From: a virus
Direction: 5' to 3' (one strand)
IMG/VR virus record: IMGVR_UViG_3300045988_155952
Span: 1-37,486 of that record
Length of the DNA: 37,486 nt
Shown here: one piece after another, positions 1 to 37,486 of the stretch
Layout of the letters: the number at the start of each line of letters is the position of its first letter
How positions within the stretch are numbered: the first letter of the stretch is position 1
The notes under the pieces: model-generated
Databases searched by the model: none
What the model saw: only the letters and a program-made list of their open reading frames with translations
What the model was told of the DNA's origin: nothing
Made by a program: the position numbers and the translations under genes

Positions 1-119
1 AAATCAAGAAATATTAAAATAGTTACATCAAGTGTTGCAAGAAGTTTAATAGGAAATAGTATAGAATATGGTACTGTGAATGATAGCAACCATATTATTG
101 TTACTAATTACGGAAAGAT
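1..119. repeat. Terminal overlap copy A, identical to 37368..37486
   Basis: Base-by-base comparison of the first 119 nt with the last 119 nt shows no mismatch. Confidence 0.97.
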
Positions 120-657
120 TTTTCAAAATTCTACAGAGTTTAAATATATAGGTTTTGTAAGTGATTTAAATAAGTTGCCCAATTTATATGATGGAAATAA
201 AGTTACTTTATCTAGATATGGTTCTAATACTCCTGGTGCACCAAATACATCTGGAGGATGGATGCTTACATTTAAAGATAAGAAGGATAATTCAAACACA
301 TATACTGTTAATATAGCATTTTCTATTGGTAATACAGTAAATCATATTTATAAACAAACCTTTAATAACTCAATTAATTTGTGGAACACTTGGGTTCAAT
401 TGACGGGTATAACCATTGCTGGACACAATGTTAATATAAATAGACCTATTACTGAATATCCGATAGATACTGTTACGATTAATAGAATACCTAGTGGAAG
501 CTCTGAGATAACTAATAATAAAGCAGCTGTATACAAAACATATAGATTTAGCAATGATGAATATTCTTATCAAGAGATAGAGGATTTAGCTACGCATGCT
601 AAAAGATATAGAAACTGGAGTGTTAGTATAAATAACTGGGGTTCAATAATTCAGTGA
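1..657 (+). CDS. Tail fibre / receptor-binding protein, C-terminal part (same gene as 36222..37486, read across the junction)
   Basis: Frame 1 is open from nt 1 to the TGA at 655-657. Position 37368 (= nt 1) is in frame with the ATG at 36222, giving one ORF of 1,803 nt (600 aa). The GTG at 76 in the ORF track is an internal codon. Confidence 0.85.
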   Translation, partial: KSRNIKIVTSSVARSLIGNSIEYGTVNDSNHIIVTNYGKIFQNSTEFKYIGFVSDLNKLPNLYDGNKVTLSRYGSNTPGAPNTSGGWMLTFKDKKDNSNTYTVNIAFSIGNTVNHIYKQTFNNSINLWNTWVQLTGITIAGHNVNINRPITEYPIDTVTINRIPSGSSEITNNKAAVYKTYRFSNDEYSYQEIEDLATHAKRYRNWSVSINNWGSIIQ

Positions 658-671
658 AATAAATAAAGGAA

Positions 672-699
672 TTACCAAAAAAAAGTAGAATAGTATAGT
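672..699 (+). promoter_or_regulatory. Candidate sigma-A-type promoter for the RES-domain gene
   Basis: TTACCA (672-677), a 16-nt spacer, then TATAGT (694-699). It lies in the 68-nt gap after the tail-fibre stop, about 27 nt upstream of the ATG at 726. Confidence 0.45.
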
Positions 700-725
700 A
701 AATAGTTCTATGAGGTGAAGTAAAT

Positions 726-1520
726 ATGAATAAACCTGTGTTATTTGGACATTCAACATTTGTAAAAAGTGATGATTTAATATTAAATAGTATTGATCCA
801 TTAGACTTATTGAAAAGACTAGAATACTTTAGAAAAATAGATAAGAAAAATATTGATATAAATGAATTACAGAAATACATTTGTAGTACAATAGTTGCTC
901 ATTGCAATTTTTATAGAGAATATAAAAAAGGAATTAGCTTGTATAGATTAAGGGAAGTTGAATCTGAATATTATACTGAAAAGAAGGATTTAATTTATCC
1001 TCCTTCAAATAAAAGCACGTTAGGAAGATTAAATAGGAAAAATCAAAGTATGTTGTATGTATCTTTAGATTCGATAACTCCATTTTATGAGATTAAAAAT
1101 CTTAAAAGTGGTGATAAATTATGCTTAATAGAGTATGAGATAATTTCTGATGAATTTGTAGCTTCTGTAATAGGTGAAGAGGGTGAATTCCCAGAAAACT
1201 ATCTCAATCATACTGGTTTGATAAATCATAAGATTATTGAACAATTTTTATGCACAGAGATTACCAAAGAAGTAGGAAATGAATATAAATATATTTACAA
1301 TATAATAAACTTTTTAGCCGATACTTATTATAATATTCCAAAAACTATAGGGTATGAGTATCCTTCAGTGGTAAATAACAATAAGATTAATTTAGCAATT
1401 TTCCCAAAGGATGCAGATGATAAGATTAGAATAAAAGAAGTGAAAAACATAATATTCGAAGGATTTGTAGATGAAATTCCCAAATATGAGATTATATCAA
1501 CGAATAATTCTATTAGATAG
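726..1520 (+). CDS. RES-domain protein (NAD+-utilising toxin fold) with an unassigned N-terminal region of about 95 aa
   Basis: The RES hallmarks occur in order: LYRLRE, then GRLNRKNQSMLYVSLDSITPFYEI (Arg and Glu), then GYEYPSVVNNNKINLAIFP (Ser). The RBS GAGGTG sits upstream of the ATG. Confidence 0.8.
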   Translation: MNKPVLFGHSTFVKSDDLILNSIDPLDLLKRLEYFRKIDKKNIDINELQKYICSTIVAHCNFYREYKKGISLYRLREVESEYYTEKKDLIYPPSNKSTLGRLNRKNQSMLYVSLDSITPFYEIKNLKSGDKLCLIEYEIISDEFVASVIGEEGEFPENYLNHTGLINHKIIEQFLCTEITKEVGNEYKYIYNIINFLADTYYNIPKTIGYEYPSVVNNNKINLAIFPKDADDKIRIKEVKNIIFEGFVDEIPKYEIISTNNSIR

Positions 1521-1560
1521 TAATTGACCGAAAGGACGACATAATTAAATAAAAGATTTA

Positions 1561-1596
1561 AGAGAGATTTAGAGGAATTCTAAGTCTCTTTTTTAA
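1561..1596 (+). terminator. Intrinsic terminator after the RES gene
   Basis: AGAGA..TTAGA / TCTAA..TCTCT interrupted stem, followed by TTTTTT. Confidence 0.6.
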
Positions 1597-1618
1597 TGCA
1601 AAGAAAACGAGGTGTGAA

Positions 1619-1822
1619 ATGGAAAGTGAATTAATTAAAGTAATGACTAATCAAGGGGCATGGGCGTTGTTATTTTTATTTATGCTTATTTATGTGCTTA
1701 AAACTACAGGGGAAAGAGAAAAAAGATATCAAGGATTATTAGATACGTTGGCTGAAAAATTCAATGTAGTTGAAAATATCGAAGATGATGTGAAGGAAAT
1801 AAAAAATAAATTAAACAAATAA
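1619..1822 (+). CDS. bhlA: BhlA/UviB-family holin-like protein
   Basis: 67 aa with an N-terminal TM segment (GAWALLFLFMLIYVL) followed by ...EREKRYQGLLDTLAEKFNVVE, typical of the BhlA/UviB family. It lies directly upstream of the lysis genes. Confidence 0.75.
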   Translation: MESELIKVMTNQGAWALLFLFMLIYVLKTTGEREKRYQGLLDTLAEKFNVVENIEDDVKEIKNKLNK

Positions 1823-1839
1823 AAGGGAGAGTGTTTTTA

Positions 1840-2028
1840 ATGAAAGAAAGAATTGTAAAAAAGCTAACAAGTGCTAGATTTTTAATGGCTATAATATTCA
1901 CATTAGTTATAAGCTACATGGCTATAACTGGAACTATAAGTGGGGAGCAGTTCGTGCCATTAGCAACAATGGTAGTTGCTTTCTATTTTAGCAGAGATAA
2001 AGAACAAAATCTTAATCAAGAGGGGTAA
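1840..2028 (+). CDS. Small two-TM holin
   Basis: The ATG at 1840 lies 9 nt after the RBS AAGGGAGA; the GTG at 1831 in the ORF track has no spacing to that RBS. 62 aa with two hydrophobic segments and a charged C-terminus, immediately upstream of the endolysin. Confidence 0.7.
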   Translation: MKERIVKKLTSARFLMAIIFTLVISYMAITGTISGEQFVPLATMVVAFYFSRDKEQNLNQEG

Positions 2029-2038
2029 TATCCCCTCT
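2019..2038 (+). promoter_or_regulatory. GC-rich stem-loop AGAGGGG-N6-CCCCTCT overlapping the holin stop
   Basis: Perfect 7-bp stem followed by ATTCTATTTT. The same stem sequence recurs at 18833..18852. Confidence 0.5.
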
Positions 2039-2061
2039 ATTCTATTTTAAGGAGGGATTTT

Positions 2062-2955
2062 ATGTTTGGAATAGATATAAGTAATCATAATAGTTCTATA
2101 GATTTCAATAAAGTTAAAGCTGATGGAGTGGATACTATAATAATGAAAGCCACAGAGGGCGGAAGTTATTTAGACCCAATGCTAGAAGAAAATTATAAAC
2201 AAGCTTTAGATAAGGGATTTAATATTGGATTTTATCATTTCCTTTACGAGTTATCAGATGCAAAAAGACAAGCTAACTGGTTTTGGCAGAATATTAAGGA
2301 TAAAGAATTTAATGTGATTCCAGTTTTAGATGCAGAAAGAAATAACAATAATAAGTTTAATAGGGAAACTTATACTAAGTTTTGTTTAGACTTCCTAGAA
2401 GAATTTAAAAGGTTAAGTGGTATAGAATGTATTCTTTATACTTACACCAGTTTTGCTAATAGCTTAATGGATAGCAGATTAAAGTCTTATAAGCTATGGG
2501 AAGCTAATTACTATACCAATAATGGTCAAAGACATAATAGAAAAGGATTGACTAATATATGGGGCAAGGACATTGTAGGCCACCAGTATACTTCTACAGG
2601 ACGAGTTAATGGTATTGTAACGAATTGCGATCTAAACGACTTTGAGGAAAGTATTCTATTAAACAAGGGGGAAAAGCCACAAGAAAGCAAACCAGTAAAT
2701 AAGGAGGAATCAAAATTGTTAGAACAATGTAAAAGGCAAGTATTAAACTACGGAAATAAAGGAACATATGTATACTTGGCACAAAGTGCTATGAAAGCAT
2801 TAGGATTATATAATGGAGTTGTAGACGGTTCATATGGTCCTTCTAAGGGAAACGGAAGCTTTTATCAAACAGTCGTAAATTTAAATTCTAAGTTAGGATA
2901 TAAAAACGATTCTAGATTAGGACCAGCTTGCTGGACTTATATACTAACCAAGTAG
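2062..2955 (+). CDS. Endolysin: GH25 muramidase with a C-terminal peptidoglycan-binding (PG_binding_1-like) domain
   Basis: The N-terminus FGIDISNHNSSIDFNKVKADGVDTIIMKATEG...FYHF is typical of Glyco_hydro_25. The C-terminus GNKGTYVYLAQSAMKALGLYNGVVDGSYGP resembles PG_binding_1. Confidence 0.9.
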   Translation: MFGIDISNHNSSIDFNKVKADGVDTIIMKATEGGSYLDPMLEENYKQALDKGFNIGFYHFLYELSDAKRQANWFWQNIKDKEFNVIPVLDAERNNNNKFNRETYTKFCLDFLEEFKRLSGIECILYTYTSFANSLMDSRLKSYKLWEANYYTNNGQRHNRKGLTNIWGKDIVGHQYTSTGRVNGIVTNCDLNDFEESILLNKGEKPQESKPVNKEESKLLEQCKRQVLNYGNKGTYVYLAQSAMKALGLYNGVVDGSYGPSKGNGSFYQTVVNLNSKLGYKNDSRLGPACWTYILTK

Positions 2956-2991
2956 TATAATGTATTAGAAAATTTAATTATCTATTTTATC

Positions 2992-3036
2992 AAAGCCAGT
3001 GGGTAGGGAAATTCCTTGCTTACTGGCTTTTTTTAT
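2992..3036 (+). terminator. Intrinsic terminator ending the lysis operon
   Basis: AAAGCCAGT (2992-3000) pairs with ACTGGCTTT (3022-3030), followed by a T-run. Confidence 0.8.
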
Positions 3037-3095
3037 TTTAAAGCTTTATTTATATTCCAAATAGTGGTAAAATATTACTATAAGGTGGTGATGGT

Positions 3096-3293
3096 TTGGT
3101 TAAGAATAAACTTAAAGAAATAAGAATGAAAGAATACATGATGTCTCAAAAGGATTTTGCAACTTTTTTAGATGTTCAAGTTAAAGTTTATTGGAGTTGG
3201 GAAAACAATAAAAGCAAACCAACACTAGAAAAGGCACTTGAGATTGCTAATAAATTAAATAAAAATATTATGGATATATGGTACTTACAATAG
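3096..3293 (+). CDS. XRE-family HTH transcriptional regulator (65 aa)
   Basis: TTG start after AAGGTGGTG. The sequence LKEIRMKEYMMSQKDFATFLDVQVKVYWSWENNKSKP fits the HTH_3 pattern. Confidence 0.75.
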   Translation: MVKNKLKEIRMKEYMMSQKDFATFLDVQVKVYWSWENNKSKPTLEKALEIANKLNKNIMDIWYLQ

Positions 3294-3433
3294 TGAGTAC
3301 TTTTTTTATGCAATTAAAACCATGTCTAATAGAAAAAATCTAAAATAAAACAAATAAAATCTAATATTTTAGGAAACTTTTTATCCTTTAGTACATACAT
3401 ATAAACTATAAAGCAAGACAAAAGAGGTTAAAG

Positions 3434-3601
3434 TTGATTGTTGACTTAATTGAATTGCAAGAAGTAGAGATTAACAAGGTGGTTAATTACATTAAAGAAG
3501 TAGGTAAAAGTAGAATCTATGCAGATACGATTGAATACATTGTATTTTTAAAAGACGGAGGTATGTACTCTATATTCTTAGAGCAGCCTAAACTATATTG
3601 A
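3434..3601 (+). CDS. Hypothetical 55-aa protein, translationally coupled to the FtsK-like gene
   Basis: TTG start 5 nt after the RBS AAAGAGGT. Its TGA stop (3599-3601) overlaps the TTG start at 3598 of the next ORF. It is below the ORF-track length cut-off. Confidence 0.45.
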   Translation: MIVDLIELQEVEINKVVNYIKEVGKSRIYADTIEYIVFLKDGGMYSIFLEQPKLY

Positions 3602-4554
3602 TTTTATATATTAAGTTATTAGCAATGTTCCTATCTGCGTATGGCTCTATTAATTTACTTCTTCCAGAAGAATTTAAAGATAAGCATAAGATAAAAAGTA
3701 AGTTTAGATATTTTATAAAAGAAAAAGACTTAATTACAAAAGTTACAGATAAAGTTACTTTGGAAGATATAGAGATTTATAAATGGGGATTTAAAGCTAT
3801 ATTAGATATAAGTAAGATATGTGCATATGAGGACATTGAAAAACATTCAGATTATCTTAAACAGATGTTTAGGGCTAAAGAAGTAAACATGATAAATAAG
3901 AATGGAACTGCTGAAATTGAAGTATTCAACAAAGATATAGGTGATATTAAATACGAATATGTAGATATGTCGCCCTATGAACTTATATTTGGCTATAACA
4001 AAAAAGGTGAACCAATAACAGTAAATATGAAGAAAACTCCACATATAGGGGTGCAAGGTGCATCTAATAGTGGTAAAAGTAAAATGGTTGAACTAGCCTT
4101 AAGAAACTTAAAGAATAAGGCAGACGTTATTATGCTTAATTGTTTTGAAGATGATTTTATAAGCATACCGGGAAGAAGGATAAACAATAATGAGGATATA
4201 TTAGAATACTTAGAAAGTATTATAGAAGAACCATATATAAGAGAAAGACCACTATATCTATTGTTAGATGAGTTAAATGTACTTGGTAAAGATAAAAAGA
4301 TTAATAAGGCTATTATGGATGTTTTAGCACAAGCTAGACACTTCAATATCTTTCTTATTGCACTTGGCCAAAGTTTATTGAAAGAAAATTGTCCATATAA
4401 ACAGTTATTTAACGTTAGAGTTACATTCAGAGCTATAGATAGAAGCAGTATAAGTGCCTTTTTAGGATGTACTGTAGAAGATACAAGGCTAAATCAAAGG
4501 GAGTTTATTTGTTATTCAGATAGCATTTATAGGGGGAAGTCTTACTTACTATAA
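3598..4554 (+). CDS. FtsK/SpoIIIE/TcpA-family DNA-translocase-like ATPase with an N-terminal TM segment
   Basis: N-terminal hydrophobic helix; Walker A GASNSGKS; Walker B LYLLLDELNVL; AQARHFNIFLIALGQS resembles the FtsK RAxGIHLIxATQ motif. Confidence 0.75.
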   Translation: MILYIKLLAMFLSAYGSINLLLPEEFKDKHKIKSKFRYFIKEKDLITKVTDKVTLEDIEIYKWGFKAILDISKICAYEDIEKHSDYLKQMFRAKEVNMINKNGTAEIEVFNKDIGDIKYEYVDMSPYELIFGYNKKGEPITVNMKKTPHIGVQGASNSGKSKMVELALRNLKNKADVIMLNCFEDDFISIPGRRINNNEDILEYLESIIEEPYIRERPLYLLLDELNVLGKDKKINKAIMDVLAQARHFNIFLIALGQSLLKENCPYKQLFNVRVTFRAIDRSSISAFLGCTVEDTRLNQREFICYSDSIYRGKSYLL

Positions 4555-4559
4555 GTATT

Positions 4560-4715
4560 ATGTTAAGCGAATTGGTCGAAGCTTTCGTGTAGCAAGTGGA
4601 ATGCGTAGTCTTGGAATACAACTTGTTGTTTACAAGCGAAGCATGGAGCGAAGTGGAACGAAAGCTGAGAGCAATCAGGCGAAGCCTAAACTTGATAGTA
4701 GTGGGGTAATTCAAA
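4560..4715. repeat. GC-enriched intergenic region with about 6 copies of a (A/G)GCGAAG-like iteron and small hairpins; candidate oriT/dso
   Basis: Iteron copies: aagcgaa (4565), gtcgaagc (4575), aagcgaagc (4634), gagcgaagt (4646), aacgaaagc (4657), ggcgaagcc (4678). Hairpins: CGAA-gct-TTCG and CTTGT-tgttt-ACAAG. There is no ORF, and the composition clearly departs from the AT-rich flanks. Confidence 0.5.
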
Positions 4716-4718
4716 TCA

Positions 4719-5519
4719 ATGAAAAAAATCGAAAATCTATATAACTTAAAAATAATTACTAGTGGTGATAGATTGGAAATCTACAAGATGAATAATTATT
4801 TAGCAAGAACGGATTTTGAGCGCGAAATCGAAAAATCACAAGATACCAAAGATGATGAAAAAGGTATTCAATCCTTAAAAGATAGAAAAGCTACATTAAA
4901 TAAGGCTAGAAATAACATTATGAGATTAATAAAGTCAAATCCAGATATGACCACCTTTATTACTTTAACATTTAGTAATGTTCCAGACTATAAAAAAAGC
5001 AAACAGTTGTTAAATATATTTTTTACTAAGCTTAGGAGGGATTATACAAATTTAAAGTATATTTGGGTACTTGAATTAGGAGAGAAGAATAAAAGGTTAC
5101 ATTATCATCTATTGACTAATGTTTTAGTTCCTATAAATTTAAGTGGAAACAATGAAACAAAATCATTTGAACATAAGATTTATGAAGAACAATTTAGAAA
5201 ATCTTATTGGGAACATGGCTTTGTAGATATTAGAGATTTAGAACAGGAAGATAATACTAATATAGCTTTATATGTAAGTGCTTATATAGTAAAAAGCTTA
5301 TTAGATATAAACATTGACGGCAGAGTATATGGATATAGTCATAAAACAATAGATCGTCCAGTTGAAACCAAGCTTTATTCAAATTGCAGCATAGAAGAGT
5401 TATTAAATCATTTCAAAGAGTATAAGATTGATTATACAAATAGTTATAAAATTGGCTTTACAGATTGGCAAGGCGAACGAAAAGGGACAGTAACCTATTT
5501 CGATATGAGTAAAAAATAA
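4719..5519 (+). CDS. HUH rolling-circle replication initiator / relaxase-like protein
   Basis: Motif 1 is TFITLTF, motif 2 (HUH) is LHYHLLTN, and motif 3 is ALYVSAYIVKS (catalytic Tyr). The motif order is that of phiX174 gpA / Microviridae VP4-like Reps. Confidence 0.8.
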   Translation: MKKIENLYNLKIITSGDRLEIYKMNNYLARTDFEREIEKSQDTKDDEKGIQSLKDRKATLNKARNNIMRLIKSNPDMTTFITLTFSNVPDYKKSKQLLNIFFTKLRRDYTNLKYIWVLELGEKNKRLHYHLLTNVLVPINLSGNNETKSFEHKIYEEQFRKSYWEHGFVDIRDLEQEDNTNIALYVSAYIVKSLLDINIDGRVYGYSHKTIDRPVETKLYSNCSIEELLNHFKEYKIDYTNSYKIGFTDWQGERKGTVTYFDMSKK

Positions 5520-5540
5520 TTATATAAGGAGAGTTAAATT

Positions 5541-5834
5541 ATGAAAATAAATAATGTAATGTGTTTAGTTAGTTCTAGAGAGGAAAAAATAAATAAGAAT
5601 ACTAATTTGCCTTATTGGACAACAAGTATAGTCACTTTAGATGGTGATGGTACTGCTTTAAATATTACAGTAAAAGAGAGGGAATTGGCAGAAAAGTTAA
5701 AACCTATGTTTAAATACAACCTTAATTTAAGCTTATCAAACAGTCAATATGGTATGAGAGTTGAGTTAGCAGCATTAAATCCAATAGTTAAAGAATTAGG
5801 GTCTATAATAGACGGAATACCACAAGGAAAATAA
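5541..5834 (+). CDS. Hypothetical 97-aa protein (beta-rich; possible OB-fold accessory factor)
   Basis: Good RBS (AAGGAGAG), and the gene follows Rep closely. No diagnostic motif, so the function is speculative. Confidence 0.6.
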   Translation: MKINNVMCLVSSREEKINKNTNLPYWTTSIVTLDGDGTALNITVKERELAEKLKPMFKYNLNLSLSNSQYGMRVELAALNPIVKELGSIIDGIPQGK

Positions 5835-5894
5835 TTGACAATTTATGTCTGTATTATACAATATAATATATAGATAATAAAGGGAGATGATAGA

Positions 5895-6095
5895 ATGGGA
5901 GAAGTTCAACAAGGAATACAAGCATTTTTAGGGGTAGGCGCATTTGTAGCTCTAATATCAATAGTTTCATTTATTGTATTTATGGTTTGTACAATTTGTA
6001 ATGCAATAAACATACGTAAGATAGCTGTTAATGTAGAAAAAATAGCAAATAGAAAAAGAAAAAAAGAAGAGTTACCACAGCCACAAAAAGACTAG
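5895..6095 (+). CDS. Small single-pass membrane protein with a basic C-terminal tail
   Basis: RBS AAGGGAGATG. The TM segment is GVGAFVALISIVSFIVFMVCTIC, followed by ...NRKRKKEELPQPQKD. Confidence 0.6.
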   Translation: MGEVQQGIQAFLGVGAFVALISIVSFIVFMVCTICNAINIRKIAVNVEKIANRKRKKEELPQPQKD

Positions 6096-6117
6096 GATAA
6101 ATAAATCCTAGTCTTTT
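6086..6117. terminator. Bidirectional intrinsic terminator between convergent genes
   Basis: AAAAGACTAGGAT (6086-6098), loop aaataa, then ATCCTAGTCTTTT (6105-6117): a perfect 13-bp stem whose outer A:T pairs supply the A-run and T-run. Confidence 0.85.
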
Positions 6118-6392
6118 CTTATATACTTATAATATCCATTTATGCAGTGATTAATATATGGTTCTAAATCCTTGTTTATGGCATAATTGGTTTTGATTTG
6201 CGATCTACCTACTAGATAATCTATAGTAACGTTATAATAATCAGCAAGTGCAATAAGCACCTCAACATCTGGATTGCGTTCTCCTGTTTCCCAATACGAG
6301 TATGCTTGCCTACTAACATTTAATAATTTTGCTATATCTTCTTGTCGTAGACCTTTCTCCGTTCGTAATATTTTAAAATTGTTCTTATTCAT
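6108..6392 (-). CDS. XRE-family HTH transcriptional regulator (94 aa)
   Basis: ILRTEKGLRQEDIAKLLNVSRQAYSYWETGERNPDVEVLIALADYYNVTIDYLVG is a classic HTH_3 pattern. The ATG at 6392 is preferred because the GAGGTG RBS overlaps the upstream GTG at 6401. Confidence 0.8.
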   Translation of the reverse strand: MNKNNFKILRTEKGLRQEDIAKLLNVSRQAYSYWETGERNPDVEVLIALADYYNVTIDYLVGRSQIKTNYAINKDLEPYINHCINGYYKYIRKD

Positions 6393-6509
6393 TAAAAACA
6401 CCTCAAGAATATTTTACCAAACAGAGAAATTTTGTCTGCCATTGCAACAAAAAGTGGAATTTTATTAAATAATATTAGGTATAAATAACATTAAGTGGCT
6501 AAGAACACG

Positions 6510-6538
6510 TTGTAATGAGTACATATGTTTGATATAAT
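6510..6538 (+). promoter_or_regulatory. Near-consensus sigma-A promoter (TTGTAA-17-TATAAT)
   Basis: TTGTAA at 6510-6515, an exact 17-nt spacer, then TATAAT at 6533-6538. It points toward the micro-ORF at 6574. Confidence 0.65.
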
Positions 6539-6573
6539 ATTTTAAAAGGTATAGTTGTAAGGGGTGTCTAGAC

Positions 6574-6672
6574 TTGAAGAATTTTAAAGCAAAATTTATT
6601 GAACTTACAAAAAATCTAACAAAAGATGATTTAAAAACTATAATACATAATCTACAAAAAGCACTCAAATGA
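6574..6672 (+). CDS. Candidate 32-aa micro-protein (LKNFKAKFIELTKNLTKDDLKTIIHNLQKALK)
   Basis: TTG start 5-6 nt after the RBS AAGGGGTG. It sits downstream of the consensus promoter and ends in a hairpin plus T-run. The peptide is amphipathic with no signal peptide. Whether it is coding is unproven. Confidence 0.35.
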   Translation: MKNFKAKFIELTKNLTKDDLKTIIHNLQKALK

Positions 6673-6683
6673 GAGTGTTTTTT
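6656..6683. terminator. Short bidirectional terminator shared by the micro-ORF transcript and the integrase gene
   Basis: AAAAA, GCACTC, loop aaatga, GAGTGT, TTTTT. The stem is 6 bp including one G:T pair. Confidence 0.45.
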
Positions 6684-6731
6684 AATATCATTAATGAATT
6701 GCATGGGTGTCCTTTGAATACATAACCGATA

Positions 6732-8219
6732 CTATGTAAATTCTATGTCAATACTATCGTCAAATGGGTTGTAAATCAGTTTGTTAAATATAATTCTCAC
6801 CTTATTCCTTTTTTCTTTATTATCTTTTATATTTCTAAATTCTCTTATAGCTTGTTGCAATTCTGAATCATTTTTCTTGGTAATTGCATCAAGTTGATTT
6901 ATTCTTAATTCATCAATTTTGGCTTCTAGTTCAATATTTTCAGAAGTTAATTCTTCTATTTTTCTTGTCAGTGGTTCAGCTGCTGCATTACTTAATAGCA
7001 TTAATTTTTCCACCAAATTATCAATAGCTTTCTTATTATCATCTATAGACTTTAACAGTATATCTATTTCGTTTTGCTTGTTATCTACTACCATATTACC
7101 TTTATATTTTTTAAACTCTCTATCGTCCTCTAAATTATTAATAAGTATACTTACTTTTTCTTCTATCGTTTCTGCATTAACGTATTTATTATTTTCACAC
7201 TTAACCTTGTCTTTATTTATTCCCATTTCATTACTTGCCCTATTTATCCTACTAGAGCAAACATAATAAGTGTTTTTACCGCTATTTACCAAAACGTACT
7301 TAGAGCCACAGAAAGGGCAATATAGTATTTCTGTAAGCCAATAAGTTTTGCTTTCTCTCTTAGTGGCTTTATCTTTATTCTTATCTAACAGTAAATTAAC
7401 TTTTAAAAACAATTCAGCATCTATCGGTGCGTTGTGTTTGCTTACTATTAGAGTTGGATAGTCAGAAGTTTTGCCATAAGTCATATAGCCCTTTTTATTA
7501 GCTTTTCCAACAACCTCAAAACCTTTATTAAGTAAATAATCCGAAACTCTTTCATCAGACTTACAGTAAACGGGATTTCTTAATATCTTCCCTAAGCTAC
7601 TTCTAGTCGTTAAAGTCTTAATGCCATTATCTAAAAGATATTTTTGTGTAGCATATAGAGAACCTAGTTCCAAATATTTATCAAACATTAATTTTATTAT
7701 TTTATCATCTTCAATTTTTAAAAAGCTTTTACCTTCTTTCTTTTCTATAGTGCAACCAAAAGGAACAAAACCACCAGTAAAACAACCTTTTTTAGCTAAA
7801 CTTATCATATTATCTTTTACTCTTTGTCTTATGTTTTCTCGTTCCATATCAGCAAATGCAGATAACATTATCATCATCATTTTGCCGCCTGGAGTGCTAG
7901 GATCAAATCCTTCGCTTATAGATATTAACTTTACATTGTACTTTTCTAATTCTTCATAAATCTTAAAAAAATCTACTATATTCCTCGATATTCTATCAAC
8001 CTTATAAATAGCCACTATATCAAATTTACCTAACTTAATCAAAGACATTAATCTTTTAAAACTAGGTCGATTGGTATTTCCTCCGCTAAATCCTTCATCT
8101 TCAAATATTTCAAACTCGTTTTCGCCTTGAAAGTATTTTTTACATAATTGTATCTGCGTTTCTATACTCTCACTATTTTCTACCGCAACAGATTTTCTGG
8201 TATATATCGCAATTCTCAT
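6732..8219 (-). CDS. int: Large serine recombinase (phage integrase)
   Basis: The N-terminus MRIAIYTRKSV...(Ser nucleophile) has the resolvase catalytic fold and is followed by a recombinase domain. There is also a Cys cluster (CPFCGSKY...YYVCSS) and a C-terminal coiled-coil. 495 aa. Confidence 0.92.
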   Translation of the reverse strand: MRIAIYTRKSVAVENSESIETQIQLCKKYFQGENEFEIFEDEGFSGGNTNRPSFKRLMSLIKLGKFDIVAIYKVDRISRNIVDFFKIYEELEKYNVKLISISEGFDPSTPGGKMMMIMLSAFADMERENIRQRVKDNMISLAKKGCFTGGFVPFGCTIEKKEGKSFLKIEDDKIIKLMFDKYLELGSLYATQKYLLDNGIKTLTTRSSLGKILRNPVYCKSDERVSDYLLNKGFEVVGKANKKGYMTYGKTSDYPTLIVSKHNAPIDAELFLKVNLLLDKNKDKATKRESKTYWLTEILYCPFCGSKYVLVNSGKNTYYVCSSRINRASNEMGINKDKVKCENNKYVNAETIEEKVSILINNLEDDREFKKYKGNMVVDNKQNEIDILLKSIDDNKKAIDNLVEKLMLLSNAAAEPLTRKIEELTSENIELEAKIDELRINQLDAITKKNDSELQQAIREFRNIKDNKEKRNKVRIIFNKLIYNPFDDSIDIEFT

Positions 8220-8220
8220 A

Positions 8221-8583
8221 TTATCTCCCCTTTTTTAAATTAGCAATTTCCTTTTTTACCATATCCATTATCATTTTTTCAGTTTTTTCATCAATATTCT
8301 TTTCATCTTTGATTATTCCATTTTCAATTAAAAATTCAAGAAAATTAGAAACTAAAGCTTCCTTTTCTTTTCCTAAACCAGTCTTTTCAGTTGTTAAACC
8401 TTCTAAATAATCTAAAGATACATTAAAATATTCAGCTACTTTTTTAGCAAATTCCCTTCCTCCGTCTTGTTTTCCAGCTTCAACCATTCCTATTAAACTT
8501 CTTGCAACTCCTAGCTTTTCACTTAATTGTTTCTGCGTAAGCCCTTTATCTTTTCTTAATTCTTTTAAAATTTCAGATTTCAT
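8221..8583 (-). CDS. cI-like XRE-family repressor, co-oriented and contiguous with int
   Basis: LKELRKDKGLTQKQLSEKLGVARSLIGMVEAGKQ is an HTH. The gene is divergent from the Cro-like gene across an operator-bearing region, and its stop lies 1 nt from the int start. Confidence 0.8.
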   Translation of the reverse strand: MKSEILKELRKDKGLTQKQLSEKLGVARSLIGMVEAGKQDGGREFAKKVAEYFNVSLDYLEGLTTEKTGLGKEKEALVSNFLEFLIENGIIKDEKNIDEKTEKMIMDMVKKEIANLKKGR

Positions 8584-8634
8584 TTTTATTTCTCCTTTTA
8601 AATTAGTAACTTATATATTGGATTATGCCCTAAA

Positions 8635-8652
8635 AGTCATGAAATATAACCA
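8635..8652. promoter_or_regulatory. Operator-like half site (AGTCATGAAATAT...)
   Basis: Shares the AGTCAT arm with the two palindromic sites at 8766 and 8822. It lies near the repressor gene's 5' region. Confidence 0.4.
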
Positions 8653-8765
8653 CATTCATTAAAATATCATAAAAAATGATAATTAAAAAGAGAACATATG
8701 TACTAAAATGTAGAAAAATAAATGAAATAAGAGATATTTTTAGAAAGTTCACTTTAAATTACCAA

Positions 8766-8783
8766 AGTCATGATATATGACAT
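8766..8783. promoter_or_regulatory. Palindromic operator AGTCATgatatATGACAT
   Basis: GTCAT/ATGAC inverted arms. It is one of three related sites in the 285-nt divergent region. Confidence 0.6.
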
Positions 8784-8813
8784 TTATTGAAGTTATATCC
8801 TTAAAAATGGAGT

Positions 8814-8842
8814 TTTACATAAGTCATATTATGTGACATAAT
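8814..8842 (+). promoter_or_regulatory. Candidate early rightward promoter (TTTACA-17-CATAAT)
   Basis: TTTACA at 8814-8819, a 17-nt spacer containing an operator, then CATAAT at 8837-8842. It lies about 27 nt upstream of the Cro-like start. Confidence 0.55.
8822..8839. promoter_or_regulatory. Palindromic operator AGTCATattatGTGACAT inside the early rightward promoter spacer
   Basis: GTCA/TGAC inverted arms. The site lies in the spacer of the candidate promoter at 8814..8842. Confidence 0.6.
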
Positions 8843-8868
8843 AACAACTGTAGAAAGGAGGTGCAAGC

Positions 8869-9111
8869 GTGTTAAAGGACTTAAGACAAAATGTAGGTTT
8901 AACAACTGATTTTGTTTCTAAAAAATTAGGAATTCCTAAAAGCACACTTTATAAATATGAACAAAATCAACTGTTGCCTTCCATGAATATTTTATTAAAA
9001 ATGAAAGACATTTACAAGTGCGATTATGAAGAATTGGTAAATGCTTATAGAATGGCGAAAGGAGTTTACGATGAAAGAAAAGCTAAAAAAAGAAGTAAGT
9101 CAGCTAACTAA
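8869..9111 (+). CDS. Cro-like XRE-family HTH regulator
   Basis: GTG start 5 nt after AGGAGGTG. LRQNVGLTTDFVSKKLGIPKSTLYKYEQNQ is an HTH. It is the first gene of the rightward early operon. Confidence 0.8.
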   Translation: MLKDLRQNVGLTTDFVSKKLGIPKSTLYKYEQNQLLPSMNILLKMKDIYKCDYEELVNAYRMAKGVYDERKAKKRSKSAN

Positions 9112-9226
9112 AGAAGAGACAGAAGAATTATTAAGTAGAGTTAAAGGGATTTTTGAAGGTGGAGTTACTTTTATAAATCCAGAAAACTATAAAAGTGCTA
9201 TGGCAAATTATTATAAAAGTTTATAG
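9071..9226 (+). CDS. Hypothetical 51-aa early protein
   Basis: The ATG at 9071 lies 7 nt after AAAGGAG. It overlaps the 3' end of the Cro-like gene. The 9041 start in the ORF track lacks an RBS. Confidence 0.5.
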   Translation: MKEKLKKEVSQLTKEETEELLSRVKGIFEGGVTFINPENYKSAMANYYKSL

Positions 9227-9261
9227 GACAAGCCTTAGATTAAAAAATAGGAGGAATATAA

Positions 9262-9951
9262 ATGAAAGAATTAATAAAAATTAATACAAATGAAGAAGGT
9301 AAACAATTAGTAAGTGCAAGAGAGCTTTACTTAGGATTAGGGCTTAATAAATCGCAATGGTCGAGATGGTATCCGACAAATATTATAAAGAATGATTTCT
9401 TTACAAAAAATGTTGATTGGATAGGGGTTCGACATGATGTCGAAGGTAATGAGGTACAGGACTTTGCTATATCTCTTGAATTTGCAAAACATATAGCAAT
9501 GATGGCAAGAACAGAAAAATCGCACGAGTATAGAAATTACTTTATTGAGTGTGAAAGAAAAGTTAATCAACTTCCTCAATTATCCAAAGAACTACAAGCA
9601 ATATTTGCACTAGATGGAAAGCAACAAAAATTAGAATCAGAAGTTAAAGAATTAAAGGATAATATGCCATTATTTCAAGTTGACTGTAAAGAACTACAAG
9701 CCATTGTAAGGAAGAAAGGTATAGAAGTCTTAGGAGGGAAGGACAAGCCTTCATACAAAGATAATAGCATAAGGGGAAAGGTTTATTCAGATATTCAACA
9801 CCAGCTTAAGAGAGAGTTCGGAGTTACTAGATATGAAGCTATAAAAAGAAGTCAATTAGGTATAGCTACAGAAATAGTTGACAATTACAAAGTACCAACT
9901 GTATTAGCAGAGGAAATAGAACAACTTAACAACCAACTTCAATTTAATTAG
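9262..9951 (+). CDS. Phage antirepressor (AntA/ORF6N-like N-terminus, ORF6C-like C-terminus)
   Basis: VSARELYLGLGLNKSQWSRWYPTNI...DFAISLEFAKHIAMMARTEKSHEYRNYFIECE is typical of the Ant / KilAC-associated N-terminal domain. The gene sits right after cro. Confidence 0.75.
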   Translation: MKELIKINTNEEGKQLVSARELYLGLGLNKSQWSRWYPTNIIKNDFFTKNVDWIGVRHDVEGNEVQDFAISLEFAKHIAMMARTEKSHEYRNYFIECERKVNQLPQLSKELQAIFALDGKQQKLESEVKELKDNMPLFQVDCKELQAIVRKKGIEVLGGKDKPSYKDNSIRGKVYSDIQHQLKREFGVTRYEAIKRSQLGIATEIVDNYKVPTVLAEEIEQLNNQLQFN

Positions 9952-9961
9952 GAGGTGCAAT

Positions 9962-10144
9962 ATGGAGGAAGTGGAACAAATTCTACAAGATTTTACTAAA
10001 GCTTTAGAGACTACAGTTTTTGCGGTAGAAATTAATGGAATAAAAAGAGAAGCAACACTAGAAGATCAAGTTGACTTTATCAAAAATGCTTGGGAAGAAG
10101 CAAGTGAACAACTATATGAGTTAGGAGTTGAAACTAACTATTAG
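9962..10144 (+). CDS. Hypothetical acidic 60-aa protein
   Basis: RBS AGGAGGTG with compact spacing to the neighbouring genes. Confidence 0.6.
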   Translation: MEEVEQILQDFTKALETTVFAVEINGIKREATLEDQVDFIKNAWEEASEQLYELGVETNY

Positions 10145-10154
10145 AGGTGATTTT

Positions 10155-10298
10155 ATGAGAGATTTAGCATTTAAGCATAAAGTATTTCTAGAGAATTTAG
10201 GAATTGACTATAACAACTATTTATTTGTCGGCAAGGGTGCTGATTACTATAGATTTATGGACAAGCACTCTAAGCGAGTATTTGACATAAGAAGATAA
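10155..10298 (+). CDS. Hypothetical 47-aa protein
   Basis: The ATG lies 6 nt after AGAGGTGA. It is below the ORF-track cut-off, and the competing minus-strand ORF 10221..10502 looks spurious. Confidence 0.45.
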   Translation: MRDLAFKHKVFLENLGIDYNNYLFVGKGADYYRFMDKHSKRVFDIRR

Positions 10299-10338
10299 AT
10301 GTAAATGAATATTAAAGAATTGGAAAGGGGAATAAAAA

Positions 10339-10515
10339 ATGTTAACAAGTAATGCAAGTATATTATTAAAAGCTTTTTCAAGCGTGTTTTTAGTAGCAGT
10401 ATTCTTAATGGGATTTTTCTCATGGGGGTATAGCAAAAACAAGGTAGACAAGCTTAGAAGTGGCTTCTTTACAGTAGGAAGCTTAATAAGTTTTCTATAC
10501 ACAATAAATATTTAA
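10339..10515 (+). CDS. Hypothetical 58-aa membrane protein
   Basis: The ATG follows GGAAAGGGGAA. There are two hydrophobic stretches (AFSSVFLVAVFLMGFF and TVGSLISFLY). The stop is followed by the next gene's RBS. Confidence 0.5.
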   Translation: MLTSNASILLKAFSSVFLVAVFLMGFFSWGYSKNKVDKLRSGFFTVGSLISFLYTINI

Positions 10516-10528
10516 GGAGGTGAAATAA

Positions 10529-10870
10529 ATGACAGAGGAATTAGCAAGAGATAGCCAGGGTAGATATGCTTATAACCCAGAGTATTTCGGCAAAACTAGA
10601 ACACCTTATTCGCAAGACGACCATGATTATCTTGTTAAATGGTATGACAAAATACCACTTGAAGAAATGGCATTTGCACTAGAAAGAACACCAACAAGCA
10701 TAGAAGCAAGAATGAGGTACTTGAAGAAAAATGGATTGTTATACACTTATAAAGCACCAGCACCAAAGCCACTAAGATACAAAGATATTAAATCTCAAAT
10801 AGATACAGTAGTGGCAAAGTATTTCAATGGCATACCACTAAATGTGATCTTAGAAAAAAATAAAGGCTAA
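10529..10870 (+). CDS. Hypothetical protein (113 aa)
   Basis: RBS AAGGAGGTG. No motif recognised. Confidence 0.65.
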   Translation: MTEELARDSQGRYAYNPEYFGKTRTPYSQDDHDYLVKWYDKIPLEEMAFALERTPTSIEARMRYLKKNGLLYTYKAPAPKPLRYKDIKSQIDTVVAKYFNGIPLNVILEKNKG

Positions 10871-10963
10871 TGCTTAAGCACCACCAAAAGCAAATAGCCA
10901 AAACCAAATAATCAATATTAATTATACCAAATAAAATGAATGAATATCAAGGAGGATTTAGAT

Positions 10964-11545
10964 ATGAGTAAATTTAAAGTTGGCGATAAGGTAACAGGCG
11001 TGAATCTAAACCAATGCATGTATGGTAAAAAGGCAAGGGTTATAAAGATAGTAAACTTTTGTGGAATGACAGGTTATATTTTAGATGAATTTCCTACGAT
11101 TAAATGGTGGGAAGACGAATTAAAGCTAATAGAACCAGCAACAACAGAGTTCACCTTCGAGGAAGTAATAGCAAGGATTAAAGAAGGGGAAGTTTATCGA
11201 GGTACTGGAGGTTCAACTGTTGATGAAATAACTAAGAAAAATACAGAAATACTAATATCTATTAGTATTTCTCAAACAGGTATCGTTCCGACAATGCAAA
11301 AATACAAACTAGTTCCACAAAAGAAAGAATACAAACTTTATAAAGTAGAACACAAAGAGGACGGAAAGAGATACTTATTCAGAAGCGATTTAGACCATAC
11401 CTTAGATGATATGGTGGTGTGCGATACTTGCCAAGGTAAGTCTTATGGAAAGATGGTTAAGGTAGTTACTAAAGAACTTACAGAAGAAGAATATAAAGCT
11501 TATAAGCCTATAGTAAGGATAATTTCTAAAGGTTGTCCGTTCTAG
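10964..11545 (+). CDS. Hypothetical protein (193 aa)
   Basis: The ATG at 10964 follows CAAGGAGG. The 10940 start in the ORF track lies upstream of that RBS. Confidence 0.65.
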   Translation: MSKFKVGDKVTGVNLNQCMYGKKARVIKIVNFCGMTGYILDEFPTIKWWEDELKLIEPATTEFTFEEVIARIKEGEVYRGTGGSTVDEITKKNTEILISISISQTGIVPTMQKYKLVPQKKEYKLYKVEHKEDGKRYLFRSDLDHTLDDMVVCDTCQGKSYGKMVKVVTKELTEEEYKAYKPIVRIISKGCPF

Positions 11546-11555
11546 GAGATGCGAT

Positions 11556-11801
11556 ATGGACGAAAGATTGATAGAAATATTCAAATTAGTGTTTTTGCTT
11601 AATCAAAAAAAACACAGTGATTTAAAGATGCACTTAACAGACTTCAGTATAGATATTGTGAATGAAACTTGCGAATCAATAATACCTCATTGGACAAAAC
11701 ATATTTACCTTGATGAGTTTTGGAAAAATTATTATGACGATATGGTAAATGGCACTTTAGAAATGCTTAAAGAAATGTTAGGAGGTGCTAAGAATGAGTA
11801 A
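11556..11801 (+). CDS. Hypothetical protein (81 aa)
   Basis: RBS AGGAGATG. Part of the compact operon. Confidence 0.6.
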   Translation: MDERLIEIFKLVFLLNQKKHSDLKMHLTDFSIDIVNETCESIIPHWTKHIYLDEFWKNYYDDMVNGTLEMLKEMLGGAKNE

Positions 11802-11976
11802 CTTACCGGATTGCAGTTATGACTATAGGCACGAAAACCCACTAGCTGAAAAAATATATACTTGTTCAAGTTGCGGTGGGGGAATTTATACAGGTGATGC
11901 TTACTGGAATATATCGGGGCAGATAATCTGCGAGGAATGTATAGAGCATCTAAAAAATGAAGCAGAGGAGGGGTAA
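11794..11976 (+). CDS. Small zinc-ribbon protein (CxxC...CxxC)
   Basis: The ATG at 11794 follows AGGAGGTG. The Cys pairs are CSSCGG and CEEC. Confidence 0.6.
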   Translation: MSNLPDCSYDYRHENPLAEKIYTCSSCGGGIYTGDAYWNISGQIICEECIEHLKNEAEEG

Positions 11977-12117
11977 TAATGTACGAAAATTGTAAATTGT
12001 AAAATATAAAAACTGTACTAGCTTGTTATGGCGACAAGATGACAGACAAAGAACTTACTCAAATAGCAATTAGGGTAAATGCAGCTAAAGAGAGAATTGA
12101 TAGGGAGGAAAGAGATA

Positions 12118-12609
12118 ATGGCTAAACTTTATGAGATAGCAGATGGATATAGAAATATTCAAGCATTGTTAGATAATCCAGAGATCCCAATGGAAATAGT
12201 AGTTGATGGATTAACCAAGCTAGATGATGATTTTGAGGAAAAAGCTGAAAACATAGCAAAGGTATTAAGGGAAATGGAGGGGGATATAACCTCTCTTAAG
12301 GACGAAGAAGTAAGAATATCAAGCAGAAGAAAAGCATTAGAAAATAGAAAACAAGGATTAAAGCTTTATTTAGAAAGCTATATGAGGGCGATAAGCAAGA
12401 CTTCGTTCAAGGGTAAGCTATTTACCTTCTCTATCAGTAAGAACAAGCCTAGCGTTGAAATAAGCAACCTAGAGGGTATTCCTAGTGAATATATAGAAGT
12501 TGAAGAAGTTAAAAAAGTAGATAAACGAAAATTGCTTGAAGCCTTACAAAACGGAGAAGAAATTCAAGGGGCAACTATTAAACAAAATGAAAGTTTAAGA
12601 ATTAGATAG
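12118..12609 (+). CDS. Siphovirus Gp157-family protein
   Basis: The ATG at 12118 follows AGGGAGGAA. The family pattern is LYEIADGY...FEEKAENIAKVLREMEGDITSLKDEEVRISSRRKALENR...SLRIR. It is paired with a downstream annealase, as is usual. Confidence 0.75.
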   Translation: MAKLYEIADGYRNIQALLDNPEIPMEIVVDGLTKLDDDFEEKAENIAKVLREMEGDITSLKDEEVRISSRRKALENRKQGLKLYLESYMRAISKTSFKGKLFTFSISKNKPSVEISNLEGIPSEYIEVEEVKKVDKRKLLEALQNGEEIQGATIKQNESLRIR

Positions 12610-12619
12610 GAGGGAAGGC

Positions 12620-13156
12620 ATGAATTTAAAATTTAGAACTCTAAACGCAAGTGAAATAGATGTAAGAGTGCAAAGCGTTACTGCAAAAGGGTGCATATTG
12701 TTACTTTACAAAGATGCAAGATGCGACATGAATATCCTGGACGAAACAGTTGGGCCATTGGGGTGGAAAAGGGAACATACAAGAGATAATGCAAATTGTG
12801 TTGTTAGTATTTGGGACACAGATAAAAAACAATGGATAAGCAAAGAAGATACAGGAACAGAAAGTAACACAGAAAAAGAAAAAGGACAAGCATCTGATAG
12901 CTTTAAGAGAGCCTGTGTAAATTGGGGCATAGGCAGAGAGTTATATACATCACCTTTCATTTGGGTTAATGCTAAAGATTGCACCATTGAAGAGTTTGTA
13001 TTTAATGGGAAAAAGAAATACAAGTGTAATGATAAATTTGAAGTTGAAAAGTTACTTTATGATGATAAAAGAACAATTATAGCCTTATCTATCAAGAATA
13101 CCACTAAGAAGGTAAGAGCATTTGTTATGAAGCCACCAGCTGATGTTAAGAAGTAA
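12620..13156 (+). CDS. Rad52/Sak-like (DUF1071-type) single-strand annealing protein
   Basis: DVRVQ...LLLYKDARCDMNILDETVGPLGWKRE...KGQASDSFKRACVNWGIGRELY is the hallmark of Rad52-fold phage annealases. Confidence 0.7.
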   Translation: MNLKFRTLNASEIDVRVQSVTAKGCILLLYKDARCDMNILDETVGPLGWKREHTRDNANCVVSIWDTDKKQWISKEDTGTESNTEKEKGQASDSFKRACVNWGIGRELYTSPFIWVNAKDCTIEEFVFNGKKKYKCNDKFEVEKLLYDDKRTIIALSIKNTTKKVRAFVMKPPADVKK

Positions 13157-13201
13157 GGTTACACAGATTTTAAGTATAGAAGATTTGTAGGAGGATTTTA
13201 A

Positions 13202-13405
13202 GTGGTAAATGTAAAGAAATTAGAAATGTGGAATATGAGTTTATCAATGCTAGTAGGAAAATCTCCAAAGATAAAATTTCTTTGTGGCAAGTGCGGTTCA
13301 TACAATGCAACTAGAATTTCACTAGATGCTGTTAAAAATAGAGCCCCATATGTAGTTTGTAAAAATTGTGGGGAAATAAATGATACAGGAATAACACTAG
13401 GTTAG
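13202..13405 (+). CDS. Small zinc-ribbon protein
   Basis: GTG start 6 nt after GGAGGA. The Cys pairs are CGKCGS and CKNCGE. Confidence 0.55.
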   Translation: MVNVKKLEMWNMSLSMLVGKSPKIKFLCGKCGSYNATRISLDAVKNRAPYVVCKNCGEINDTGITLG

Positions 13406-13416
13406 AAGGTGATAAT

Positions 13417-14214
13417 TTGGCAGAAGTAAAATGGATAAAACTTAATACAGATATGTTCGATAATGCGAAGATTAAGTATTTAAGGACTTTACCAGAAGGG
13501 GACAAGATAGTCCTAATATGGGTGATGTTACTTGCTAAAGCTGGTAAATGCAATGCAAATGGATATATTTTCTTAACCGAAACTATTCCATACACTCAAG
13601 AAATGTTAGCAGCTGAATTTGATTTTGAGATAACAACAATTCAATTAGCGTTAGGCTCACTTATGAAACTAGGAATGATAAACCTTGATGAAAGTAATCT
13701 TTGTATTACTGGCTGGGAAGAACATCAAAATGTTGAGGGCCTAGATAAAATAAGGGAACAAACAAGGTTAAGAGTGGCTAAATACAGAGATAAACAAAAG
13801 TTAATACCATGTAACGTTACAAGTAACGTAACAGTAACGCAATGTAACGGAACAGAAGAAGAAAGAGAAGAAGAAAAAGAAAGAGATAAAGATAATAATA
13901 AAAAAGAAAAAAGGAAAACTGAATTTGATTTATTGATAGAAGGATATACAGAAGATTTACAGTTAAGAAATACAATATATGAGTTTCTAAAGATGAGAAA
14001 GGCAATAAAAGCACCAATGACAAGTAATGCTTTAAAGCTAATGCTTAATAAATTGGATAGATTAGCACCTAAGGACATTCATTGTGATTTAAGGATTGCG
14101 ATACTAGAACAAAGTATTATGAACTCCTGGAAGGGAATATTTGAACTTAAAGATAAACAACAATCAATAAAAGAAGTACCAAAGCAACAGTCACAATATC
14201 AATATTTAGACTAG
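13417..14214 (+). CDS. Phage replisome organizer (DnaD-like)
   Basis: The N-terminus WIKLNTDMFDNAKIKYLRTLPEGDKIVLIWVMLLAKAGKCNANGYIFL is typical of the replisome-organizer N-terminal domain. It sits upstream of dnaB. Confidence 0.8.
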   Translation: MAEVKWIKLNTDMFDNAKIKYLRTLPEGDKIVLIWVMLLAKAGKCNANGYIFLTETIPYTQEMLAAEFDFEITTIQLALGSLMKLGMINLDESNLCITGWEEHQNVEGLDKIREQTRLRVAKYRDKQKLIPCNVTSNVTVTQCNGTEEEREEEKERDKDNNKKEKRKTEFDLLIEGYTEDLQLRNTIYEFLKMRKAIKAPMTSNALKLMLNKLDRLAPKDIHCDLRIAILEQSIMNSWKGIFELKDKQQSIKEVPKQQSQYQYLD

Positions 14215-14224
14215 GAGGTGCAAA

Positions 14225-14377
14225 ATGGATAAATACTTAGAAAAACTAGTTGATTTGATAAAAGAGGGAAAAACCAATAAGGAAATAAAGGCTGAATTTT
14301 GGGTTAATGATAGCCAAATAACGTACATGAGAAATAAATTAGGGATATTCACTAAAGGAAAGAGGGCAAGAAAATGA
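14225..14377 (+). CDS. Hypothetical 50-aa protein (possible small HTH)
   Basis: The ATG follows AGGAGGTG. Its stop overlaps the dnaB ATG (ATGA). It is below the ORF-track cut-off. Confidence 0.5.
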   Translation: MDKYLEKLVDLIKEGKTNKEIKAEFWVNDSQITYMRNKLGIFTKGKRARK

Positions 14378-15675
14378 CAGTAGAACTTATGAAAGCACCA
14401 CCACACGATAAGCTGGCTGAAAAGTCGGTACTTGGTGCAATACTCCTAGAAAACAAGTGCTTTATAGATGTGATAGATGTTATAAATGCAGATGATTTTT
14501 ACCAAAGCAACAATAAGCACATATTTATTGCTATGTATAACTTATATAAAGCTAAAAAGCCAATAGATGTGATTACATTAATCCAGGAAATAGGACAAGA
14601 CAAGATTATGGCAGTTGGTGGGCCAAGCTATCTTACAGAATTAACAGAAATACCAACGTGGCGAAACGTAAAACAACATTCAAAGATAATTAAAGAGTGT
14701 AGCGACCGCCGTAGGCTAATTTCTAGCTTGTCTAAGGCACTTGAAGATAGTTACGAATGTAATTTATCGAGTGTGGTTTCAGACCTTTCTAAGAGCCTAA
14801 TAAGTGGCACTGCGAAAGAGGATAAAAATTACACCGCAGCGCAAATTATGGAAAAGACAATTGAAAGAATACAAAAGGCATATGGAACTGGTGGAAAGAT
14901 TACAGGATTATCAACAGGTATTGCTCGTTATGATAAGTATTCCAATGGTATAAAGAAACAAGAGGTAAGCATAATTGCTGCTAGGCCTAGCATGGGAAAG
15001 ACTGTATTCACGTTAAACCTTATAAATGGATTAAGTAAAAATCATAAGGTTATGATGTTCCAACTTGAAATGAGTGTCGAGGATATTGGAACAAGAATGT
15101 TAGCAGCTGAAAGCTTTATAAACGGATTGAACTTACAACAAGGGAAGATAACTGATAAGGAATGGAGTTCTTTAGGAACTGCGACAAATTCATTATCTAC
15201 AAGAAAATTCATCCTAAATGATGAGGGTGGCCTTAGTTGGGACGAGATAGAGCAGAGAATTAAGCGAGAAAAGATACAGAACGGATTAGATGTAGTTTTT
15301 ATAGACCACTTAGGATTAATAAGAGTGGCTAACAGAAATAGAAATAATGAACTAGGGGAAATAACCGCAAGAGCCAAGGCGCTAGCAAAGGAATTAGATA
15401 TAGCAGTAGTATTCCTTAGTCAATTATCCAGGGCGTGTGAACAAAGAACAGATAAAAGACCAATGCTAAGCGACCTAAGAGATAGTGGGAATATAGAACA
15501 AGATGCAGACCTGGTTACATTCCTTTATCGTGATGAATATTACAATAGGGAAACGGAAGATAAAAACATTATGGAAGCAATTATTGCAAAAAATCGTAAT
15601 GGATTAGTTGGAAATATAAAACTAGCGTATTTGAATGAGTTCCAGATAGTAGGGGACTTAGATACGACAAATTAG
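14374..15675 (+). CDS. dnaB: Replicative DNA helicase DnaB
   Basis: The N-terminus PPHDKLAEKSVLGAILLEN is typical of DnaB. Walker A is IIAARPSMGKTVF, and RDSGNIEQDADLV is also present. Confidence 0.93.
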   Translation: MTVELMKAPPHDKLAEKSVLGAILLENKCFIDVIDVINADDFYQSNNKHIFIAMYNLYKAKKPIDVITLIQEIGQDKIMAVGGPSYLTELTEIPTWRNVKQHSKIIKECSDRRRLISSLSKALEDSYECNLSSVVSDLSKSLISGTAKEDKNYTAAQIMEKTIERIQKAYGTGGKITGLSTGIARYDKYSNGIKKQEVSIIAARPSMGKTVFTLNLINGLSKNHKVMMFQLEMSVEDIGTRMLAAESFINGLNLQQGKITDKEWSSLGTATNSLSTRKFILNDEGGLSWDEIEQRIKREKIQNGLDVVFIDHLGLIRVANRNRNNELGEITARAKALAKELDIAVVFLSQLSRACEQRTDKRPMLSDLRDSGNIEQDADLVTFLYRDEYYNRETEDKNIMEAIIAKNRNGLVGNIKLAYLNEFQIVGDLDTTN

Positions 15676-15687
15676 GAGGAAAAAAGA

Positions 15688-16074
15688 ATGAATAAATGTG
15701 TATTAATTGGAAATTTAACCAAAGATATAGAATTAAAATTTCAAGCTGGAAGTGGTTTAGCAATAGGAAAGTTCAGTTTAGCAGTTGCTAGACAAAAGAA
15801 AGGTGAAACAGATTTTATTAACTGTATAGCATTTGGTAAAACTGCTGAAACAATGAGCCAGTATCTATTCAAAGGTTCAAAAGTGGCTATTGAGGGGCAT
15901 ATCCAAACTGGAAGTTATACCAATAAAGAAAATCATAAGGTTTATACAACAGATGTTGTTATAGATAGATTTGAATTTGTTGGTGGTAAAAATGAGGGAC
16001 AAGCACCAAGTGGCAATCAATCAAGTTTTGGTGATGATATTACTCCTGTAGATGATGGGGATATGCCATTTTAA
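15688..16074 (+). CDS. ssb: Single-stranded DNA-binding protein
   Basis: MNKCVLIGNLTKDIELKF begins an OB fold. There is a Gly/Gln-rich linker and the acidic tail DDGDMPF. Confidence 0.92.
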   Translation: MNKCVLIGNLTKDIELKFQAGSGLAIGKFSLAVARQKKGETDFINCIAFGKTAETMSQYLFKGSKVAIEGHIQTGSYTNKENHKVYTTDVVIDRFEFVGGKNEGQAPSGNQSSFGDDITPVDDGDMPF

Positions 16075-16162
16075 GTCGTAATTGAAAGAAAGTGAGAAAT
16101 AAAAAGAAGTAATACTAGTTAATATGTATGGCCATACCTTCAGACGTGGAGGGAAAAGAAAT

Positions 16163-17038
16163 ATGGATAATAAAAAAATAAAAATAGAACTATACAATGA
16201 TAATTTTCAAAATTACAAGAGATACAGTATACCAAAAGCTCAATTAGTAATTGCAGATATTCCATATAACGTTGGCACTAACTTTTATGGAAGCAATCCT
16301 ATGTGGTATAAAGGCGGAGATAATAAGAATGGTGAGAGCAAATTAGCAGGCAAAGCTGCATTTAATTCGGATTTTAATTTTAATATTGCAGAGTATTTCC
16401 ATTTCTGCAACAGGTTATTAAAGAAAGAACCTAATAAGCCGGTGCCAAGAGGAAGAAGTTCAGATGCGCCATGTATGATTATATTTTGTGCTTTTGAGCA
16501 AATAGAAAGTGTAAAACAGTACGCTAAGAAATATGGATTTAAAAATAGTATTCCATTAGTGTTTATAAAAAATTATAGTCCACAAGTATTGAAAGCAAAT
16601 ATGCGAATTGTTGGTGCGACAGAATATGCATTAGTGCTTTATAGAGATAAGCTACCTAAATTTAGAAATGGCTTACAGGTAGATGAGAATGGAAAAAATA
16701 TAAAGGGGACAGGGCATATGATTTTTAACTGGTTTGAATGGAAGAGAGATAATACAAAAGAATATCCTAAAATTCATCCATCACAAAAACCGGTTGGATT
16801 ATTGAAACAGTTAATAGAAATATTTACTGATGAAGGGGATGTTGTAATTGACCCTTGCGCAGGAAGTGCTACAACATTAAGAGCGGCTATGGAACTTAAT
16901 AGAAATTGTTATGGGTTTGAAATATCTAAGGAATTTTGTAAAAAGGCTAAAGAAAATATGTTAGCAATGGAAACTCATAATAAAGATATTAAAACAAAGG
17001 TAAATGAAGTGCTAGAAGGACAATATTCAATGTTTTAG
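16163..17038 (+). CDS. Orphan beta-class (N6_N4_Mtase-type) DNA methyltransferase
   Basis: The ATG at 16163 follows GGAGGG. Catalytic motif IV (IADIPYNVG, DPPY-like) precedes the AdoMet motif I (VIDPCAGSATT), which is beta-class order. No adjacent restriction gene was recognised. Confidence 0.8.
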   Translation: MDNKKIKIELYNDNFQNYKRYSIPKAQLVIADIPYNVGTNFYGSNPMWYKGGDNKNGESKLAGKAAFNSDFNFNIAEYFHFCNRLLKKEPNKPVPRGRSSDAPCMIIFCAFEQIESVKQYAKKYGFKNSIPLVFIKNYSPQVLKANMRIVGATEYALVLYRDKLPKFRNGLQVDENGKNIKGTGHMIFNWFEWKRDNTKEYPKIHPSQKPVGLLKQLIEIFTDEGDVVIDPCAGSATTLRAAMELNRNCYGFEISKEFCKKAKENMLAMETHNKDIKTKVNEVLEGQYSMF

Positions 17039-17070
17039 AGCAGAATGTGTAGAAAACACGACATAACTGA

Positions 17071-17130
17071 ATAGGGGTTAAGTTTATAAGCTTAATATAG
17101 GACAAGTTAATGGCATAGGCTTAACCCTAT
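17071..17130. other. Long stem-loop in the MTase / nuclease intergenic region
   Basis: ATAGGGGTTAAG (17071-17082) pairs with CTTAACCCTAT (17120-17130), with one bulged G. The 37-nt loop contains the palindrome TAAGCTTA. Confidence 0.4.
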
Positions 17131-17160
17131 ATTCTCATATGGAAATCAAGTGAGAAGGAA

Positions 17161-17739
17161 GTGATTAGATATTTGAGGTACAAGTATTCGGATGCAGAAC
17201 TTAAAAAGCTTCTTAAAAATCTTTGTATTGTAATTGACACTAGGGAACAGGTTAATAAGCACATTACAGATTATTTTGATAAGAAGAAGATTAAATATAA
17301 AGTCAGAAAGCTAGACCAAGGGGACTACAGTTGCTATATAGAGAGCAACGAGGAAACCAAGCCTTTGGGAGTGACAAGAGATTGGTATTTTGACAATAAA
17401 ATAGCCGTTGAACGTAAAAACTCGGTAGATGAATTGATTCAAAGTATCAAGGATAGAGATAGATTTGAGAATGAATTTGCAAGGCTTAAAATGTACGGAA
17501 TAAAGGTTCATATGATAATCGAGGATAAGGATTTTTATACTAAATTGGCTACTGGTGACTATAGAAGTGAGTATAAGAAAGAAAGTGCAGTTGCTAGTTA
17601 TGAAACTTTAATATCCAGGTATGATATATCGGTTCAAGGACACGAAAAAAGGGAAGTCGGCTACAGAATACACAAGATTTGTTATTACTTCGTAAGGGAA
17701 CTTATTAAAAACATAGGGTACATGGAGGGAGGAAAATAA
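17161..17739 (+). CDS. ERCC4 (XPF/Mus81)-type nuclease; probable junction resolvase
   Basis: The ERCC4 signature is present in order: VIDTREQ ... QGDYSCY ... VERKNSVDELIQSI. The start (GTG at 17161) is uncertain. Confidence 0.75.
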   Translation: MIRYLRYKYSDAELKKLLKNLCIVIDTREQVNKHITDYFDKKKIKYKVRKLDQGDYSCYIESNEETKPLGVTRDWYFDNKIAVERKNSVDELIQSIKDRDRFENEFARLKMYGIKVHMIIEDKDFYTKLATGDYRSEYKKESAVASYETLISRYDISVQGHEKREVGYRIHKICYYFVRELIKNIGYMEGGK

Positions 17740-18833
17740 TGATAGATTACAAAAAGGCACTGGAACTTAAGAAAGAGGGTAAGCCATTAAAAGAAATTAT
17801 GGAAGAGTTAAATATAGATGTTAAGTATAAGACATTTCAGAGGGCATTGTATGAGTATGAAAAGACAGGGCATGAAAGAGAATTTAGAAAAATAGAGAGT
17901 TTAGATGCAGACCTTCAAGAAGTGGTTTTAGAGGCGATTAGAAAGGGGACAACCTTAGAGGAATTAGAATACCAAGGGATAAGCAAGAGGGTGTCTAAGG
18001 CTATAATAGAGGACTTAAAAGAGGAAGGATACGAGATAGGTGAAGCAAACGGAATAATATCTATGTTGAAAACTGTAATAGGTCCAGTTGAGGAACATAA
18101 GGAAGAATGGAATGGTGAGGAAGAAATAATATTCGGGGTTGTATCGGATACCCATTTATGCAGCAAGTACCAACAGATAACATTCCTTAATGAAGCTTAT
18201 GACAAGTTTAAGGAGTTAGGAATTAAGAAGGTTTACCATTGTGGGGATATATCGGACGGATTTTATAAAAACCGAGATCAACAAATTTATGAAATATTCA
18301 AGTTTGGGGTAGATGAACAAGCTGAATATATCATAGAAAATTACCCTAAAAGAGAAGGCATAACCACAGATTTTATAATAGGAAATCATGATAACACCGC
18401 GATTATCAATGGTGGAGCAAATATCGGAAAAATGATTGCCAGGGAAAGAGAAGATATGAATTATTTAGGTCATAGCTTTGCCAAAGTGTGGCTAACACCA
18501 AAGTGTGACATGGATTTAGTTCACCCAATAGATGGTTCAGCATATGCACTTAGTTACTCCGGTCAAAAGTATTGCGATAGCTTAAGTGGTGGGGAAAAAC
18601 CAAAGATTATAGCCATGGGACATCATCACAAATTCTTCTATATGTTTTACAGAAATATTCACTTTATAGAAGTACCAACTACCCAAGCACAAACTCCATT
18701 CATGAAAGGTAAGAAGTTACCAGCTTATACAGGAGCATTGATTTGTAGGTTAAAGGTAGATGCAGAAGGAACAATAAAGAACTTTAATGTTGAGTTATTA
18801 CCACTTTACAAGGCTTTAGAAAATGATTTTTAA
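17739..18833 (+). CDS. Calcineurin-like metallophosphoesterase with an N-terminal HTH-like domain
   Basis: The motifs are VVSDTH, CGDISDG, GNHD and GHHH. Confidence 0.8.
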   Translation: MIDYKKALELKKEGKPLKEIMEELNIDVKYKTFQRALYEYEKTGHEREFRKIESLDADLQEVVLEAIRKGTTLEELEYQGISKRVSKAIIEDLKEEGYEIGEANGIISMLKTVIGPVEEHKEEWNGEEEIIFGVVSDTHLCSKYQQITFLNEAYDKFKELGIKKVYHCGDISDGFYKNRDQQIYEIFKFGVDEQAEYIIENYPKREGITTDFIIGNHDNTAIINGGANIGKMIAREREDMNYLGHSFAKVWLTPKCDMDLVHPIDGSAYALSYSGQKYCDSLSGGEKPKIIAMGHHHKFFYMFYRNIHFIEVPTTQAQTPFMKGKKLPAYTGALICRLKVDAEGTIKNFNVELLPLYKALENDF

Positions 18834-18852
18834 GAGGGGTTAAGTCCCCTCT
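18833..18852 (+). promoter_or_regulatory. Second copy of the AGAGGGG-N6-CCCCTCT stem-loop
   Basis: The 7-bp stem is identical to that at 2019..2038. No T-run follows, and the 3' arm abuts the next RBS. Confidence 0.45.
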
Positions 18853-18864
18853 AAGGAGGTAAAT

Positions 18865-19020
18865 ATGGAAAATGTAATTGGCTTATTTGTAATAATATGT
18901 TTTATATCAGTTGGTGTTATGACGTTAATGATACCTTTTAACATAAGTTCAATAGCGAATAGCTTAAAAGATATAAGGGATTTGCTAGAAAAAGAGAGTA
19001 AAGGGAGGGGTAATCAATGA
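18865..19020 (+). CDS. Hypothetical 51-aa membrane protein
   Basis: The ATG follows AAGGAGGT. The TM segment is IGLFVIICFISVGVMTLMIPF. Its stop overlaps the next ATG (ATGA). Confidence 0.5.
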   Translation: MENVIGLFVIICFISVGVMTLMIPFNISSIANSLKDIRDLLEKESKGRGNQ

Positions 19021-19226
19021 AAGTCGAATTGAGTAATCAAGAATTAAAGGATATACATGAGTGTTTAGGTGCGGTAGCGGTTGAGAATCTTGACCATATA
19101 AATGTTTTTAGAAAAACTGATGATAAGGAGTTTAAACTAATTGCTGATAAATTAGAAAAAGACTATGAAAGAGAAATGTTTTTGCTTAATAAAGTATTCA
19201 AATTAATAGATTGGGGGAATAATTAA
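19017..19226 (+). CDS. Hypothetical protein (69 aa)
   Basis: RBS AGGGAGGGG. Translationally coupled on both sides. Confidence 0.6.
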   Translation: MKVELSNQELKDIHECLGAVAVENLDHINVFRKTDDKEFKLIADKLEKDYEREMFLLNKVFKLIDWGNN

Positions 19227-19774
19227 TGAATTTAGAAGAGTTTAAGGAATATGCAAAGACGGTAACTAGGGAAGAATTTTTTAATATCAGTGGTGGTCGT
19301 TTTGATGGAAGTATTGAAATTGCTGAATGTATGTATTTAACTTGCCCGGGTAATTTGGGTTTATTAGAAGATTGTGGCGAAAAAGGATGCAAACAATGTT
19401 GGTGTGAAGCAGTAAAAGAAATTAAATTCAAAAATGATATAGAAGGTTTCAATATATATGATTCAATGCAAGAAGATTTAAATAGAATTGAAAGAAAAAT
19501 GAAAGAAGATAAAGAAGTAGTGTTGCCGCTTGAAAAGATGCCAGAAGAGTTAATGGACAATGTTAATCACCCTTCACATTATACTCATGGAAAAATAGAA
19601 ACTATAGATAAAATAGAAGATGTTTTGGGGCTAGAAGGTTTCCAAGCTTACTGTGTGGGTAATGCTATTAAGTATTTAGATAGATATAAGTTAAAGAACG
19701 GATTCGAGGATATAAAAAAAGCTAAGAGATACTTAGAATTTTATATTGAGAAAACGGAGGGAAAAGAATGTTAA
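19226..19774 (+). CDS. DUF3310-domain protein with an N-terminal Cys-rich region
   Basis: NHPSHYTHGKIETIDKIEDVL...YCVGNAIKYLDRYKLKNG..DIKKAKRYLE is the DUF3310 signature. Confidence 0.75.
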   Translation: MNLEEFKEYAKTVTREEFFNISGGRFDGSIEIAECMYLTCPGNLGLLEDCGEKGCKQCWCEAVKEIKFKNDIEGFNIYDSMQEDLNRIERKMKEDKEVVLPLEKMPEELMDNVNHPSHYTHGKIETIDKIEDVLGLEGFQAYCVGNAIKYLDRYKLKNGFEDIKKAKRYLEFYIEKTEGKEC

Positions 19775-20034
19775 TTAAGATTTATATAGTTTCAATTATT
19801 TTATTTCTAGTGTTTGGCGAATTAGCAACATTAAGGGCCAAGAGTGTATTAGGTGAGAAAAATAAAAAGAAAAAAAGAACTATGTTGAAAAATTTCATAA
19901 CTTTTATAAGAAGTTTAGGTCTTTCAATGATACCAGTAATAAATACGGCTTTTGCAATTACATTTGCGATTTTGTTTTTCTTTGCAAGTGATGAATGGTA
20001 TAAAGATGCATTGGGGGAGGATAAGGAATGTTAA
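19768..20034 (+). CDS. Hypothetical two-TM membrane protein
   Basis: Two hydrophobic helices flank a KKKKR loop. The starts and stops overlap those of neighbouring genes. Confidence 0.6.
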   Translation: MLIKIYIVSIILFLVFGELATLRAKSVLGEKNKKKKRTMLKNFITFIRSLGLSMIPVINTAFAITFAILFFFASDEWYKDALGEDKEC

Positions 20035-20294
20035 AAATAACCCCAAAGGGAGTTGAGCGTTTTAAGAAAATAGGTGCAGTTATATATTCAAATAAGAGAA
20101 TAGCAATAGTAAAACCGTATACTAAGAATTGGATAAAAAATTGTACTGATAATTTAGTAGATTCTTTCAAAGTATTTCTTGTTGGAATAGCAGGAGTTGT
20201 ATGTTTCCCTTTTATGTTTGTTCGTGGGCTATACTCTTTTTTGCCTACAGTATTTGTAATTAAGGAGGAATCAGATGAAAAAAGCGTTAGATAA
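20028..20294 (+). CDS. Hypothetical membrane protein
   Basis: The hydrophobic core is FKVFLVGIAGVVCFPFMFV. It is coupled to the upstream ORF. Confidence 0.6.
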   Translation: MLKITPKGVERFKKIGAVIYSNKRIAIVKPYTKNWIKNCTDNLVDSFKVFLVGIAGVVCFPFMFVRGLYSFLPTVFVIKEESDEKSVR

Positions 20295-20460
20295 AAGAAT
20301 ATGTGATGTGGTAGAAGGTGCTTCAAACACAGAAACATATAGAGAGTTTATAAGGAACAGTGAAGAAAGCTTTGAAATGGATAAGGCTGATATAGATAGC
20401 ATGGATGATAAATCACTAAGTAATTATATTGAGTTTTTAGATTATCTTTGGAGTAAGTAA
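20275..20460 (+). CDS. Hypothetical acidic protein (61 aa)
   Basis: RBS AAGGAGGAA. Confidence 0.55.
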   Translation: MKKALDKRICDVVEGASNTETYREFIRNSEESFEMDKADIDSMDDKSLSNYIEFLDYLWSK

Positions 20461-20473
20461 GGGGAGTGATTGT

Positions 20474-20878
20474 ATGGATAGAAAGGAAATTCAAGATAGA
20501 ATAGAACAGAATAAAAAGGCTTTAGCTGATTTGGATAAGAAGTATTTAAAGGCTTTTGCACCAGAAGGTTATAAGTCTGGGACAAGCTATAATGACTATG
20601 ACACAATTCACGGAAGCAGAAAATCCCCACGAATCACAGAATATTTTGAAGAACGTAAAAAGATATTAACCTTAATAGAATTAGATGAGGGATTGCTAGA
20701 TAAGGTTGATATGGTAGATGTGGACGAAGAAGAGTATTTGAAAGTGTTAGATACCAATGTTAAAAAAGTAAAGTTTCTAAGAGATGTAAAAGGATATACT
20801 CAACAGGAAGTATCGGATAAGTTAAAGCTAGGATTAAGGACAGTTCAAAGAATAGAAAAAGAAATACGTAATTTGTAG
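20474..20878 (+). CDS. Candidate late-gene transcriptional activator (ArpU/RinA-like, sigma-70 region-4-type C-terminal HTH)
   Basis: The size (134 aa) and the C-terminus FLRDVKGYTQQEVSDKLKLGLRTVQRIEKEI fit, as does the position just upstream of the packaging and late genes. The family call is tentative. Confidence 0.5.
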   Translation: MDRKEIQDRIEQNKKALADLDKKYLKAFAPEGYKSGTSYNDYDTIHGSRKSPRITEYFEERKKILTLIELDEGLLDKVDMVDVDEEEYLKVLDTNVKKVKFLRDVKGYTQQEVSDKLKLGLRTVQRIEKEIRNL

Positions 20879-20909
20879 AAAATGCGAAGTGATTGGAGAA
20901 ATAAGTAAT

Positions 20910-21104
20910 ATGTTTAAAATAGAAGAATTATTAAATAAATGGGATAAGAACAAACCAGTTAGTTTAAGAAAAATACAAGAACATGCTCAGTGTATTCGAT
21001 GTATTAATAGAAATTCAGAAAGGTGTAAAAGTAAAGATAAATTCTTAATAAGAGTTTGCTATGATTTTATTCCAAGAAGTTCAAAAACTGAAAATCCATT
21101 TTAA
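20910..21104 (+). CDS. Small Cys-containing protein (CIRC...C..., 64 aa)
   Basis: In-frame ATG at 20910. The RBS is weak, so the start is uncertain. Confidence 0.45.
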   Translation: MFKIEELLNKWDKNKPVSLRKIQEHAQCIRCINRNSERCKSKDKFLIRVCYDFIPRSSKTENPF

Positions 21105-21122
21105 TTAGTTCATAATTCTAAG

Positions 21123-21166
21123 AAATGGCGTAAAAGTGGCGGTAAATTGTCAGTAAAGTGGCAGTA
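21123..21166 (+). repeat. Three tandem AA(A/G)TGGC(G/A)GTA-like boxes upstream of the late promoter
   Basis: The boxes are aaatggcgtaa (21123), aaagtggcggtaa (21133) and aaagtggcagta (21155). Confidence 0.55.
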
Positions 21167-21170
21167 CCAT

Positions 21171-21192
21171 TTGATTTTTAATGTGTTATAAT
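21171..21192 (+). promoter_or_regulatory. Extended -10 promoter (TGtTATAAT) lacking a properly spaced -35; probably activator-dependent
   Basis: TG at 21184-85 and TATAAT at 21187-92. The nearest TTGATT (21171-76) is only 10 nt away. Confidence 0.5.
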
Positions 21193-21217
21193 GGTATTAA
21201 GTTAAAGTGTAAGATAA

Positions 21218-21251
21218 GTCGAGGGATTAAATTCTCTCGGCTTTTTGTTTT
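21218..21251 (+). terminator. Strong intrinsic terminator about 30 nt downstream of the late promoter
   Basis: GTCGAGGGA (21218-26) pairs with TCTCTCGGC (21233-41), 9 bp including wobble pairs, followed by TTTTTGTTTT. Confidence 0.7.
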
Positions 21252-21434
21252 GCTTTAAAACTGACTGTGAAGCTTAGCTATCCTGGTTTTGCTAAGTGGA
21301 GTTTGGAATAGGGTGCATTGTTTAGCAATAAGTCAACGGCCAGATGCAATAAGTCTAAACATGGGGTTGGAGTTATAAGGGTTTACCAACGTGTCAGTAA
21401 GGGAGTGGAAGGCTGATGTATAAAACTACTGGAG

Positions 21435-21644
21435 GTGAATGGGTTGGAGAGATATATCAAGAAAGTTTTATTGTGTGGCAAGGATGAAAAGAACAGAGAG
21501 TGTATTTGCAGTTTCTTTAATCCTAGTTGCCAAAAGGGTTATAACGGAGAATGTGAAGAAGTAGAATGCACCATAGATAGATTTGGTGATATAAAAGAGT
21601 GTTTTAAGAATAATAAAAGAGATCATGCTAAAAGTGATATATAA
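21435..21644 (+). CDS. Cys-rich small protein (7 Cys) upstream of terS
   Basis: The RBS GGAGGTG overlaps the GTG at 21435, so the TTG at 21444 is the likelier start. Codon usage looks phage-like. No family recognised. Confidence 0.5.
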   Translation: MNGLERYIKKVLLCGKDEKNRECICSFFNPSCQKGYNGECEEVECTIDRFGDIKECFKNNKRDHAKSDI

Positions 21645-21681
21645 AGTGTTGGATTGTTGGTAGAAAGGAGGTAAGTATAAA

Positions 21682-22101
21682 ATGGCTTTAACGGATAAAC
21701 AAAGAGAAGCTATTGAATATATCGTAAAAGGGGAAAACATTAGTAATGTTGCCAAATTAGTAAAGGTTAATAGAACTACTATTTACGAATGGATGAAGAA
21801 AGAAGAATTTAAGAGTGAAGTAGACAGGCTTACAACAGAGATAAAAAATGGAGTTAAACAAAAGATTAATGCTAAAATCGATTCTGTGCTTGACCAAGTG
21901 TACAAGATAGCCACTACAAGCAAGAGTGAAAAGAATAAGCTAGATGCCTGTACTTATCTGCTAGACCAAGCCTTAGGAAGGGCTACAAGCAAGGTAGCTG
22001 ATGTTACGGACAAGGAAACAGATAACGCTAAGGTTGACCTAGATAGCGAGATGAAAGACCTCGATAATGTGGTTGATTTCGGCAAAGTTAAGGCGAAATA
22101 A
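21682..22101 (+). CDS. terS: Terminase small subunit (HTH-type)
   Basis: LTDKQREAIEYIVKGENISNVAKLVKVNRTTIYEWMKKEEF is an N-terminal HTH typical of small terminases. The gene lies upstream of terL. Confidence 0.75.
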   Translation: MALTDKQREAIEYIVKGENISNVAKLVKVNRTTIYEWMKKEEFKSEVDRLTTEIKNGVKQKINAKIDSVLDQVYKIATTSKSEKNKLDACTYLLDQALGRATSKVADVTDKETDNAKVDLDSEMKDLDNVVDFGKVKAK

Positions 22102-22272
22102 TTTAATACTTCGCGTAGAGCAACGCGAAATAATAAAAATAACGCCAAAAGTTTAGTGGGAGTAAACAAGGTTGTGGTTATTCTCAATAGATTCTCAACA
22201 AGGAATGAGAGTATCACTAGCTTAGAGCATTACAAAAATTACTTCGTGAAATTGATTATTTAGCGAAATAAT
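22093..22272. repeat. Three dispersed copies of GCGAAATAAT, plus related TCGTGAAAT and a TTCGCG/CGCGAA hairpin
   Basis: The copies are at 22093-22102, 22125-22134 and 22263-22272. The hairpin is at 22110-22129. Confidence 0.6.
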
Positions 22273-22293
22273 TTACTGTGTGCTACTCAACTC

Positions 22294-22335
22294 CTAGATA
22301 GGGGGGGTATGGTTCTAATTTGCCACTCTCTCTAG
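22294..22335 (+). ncRNA. Unassigned G/C-rich hairpin (CTAGATAGGGGGG ... CCACTCTCTCTAG) within a terminated non-coding unit
   Basis: 11 of 13 positions can pair, around a 16-nt loop. No ORF is present. A terminator-like hairpin plus T-run at 22382..22412 follows. Confidence 0.35.
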
Positions 22336-22381
22336 GGCGGTGTCTTAGCTATATAATTTTTATAATAATTTTTCAACTTTG

Positions 22382-22412
22382 AGATTAGCAATTAAGCTAG
22401 TCTTTTTATTTT
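22382..22412 (+). terminator. Intrinsic terminator-like hairpin immediately upstream of tRNA-Trp
   Basis: AGATTAGC pairs with GCTAGTCT (8 bp, one G:T), followed by TTTTTATTTT. Confidence 0.5.
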
Positions 22413-22414
22413 GT

Positions 22415-22488
22415 GGGAGTGTAGTTTAATGGTAAAACGATAGTCTCCAAAACTATTGATTGAGGTTCAATTCCTCATACTCTCGCCA
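22415..22488 (+). tRNA. tRNA-Trp: tRNA-Trp (anticodon CCA), CCA-encoded
   Basis: Manual cloverleaf. The acceptor is GGGAGTG/TACTCTC (2 G:U) and the D stem is GTTT/AAAC. The anticodon stem is ATAGT/ACTAT with loop CTCCAAA. The T arm is TGAGG-TTCAATT-CCTCA, with discriminator G plus CCA. Confidence 0.88.
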
Positions 22489-22628
22489 ATGTTAGTCCGA
22501 CAAGCCTATGGTATTTAGGATTTTTACTCCTTGATACTATGCTCAAATGGTTTCTCTTTAATTAACCGAAGTACAAGGTTAAAGGTAGTAGGACAAGATG
22601 CAATTCGCTGAGAGATACTACCTAATAT

Positions 22629-22716
22629 GGAAAGTTGTCTGAGAGGTTTAAGGTGCTTGTTTGCTAAACAAGTGATGTGAAAGCATCCACAGGTTCGAAT
22701 CCTGTACTTTCCGCCA
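22629..22716 (+). tRNA. tRNA-Ser: tRNA-Ser (anticodon GCU), class II with a long variable arm, CCA-encoded
   Basis: The acceptor is GGAAAGT/ACTTTCC and the D-loop is GAGAGGTTTAA. The anticodon stem is CTTGT/ACAAG with loop TTGCTAA. The variable arm is GATG-tgaaag-CATC and the T arm is ACAGG-TTCGAAT-CCTGT. The D stem is weak (one mismatch). Confidence 0.8.
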
Positions 22717-22731
22717 TAAGCCAACTATGAC

Positions 22732-22825
22732 CTTGTATGCAATTGGGAATACAAGCGAGTGAAGCAATAAAATATTACCAATACAAGATATAAGTCTTTA
22801 CCCTTTAAAAGCATTCTTGTATTGG
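22732..22825. repeat. Two inverted-repeat hairpins built from the same CTTGTAT/ATACAAG unit, directly upstream of terL
   Basis: CTTGTAT (22732-38) pairs with ATACAAG (22749-55). CCAATACAAG (22778-87) pairs with CTTGTATTGG (22816-25), a perfect 10 bp. Confidence 0.7.
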
Positions 22826-22840
22826 AATTATTAAGGAGGT

Positions 22841-24580
22841 ATGAAGATGATACAATTTGACGGATATGAATTAACTGAAAATCAGTATAATCTTTATATC
22901 CTTAAAAAGCATTTAATAAAATATACTGGCGATATTCTAAAAGCCAATATGCTGATTGAAAAACATAAGAAGAATTTATTCGGTAAGAATGGATTAGCAG
23001 TAGCACTTGGAGAGCATGACTTTGAGTTCTATTGCTTATATTTTTTACAAGATACATTTGTACCTAAAGAAGATAATACGGCTAGAAACCTTGCACCGGT
23101 TCACCTTGAAATATGGGAAGAACTAAGCAAGATATTTATAGATGATTTATACGATAAAGAGGAATTTGTACTTCCAAGAGGTTGCAGTAAATCAACTATT
23201 ATAAATAAAGCTTTAAGCTGCTATGCGCATTGTTATAAAAAGAGTAGATATACCATTGTAATTGGTAATAAAGAAAGTGATGCTACCCAATTTATTGATG
23301 ATACTAAGCAAATGCTAAGTAATAAATACATAATCCAAGGATTTGGCGTTTTAGTTAATAGAAAGGAAAGGACAGTTAATAAGATTGAACTTGAATTAAC
23401 CAATGATACTAAAATTCAAGCCTTTTCGTGGGGCTCTTCTGTAAGAGGTACTACTTATGGTTGCATAGATGGTATATTTAGACCTTCTTTAGTTATATGC
23501 GATGATATTCTTTCAGAAGATGATATTTTAAGTGATGGCGCTAAAGAAAAGGTAATTAAAAAGTATTATACAGAAATTGCCGAGGTTGGTGATACAGAAG
23601 TAATAAGAAATGGTATTAAGATTAAAGCTGCTACCAAATTTATTATTATAGGTACACCATTAGCGCCAGATTGTTTCATAAATACAATTAGGCAAGATAG
23701 CACATTTAAAGTATTTAAAAGAAGTGTTTGTGATTTTGATGTTGACGAATACTTTGAGAATAATCAATGTTGGTTACATTATAAAAAGATACTTCTTAAT
23801 GACAAAATTGATAAAGAAGAAAAAGAGATCTTATTAAAAGAATACTACTCCAAGCATAAAGGTGAAATGGAGTTTAAGACTATTTGGGAAAAGTACCAAT
23901 GTGACAAACTGGCGCAGAAATACTTCACAAAAAGAACTGCTTTCATGCAAGAACTTATGTGTTCTACTGAAAAGATAGGGGAAAAGTGGTTTAAGAGTAT
24001 GAGAACTCAATCGAAAGAACAGATTGAGGATAATTATTTCTTAAAAACAATGTTATGCGCTGACCCAGCTTCTACAGTTACAAGAACTTCTGATAGTACC
24101 GCTTTGTGCGTTGGCTCACTTGCCAATAATGGCTTTAAATATGTTAGAAAAGGAATATTAGCAAAGCTGGGATTTGAAGAATATTGTCAAAAGGTGGTTG
24201 AGTTATTTAAGGAATATACCCAAGTAACTCACATTTATATTGAAAAGAATACATTCCAGGGCGCTGATGTGATTAGAATAAAAGAAATTATAAATGCTGA
24301 CCCAACTTTAAGAAATAGGCCAGTTACATTTATAAATGAAATGCAGAGAAAAAATAAGGATAACAAGATTTCAGCCATGGTTGATGATGTTAATTCTGGA
24401 CAAGTCATTTTCAATGAAGATGATAAAGACTTTAATCAGCAGGTATTAGATTTTGCTGGTCAACTTTATTCTTTGCATGATGATGCTCCAGATGTAACAA
24501 GTGAGTTTTGGAAGAGAATAGATGAAATACAAGTAGCTAATAAAATAACTCTATTAGATAGAAGATTATTAGGATTATAG
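22841..24580 (+). CDS. terL: Terminase large subunit
   Basis: 579 aa. There is a P-loop-like LPRGCSKST, Walker B LVICDDILSED, and a C-terminal nuclease-like half. A portal gene follows. Confidence 0.85.
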   Translation: MKMIQFDGYELTENQYNLYILKKHLIKYTGDILKANMLIEKHKKNLFGKNGLAVALGEHDFEFYCLYFLQDTFVPKEDNTARNLAPVHLEIWEELSKIFIDDLYDKEEFVLPRGCSKSTIINKALSCYAHCYKKSRYTIVIGNKESDATQFIDDTKQMLSNKYIIQGFGVLVNRKERTVNKIELELTNDTKIQAFSWGSSVRGTTYGCIDGIFRPSLVICDDILSEDDILSDGAKEKVIKKYYTEIAEVGDTEVIRNGIKIKAATKFIIIGTPLAPDCFINTIRQDSTFKVFKRSVCDFDVDEYFENNQCWLHYKKILLNDKIDKEEKEILLKEYYSKHKGEMEFKTIWEKYQCDKLAQKYFTKRTAFMQELMCSTEKIGEKWFKSMRTQSKEQIEDNYFLKTMLCADPASTVTRTSDSTALCVGSLANNGFKYVRKGILAKLGFEEYCQKVVELFKEYTQVTHIYIEKNTFQGADVIRIKEIINADPTLRNRPVTFINEMQRKNKDNKISAMVDDVNSGQVIFNEDDKDFNQQVLDFAGQLYSLHDDAPDVTSEFWKRIDEIQVANKITLLDRRLLGL

Positions 24581-24591
24581 GGGGTGAGAAT

Positions 24592-25878
24592 TTGATTATA
24601 GATTTTCAAAAGGATTATGGATTACTAAACAGCCTTTATCAAGAGTTCAATTCACAAAAGCCAACATACCAAAAGGCTTATGACTATTATTGCGGTAAAA
24701 GTGATGTAATGGTGAATTATCCAACTACAGATAGAAGTAATAATAAGATTAAAGATAACATAACTAAAGCTTTTGTAGAAGAAGAAGTTGCTTACAGTGT
24801 GGGTAACCCTGTTACTTATGTTAATAATGGTGCTGAAAAAGAAGTAGTTAAAGATATAGATTTCTTTCTTAGTAATATAAATTCAACCTTAGATATTGAA
24901 TTAGATACTACTATGAAAGTATTTGGAAGGGCATACGAAATGCACTATTTGAACGAAGGTGAGTTTAAAGCAAAGGTGTGTGGTCCCCTTGATGGAATAG
25001 CTTATATAAATACAGAGGGAAAAGTAGAATTATTCTTATATTTCTATAAAAAAATGCTAGATGATACTGTTTATGTTGATGTAATAGATGATAAATTTAT
25101 CTATAAAACAGATGAAAATTTCTGTACTATCATTGAAGCGATACCTCATTATTTTGGCAAGTGTCCGGTTTCTGTGGCCAAGCTAACTAATGATATAGAA
25201 GATACTATTTATTACACTATAAAAGAGTTGCAAGATGCACATGAAACTGTATTAAGTACATGGGGAAATGAAATAGAAGATACTAGATTAGCTTATTTGT
25301 GGATATCTGGCGCAGAACTAGACGAAAAAGATGCAGCTAAAATGAAAAAGCTGGGGATTTTACAAACTAAAGACCCACAAGGAAAGATAGGGTATCTAAT
25401 AAAAAATATACCGAGTGACTTTATAAAAACATTTAGAGATATTCTTGAAAAGGAAATATATAAGGTTACTAACCACTTAGATAACCAAACCCAAGTTCAA
25501 AGTAATACAAGTGGCACAATGTTGGCCACTAGGCTTAATTGCTTAAGAATAAAAATTACTGTTCAGCAAAGGTGCTTAAAGGAAGCTATAAAGAAAAGAA
25601 TACAAGATCTATTTACTTATCTTAATATAGCTTATAGTAAAAACTACAATTATAAAGATATAGATATTCAATTTACTTTAAATCTACCAAGTAATGATTT
25701 AGAAATGTCACAGATAATAAGTCAGCTTAATGGAAAGTTAAGTATAAAAACTGGATTATCTCAATTATCTTTTGTTACTAATGCAGATGAAGAATATCAG
25801 AAGATGCTTGATGAACAAAAAGACCTTATGGAAGAAGATTTAGACAAGCTACCAGATGAAGGTGTTGTAAATGAATAA
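24592..25878 (+). CDS. Portal protein (SPP1 gp6-like)
   Basis: 428 aa, located between terL and the Mu-F-like gene. TTG start after GGGGGTGAG. The assignment rests on position, size and family resemblance. Confidence 0.8.
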   Translation: MIIDFQKDYGLLNSLYQEFNSQKPTYQKAYDYYCGKSDVMVNYPTTDRSNNKIKDNITKAFVEEEVAYSVGNPVTYVNNGAEKEVVKDIDFFLSNINSTLDIELDTTMKVFGRAYEMHYLNEGEFKAKVCGPLDGIAYINTEGKVELFLYFYKKMLDDTVYVDVIDDKFIYKTDENFCTIIEAIPHYFGKCPVSVAKLTNDIEDTIYYTIKELQDAHETVLSTWGNEIEDTRLAYLWISGAELDEKDAAKMKKLGILQTKDPQGKIGYLIKNIPSDFIKTFRDILEKEIYKVTNHLDNQTQVQSNTSGTMLATRLNCLRIKITVQQRCLKEAIKKRIQDLFTYLNIAYSKNYNYKDIDIQFTLNLPSNDLEMSQIISQLNGKLSIKTGLSQLSFVTNADEEYQKMLDEQKDLMEEDLDKLPDEGVVNE

Positions 25879-26746
25879 GGACCAGAAGCTTTTTAGAGAT
25901 AAGTTTATTGAGTTTGCAGAAGAACTTTATAAGCAAGGGGATAAAGAACTTTTAAATATATTAAGGCAACAAAAAATAGATAGAGATAAGGTGCTAAATG
26001 AAGTTGGAATGATATTACTTAGATATGATATTAAAGATACCTCTTTAAACCTATCTCACACTGAATATATCAAGGAATACAAGAATTTAGATATACTTAT
26101 TAGTAATACTTTTGAAAGTCAATACAATGGCGAGAAGGTGGCTACAGACAAGCTGTTAAAAATGATAGCAGAAGATAAGTATTACTCTAATTCTTTTTTA
26201 TTGTCGCTAGGTTTAGATTTTAAGTTGAATAAGATAAAAACTAAAGATATAAAGAAAATCCTAGATACAACAATAGATGGTAAGAACTATAGTGATAGAA
26301 TTTGGAGCAATAAAAATAAAGTTGCCAAGGTTATAAAAAAGGAAATGAAGGATTTTCTACAAGGTAATACCAATGTAAATGATATTTACAAAGTTGTTAA
26401 AGATAGATTTAATCAAAGCGCGTACATAACTAGAAGGTTAGTTCAAAATGAAGTCGCTAGAGTACAAGAAGAAGTTAATAATCAATGGCAAGAGGATAAC
26501 AACATTGAATGGGTGCTTTATGATGGTGCTTTAGATGATAAGATTTGTGAAGAGTGCCAACAGTATGATGGTAAAACTTATAAAGTTGATGAAAAGCCTA
26601 TAGATTTACCTCAACACGTTCATTGCAGATGTACTTATATTAGTTTGCCAAGTAAAGAGTATAAGCCACGTTCAAGAGTAGATAATATATCTAAAAAAGA
26701 TATAGATTGGACTACTTACAAAGAATGGAAGGAGGGACATATTTAA
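25871..26746 (+). CDS. Minor head / head-morphogenesis protein (Phage_Mu_F, SPP1 gp7-like)
   Basis: The C-terminal signature is WVLYDGALDDKICEECQQYDGKTY...PQHVHCRCTY. Confidence 0.85.
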   Translation: MNKDQKLFRDKFIEFAEELYKQGDKELLNILRQQKIDRDKVLNEVGMILLRYDIKDTSLNLSHTEYIKEYKNLDILISNTFESQYNGEKVATDKLLKMIAEDKYYSNSFLLSLGLDFKLNKIKTKDIKKILDTTIDGKNYSDRIWSNKNKVAKVIKKEMKDFLQGNTNVNDIYKVVKDRFNQSAYITRRLVQNEVARVQEEVNNQWQEDNNIEWVLYDGALDDKICEECQQYDGKTYKVDEKPIDLPQHVHCRCTYISLPSKEYKPRSRVDNISKKDIDWTTYKEWKEGHI

Positions 26747-26919
26747 TGAGTTTCAAAGAGATGGCTAAAACATTTAAGAAAGCATCAGATATAATATATG
26801 AAATAGCTGATTTAGAAGAAAAAGAAAATAAAGGAGAGAAAGTTTCAGAAGATGAAGTGAATTTACTGATGGGTAAGTTTATGATGGTAATGAGCAAAAT
26901 ATCTGAATTTCAAAAGTAA
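26746..26919 (+). CDS. Hypothetical 57-aa protein
   Basis: The ATG at 26746 overlaps the upstream stop (TAATG) and follows GGAGGG. Confidence 0.5.
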   Translation: MSFKEMAKTFKKASDIIYEIADLEEKENKGEKVSEDEVNLLMGKFMMVMSKISEFQK

Positions 26920-27052
26920 TTAGCACTTAGGAAACTAGGTGCTTTTACTATGCCTTTTATAGCTTACCACAAGGCTTTAAAGAATGGGATAGCAATAATA
27001 TTGCATTGAACTTTATGGGGCATTTATGAACTGTAAGGGGCAAGGAGGATAT

Positions 27053-27721
27053 ATGAAAAAGAGTGATTTAATTAAGTTACTTGAAAATGCAAGTGACGAC
27101 CAAGATATAAATGAGTTAATCCTAGGTGACGAAGAGTTTAAGAATCTTGGAAAAGTTGACTTAACAAAACTTACAGTAGATGAATTTAAAAGTCTACTAA
27201 CAACAAATGAAGGAATAAAGGGTTACCAACAAAGCTTGATAGATTCAGCAGTATCTAAGGGCGTGGCTAGTTATGAAACTAATACACTACCTAAGAAAAT
27301 TGAGGAAGCTATAAAGCAAGCTGGTAATAAAAACAAAACTCCTGAACAGATAGCACTTGAAGAGTTACAGGCTAAGTTTGAGAAACTGGAAAAGGAAAAA
27401 AATAGAGCAGAATTAATGAATAAATACACTAAGACCTTAACTGAAAAAGGCTTAGATGCAGAGTTAATCGACTTTATTTTTGATGAAAGCGAAGAAGGTT
27501 TTAATACTAAGCTTAATAGTATTTCTACACTAATTCAAAGTGCTATTGACAAAGGAGTACAAGCTAAAATAAATGGTTCTAATTACGTGCCACCTAAGGA
27601 CGGGAAAGTAATTAATAACCCTTGGAAGAAGGGACAAATTAATCTAACAGAACAAGCAAGAATATTAAAAGAAAATCCAACTCTAGCTGAACAATTAAAG
27701 GCTAGTGCAAATAAAGAATAA
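27053..27721 (+). CDS. Capsid scaffolding protein (DUF4355-like)
   Basis: The ATG at 27053 follows AAGGAGG. The protein is helical and charged, with a coiled-coil (ELQAKFEKLEKEKNRAEL), and lies immediately upstream of the capsid gene. Confidence 0.7.
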   Translation: MKKSDLIKLLENASDDQDINELILGDEEFKNLGKVDLTKLTVDEFKSLLTTNEGIKGYQQSLIDSAVSKGVASYETNTLPKKIEEAIKQAGNKNKTPEQIALEELQAKFEKLEKEKNRAELMNKYTKTLTEKGLDAELIDFIFDESEEGFNTKLNSISTLIQSAIDKGVQAKINGSNYVPPKDGKVINNPWKKGQINLTEQARILKENPTLAEQLKASANKE

Positions 27722-27738
27722 AAGGGAGGAATGTCAAA

Positions 27739-28692
27739 ATGGCATCAACAAAAATTTCAGATATTATAGTTCCAGAGGTATTTAATCCTTATGTAGTTCA
27801 AAGAACTGCTGAATTATCAAAGTTAGTTCAAAGTGGTATTATCGTACCGGACCCAGAGTTAGATAAGCTAGCTACTAGTGGAGGAAAGCTTATCAATATG
27901 CCTTATTTTAAAGACTTAGATGGTGATGATGAAGTGCTTTCAGATGATAGTGCATTAACTGTAAATTCCATTAAAAGCGGAAAAGATGTAGCAGCATTAT
28001 TAATGAGAGGTAAGGCTTGGGGAGTTAATGACTTAGCAAAGGCTTTAAGTGGTGCTGACCCAATGAAAGCTATCGGTGACTTAGTTGCTGGTTACTGGGC
28101 AAGAATGAAGCAAAAGACTTTAATCGCAACATTAAAAGGTGTGTTCGCAGCAACATCTATGGCAGCCAATGTTTATGACATATCTGCTTTAGAAGGTGAT
28201 GCAGCAAAAATAAGCGGTAAGGAATTTATCGTTGCTAAGAATAAGTTAGGCGATAATTCTGAAAAACTTACTGCAGTTGCTATGCACTCTGCTACATTCA
28301 CTGCTTTAGAGCAACAAAACTTAATTCAATATTTACCAAATTCAGAAGGTGTGGTTGAGTTCCCAACTTACATGGGTAAGAGGGTGATAGTTGATGATGG
28401 TTGTCCTGTAGAAACTGATGTGTATACTACTTACTTATTCGGTCAAGGTGCTATCGGTGAAGGTAACGGACAAGCACCAGTACCAACAGAAACTGATAGA
28501 GATAGCTTAGCTGGTGAAGATATCTTAATTAACAGACAACACTTTATTTTACACCCAAGAGGAGTTAAGTTTACTAACGCTTCTGTAACTGGTGATTCAC
28601 CTTCAAACGCTGAATTAGCTACTAAGGAAAACTGGGAAAGAGTATATGATCCAAAACAAATAAGAATAGTTGCATTTAAGCATAAGCTATAA
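27739..28692 (+). CDS. Major capsid protein
   Basis: 317 aa, after the scaffold, with a strong RBS (AAGGGAGGAA) and a strong terminator downstream. The assignment rests on position and family resemblance. Confidence 0.8.
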   Translation: MASTKISDIIVPEVFNPYVVQRTAELSKLVQSGIIVPDPELDKLATSGGKLINMPYFKDLDGDDEVLSDDSALTVNSIKSGKDVAALLMRGKAWGVNDLAKALSGADPMKAIGDLVAGYWARMKQKTLIATLKGVFAATSMAANVYDISALEGDAAKISGKEFIVAKNKLGDNSEKLTAVAMHSATFTALEQQNLIQYLPNSEGVVEFPTYMGKRVIVDDGCPVETDVYTTYLFGQGAIGEGNGQAPVPTETDRDSLAGEDILINRQHFILHPRGVKFTNASVTGDSPSNAELATKENWERVYDPKQIRIVAFKHKL

Positions 28693-28696
28693 AATT

Positions 28697-28719
28697 AGGA
28701 GGGTTTCCCCCTCCTTTTT
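28697..28719 (+). terminator. Intrinsic terminator or attenuator after the capsid gene
   Basis: AGGAGGG pairs with CCCTCCT, followed by TTTTT. Confidence 0.7.
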
Positions 28720-28731
28720 AATTGAAAGGAA

Positions 28732-28917
28732 GTGGAAAGAGTGGGTTTAGCTGCTTTTAACAGAATGAGAAGAGAACAAAAAAAGAAGGCCGAAGAAGTT
28801 GATTTATCTAAATTTAAGAAAGATGAATTAATAGAAAAATGTGTCGAGTTAGGACTGATATTTGATGCAGAAATGAAAAAGGCTGATTTAATAGAACTTC
28901 TAAAAAATAATAAGTAG
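28732..28917 (+). CDS. Rho_N/SAP-like small protein
   Basis: There are two KKxELIE..LGL-type repeats (FKKDELIEKCVELGL and MKKADLIELLKNNK). The start is uncertain (GTG at 28732 or 28741). Confidence 0.55.
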   Translation: MERVGLAAFNRMRREQKKKAEEVDLSKFKKDELIEKCVELGLIFDAEMKKADLIELLKNNK

Positions 28918-28925
28918 GTGATTTT

Positions 28926-29222
28926 ATGCTTACAAGTGAAGTTTTAGAAAAGGCTTGTATTAGTGCTATAAGACAATATCTAAACGTAGATGGTATGGAA
29001 AAGTTCACAGATGAATATATAAAAGAAACTTATTCTATTGCAATAGAAGTTATGAAGGATAGTTATACAAAGTCTAATATGGCTAAGGGTGGTTTGAGTG
29101 GTGTTAATTCTATTAGCCAAGGAAGTCAAAGTATTTCTTTTAATACCAATAATGAAAGTAATGGGTTTATAAGTGATGATGTAAAAGCATTATTACCAAG
29201 ACCATATGTGAGGTTATACTAA
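28926..29222 (+). CDS. Head-tail connector (gp6-like)
   Basis: Assigned from position and size within the conserved head-tail joining block. Confidence 0.6.
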   Translation: MLTSEVLEKACISAIRQYLNVDGMEKFTDEYIKETYSIAIEVMKDSYTKSNMAKGGLSGVNSISQGSQSISFNTNNESNGFISDDVKALLPRPYVRLY

Positions 29223-29533
29223 TGATATTTTTTGCAGATACAATTATGTATAAGACCGAAAAAACAGAAATTAACCATGCTGGGCATATAAGTACAAGCT
29301 ATACAAAACTAGATGATGCTTATTATGTAAATATCCAACCAATAGATGAAAAGGCATTAACCTATACATGGGGGAAAGACATTAAATCTAATTTATCTAT
29401 GTATTCAGATGTGGATTTAAAAGTTGGGGATATTGTAGTAATTAACGATAAAGCTTATGCAATAGAAAAGAAAATAGCTTGGAGTAAATATTCCTTATAT
29501 GCACTCTTAGAAAGTGATGAAGAAGTTATATGA
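29222..29533 (+). CDS. Head closure / head-tail adaptor
   Basis: Assigned from position. The start overlaps the upstream stop. Confidence 0.55.
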   Translation: MIFFADTIMYKTEKTEINHAGHISTSYTKLDDAYYVNIQPIDEKALTYTWGKDIKSNLSMYSDVDLKVGDIVVINDKAYAIEKKIAWSKYSLYALLESDEEVI

Positions 29534-29850
29534 GTTATAAGAGCAATATTCCAAGAATTAAAAAATCTATTATGGAAGTTTTAGAAGATGCAAGCCAAGA
29601 AATTGGAGTTACAGAATTAGCAAATATGCAAAGTGTTACTCCTGTAAAGACTGGTACATTAAAAAGAAGTTTAACCTTTGTAAAAGCAAAAGAAGGGGAA
29701 ATATATTCTATTACCTGGGGAGTTCCAGAAAGTGTTCCTTATGCAGCAAAGGTTGAGTTTGAAAATAAAAGTTACTTAAGGTCGACTTTAAGAAGTGGCA
29801 CTAAAGAAATGGAAGATATATTAAGAAAGCATTTAGGAGGGATAAAATAA
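29530..29850 (+). CDS. HK97 gp10-like tail-component (neck) protein
   Basis: Assigned from position. TPVKTGTLKRS is a motif typical of the gp10 family. Confidence 0.6.
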   Translation: MSYKSNIPRIKKSIMEVLEDASQEIGVTELANMQSVTPVKTGTLKRSLTFVKAKEGEIYSITWGVPESVPYAAKVEFENKSYLRSTLRSGTKEMEDILRKHLGGIK

Positions 29851-30216
29851 ATGAGTTACATTGAACAAATGTCAGTTGAGGTTTGGAGTAAATTAAATGA
29901 GTTATCCCCCGATAATGTTTTTGATTTAATTCCTAGTGACTTTGATTTTACTAAGAAAGTAGCAGTTGAATATAAGATTGGTGAAAGTGTACTAGATCAA
30001 GTTTATAAAAATCAATACACCTTACAAATAAGAATTGTAGGGAATTTTAATAGCCAATTATACAAAATTTTAAATTTAGCTGAATTTATAGACAAGGAAA
30101 TGAACAAGGCTGAAATTCTTGAATCGAGAATTACAAGAGAATCGCCTTACATGACAAGCTATAATGACGAAGATAAGTACAATGTAGTTTTACAGTATTT
30201 AATTAATAGATATTAA
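29851..30216 (+). CDS. Tail completion / tail terminator protein
   Basis: Assigned from its position directly before the major tail gene. Confidence 0.55.
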   Translation: MSYIEQMSVEVWSKLNELSPDNVFDLIPSDFDFTKKVAVEYKIGESVLDQVYKNQYTLQIRIVGNFNSQLYKILNLAEFIDKEMNKAEILESRITRESPYMTSYNDEDKYNVVLQYLINRY

Positions 30217-30230
30217 AGGAGAGTGATATA

Positions 30231-30791
30231 ATGTCAGCAGTTGCTAAGCAATTTATTGTTGATACTCCAACTTTGTATTATGGGGATATAGATTTAAGTA
30301 ATCCAGATACATGGGCGGAAACACTAAAAGGAAAAGAATTAGGATTATCTAAAGATGGAATAAAGTTTAGTTGTAAGCCAACTATTAGGCAGATAGAATA
30401 TGACGGAAGAATGGAAAGGCAAGTCCAAGGAATGGACAGAATTACAAAGTGGGATATATCTGCAGAAGGTGAGATAGTCCAATTTAAACCGGAATTATTA
30501 CCAATGGCACTTATTAAAAAAGGTACTACAGAAAGTACAAAATTTGACTTGTATACACCATCTAATAAAATTGAAGATGCTGACTTTAAGATGTTAGTTA
30601 TAGTTGGTAAAGTCCACAACTCTGATGAACCAATAATTATAGTGGTTGAAAATACCTATAACGGCGAAGGGTTTGAGTTTGAAGGAAAAGACAATGAGGA
30701 AAGCACAGCTACATTCACTATGAATGCACACTATAAGCAAGATAGTGATGATGTACCTTGTAAAATCTATTGCAAGAAAGCAGTTGTATAG
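30231..30791 (+). CDS. Major tail protein
   Basis: Assigned from position. It has a strong RBS and is followed by a terminator and the chaperone pair. Confidence 0.7.
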   Translation: MSAVAKQFIVDTPTLYYGDIDLSNPDTWAETLKGKELGLSKDGIKFSCKPTIRQIEYDGRMERQVQGMDRITKWDISAEGEIVQFKPELLPMALIKKGTTESTKFDLYTPSNKIEDADFKMLVIVGKVHNSDEPIIIVVENTYNGEGFEFEGKDNEESTATFTMNAHYKQDSDDVPCKIYCKKAVV

Positions 30792-30820
30792 GATTAGGGA
30801 AACCTAGTCCTTTTTATTTT
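30791..30820 (+). terminator. Intrinsic terminator or attenuator after the major tail gene
   Basis: GGATTAGG pairs with CCTAGTCC (8 bp, one G:T), followed by TTTTTATTTT. Confidence 0.65.
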
Positions 30821-30839
30821 ATAGAAAAGAGGTTTGAGT

Positions 30840-31283
30840 ATGAAAATAACTACACAACAATGTATTTCGATATTAAAGTTCATTAACGCTATGGGAATTA
30901 AGAAAGACCTTATAGATGGTATTAAAAAGATTTTAGGGTTGAAAAATGATAGTGATTTATTAACTAGATCTATTGCTGAAAAACTTGGCGATAAAAAAGA
31001 TGATATTAACGAAGTGGCAAAGTTCCTTATGGAAAATGAAGATATAAGGAACCAAAGAAATAGATTAAGTGAAGAACAACAAGGTTGTTTATTTGAAATT
31101 GTATATTTAATTATAGAAGGTATTCCAAGAGCAGAGGACTTATTTTATAAGACTATTGCAGATATAAAAGGATTAGATGTAGAAGTTGTAAAATGCACAG
31201 ATGGTGCTGAAACTGTAGAGTTTATAAAAGAAATTATTCAAAGTGAGACTTTTATGGGTTTTTTCAAATTGACTATGAAGTAG
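30840..31283 (+). CDS. Tail assembly chaperone (G-like, zero-frame product)
   Basis: The ATG at 30840 lies 8 nt after AGAGGT. It sits between the major tail and tape-measure genes. Confidence 0.75.
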   Translation: MKITTQQCISILKFINAMGIKKDLIDGIKKILGLKNDSDLLTRSIAEKLGDKKDDINEVAKFLMENEDIRNQRNRLSEEQQGCLFEIVYLIIEGIPRAEDLFYKTIADIKGLDVEVVKCTDGAETVEFIKEIIQSETFMGFFKLTMK

Positions 31284-31582
31284 AAAGTTTAGGTGGGAAT
31301 TTAATAGGTTTACTTATTAAATATAATATCTATTTCACAATACTTCATATGCCGATAAGCGAGAGTTTAGAGTTGATTGTAAGCATTGTAAACACTCACT
31401 ATGAGGAACGGAAGTACAAGGAATGGTTATTTGGTACTGTTCTAAATGGAATTTGTGGTGGAAAGCTACAATCTTATACAGAATTTTTAGGAATAAAGAA
31501 TACAAGTAACTTTACTTCTTCAAAATCGGTTGAGGAAATTAAAAAAGAAAATGAAGAAATATTAGAAAACTTCTTTAAATAA
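30840..31582 (+). CDS. Tail assembly chaperone, -1 frameshift-extended product (G-T-like)
   Basis: The slippery heptamer T_TTT_TTC at 31259-31265 is in X_XXY_YYZ register with the 30840 frame. The -1 frame is open from there through ORF 31349..31582; every codon between was read and no stop was found. Confidence 0.65.
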
Positions 31583-31604
31583 TCCCAAGCGAGGGGGTGA
31601 GAGA

Positions 31605-33485
31605 ATGGCAGAAGCTTTTGTATTAGAAGGAAAAGTTTTATTAGATGCAAAAAAAGTAATAAATGACTTAGACAAAATAGACAAAAAGGGAAAAGAAACT
31701 GGTAAAAGTTTTGACAGTTTAGGAGATATTGCTACAAAAGTTGGTAATAAAATGAATAAATTCGCCGGAAAGACTTTAAAGGTAGTAGGCGGAGCGTTGA
31801 CGGGAATAACATCTTTAGTTGTAGGATTTGGAATTAAATCTAATGCAAGTTTAGAAACTTCAACCACAGCGTGGACTACTTTACTTGGGACACAAGAAAG
31901 AGCTAAAAAGATGATGGACGATATAACAAAGTATGCAGCAACCACACCATTCAGCAAAGCAGGAGTTGACGCAATGGCGAAGCAATTACATAATGCTGGT
32001 TATGAAGGTGATAAACTATTTGAACAGTTAACTAAGTTCGGTAATATGGGTGGTGCATTTGGTATACAAGAAGATAGTTTAAAAGAAATGGTAAGGCAAT
32101 ATAGCCAAGTACAAATGGCTACAGTTGCCTATACAGAAGATTTAAACATACTTCAAGATAGAGGAGTTCCAATTTATAAAGCCCTTGCCGAAGTTACAGG
32201 TAAAAGCGTTGCAGAAGTTAAAAAGATGGCTGGAGAAGGTAAAATAAGTGCTGATATTTACAACAAAGCTATTGATAGTATCGCAAAAACTACAGATGGG
32301 GCTATGGCTAAACAATCACGTACATTTAGTGGTATGGTCAGTACTCTAAAAGATAATTTAACTACAGTAAGTCAAAAAATAGTTGAGCCACTTTTTGAAA
32401 AATTAATCGAAGTAATGCCTAAGATAATAGATGTTATAGATAAGGTTACTGAAAATCTTGATAAAGGATTACCTTTATATGAATCAGTTAAGGACGCTAT
32501 ATCAAGCGTATTTGGTGAAGATACTTGGAACAAGATTAATAGAGTAAAAAATATTGTTATTGCCTTTGTTGGTGCTATGGCACTTTTAAAAACAGTTATG
32601 GCAGTATCTAATTTTATCACTTCTGTTAGTTCTGCATTTAACGTTTTAAGTGGTGCTTTGCAAAAGAGCGAATTTTTCACAACTTTAGCAGCAAAGGCAC
32701 AAATGTTATTAAATGGTGCTTGGCTAAGTAATCCTATTACATGGATTATTATAGGAATTGGACTATTGGTAGGTGCAATTATTATTCTGTGGAATAAGTC
32801 AGAAACCTTTAGGCAATTTGTTTTAAATATGTGGGAACAAATAAAACTTAAATTCCAGGAGTTTAAGGACTGGCTAACCGGTATTTTTACAGTAGATTGG
32901 TCAAATTCATTTGGAATGTTTGGAAATGTCATAAATGCTTTCTTGCAGAATGTTAAAAATGTATGGGATTCTATAAAGAGAATATTTGAAGGTGTAATTC
33001 AATTTGTAAAAGGTGCGTTTACTGGAGATTGGAGTTTAGCTTGGGAAGGTGTAAAAAATATCTTTGGTGGAATAATGGACGGATTAGGTGCAGTTATTAA
33101 AGCTCCACTTAATGCAGTAATAGGACTTATAAATGGCGCTATACAAGGTATTAATGACGCTATAAGTTTTACAGTGCCAGATTGGATTCCCGGGTTAGGC
33201 GGTAAGGGATTTAGCGTAAATATTCCTAAAATTAATTATCTTGAAAATGGTGGTATATTAACACAACCTACTATGCTAAACGCCAATGTTATGGCAGGAG
33301 AAAAAAATAAGGGAAGACAAGCACAAACGGAAGTCGTTGTTCCACTTGATAGACTTGAACAGTGGATTAAATGGTTAGCAAGTAGACCAGCAATATTGCA
33401 AACGCCAGATGGTAAAGAGTTAATGAGGTTTTTAGCCCCACATCAAAATGAATTTGAAGAATATAATAATAGATTTGCATATTAG
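31605..33485 (+). CDS. Tail tape measure protein
   Basis: 626 aa. It has a TP901-type core (TTPFSKAGVDAMAKQLHNAGY) and a central hydrophobic segment, and lies after the chaperone pair. Confidence 0.88.
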   Translation: MAEAFVLEGKVLLDAKKVINDLDKIDKKGKETGKSFDSLGDIATKVGNKMNKFAGKTLKVVGGALTGITSLVVGFGIKSNASLETSTTAWTTLLGTQERAKKMMDDITKYAATTPFSKAGVDAMAKQLHNAGYEGDKLFEQLTKFGNMGGAFGIQEDSLKEMVRQYSQVQMATVAYTEDLNILQDRGVPIYKALAEVTGKSVAEVKKMAGEGKISADIYNKAIDSIAKTTDGAMAKQSRTFSGMVSTLKDNLTTVSQKIVEPLFEKLIEVMPKIIDVIDKVTENLDKGLPLYESVKDAISSVFGEDTWNKINRVKNIVIAFVGAMALLKTVMAVSNFITSVSSAFNVLSGALQKSEFFTTLAAKAQMLLNGAWLSNPITWIIIGIGLLVGAIIILWNKSETFRQFVLNMWEQIKLKFQEFKDWLTGIFTVDWSNSFGMFGNVINAFLQNVKNVWDSIKRIFEGVIQFVKGAFTGDWSLAWEGVKNIFGGIMDGLGAVIKAPLNAVIGLINGAIQGINDAISFTVPDWIPGLGGKGFSVNIPKINYLENGGILTQPTMLNANVMAGEKNKGRQAQTEVVVPLDRLEQWIKWLASRPAILQTPDGKELMRFLAPHQNEFEEYNNRFAY

Positions 33486-33500
33486 GAGGGGAGTTAATTA

Positions 33501-34208
33501 ATGTTAGATAGATTTATATTTAATGGGAAGAAAAATTATAGTGATCTAGGTTTATTAGTTAAGTCCTCAATTAATATTCCTATTACCCAAGAAAAAGTTA
33601 CAGATGAAGAAGTAGAAGGAAGAAACGGAACTCTAACAGTAGCAACTGGTGTATATCCTAACAAAATACTAGATATAGAGGTAGGCTTAGAAGATAACTC
33701 CGAGTTTTGGAAGCACTTTGACTTAATAGATGACTGGCTAACTAATATAGAAGATAATAGATTGATTTTATTAGATAGACCTAACAAGGCTTACAGGGTT
33801 AAAAGAGTTAATAAAAGTAATTGGGTACAAGAAATTAAGTGGGAAGGCACAACAACGTTATCTTTCTTATGCGAACCATTCCTTACAGAAATAGAAGAAT
33901 ATCCAATAAATATATTAAATATAGATAACTTTTACTACCAAGGTACTTACCAAGGTGAAGTTAATTTAAAGATAAAGGCTACCGGTAATATACAAATAGT
34001 ATTTAACGGAGAGCCTTTTATTATTGAAAATGTCAATGGTTTTGTAGAAATAGACGGAAAAAGTCTAAGGTGTGTAAATGAAGATGGCACAAACCACGAT
34101 TTTACCGCTACATTCTTTCCAACCTTACAAAGAGGTAATAACACTATAGAACTTATTGGAAGTATTACAGAAGCTATTATGCTACCTAATACGGCATATG
34201 TGAATTAG
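33501..34208 (+). CDS. Distal tail protein (Dit)
   Basis: Lies immediately after the tape measure. Size and N-terminus are typical of the siphovirus tail family. Confidence 0.7.
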   Translation: MLDRFIFNGKKNYSDLGLLVKSSINIPITQEKVTDEEVEGRNGTLTVATGVYPNKILDIEVGLEDNSEFWKHFDLIDDWLTNIEDNRLILLDRPNKAYRVKRVNKSNWVQEIKWEGTTTLSFLCEPFLTEIEEYPINILNIDNFYYQGTYQGEVNLKIKATGNIQIVFNGEPFIIENVNGFVEIDGKSLRCVNEDGTNHDFTATFFPTLQRGNNTIELIGSITEAIMLPNTAYVN

Positions 34209-34219
34209 GAGGTGCTTTT

Positions 34220-36067
34220 ATGAATGGAAATATAATTAAAATAAGCCACTTTCCCAAAGGAACTCCTAAAGATACTGTACTGACTAAGACAAGAACTGTA
34301 TTAGACAATATATGCAGAAGTTGTACTGTGGAGGAAGATATAACAAGTGGAAACTATACTTTAGATGCAGAATTTCTAGTTGATAGCGGAGGATTGTGGA
34401 ACGAATTAGTTGAGGAAAGTATATTGAAATGTCAACTTGACTATGGAACAGAGATATTTGTAATAAAGAAGGTTAAGAAACAGAGTAGATATATTACAGT
34501 TGCTGCAGTTCAAATGACAATACACGCTTGTAATACATTATGGTTAGAAGATGTAAGGCCAACCAATACAAATGGTCAAGGTGCTTTAAGCCATATGCTT
34601 ATTAATGCTATAGGAAAGAAAAAAGAAATAGTGTTGCAATCTAATATTTCTATAATGAACACCGCTTATTACCAACGTAAAAGGCTACAGGAAGCGTTGT
34701 TTGGTGCGGACAATAGTTTTATCGAACGTTGGGGTGGTGAGGTTCTAAGAAGGGGATATACGCTTTCTATAAACGATAGAATCGGAATGGATAGAAAGGT
34801 TGTTATTCGTAGAGGTAAAAATCTTACAGGGTTTGAAGGGACTACAGATTTAGACCAACTTTGCACCATGGCTAAGGGAGTTGGGTTTGACGGAATTACT
34901 CACGAAGGATATGTAATGTCCCCACTTGCAGAGCAATATGACCAGTATTATCCTAGAGAATTTAAATATGATGATGTAAAAGTCAAAACAGAAAATGATA
35001 CAGAGGGTTATGACACTCTTGAGGAAGCACAAGCCGAGTTAATCAGAAGAGTTAATTTAGAATACTCTAAAAATCATGTAGACGAATTAAGGGCAGAATA
35101 TAATCTTAGTTTTATACCGCTTTCAATGACCGAGGAATATAAGTACCTAGCAAGTGAGGTTATTTACTTAGGCGATACTGTTAAAATACAAGAAACACTT
35201 TTAGGAATAGATTTGAAAGTTAGGGTTATTAGTCGAAAATTTGATGTTATGAAGCAAAAGCCACTTTCTATGACTTTATCGAATATTCCGATTGAAGAAA
35301 AGAGAACTACAGTAAGTGACAGTGCTATTATCAAACAACTTAAAGACCAAATAAAGCAAAATAACAACTCGGTTGCAGAATATGTGCAAAGCATGATTAA
35401 CAGTGGTTCTACAAATTCCTATGTACTTTATAGACAAAATGAAATATTGGCTATGGATAGTAAAGATATAAACAGTGCTATAAATGTAGTTAGATTAAAT
35501 AAGCATGGTTTGGGCTTTAGCAATACAGGCTATTATGGCGAATATACTTACGGATTTACTATAGATGGGGTTTTAAATGCTAGTTTAATTAGAACTGGTA
35601 TACTAACCGCAATTCTAATTCAAAGTGTTAGTGGGGATTGCAGTATAAACCTAGAAACAGGGGAAGTTAATTTTAATAAAGGTAGTATAAAAGGCCCAGG
35701 CATAGATATCAGTTTAAATAATGGATATGTAAGGACTTTTGCTACAATAGCTGGTGAAATATTTGAAGTAATGTTATCTCAAGGTGGCGTTAAATCCAAT
35801 CATAGTCTTTCGGTTAAAGCACAAGAAAAAATGAATTTAGAGAGTAGTGGAAATTGGTTATATCTTCTTTGCCAAGAAGGCGCAAATAGCGCTAAATGGA
35901 GCAATATCTTAATGAGTAAGGACAATATAATAATTAGTGCTGATGGTGGCAGTAGTGGAAAAGTACTTATAAATGGTAAGAATGGCGTTGAAATAAACGG
36001 GCGAGAAATAACTTCGACTTTAAATAATATAGAAACTGTGATGTTAAGAAGTGAGGGGATTATATGA
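34220..36067 (+). CDS. Tail-associated / baseplate hub protein (Tal-like)
   Basis: 615 aa, following Dit. The assignment rests on position and size. Confidence 0.7.
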   Translation: MNGNIIKISHFPKGTPKDTVLTKTRTVLDNICRSCTVEEDITSGNYTLDAEFLVDSGGLWNELVEESILKCQLDYGTEIFVIKKVKKQSRYITVAAVQMTIHACNTLWLEDVRPTNTNGQGALSHMLINAIGKKKEIVLQSNISIMNTAYYQRKRLQEALFGADNSFIERWGGEVLRRGYTLSINDRIGMDRKVVIRRGKNLTGFEGTTDLDQLCTMAKGVGFDGITHEGYVMSPLAEQYDQYYPREFKYDDVKVKTENDTEGYDTLEEAQAELIRRVNLEYSKNHVDELRAEYNLSFIPLSMTEEYKYLASEVIYLGDTVKIQETLLGIDLKVRVISRKFDVMKQKPLSMTLSNIPIEEKRTTVSDSAIIKQLKDQIKQNNNSVAEYVQSMINSGSTNSYVLYRQNEILAMDSKDINSAINVVRLNKHGLGFSNTGYYGEYTYGFTIDGVLNASLIRTGILTAILIQSVSGDCSINLETGEVNFNKGSIKGPGIDISLNNGYVRTFATIAGEIFEVMLSQGGVKSNHSLSVKAQEKMNLESSGNWLYLLCQEGANSAKWSNILMSKDNIIISADGGSSGKVLINGKNGVEINGREITSTLNNIETVMLRSEGII

Positions 36068-36222
36068 TAAGTGAATTTTATGTAGAGTGCTTAGCAAAGA
36101 AAATTATAAATAAAGAAATAAATCTCTACACTAATAATCCTTTCTGCCTTGAAGATATAAAAAAAGAGGAATATATAGAACCAGTTAAGATGAAAATAGA
36201 GGAAATGGGGGGAACTCGATAA
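36064..36222 (+). CDS. Hypothetical 52-aa protein between Tal and the tail fibre
   Basis: ATGA overlap with the Tal stop and TAATG overlap with the tail-fibre start. It is below the ORF-track cut-off. Confidence 0.5.
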   Translation: MISEFYVECLAKKIINKEINLYTNNPFCLEDIKKEEYIEPVKMKIEEMGGTR

Positions 36223-37486
36223 TGGTTTATCCAAGTAATATAACTTTAAACTTAAATACACGATATGTGTTGCCGATTCCGACCGCACAACAAGGGGACA
36301 CCGCAAGAGTATTAACTTTTAACATACTCAATAATGGTGTTCCTTTTAGTTTGGTTGGAAAAACAGTTAGGACAAAGATAGTTAAGCCAGACAATACGAA
36401 ATGTTACAACGACTTGACTATTACCAATGCAACTAATGGGGAATGCATTTTAAAGCTTACCAATCAAATCTTAGCGGTAGCTGGAAAGGTTAATTGTCAG
36501 CTTGAAATAAAAGAAGGGGAAGAACTTCTAAGTACAATTATATTTTCAATAGATGTTGAACCTAGTATAGATATAAGTGGAGCGGTAGAAAGCACTAATG
36601 AGTTTACTGCTTTATTAAACGGAATTATAAAGTTAGATGAATGGGATAAATATTTCAAAGAAACTAGTGGACAAATAGAACAAAAGTATACTGTAGAATT
36701 AAATAATATTAAGTCGTCCTTGGAAGAAAGTAAAGATATAAATATGTCTAAATTCTTAGAGATGTCTAATCCAACAGGAATAGAAGAAACTTGTATAAAC
36801 TTTACAGATGATGATGGAAGAAGAACTTTTTCAACAGTTTTAAGACCTATTTTTGAAGAAAAAGGAGTTAGGTGTAATTTGGCAATTAACCCCGCTTATG
36901 TTGGTGACGAAAATAAATATACTTGGGAAGAACTTAAACAGTTACAAAGCGAGGGGTATGAGATAGTATCTCATGGATATGATCATAAAGATTTTGATAC
37001 AATGACAGATGTACAATTAATAGAAGATTGTGAAAAAGTTAAATCACTATTTAATCAGCATGGGATTGACTATAAAAATATTTGTGTATTACCTAACAAT
37101 AAACAAGGTAATACAAATATAATTAAAAAATATTATAATTTCTGCTATGGAAATACTACTACAGGAAATTCCCATGCAACACTTCCTTTGGATTCAATGA
37201 GAATAGCAAGATGTAACATAGAAGGATATACATTAGAACAATTAAAAGCTAGAGTAGATAATGCGATAGCCAATAAGGCTTATCTTACTTTTATGATACA
37301 TTCTTGGATGGATGTTTTTCAGACAGAACAGAAACAACAAGATATAAAAGATTTGATAGATTACATTAAATCAAGAAATATTAAAATAGTTACATCAAGT
37401 GTTGCAAGAAGTTTAATAGGAAATAGTATAGAATATGGTACTGTGAATGATAGCAACCATATTATTGTTACTAATTACGGAAAGAT
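36222..37486 (+). CDS. Tail fibre / receptor-binding protein, N-terminal part: BppU-like N-domain plus NodB/CE4 polysaccharide-deacetylase domain (continues at nt 120 after the overlap)
   Basis: The ATG is at 36222 and no stop occurs before the window end, which is why the ORF track omits it. The N-terminus YVLPIPTAQQGDTARVLTFNILNNGVPFSL..GKTV is BppU-like. CE4 motifs: FTDDDGRR (Asp-Asp), VSHGYDH (H-x3-H) and LTFMIHSW (LxH). Confidence 0.8.
   Translation, partial: MVYPSNITLNLNTRYVLPIPTAQQGDTARVLTFNILNNGVPFSLVGKTVRTKIVKPDNTKCYNDLTITNATNGECILKLTNQILAVAGKVNCQLEIKEGEELLSTIIFSIDVEPSIDISGAVESTNEFTALLNGIIKLDEWDKYFKETSGQIEQKYTVELNNIKSSLEESKDINMSKFLEMSNPTGIEETCINFTDDDGRRTFSTVLRPIFEEKGVRCNLAINPAYVGDENKYTWEELKQLQSEGYEIVSHGYDHKDFDTMTDVQLIEDCEKVKSLFNQHGIDYKNICVLPNNKQGNTNIIKKYYNFCYGNTTTGNSHATLPLDSMRIARCNIEGYTLEQLKARVDNAIANKAYLTFMIHSWMDVFQTEQKQQDIKDLIDYIKSRNIKIVTSSVARSLIGNSIEYGTVNDSNHIIVTNYGK
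37368..37486. repeat. Terminal overlap copy B, identical to 1..119
   Basis: Same comparison as copy A. The overlap lies inside a coding region, so it reflects circular closure or permutation, not a functional terminal repeat. Confidence 0.97.

Follow-up and report, generated by a model that had tools for sequence, protein, structure and literature searches.

The gene at positions 726..1520 of the window, by which we mean the whole stretch of 37,486 nucleotides of viral DNA analysed here, raises the question of whether a phage can carry a RES-domain enzyme as a single gene, and of what such an enzyme would do. An earlier note, made from the sequence, had read it as a RES-domain gene without an antitoxin, equipped with its own expression signals and placed between the tail fibre and the lysis genes, and had proposed a single-gene abortive-infection device.

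The gene and its surroundings

The open reading frame at 726..1520 (plus strand) starts with ATG and encodes 264 amino acids followed by a stop codon. The frame is intact over all 264 codons in DNA of 27 % G+C, and identical copies of the encoded protein occur on at least 23 contigs, which come from several samples. Since its closest homologues reach E 5e-47, and since its family comprises 2278 cluster representatives at E <= 1e-3 (668 at E <= 1e-10; at least 2278 clusters when counted at 50 % identity), homology identifies it as a genuine gene and not a chance ORF. The family proteins are short, with a median length of 294 aa and 107 of 163 members below 300 aa.

The upstream neighbour, assigned from its translation and context, is a tail-fibre gene on the plus strand whose 5′ part (36222..37486) joins its 3′ part (1..657) over the circular junction of the phage sequence, which has a 119-bp terminal overlap. 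The 600-aa tail fibre carries BppU_N, Polysacc_deac_1 and DUF2334 domains in Pfam, and the 68-nt gap from its stop codon to the RES gene holds no ORF. Downstream, ORFs and Pfam matches delineate a lysis cassette on the plus strand (1619..2955) with a BhlA holin (1619-1822), a 62-aa membrane protein (1840-2028) and a GH25 endolysin (2062-2955), and a terminator scan found a strong terminator 3′ of the cassette at 2992-3030. The placement between tail fibre and holin described earlier is thereby borne out. An Rfam scan returned two tRNAs only and no regulatory RNA near the RES gene. The carrier is a temperate Clostridium (C. paraputrificum-like) siphophage and the RES gene is accessory cargo.

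RES identity and predicted fold

The protein's own match to the Pfam RES model (PF08808) is sub-threshold, at 19.1 bits (E 0.0014) against a gathering cut-off of 23.2, and its identity therefore rests on three other grounds: the matches of its family, the predicted fold, and a profile alignment to aRES, the standalone two-domain RES defence proteins reported in January 2026 (Osterman et al., bioRxiv 10.64898/2026.01.28.702374). Among close family members the Pfam model matches 4 of 5, and among distant ones 65 of 136, with a best E of 1.1e-12. The earlier assignment of a RES domain stands on these grounds, if not on the curated cut-off, and homology together with the structural model indicates that the ORF encodes a RES-fold enzyme. 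PADLOC, PHROGs and NCBIfam models gave nothing useful for the window protein, and its family is likewise without a PADLOC match. The NCBIfam model Res_ParT_toxin scored 12.2 bits with the window protein (cut-off 110) and found weak matches in 5 of 136 family members. Word-indexed homologue searches, even with profiles, recovered few further sequences, and in 50,697 phage genomes there was no match to the region by megablast or to the RES protein by tblastn.

The structure prediction that the earlier note had called for yielded a confident AlphaFold model from the 136-sequence alignment (pLDDT 92, pTM 0.88), for which a model built on 5 sequences (pLDDT 50) was discarded. In Foldseek searches of the PDB, ranks 1-8 were all RES toxins, including NatT (8qnl), VPA0770 (8gug), ParT (6d0i/6d0h) and Res (6gw6/9r35), with probabilities of 0.99-1.00 and target-normalised TM scores of 0.43-0.58; the next matches were diphtheria-toxin-like ADP-ribosyltransferases (ARTs).

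Three regions, all on the plus strand, can be recognised in the predicted structure. Residues 1-61 (726..908) form an N-terminal helical region with helices at 25-37 and 45-55, which matched no Pfam, PADLOC or NCBIfam domain when the protein and its family were searched; this segment is family-specific and is covered by most family matches. The RES/ART catalytic core, residues 62-227 (909..1406), is supported by the alignment to aRES, by Foldseek and by residue conservation. Its core residues are R74, R76, R101, N103, Y111, E122, S214 and N222, and it contains a helical insert near residues 162-202. Residues 228-264 (1407..1517) are modelled as a C-terminal beta-hairpin, with strands 234-248 and 251-260, and lie outside the aRES alignment. 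The N-terminus had earlier been given as about 95 unassigned residues; that length is corrected to about 60, since the core begins near residue 62, with beta strands predicted at 62-66 and 71-77.

Catalytic residues

The three motifs on which the RES assignment had first been based were located in the protein, LYRLRE at residues 72-77 and the others at 100-123 and 209-227. The family profile aligns with E. coli UC5 aRES at an hhalign probability of 96.8-97.9 % (E 3e-10 to 4e-13), and the best alignment places residues 66-227 onto aRES 174-354 (97.9 %, E 4e-13). In this alignment R74, R76, R101, Y111, E122 and S214 correspond to aRES R182, R184, R215, Y225, E236 and S334, which are the positions changed in the catalytic-site constructs of aRES (Table S4 of bioRxiv 10.64898/2026.01.28.702374), and active-site point mutations abolished aRES defence (bioRxiv 10.64898/2026.01.28.702374). 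All six positions are kept in the window protein, and the catalytic Arg, Glu and Ser, whose misalignment would have spoken against the earlier assignment, are in register. Across the 136 family sequences R74, R101, Y111 and E122 are invariant, while R76 and S214 exceed 90 %.

Sequence searches of the PDB with the 5- and 136-sequence profiles, with 25 concatenated family RES cores and with aRES itself matched no RES chain, so that there is no direct alignment to MbcT, NatT or ParT. The residues required for MbcT toxicity, R27, R47, Y58, E69 and S126 (PMC6436930), fit R74, R101, Y111, E122 and S214 of the window protein in a comparison made by spacing and not by alignment.

The window protein deviates from the strongest non-catalytic motif of the family, EFTxxVGxGTEYLY, at three near-invariant positions (F179I, G186E and E188K). 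These substitutions, the sub-threshold Pfam score and the loss of a small ORF that is linked to many homologues would agree with a RES remnant that has lost its catalytic activity or is in decay and is without current function. We regard such decay as very improbable: the reading frame is intact despite the low G+C content, the identical sequence recurs on the many contigs noted above and in two phage backbones, the six residues essential to aRES are all retained, the fold is predicted with confidence, and the same departure from the motif is seen in about 8 % of the family.

Antitoxin and the linked small ORF

Pfam annotation of all phage genes revealed no Xre/COG5642-type gene, either beside the RES gene or at any other place in the phage. 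Those phage proteins that carry HTH_3 are short or of repressor type, and a COG5642-type toxin-binding domain is on record for none of the phage genes. The claim that no Xre-type partner is present is thus confirmed at the locus and phage-wide. Likewise, no phage counter-measure of the Macro-domain phosphatase or NARP type is on record elsewhere in the phage.

A different small gene is, however, linked to the close homologues. In 6 of 8 types of close-homologue locus the RES gene is directly preceded by a conserved ORF of about 56 aa; this ORF is immediately upstream in L018, L026, L035 and L038, divergent in L036 and truncated in L027, L017 and L028. Full-length copies were found only on contigs already carrying the RES gene when viral and metagenome collections were scanned. 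A linked small antitoxin ORF had been named in the earlier note as grounds for abandoning its reading, and the result is divided, since the linkage is real in most of these locus types whereas the ORF is present neither in the window nor in the Terribacillus prophage. In Clostridium sp. M14 it is truncated beside an intact RES gene. Given these absences and this truncation, the comparison of loci indicates that the 56-aa ORF cannot be an obligate antitoxin. It has no Pfam domain, and among distant family members no small gene is conserved upstream.

Small proteins that plug the active site of RES enzymes are known from phages, aRad1 being an example. A relationship of the 56-aa ORF to aRad1 was considered and rejected (hhalign probability 0.7 %), and neither the window nor the homologous loci encode aRad1.

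One may ask whether the RES gene encodes the toxin of a two-gene cassette and whether its 56-aa partner, an antitoxin or an aRad1-like self-immunity inhibitor, was lost here, leaving an orphan that is weakly expressed or attenuated. The position of the ORF immediately upstream in four loci, the restriction of full-length copies to RES-carrying contigs, the precedent of RES-plugging phage proteins and the three deviating positions in the window protein are all compatible with this. Still, we consider it unlikely, as the orphan arrangement is stable on the at least 23 contigs and in several samples, the ORF is dispensed with or truncated in the three cases given above and lacks a counterpart among distant relatives, its sequence resembles neither aRad1 nor a Pfam domain, and the catalytic residues in the window are all intact.

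Expression

The RES gene is preceded by the ribosome-binding site GAGGTG at 712-717 (plus strand), 8 nt before the ATG as read from the sequence, in agreement with the earlier note. A promoter of its own had also been claimed at 672..699. A promoter-like site, TTACCA-16-TATAGT on the plus strand, does exist there with 9 of 12 matches, but such sites occur at chance frequency (15 in 3 kb, where shuffled sequence leads one to expect 18.4 +/- 3.9), and promoter scans of the window and two homologous loci were uninformative in DNA so rich in A and T. A 'GTAGAAT'-like element is common to the upstream regions of several RES genes; common ancestry could explain it and it is therefore not counted as evidence.

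Downstream of the RES gene, ahead of the holin, a candidate intrinsic terminator was recognised by RNA folding (1560..1596, plus strand). The hairpin at 1560-1592 has 14 pairs including 2 G-U and a 5-nt loop, folds at -18 kcal/mol (z = -2.67), and is overlapped in its 3′ arm by a run of six T at 1589-1594. The terminator proposed at 1561..1596 is supported to this extent, although a simple terminator scan did not list the hairpin. The terminator scan found none between the tail-fibre gene and the RES gene, and because nothing of this kind parts the two genes autonomous expression stays putative. Transcription of the RES gene may occur chiefly as part of the late operon, and this would fit a role in the lytic cycle as well.

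A late-transcribed effector of this kind would deplete NAD+ or, like ParT, ADP-ribosylate a host protein at the end of infection, in order to shut down host metabolism, blunt NAD+-dependent immunity or exclude competitors. The absence of an upstream terminator within the late operon, and a strand and slot that are the same in several phages, would suit such an effector, as would the occurrence of ParT-type RES proteins, which modify proteins, among the fold matches (6d0h/6d0i). Set against this, the hairpin and T run part the RES gene from the holin, tblastn found no homologue in the phage genomes searched, and aRES, the closest experimentally studied relative, acts against phages. The distribution of the family, given below, bears on both sides, and all in all we hold a lytic-cycle effector to be an improbable reading.

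Distribution and mobility

The homologous loci retrieved with a narrower alignment numbered 8 in genomes and 9 in viruses. Prophages of both sipho- and myovirus type carry homologues, including at tail-lysis junctions. In the closest Clostridium prophages the RES gene occupies the slot between tail fibre and lysis genes; in Terribacillus two unannotated genes lie between it and the holin, and other homologues lie within the tail module, as in L036, or at its end. The question posed earlier of whether homologues always sit at tail-to-lysis junctions thus has a mixed answer: the closest relatives do, while others occupy different positions within the tail module or behind it.

The identical RES gene is present in two different phage backbones. 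The window segment 36709..1574 is about 99 % identical in backbone L004, whose capsid and tail genes differ, and the RES gene moves together with the tail fibre's receptor-binding part (from 36709 on). It is an accessory gene that is shuffled between otherwise unrelated phages. The travelling together with the receptor-binding part, and the homologue inside a tail module, are in line with the lytic-cycle effector. Relatives outside phages point the other way, since their restriction, Abi and toxin-antitoxin surroundings favour host protection: neighbours within 5 kb of 12 distant members match 100 PADLOC models, a count made without a background control, and include MmeI-type/IIG restriction-modification, AbiLi, AriA, RmrA, DrmMI and PDC systems, toxin-antitoxin pairs and PARIS genes. 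By their annotated neighbours, distant family members appear to lie in defence islands.

Function and significance

A single-gene defence or abortive-infection role is the best-supported reading of the RES gene, as judged from RES homology to aRES, the six retained aRES residues and the apparent location of distant relatives in defence islands. Put more specifically, homology, the structural model and analogy to aRES make it somewhat better than an even chance that the gene encodes a compact standalone RES NADase which serves as a prophage-borne abortive-infection defence. The earlier proposal of a single-gene abortive-infection device is therefore supported in substance but not in the novelty of its principle, which was already known.

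The RES protein would split NAD+ with phosphate into nicotinamide and ADP-ribose-1″-phosphate, like aRES, MbcT and NatT; as RES enzymes can also be ADP-ribosyltransferases (ParT), this is a reaction that we infer. In the healthy lysogen the enzyme would be held off by the N-terminal helices of about 60 aa, by the C-terminal hairpin or by both, and an infecting phage would switch it on. NAD+ would then collapse, the infected cell would arrest and the lysogen population would be protected.

It must be noted what counts against the defence reading. The protein's own Pfam score is sub-threshold, no PADLOC model matches it and it has no PF18870 domain. There is no upstream terminator, the promoter-like site is at chance level, and the EFTxxVGxGTEYLY motif carries deviations. 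Furthermore, the 56-aa ORF upstream in most close homologues could be a partner.

One may also speculate, with a low expectation of being right, that the family represents compact 'short aRES-like' NAD+ phosphorylases, in which the N-terminal helices and the C-terminal hairpin act as a minimal sensor, and that it forms a prophage cassette with the 56-aa protein as built-in inhibitor. It is just as doubtful that such an inhibitor would let the prophage silence its own NADase in the lytic cycle and that the phage of the window has dispensed with it. If true, the cassette would unite defence and anti-defence in one module.

If the window family is active, RES-mediated NAD+ depletion reaches a much shorter architecture, Gram-positive anaerobes and prophage carriers, and NAD+-depleting immunity is more widespread than now counted, as this family escapes both PADLOC-DB v2 and the published aRES search criteria. 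The N-terminal segment of 60 aa with its RES core is an attractive minimal system for the restraint and triggering of RES enzymes, and the 56-aa ORF that accompanies some of the homologues lends itself to a natural test for inhibitors that a phage carries against its own RES gene.

Comparison with known systems

Like prophage morons, the RES gene is a small accessory gene at the tail and lysis region, with a candidate hairpin terminator behind it, that is shuffled between backbones; it differs in that its promoter-like site is at chance level and its expression in the lysogen is putative. [quoted passage not shown] In contrast to them, the window gene has no upstream Xre/COG5642 antitoxin, and its product adds the N-terminal helices, the helical insert of about 40 aa and the C-terminal hairpin.

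The closest likeness is to aRES, which is encoded in defence islands and upon infection converts NAD+ to Nam and ADPR-1P with growth arrest (bioRxiv 10.64898/2026.01.28.702374). Both are single genes without an antitoxin that combine a non-catalytic N-terminus with a RES domain. Homology between the two RES domains (hhalign 97-98 %) extends to the helical insert, and relatives of the window family also appear to lie in defence islands. The statement that neither proposed architecture was a described system is consequently outdated (bioRxiv 10.64898/2026.01.28.702374).

The definition of aRES comprises an N-terminal PF18870 domain (HEPN/RES-NTD1), a length of 300-600 aa and a standalone gene, and the three proteins tested so far are all of the PF18870 type and enterobacterial (bioRxiv 10.64898/2026.01.28.702374). 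The N-terminal 175 aa or so of aRES, a Cys-rich part and PF18870, contrast with the unrelated helical segment of about 60 aa in the window protein: the N-terminal profile of the window family aligns with aRES N-termini at an hhalign probability of 1 %, and PF18870 has no match in the window protein (E <= 10) or in 136 family members (E <= 0.01). Since PF18870 is absent, the sensing mechanism of aRES is not transferable to the window protein. The gene in the window, with a tail fibre and a holin as neighbours, is standalone, whereas most close homologues have the 56-aa ORF linked upstream. The settings also differ, a prophage tail-lysis junction as against a chromosomal defence island, and aRES has been assayed while the window family is known from sequence and predicted structure. 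Lacking PF18870, and with 264 aa below the range of 300-600 aa, the window protein is not an aRES member, and its family falls outside aRES as defined, being a large RES family in its own right whose N-terminal module differs. The principle of standalone RES defence is already known from aRES; what is new here is a shorter and differently built relative.

Phage, host and gene neighbourhood

The 119 bp at the start of the window (1-119) are identical to the 119 bp at its end (37368-37486), and the window is a complete phage genome, circularly closed (or terminally redundant). Since the genome closes, the upstream neighbour of the RES gene is a 600-aa tail fibre spanning the junction (36222..37486 then 120..657; BppU_N, polysaccharide deacetylase and DUF2334). 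The RES gene itself (726..1520, plus strand) has an ATG start and encodes 264 aa, with GAGGTG, read from the sequence as ribosome-binding site, 8 nt upstream of the start codon. It is followed by genes for a BhlA-type holin (1619-1822), a 62-aa membrane protein and a GH25 endolysin (2062-2955), after which comes a strong terminator (2992-3030).

The phage has Clostridium paraputrificum or one of its close relatives as host, and L003 and L039 show the prophage integrated into the chromosome. A large serine recombinase (495 aa, 6732-8219, minus strand) is used for integration into a B12-binding radical-SAM gene of the C. paraputrificum-like host (L003 6691-7839; L039 1789-3846), which is split into fragments of 187 and 382 aa, intact homologues having 551 aa; attP has its core at about 6705-6719. 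Between endolysin and attachment site, 3096-6401 is a plasmid- or ICE-like module of HTH_3 (3096-3293), an FtsK/SpoIIIE-like ATPase (3598-4554), a rolling-circle-type Rep (REP_ORF2-G2P, 4719-5519) and a divergent HTH_3 repressor (6108-6401, minus strand). The module may have hitch-hiked into the phage or may give it another way to replicate; in the prophages L026 and L029 the lysis genes are followed by similar FtsK and Replic_Relax modules. Genes for tRNA-Trp(CCA) (22415-22488) and tRNA-Ser(GCT) (22629-22716) lie just 5′ of the large terminase gene.

Family and fold of the RES protein

The three motifs on which the earlier note based its RES assignment are all present in the ORF: LYRLRE at residues 72-77, GRLNRKNQSMLYVSLDSITPFYEI at 100-123 and GYEYPSVVNNNKINLAIFP at 209-227. 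Taken alone, the protein matches Pfam RES below threshold (E 0.0014; 19.1 bits, the cut-off being 23.2), whereas 65 of 136 family proteins match the same profile (best E 1.1e-12). PADLOC gave 0 matches to it, and its matches in PHROGs and NCBIfam were far below significance or curated cut-off. A word-indexed search found a handful of relatives at 37-44 % identity; when 1.84 billion cluster representatives were searched exhaustively with HMMER, 2278 proteins came up at E <= 1e-3 (668 at E <= 1e-10 and 39 at E <= 1e-30), mostly of about 290-300 aa and matching over near full length, N-terminus included.

The AlphaFold model built from the 136-sequence alignment is confident (pLDDT 92, pTM 0.88) and strengthens the assignment. 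Its first eight Foldseek matches in the PDB are all RES toxins (NatT, VPA0770, ParT and P. putida Res), followed by proteins of the ADP-ribosyltransferase fold, a diphtheria-toxin homologue first among them, which establishes a RES/ART fold for the modelled protein. The N-terminal region, previously put at about 95 aa, is shorter: RES strands begin at residues 62-66 and 71-77, leaving some 60 residues in two or three helices outside the core. C-terminal to the core the model has a beta-hairpin (residues 234-260).

Active site and homology to aRES

R74, R101, Y111 and E122 are invariant in the family alignment, and R76, N103, S214 and N222 are kept in over 90 % of its sequences. In a preprint of January 2026 the Sorek laboratory describes aRES, standalone RES-domain proteins located in defence islands, which guard E. 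coli against phages by turning NAD+ into nicotinamide and ADP-ribose-1''-phosphate while growth is arrested. Defence is lost on point mutation of predicted active-site residues, the mutant constructs being R182A, R184A, R215A, Y225A, E236A and S334A (bioRxiv 10.64898/2026.01.28.702374, Supplementary Table S4, with sequences). The family profile matches E. coli UC5 aRES both profile-to-sequence (96.8 %, E 3e-10) and profile-to-profile (97.9 %, E 4e-13), residues 66-227 of the window protein aligning with aRES 174-354, and R74, R76, R101, Y111, E122 and S214 fall exactly on the six mutated residues. The window protein has a RES fold with a complete active site, and its RES domain is shown to be a homologue of an NAD+ phosphorylase whose antiphage role has been validated.

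One stretch calls for caution. Window positions 1257-1298 (residues 178-191) read EITKEVGNEYKYIY, where the family consensus is EFTxxVGxGTEYLY, the strongest non-catalytic motif, situated in a helical insert of the RES core. The window protein departs from it at three near-invariant positions (F179I, G186E, E188K), and deviation at both G186 and E188 is found in 13 of 163 sequences including its own (~8 %). This departure is a caveat on predicted activity and would suit a decaying RES remnant; with the active site complete and the identical protein found in the identical arrangement on at least 23 contigs, we regard decay as very unlikely.

A gene without an obligate antitoxin

The claim that the gene lacks an antitoxin withstood scrutiny: the Pfam annotation, precomputed for nearly all of the phage, contains no Xre-COG5642-type antitoxin, its HTH proteins being short or repressor-type only, and the tail-fibre stop lies only 68 nt from the RES start codon. 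The same annotation holds no Macro-domain phosphatase or NAD+-salvage genes. A RES-Xre toxin was ruled out, there being no Xre partner and NCBIfam Res_ParT_toxin scoring 12 bits where its cut-off is 110.

Homologues are not uniformly orphan. The window and the Terribacillus prophage (L029) have no small upstream ORF, whereas four loci carry a conserved one of about 56 aa immediately 5′ of the RES gene (L038 6769-6939, L026 7769-7939, L018 5706-5879, L035 6778-6948); it is divergent in Niallia (L036 6793-6945) and truncated in L017, L028 and Clostridium sp. M14 (L027 7780-7911). Its consensus, MTGKELINxIKxxNLED...SDxWxGNxY, includes W and G residues that are invariant; the ORF matches no Pfam domain, and every full-length copy met in the viral and metagenome collections scanned lay on a contig previously known to be RES-positive. 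Kinship with aRad1, the phage inhibitor of aRES, was considered and rejected, the two being unrelated. Such linkage would suit a cassette of two genes from which the window phage has lost the small partner. Since the ORF is missing from the window and Terribacillus, and is interrupted in M14 beside an intact RES gene, it cannot be an obligate antitoxin; in close homologues it is linked to the RES gene and may be its partner. We consider the cassette reading improbable.

Expression

The description of the gene as an autonomous moron is half-supported. A plausible terminator lies 3′ of it, a 14-pair hairpin (1560-1592) overlapping a six-T run (-18 kcal/mol, z = -2.7), though a simple terminator scan did not list it. 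The proposed promoter at 672-699 (TTACCA-16-TATAGT) exists, but such matches are no commoner than in shuffled sequence (15 versus 18.4 +/- 3.9), leaving it unproven, and promoter scans at homologous loci were no more informative. No terminator separates the tail-fibre and RES genes, and transcription of the late operon probably reads through into the RES gene. Such transcription would agree with a role late in the phage's own lytic cycle, as an effector that depletes NAD+ or as an ADP-ribosyltransferase of ParT type; with aRES-type homology and relatives in defence islands on the other side, this seems to us a doubtful reading.

Mobility and genomic context

The tail-to-lysis position recurs in a siphovirus-type prophage (L026) and in the myovirus-type prophage of Clostridium sp. 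M14, but other homologues lie elsewhere: after lysogenic-conversion-like genes and ahead of two further genes and a holin in Terribacillus, within a tail module in Niallia, and beside the gene for an integrase (L035) or a Bro-N protein (L038). In Terribacillus (L029 6202-8011) the preceding genes are a Wzy_C-like polymerase and a hexapeptide acetyltransferase of lysogenic-conversion type, the latter overlapped by 11 nt by the RES start.

A second phage backbone, L004, has unrelated capsid, tape-measure and tail/baseplate genes, and only its positions 8617-10849 are common with the window (36709-37486 and 1-1574, ~99 % identity). This single segment comprises the C-terminal receptor-binding, polysaccharide-deacetylase part of the tail fibre and the RES gene, which places a recombination junction inside the tail-fibre gene and marks the RES gene as exchangeable cargo. 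A tblastn search of 50,697 deposited phage genomes found no homologue of the protein.

Distant family members mostly lie outside recognisable phage modules. Around 12 of them, 96 neighbours within 5 kb match 100 PADLOC models, a qualitative count without background control, including type IIG RM, AbiLi, AriA (PARIS), RmrA, DrmMI and PDC systems; among the distant members, some adjoin transposases, toxin-antitoxin pairs of PIN and YafQ type, and an AAA_21 ATPase. In L009 (1290-5462) a distant RES gene is flanked on one side by a complete MmeI-type IIG restriction-modification gene and on the other by a detached MmeI fragment that codes for only the TRD end and C-terminal domain, and it looks as if inserted at a target-recognition-domain swap site. 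The window RES gene, without antitoxin in its phage, is accessory and mobile, with relatives in defence islands.

Proposed function and comparison with known systems

We somewhat favour a superinfection-triggered, self-inhibited NAD+-cleaving RES enzyme that protects the lysogen population. The protein would cleave NAD+, probably by phosphorolysis to ADPR-1''-P, and its N-terminal helices, its C-terminal hairpin or both may keep it inactive; a superinfecting phage would trigger it, and its activity would abort the infection, to the advantage of the lysogens as a population.

Among characterised toxins, MbcT has a like arrangement (R27, R47, Y58, E69, S126, against R-27-R-10-Y-11-E in the window protein), a likeness drawn from spacing only because no sequence search reached a solved RES structure; toxicity of MbcT needs R27, R47 and Y58 (PMC6436930). 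Homology to aRES lends good support to the earlier note's idea of single-gene RES defence and makes outdated its statement that no such system was described (bioRxiv 10.64898/2026.01.28.702374). A defence-island neighbourhood led to the discovery of aRES, and the distant family members show the same signature, qualitatively. By analogy the window protein would act like aRES, yet it is not aRES as defined: it is shorter (264 aa against 300-600 aa), and it lacks PF18870, which matched none of the 136 family sequences examined. Its N-terminal 67 residues are unrelated to the aRES N-terminus (hhalign probability 1 %), and none of the models in PADLOC-DB v2 covers the family. Large as it is, this family is uncatalogued, and the protein is small enough to serve as a useful minimal model. 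The principle of standalone RES defence is already known from aRES; what is new is a family of aRES-like RES proteins, short and prophage-borne, that has an N-terminal module of its own.

Follow-up and report, generated by a model that had tools for sequence, protein, structure and literature searches.

A 37,486-nt stretch of DNA (hereafter the window), the genome of a complete temperate Clostridium siphophage, carries a discrete cassette of about 2.8 kb (plus strand, about 3039-5837), which is a self-contained, horizontally exchanged ssDNA-processing unit carried as phage cargo. It encodes an XRE regulator, a 55-aa ORF, a TM-anchored ATPase of the FtsK/TcpA fold, a two-tyrosine HUH Rep and a 97-aa OB-fold protein, and has a structured spacer between ATPase and Rep. 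Our preferred reading, which is tentative and to which we assign slightly less than an even probability, is that the cassette represents an IME/ICE-like DNA-processing and mobilization module, consisting of coupling ATPase, oriT, Rep-relaxase and OB-fold helper, within a phage.

Extent and distribution of the cassette

The cassette resides in a variable region between the lysis genes and attP, a slot which holds unrelated genes in related phages. Its borders were derived from junction alignments with the sibling phage L032, which has flanks of 88-93% identity and lacks precisely this cassette: L032 is collinear through window position 3038 and then skips the unit, and its positions 8986/8993 correspond to 8980/11787 of L034. 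The right junction directly follows the stop codon (TAA) of the gene for the 97-aa protein, at the point where the downstream TTGACA promoter picks up. The cassette is a presence/absence unit, in agreement with the original prediction, which had described the block as cargo and whose six ORFs are all present where it had placed them. Its right boundary, previously set at 6119, has to be moved to about 5837, as the 66-aa TM gene that was thought to complete the block possesses its own promoter (5835-5862), gives way to other genes in siblings and was therefore rejected as a cassette member; it is separate cargo. The proposed bracketing by terminators applies to the left side, where the endolysin terminator (2992-3030, plus strand) marks the edge of the slot, while the terminator scan found none at the right cassette end. 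A second terminator was located at 3280-3301, 3' of the XRE gene.

Besides a terminase, the phage encodes a replisome organizer, DnaB and an SSB of its own, and these three support the earlier view that the cassette is redundant to its theta-type replication. The serine integrase is, as had been claimed, its single recombinase, and no T4SS genes were found in the window.

More than 20 Clostridium/Sarcina loci contain the same gene set, usually located 3' of prophage lysis genes, between these and attR. Among the observations that the original prediction had named as speaking against it were the lack of any independent occurrence of the block and its recurrence at this position in many related phages. 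Contrary to the first, the module is also found on Clostridium plasmids of about 10-16 kb and on small integrated elements; in partial agreement with the second, it does recur there in many Clostridium prophages. The plasmids harbor a ParA/RHH partition pair and no identified initiator, and MOB-suite types them as non-mobilizable, which reflects only the absence of known relaxases. A small C. tertium island carrying the module has its own DnaB. Synonymous divergence (dS) of the cassette is 0.07-0.32, compared to 1.16 for flanking phage genes, indicating recent exchange, and dN/dS values of 0.02-0.10 across the three core genes (ATPase, 0.065; Rep, 0.098; 97-aa protein, 0.02) argue for a function under strong purifying selection.

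The core proteins

The ATPase gene (3598-4554, plus strand) encodes a protein of 318 aa. Motifs, profiles and an AF2 model confirm that it is, as anticipated, a membrane-anchored P-loop ATPase of the FtsK/TcpA fold. The Walker A (GASNSGKS) and Walker B (LLLDE) motifs and ARHFNIFLIALGQS are all located in invariant columns when 30 sequences are aligned (G154, S156, G159, K160, D224, E225, R247 and H248), and in the AF2 model (pLDDT 89) residues 2-21 form an N-terminal helix. Profile searches supported the assignment against the PDB (FtsK, 1.3e-9; TcpA, 4.5e-4) but not against Pfam FtsK_SpoIIIE, where the window ATPase remained below the cutoff (19.8 vs 24 bits). Structurally, pCW3 TcpA (8.6e-16) and the FtsK motor (1.6e-15) are about tied as best fold matches. 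The model stops after the RecA-like domain, and a gamma/wHTH DNA-recognition domain is absent. The sole match in the phage database is CAK1_11 of the Clostridium inovirus CAK1 (38.5-41% identity). We propose that the protein acts as a coupling/translocation ATPase.

The HUH rolling-circle initiator that had been predicted is well supported. The Rep (4719-5519, plus strand; 266 aa) matches PF23343 with 61.3 bits (cutoff 27.8) and belongs to the two-tyrosine phiX174 gpA/microvirus VP4 type. It carries all motifs of HUH superfamily I; FITLTF, HYH and Y185/Y189/K192 are invariant and align to FDTLTL, HFH and YVAKYVNK of phiX174 gpA. Its characterized or annotated relatives (microvirus VP4, phiX gpA and the Rep of 1.5-1.8 kb plasmids) are replication initiators, with no proven relaxases among them. 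The plasmid Reps are distant family members (27-30% identity) from pHT926 and pGTG5, which have two annotated genes each. PF23343 also takes in plectrovirus ORF2 and inovirus G2P, and some Rep matches are annotated as inoviruses. A role of this protein as Rep-relaxase is proposed.

The 97-aa protein (5541-5834, plus strand), previously described as beta-rich, can be refined to an OB fold by its AF2 model (pLDDT 88.9) and by its top PDB/BFVD fold matches, which are mostly ssDNA-binding OB folds (Rim1, PriB, SSB, RPA, PrgE, LEF-3), with weak scores (E about 1e-2 to 1e-3, TM about 0.5-0.6). It belongs to an orphan family of only 37 clusters among 1.84 billion proteins, and no sequence link to HelP, OrfL or OrfM was found. 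Based on the modeled fold, we propose that it may serve as an ssDNA-binding protein or as a relaxosome or helicase helper.

The spacer and the predicted nick site

ATPase and Rep are separated by a 164-nt spacer (4555-4718). The 150 nt 5' of the nick motif (4539-4688, most of the spacer) are GC-richer than the flanks (0.43 vs 0.29) and structured (z -2.6 to -4.1), and contain a long imperfect hairpin (4571-4675, plus strand), whose arms span 4571-4588 and 4658-4675 and whose apex (4620-4627) bears a nick-like AACTTGTT. The hairpin is a candidate for a single-strand origin or for a structure bound by Rep. The plus strand folds more stably than the minus strand in 18 of 20 loci, and the sso signature CS-6 (TAGCGA/T) occurs in only 5 of 20 spacers. 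The spacer had been described as GC-rich and iteron-bearing. While its length and composition agree with this, the putative iterons (AGCGAA-type 8-10-mers) are weak and not kept between loci, and were discarded; the conserved element is instead the nick-site motif.

This motif, AACTTGATAGTAGTGGGGTAATTCA (4689-4713, plus strand), emerged from comparison across module loci, follows the consensus AACTTG(A/T)TAGTAG-N5-TAATTCA and is located just 5' of Rep. Its 13-nt core has no second match in the window, even with two mismatches allowed, and is found once per module locus, 5' of Rep and in the orientation of that gene, whichever of the two gene orders a locus has. Three loci lack an exact match: L022 and L024 have one-base variants, and L027 is cut at the contig end. 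The first nine motif bases, AACTTGATA, equal positions 4300-4308 of phiX174, whose annotated origin is at 4306. Since they coincide with the part of the phiX174 origin where gpA nicks, the sequence predicts that Rep nicks between G4694 and A4695.

Proposed mechanism and comparison with known systems

In a mobilization module, Rep would cut the plus strand of the circularized prophage at AACTTG|ATAG (4694/4695) and hold the cut 5' end by one of its two tyrosines, while a PcrA-type host helicase would open the duplex and the OB-fold protein might aid unwinding or cover the displaced strand. The Rep-ssDNA complex would then be passed to the membrane-anchored, presumably hexameric FtsK/TcpA-like ATPase, which would act as coupling protein to a mating pore supplied by a resident conjugative element, so that the entire phage genome of about 37 kb could be mobilized in an IME-like fashion. 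Strand closure would be carried out by the second Rep tyrosine, and complementary-strand synthesis may be primed from the upstream hairpin. The same nicking could also let the excised genome multiply by rolling circle in a plasmid-like form, and the cassette is probably held silent by the XRE protein. Conjugative transfer of the phage genome is what we infer; if mobilizable, the phage may gain a second, conjugation-type route of spread.

The order of ATPase, origin and RCR-type Rep matches that of Tn916 and ICEBs1, as the original prediction had pointed out, and also that of ICESt3 and streptococcal IMEs (PMC5357655, PMC5704250). The latter possess TcpA and RCR-type relaxase modules, including the microvirus-type Rel_PHA00330 (Coluzzi et al. 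2017, PMC5357655; Guedon et al. 2017, PMC5704250), whose IME role is in the literature itself an inference. By analogy, the cassette resembles these modules in being compact, with an FtsK-like ATPase gene directly 5' of a phage- or plasmid-type RCR initiator, in being shuffled among elements with different integrases and in lacking its own T4SS. It differs, as far as published module descriptions allow comparison, in its Clostridium host, in its carriers (a complete tailed temperate phage, and also plasmids), and in including OB-fold and XRE genes. ICESt3, Tn916 and ICEBs1 combine the OB-fold proteins OrfL/OrfM or HelP with a TcpA-type coupling protein, oriT and a MobT relaxase that also drives rolling-circle replication (PMC12614216, PMC3542172); the coupling protein gene is 5' of that of the RCR-type relaxase, and the OB-fold auxiliaries are essential (PMC12614216). 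The cassette shares small OB-fold protein, membrane FtsK-like ATPase, an origin between or beside the genes and an RCR-derived nickase. However, its Rep is of the two-tyrosine PF23343/phiX type rather than Rep_trans/MobT, its OB-fold protein is unrelated in sequence to HelP/DUF961 and encoded 3' of Rep, and mating-pore genes are missing.

Similarly, phiX174 gpA (and more broadly Microviridae VP4 and P2 gpA) aligns in FxTLT, HUH and YxxxYxxK, and the origin core is identical around the mapped nick, whereas gpA has 513 aa with about 22% identity across the catalytic core, and the cassette lacks capsid genes, is accessory cargo of a dsDNA phage and pairs its Rep with a membrane ATPase. Actinomycete ICEs and plasmids of the pSAM2/pIJ101 type also combine RCR Rep, FtsK-like translocase and repressor and are integrative (PMC5704250); their Tra/TraB proteins, which have a DNA-recognition domain, move dsDNA unaided in mycelial hosts. 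The cassette ATPase, in contrast, lacks such a domain, and its hosts are unicellular Firmicutes.

Alternative explanations

Mobilization is favored by the presence of the cassette in phages, plasmids and small islands, as is typical of mobilization modules, and by its add-on nature, since phage and C. tertium island have other replication genes. The ATPase speaks against it: its sequence is nearer to FtsK (1e-9) than to TcpA (4.5e-4), it is below the Pfam cutoff, and its nearest relative with an annotated role is from inovirus CAK1. The replication initiators among the kin of Rep, the weak OB-fold matches and the missing T4SS genes likewise count against mobilization. Proximity to FtsK would fit better with a rolling-circle replicon or maintenance module, which we regard as possible though rather unlikely. 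Here Rep, dso and sso hairpin would replicate the excised phage, plasmid or island as a circle, and the ATPase would segregate or pump DNA, e.g. across the division or forespore septum of these spore-forming hosts, without a mating pore; the missing gamma/wHTH domain speaks against this role. In RCR plasmids the order sso-dso-rep, with a structured region directly 5' of nick site and rep, is common, and spacer structure, nick site and rep of the cassette fit this arrangement. Placement of the sso relative to rep is flexible (PMC5703833). The greater stability of the plus-strand fold, the Reps of pHT926 and pGTG5, the small ParA-bearing plasmids and the double role of ICEBs1 and Tn916 relaxases as replication initiators (PMC5704250) are likewise consistent with maintenance. 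On the other hand, CS-6 is rare, phages and an island that own another replication system have no obvious need for a second replicon, and the strict pairing of Rep and membrane ATPase is left unexplained.

An improbable explanation is descent from a nested filamentous (inovirus-like) or other ssDNA phage, in which Rep would make ssDNA, the OB-fold protein would act like a gene-V protein, and export of the ssDNA by the membrane ATPase would require no conjugative pore, with coat proteins perhaps coming from elsewhere. CAK1 (OX639564.1), a phage of the same host genus, has its FtsK-like gene, intergenic region and Rep arranged as in the cassette, and the ATPase domain of CAK1_11, the only phage-database match, is 41% identical. 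Yet the N-terminal 120 residues, and with them the TM helix, are missing from CAK1_11, BLAST shows no relationship of the CAK1 Rep to that of the cassette, no SSB or coat similarity was found, and the Zot-like g1p of CAK1 is a separate gene which, like its coat genes, has no counterpart in the cassette. The plectrovirus and inovirus members of PF23343, the inovirus labels of some Rep matches, the weak RstR likeness of the XRE protein and the small OB-fold protein (about 85-97 aa) would agree with such an origin. Coat, pIII/pVI and Zot-type pI genes are, however, absent, g5p is missing from the top fold matches of the 97-aa protein, and purifying selection maintains the five-gene unit in more than 20 loci that lack virion genes.

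That a lysogenic-conversion ATPase-nuclease pair serves in defence against, or exclusion of, incoming phages or plasmids appears highly unlikely: the slot between lysis genes and attP is a classic moron position with other cargo in related phages, the cassette has its own XRE regulator and the ATPase matches the PADLOC model mad8 (1.8e-12), but other MADS components are absent, Rep and OB-fold protein have no PADLOC match, and the conserved cis origin motif beside Rep indicates that the target of Rep is its own element rather than invaders. Least probable of all is a core replication or packaging accessory of this phage lineage, to which the recurrent position 3' of prophage lysis genes, a weak ATPase match to the PHROG family 'terminase large subunit' (9.8e-8) and the phiX-type A protein with which P2-type tailed phages replicate might point, as the closely related sibling lacks the cassette, unrelated genes occupy the slot in other phages, a terminase and a replication module are already encoded elsewhere in the phage, and non-phage plasmids carry the cassette.

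Variable parts of the cassette

The XRE/HTH_3 regulator (3096-3293, plus strand; 65 aa; HTH_3 match 1.3e-9) weakly resembles RstR. Its allele varies among otherwise near-identical cassettes and is only 50-52% identical to that of L004, while the remaining cassette is 95-99% identical. The 55-aa ORF (3434-3601, plus strand) overlaps the ATPase start and is translationally coupled to it; family searches gave no match, and at least three unrelated types of small ORF occupy its position across other loci.

A discrete cassette in a temperate Clostridium phage

The two ends of the window are identical over 119 bp (1-119 = 37368-37486), and the assembly is therefore closed into a circle and represents a complete phage genome of ~37.37 kb. 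Scans against PHROG identified a replisome organizer, DnaB helicase, SSB, methyltransferase and large terminase as well as a portal, major head protein, tape measure, tail protein and endolysin, and on the minus strand the gene for a cI-like repressor is followed immediately by that for a serine integrase (Resolvase, Recombinase and Zn_ribbon_recom domains). Based on this gene content, the integrase/repressor pair, a GC content of ~30% and relatives that all belong to Clostridium or Sarcina, the original prediction of a temperate siphovirus-like phage is well founded, and the carrier can be assigned to the Clostridium phages. The 330 nt at 6402-6731, between a minus-strand XRE gene (6108-6401) and the serine integrase gene, contain several promoter-like sites and a single dubious 79-aa ORF and are likely to represent the attP region; in an integrated relative (L055), host genes come after the equivalent of this XRE gene.

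Within this phage, a block at 3096-6119 had been proposed to be conjugative-type DNA-processing cargo. Neither this block nor 25 kb of the window gave a DNA-level match among GenBank phages. All six ORFs of the block were confirmed with unchanged coordinates, and its nature as a discrete unit was upheld by comparison with a sibling phage that lacks it (L032, IMG/VR 3300045988_131636), while its limits had to be redrawn. L032 is 88-93% identical to the window across the tail, holin and endolysin genes and remains collinear through position 3038, just past the endolysin terminator (2992-3030); it then resumes at a TTGACA promoter equivalent to position 5835, immediately 3' of the stop codon of the 97-aa ORF, which places the cassette at ~3039-5837. 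In other relatives the same slot is occupied by unrelated genes. The cassette junctions showed neither direct nor inverted repeats, and no terminal repeats or target duplications; homologous or modular recombination is thus a likelier route of exchange than transposition. The 66-aa transmembrane (TM) ORF (5895-6095), previously counted as part of the block, is separate cargo in a second cargo slot: it has its own near-consensus promoter (TTGACA-16-TACAAT, 5835-5862, matching the consensus at 11/12 positions), and other cassette-bearing phages have a different, 141-148-aa DUF5643-like gene in its place. With a single TM segment and a strongly basic C-terminus, its product might be an exclusion or toxin-like moron.

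A phiX174-type initiator and its origin

In a Pfam scan, the sole match of Rep (4719-5519, 266 aa) was PF23343 (REP_ORF2-G2P; 61.3 bits, cutoff 27.8, E 1.1e-16); MobT (Rep_trans, PF02486) was not found. PF23343 is likewise present in 120 of 120 Rep homologues among the matches listed. Residues F80, T82, L83, T84 and F85, H128 and H130, and Y185, Y189 and K192 are invariant in 31 Rep sequences, and the corresponding motifs FITLTF, HYH and Y185-x3-Y189-x2-K192 align to FDTLTL, HFH and YVAKYVNK of phiX174 gpA. The earlier identification as an HUH rolling-circle initiator was thus confirmed by both the profile match and the invariant FxTLT, HUH and tyrosine motifs; by its sequence, Rep is clearly a superfamily-I initiator of the phiX174 gpA type with two putative catalytic tyrosines (YxxxYxxK). 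Distant members of the family are annotated Rep genes of 1.5-1.8 kb plasmids.

A conserved origin motif, AACTTG(A/T)TAGTAG-N5-TAATTCA, is located on the Rep strand 20-100 nt upstream of Rep in both of the gene orders described below. Its 13-nt core occurs as one copy per module locus, with one-base variants in loci L022 and L024 and with L027 ending at a contig end, and the motif is absent from loci without the module. In the window, the core is found at 4689-4701, and no second match was obtained when two mismatches were allowed. The first nine bases of the motif (AACTTGATA) equal those of the phiX174 origin (caacttg/atattaataac, the slash marking the nick before A4306), and the match falls on the annotated start of viral-strand synthesis. 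Because of these phiX174-like origin bases and the gpA-like active site, Rep is predicted to nick the plus strand between G4694 and A4695. A search of IMG/VR with the origin motif returned three known sibling contigs and one chance match in an unrelated 86-kb phage, and the CTTG(A/T)TA motif is absent from the small rolling-circle replication (RCR) plasmids with distant Reps (pHT926, pGTG5 and a C. cadaveris 1.6-kb plasmid).

The AGCGAA-type iterons suggested previously for the spacer (4555-4718) did not hold up, being weak and not conserved between loci. Instead, the 150 nt upstream of the origin motif have a GC content of 0.43, compared to 0.29 in the flanks, and form a long imperfect hairpin in most loci with the ATPase gene first (z -2 to -9), the plus-strand fold being more stable than that of the minus strand in 18 of 20 loci. 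The CS-6 signature TAGCG[AT], defined for ssoA (PMC6395029), was observed on the plus strand of five of 20 spacers and on the minus strand of none; since it occurs in these five only, a role of the hairpin region as sso is plausible from the sequence and not established. A second nick-like AACTTGTT resides in the apical loop of the hairpin (4620-4627), ~70 nt upstream of the origin motif. It is shared by six lineages (the window, L004, L005, L017, L049 and, as a variant, L009) and is not universal; on ssDNA it could serve Rep as a site of binding or termination. An Rfam scan of 2900-8900 revealed nothing credible in the spacer.

The ATPase, the OB-fold protein and the XRE regulator

The original prediction of an FtsK/TcpA-like ATPase (3598-4554, 318 aa) found no backing in Pfam when the single sequence was used, the matches to AAA_14 and FtsK_SpoIIIE (19.8 bits, cutoff 24) being sub-threshold; it was supported by family-level and structural comparisons. 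The protein matches PHROG 1358 'FtsK/SpoIIIE-like' (3.8e-11), several homologues carry PF01580, and a profile of 30 homologues matched FtsK (1.3e-9), EssC/EccC and the pCW3 coupling protein TcpA (4.5e-4) in the PDB. In the alignment of these homologues G154, S156, G159, K160, D224, E225, R247 and H248 are invariant and Q258 is nearly so, and Walker A, Walker B and the conserved Arg/Gln of the RecA-like core are present. An AlphaFold model (pLDDT 89) indicates an FtsK motor fold with alpha and beta domains, and Foldseek searches with this model returned TcpA (8.6e-16) and the FtsK motor (1.6e-15) at TM scores of 0.58-0.70. While the two are tied in the fold ranking, the sequence is nearer FtsK. 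Both sequence and model further indicate that the hydrophobic helix at residues 2-21 is a single-helix membrane anchor, whereas TcpA of pCW3 has two N-terminal membrane helices.

The small ORF coupled translationally ahead of the ATPase gene is of at least three unrelated kinds (L010, L045, L049, L024, L025, L014, L017 and L005): one resembling that of the window, one with an 'RITVNFR...' start and a ribbon-helix-helix-like look, and a small TM protein; Pfam supported no assignment for any of these, RHH identity included. Other FtsK/SpoIIIE-domain ATPases of 397-419 aa, more distantly related (23-25% identity), are encoded among the cargo genes of additional clostridial phages (2695-3954 of L035) and of the 45.6-kb C. 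tetani phage-plasmid NZ_AP026820.1 (L058, 38534-39727); a gene for a wHTH protein follows the ATPase gene, and no PF23343-type Rep was evident there.

The 97-aa protein (5541-5834) was modelled with confidence as an OB fold (pLDDT 88.9). Most of the top-ranking fold matches, in the PDB and among viral proteins, bind ssDNA (Rim1, PriB, bacterial SSBs, RPA, pCF10 PrgE and LEF-3 of baculoviruses), these matches being modest (E 1e-3 to 1e-2, TM 0.5-0.65). An exhaustive profile search recovered 37 clusters among 1.84 billion representatives, with members of 44-100 aa except for one 662-aa repeat protein at E 4.5e-4, and found no sequence link to HelP, g5p or SSB; a supporting Pfam match was obtained for none of 35 members, and a PDB profile search was also empty. 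The protein thus belongs to a very small orphan family, and its likeness to HelP, OrfL and OrfM is one of analogy, not of membership.

A comparison with phage L004 revealed that ATPase, Rep and OB-fold protein have dN/dS ratios of 0.02-0.10 and that dS across the cassette core is 0.07-0.32, compared to 1.16 for the adjacent endolysin; dN/dS of the 55-aa ORF is 0.36. The cassette core has been exchanged recently and is at the same time under constraint. The XRE alleles (window 3096-3293, L004 8368-8574) share ~50% identity with a dS of 1.7, while the other cassette genes are 95-99% identical and the promoter-like regions flanking XRE are conserved. This divergence looks like an immunity-type allele swap; co-variation of the allele with upstream or downstream operators was not evident.

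Distribution among phages, islands and plasmids

Rep belongs to a family of 284 clusters (90%-identity clusters, E <= 1e-5), the ATPase to one of 68 and the OB-fold protein to one of 45. The gene set [XRE]-[small ORF]-ATPase-spacer-Rep-OB was found at more than 20 distinct loci, and most copies are located directly after the holin/endolysin genes at the attR-proximal prophage end, including those in C. perfringens and Clostridium sp. LP20. The carrier phages include some with tyrosine rather than serine integrases and with differing endolysin types. The module also resides on C. perfringens plasmids of ~10-16 kb, of which those with complete sequences have ParA/RHH partition genes, and in C. 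tertium it ends a small element with DnaB, capsid-like and sigma-factor genes. A second order, Rep-OB-larger FtsK-like ATPase, was observed at loci L015, L016 and L020; the carriers of this order include C. nigeriense, Caproiciproducens and a Clostridium plasmid of 16.4 kb. Module contigs of 4.7-6 kb were considered as independent mini-replicons and turned out to be phage fragments adjoining endolysin or integrase genes, not circles.

The C. tertium element (L049-L051, ~1-13500) encodes HTH/excisionase-like proteins, DnaB, a weak capsid-like match and a sigma-70-like factor, followed by a gene for an ImmA-type peptidase, and resembles a phage satellite more closely than a full prophage. In locus L005 the module occurs together with a tail gene and a sigma factor. 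On the C. perfringens plasmid L045 (CP198548.1, 35,159 bp) the gene set repeats with a 15.75-kb period, with ParA at 801 and 16551, which looks like a dimer or an assembly duplication of a ~15.8 kb plasmid.

Possible function of the cassette

In the window and at most loci, the ATPase gene lies immediately 5' of Rep with the origin between them, an order matching that of the mobilization modules of integrative mobilizable and integrative conjugative elements (IMEs and ICEs), which consist of a coupling protein, oriT and an RCR-type relaxase. Compact modules of streptococcal IMEs carry tcpA upstream of an RCR-initiator-type 'relaxase', the microvirus-type Rel_PHA00330 included (PMC5357655, PMC5704250), and small OB-fold proteins are essential relaxosome partners in the Tn916, ICEBs1 and ICESt3 modules (PMC12614216). 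The cast and order of the cassette are those of both groups; the DNA-processing modules of ICESt3, Tn916 and ICEBs1 have MobT, in contrast to the PF23343-type Rep of the cassette. Thus, the protein superfamilies and the module type are already known from ICEs and IMEs. What differs is that the module resides as a discrete plug-in in a genuine tailed phage with a complete genome, that the phiX174-like initiator/origin pair is defined to the base with a predicted nick, and that the unit includes an OB-fold partner, as modelled, from an orphan family. In the limited literature searched, we found no description of a prophage with this arrangement of relaxase and coupling protein.

It might be hypothesized that the cassette products nick one strand at a defined site and handle the displaced ssDNA, which would be engaged by a membrane-bound hexameric DNA motor. 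By analogy to the elements above, we tentatively favour a mobilization module acting via a helper mating pore, a reading we hold at slightly short of even, because a separate replication system is already present in the phages and the small island with the cassette and because the cassette moves between phages, islands and plasmids. The window encodes no T4SS genes. As an inherent side effect, such a module would also copy the excised genome by rolling circle. A more specific and more doubtful version is a temperate phage with two routes, exiting either in virions or as Rep-piloted ssDNA via a mating pore supplied by a conjugative element in the same cell; here the phiX174-type initiator and origin would serve as relaxase and oriT together with the phage's own TcpA-like coupling ATPase, and the same plug-in could confer mobilizability on Clostridium phages, satellite-like islands and plasmids. 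In the integrated state, a nick ~1.1 kb from the right edge of the cassette and oriented towards attR could drive Hfr-like transfer of flanking host DNA.

The main rival, which we regard as rather unlikely, is that the cassette serves purely for RCR replication or maintenance, with the ATPase acting in segregation; the distant kinship of Rep with the annotated Reps of very small plasmids and the sequence affinity of the ATPase to FtsK point in this direction, the resident replication systems of the phages and the small island towards mobilization. An export module derived from an inovirus is improbable: the ATPase is 41% identical to CAK1_11, the FtsK-like protein of the Clostridium filamentous phage CAK1 (and does not match the g1p-like CAK1_10), and CAK1 has the same gene order, but the cassette lacks coat or Zot-type genes, as a Pfam scan found no Zot match and BLAST no similarity to CAK1 coat genes. 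An inovirus remnant as the main reading was discarded, since gene-by-gene BLAST against CAK1 matched the FtsK-like gene, weakly the XRE gene, and nothing else. A defence system is very improbable; a mad8-like match of the ATPase is its sole support, the other five proteins having no match to the multi-gene mad1-mad8 set, and MADS was rejected. Least probable of all is a core phage function, which is contradicted by the sibling without the cassette.

If the cassette works as a mobilization module, phages and conjugation would not be separate routes of gene flow in Clostridium, the genus including C. perfringens: a prophage could reach receptor-less cells or spread without death of the donor, and a plug-in of 2.8 kb could suffice to make a phage, island or plasmid of any kind mobilizable. 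The inferred 'RCR-initiator-type relaxases' of the microvirus/phiX family would, moreover, become open to experiment for the first time, with a predicted nick exact to the base. If it is a replicon instead, a phiX174-type initiator-origin pair would be a portable replicon within dsDNA phages of Firmicutes. In practical terms, the carrier plasmids are at present scored as non-mobilizable by tools of the MOB-suite kind, and the NCBI annotation of the ATPase is hypothetical.

Finally, the Logan contigs L068, L070 and L071, independent assemblies from three runs, start 2-3 nt before AACTTGATAGTAG (position 1-16), which suggests that the assembly graph branches at the conserved ~31-nt origin as a mosaic junction common to different elements in one sample.
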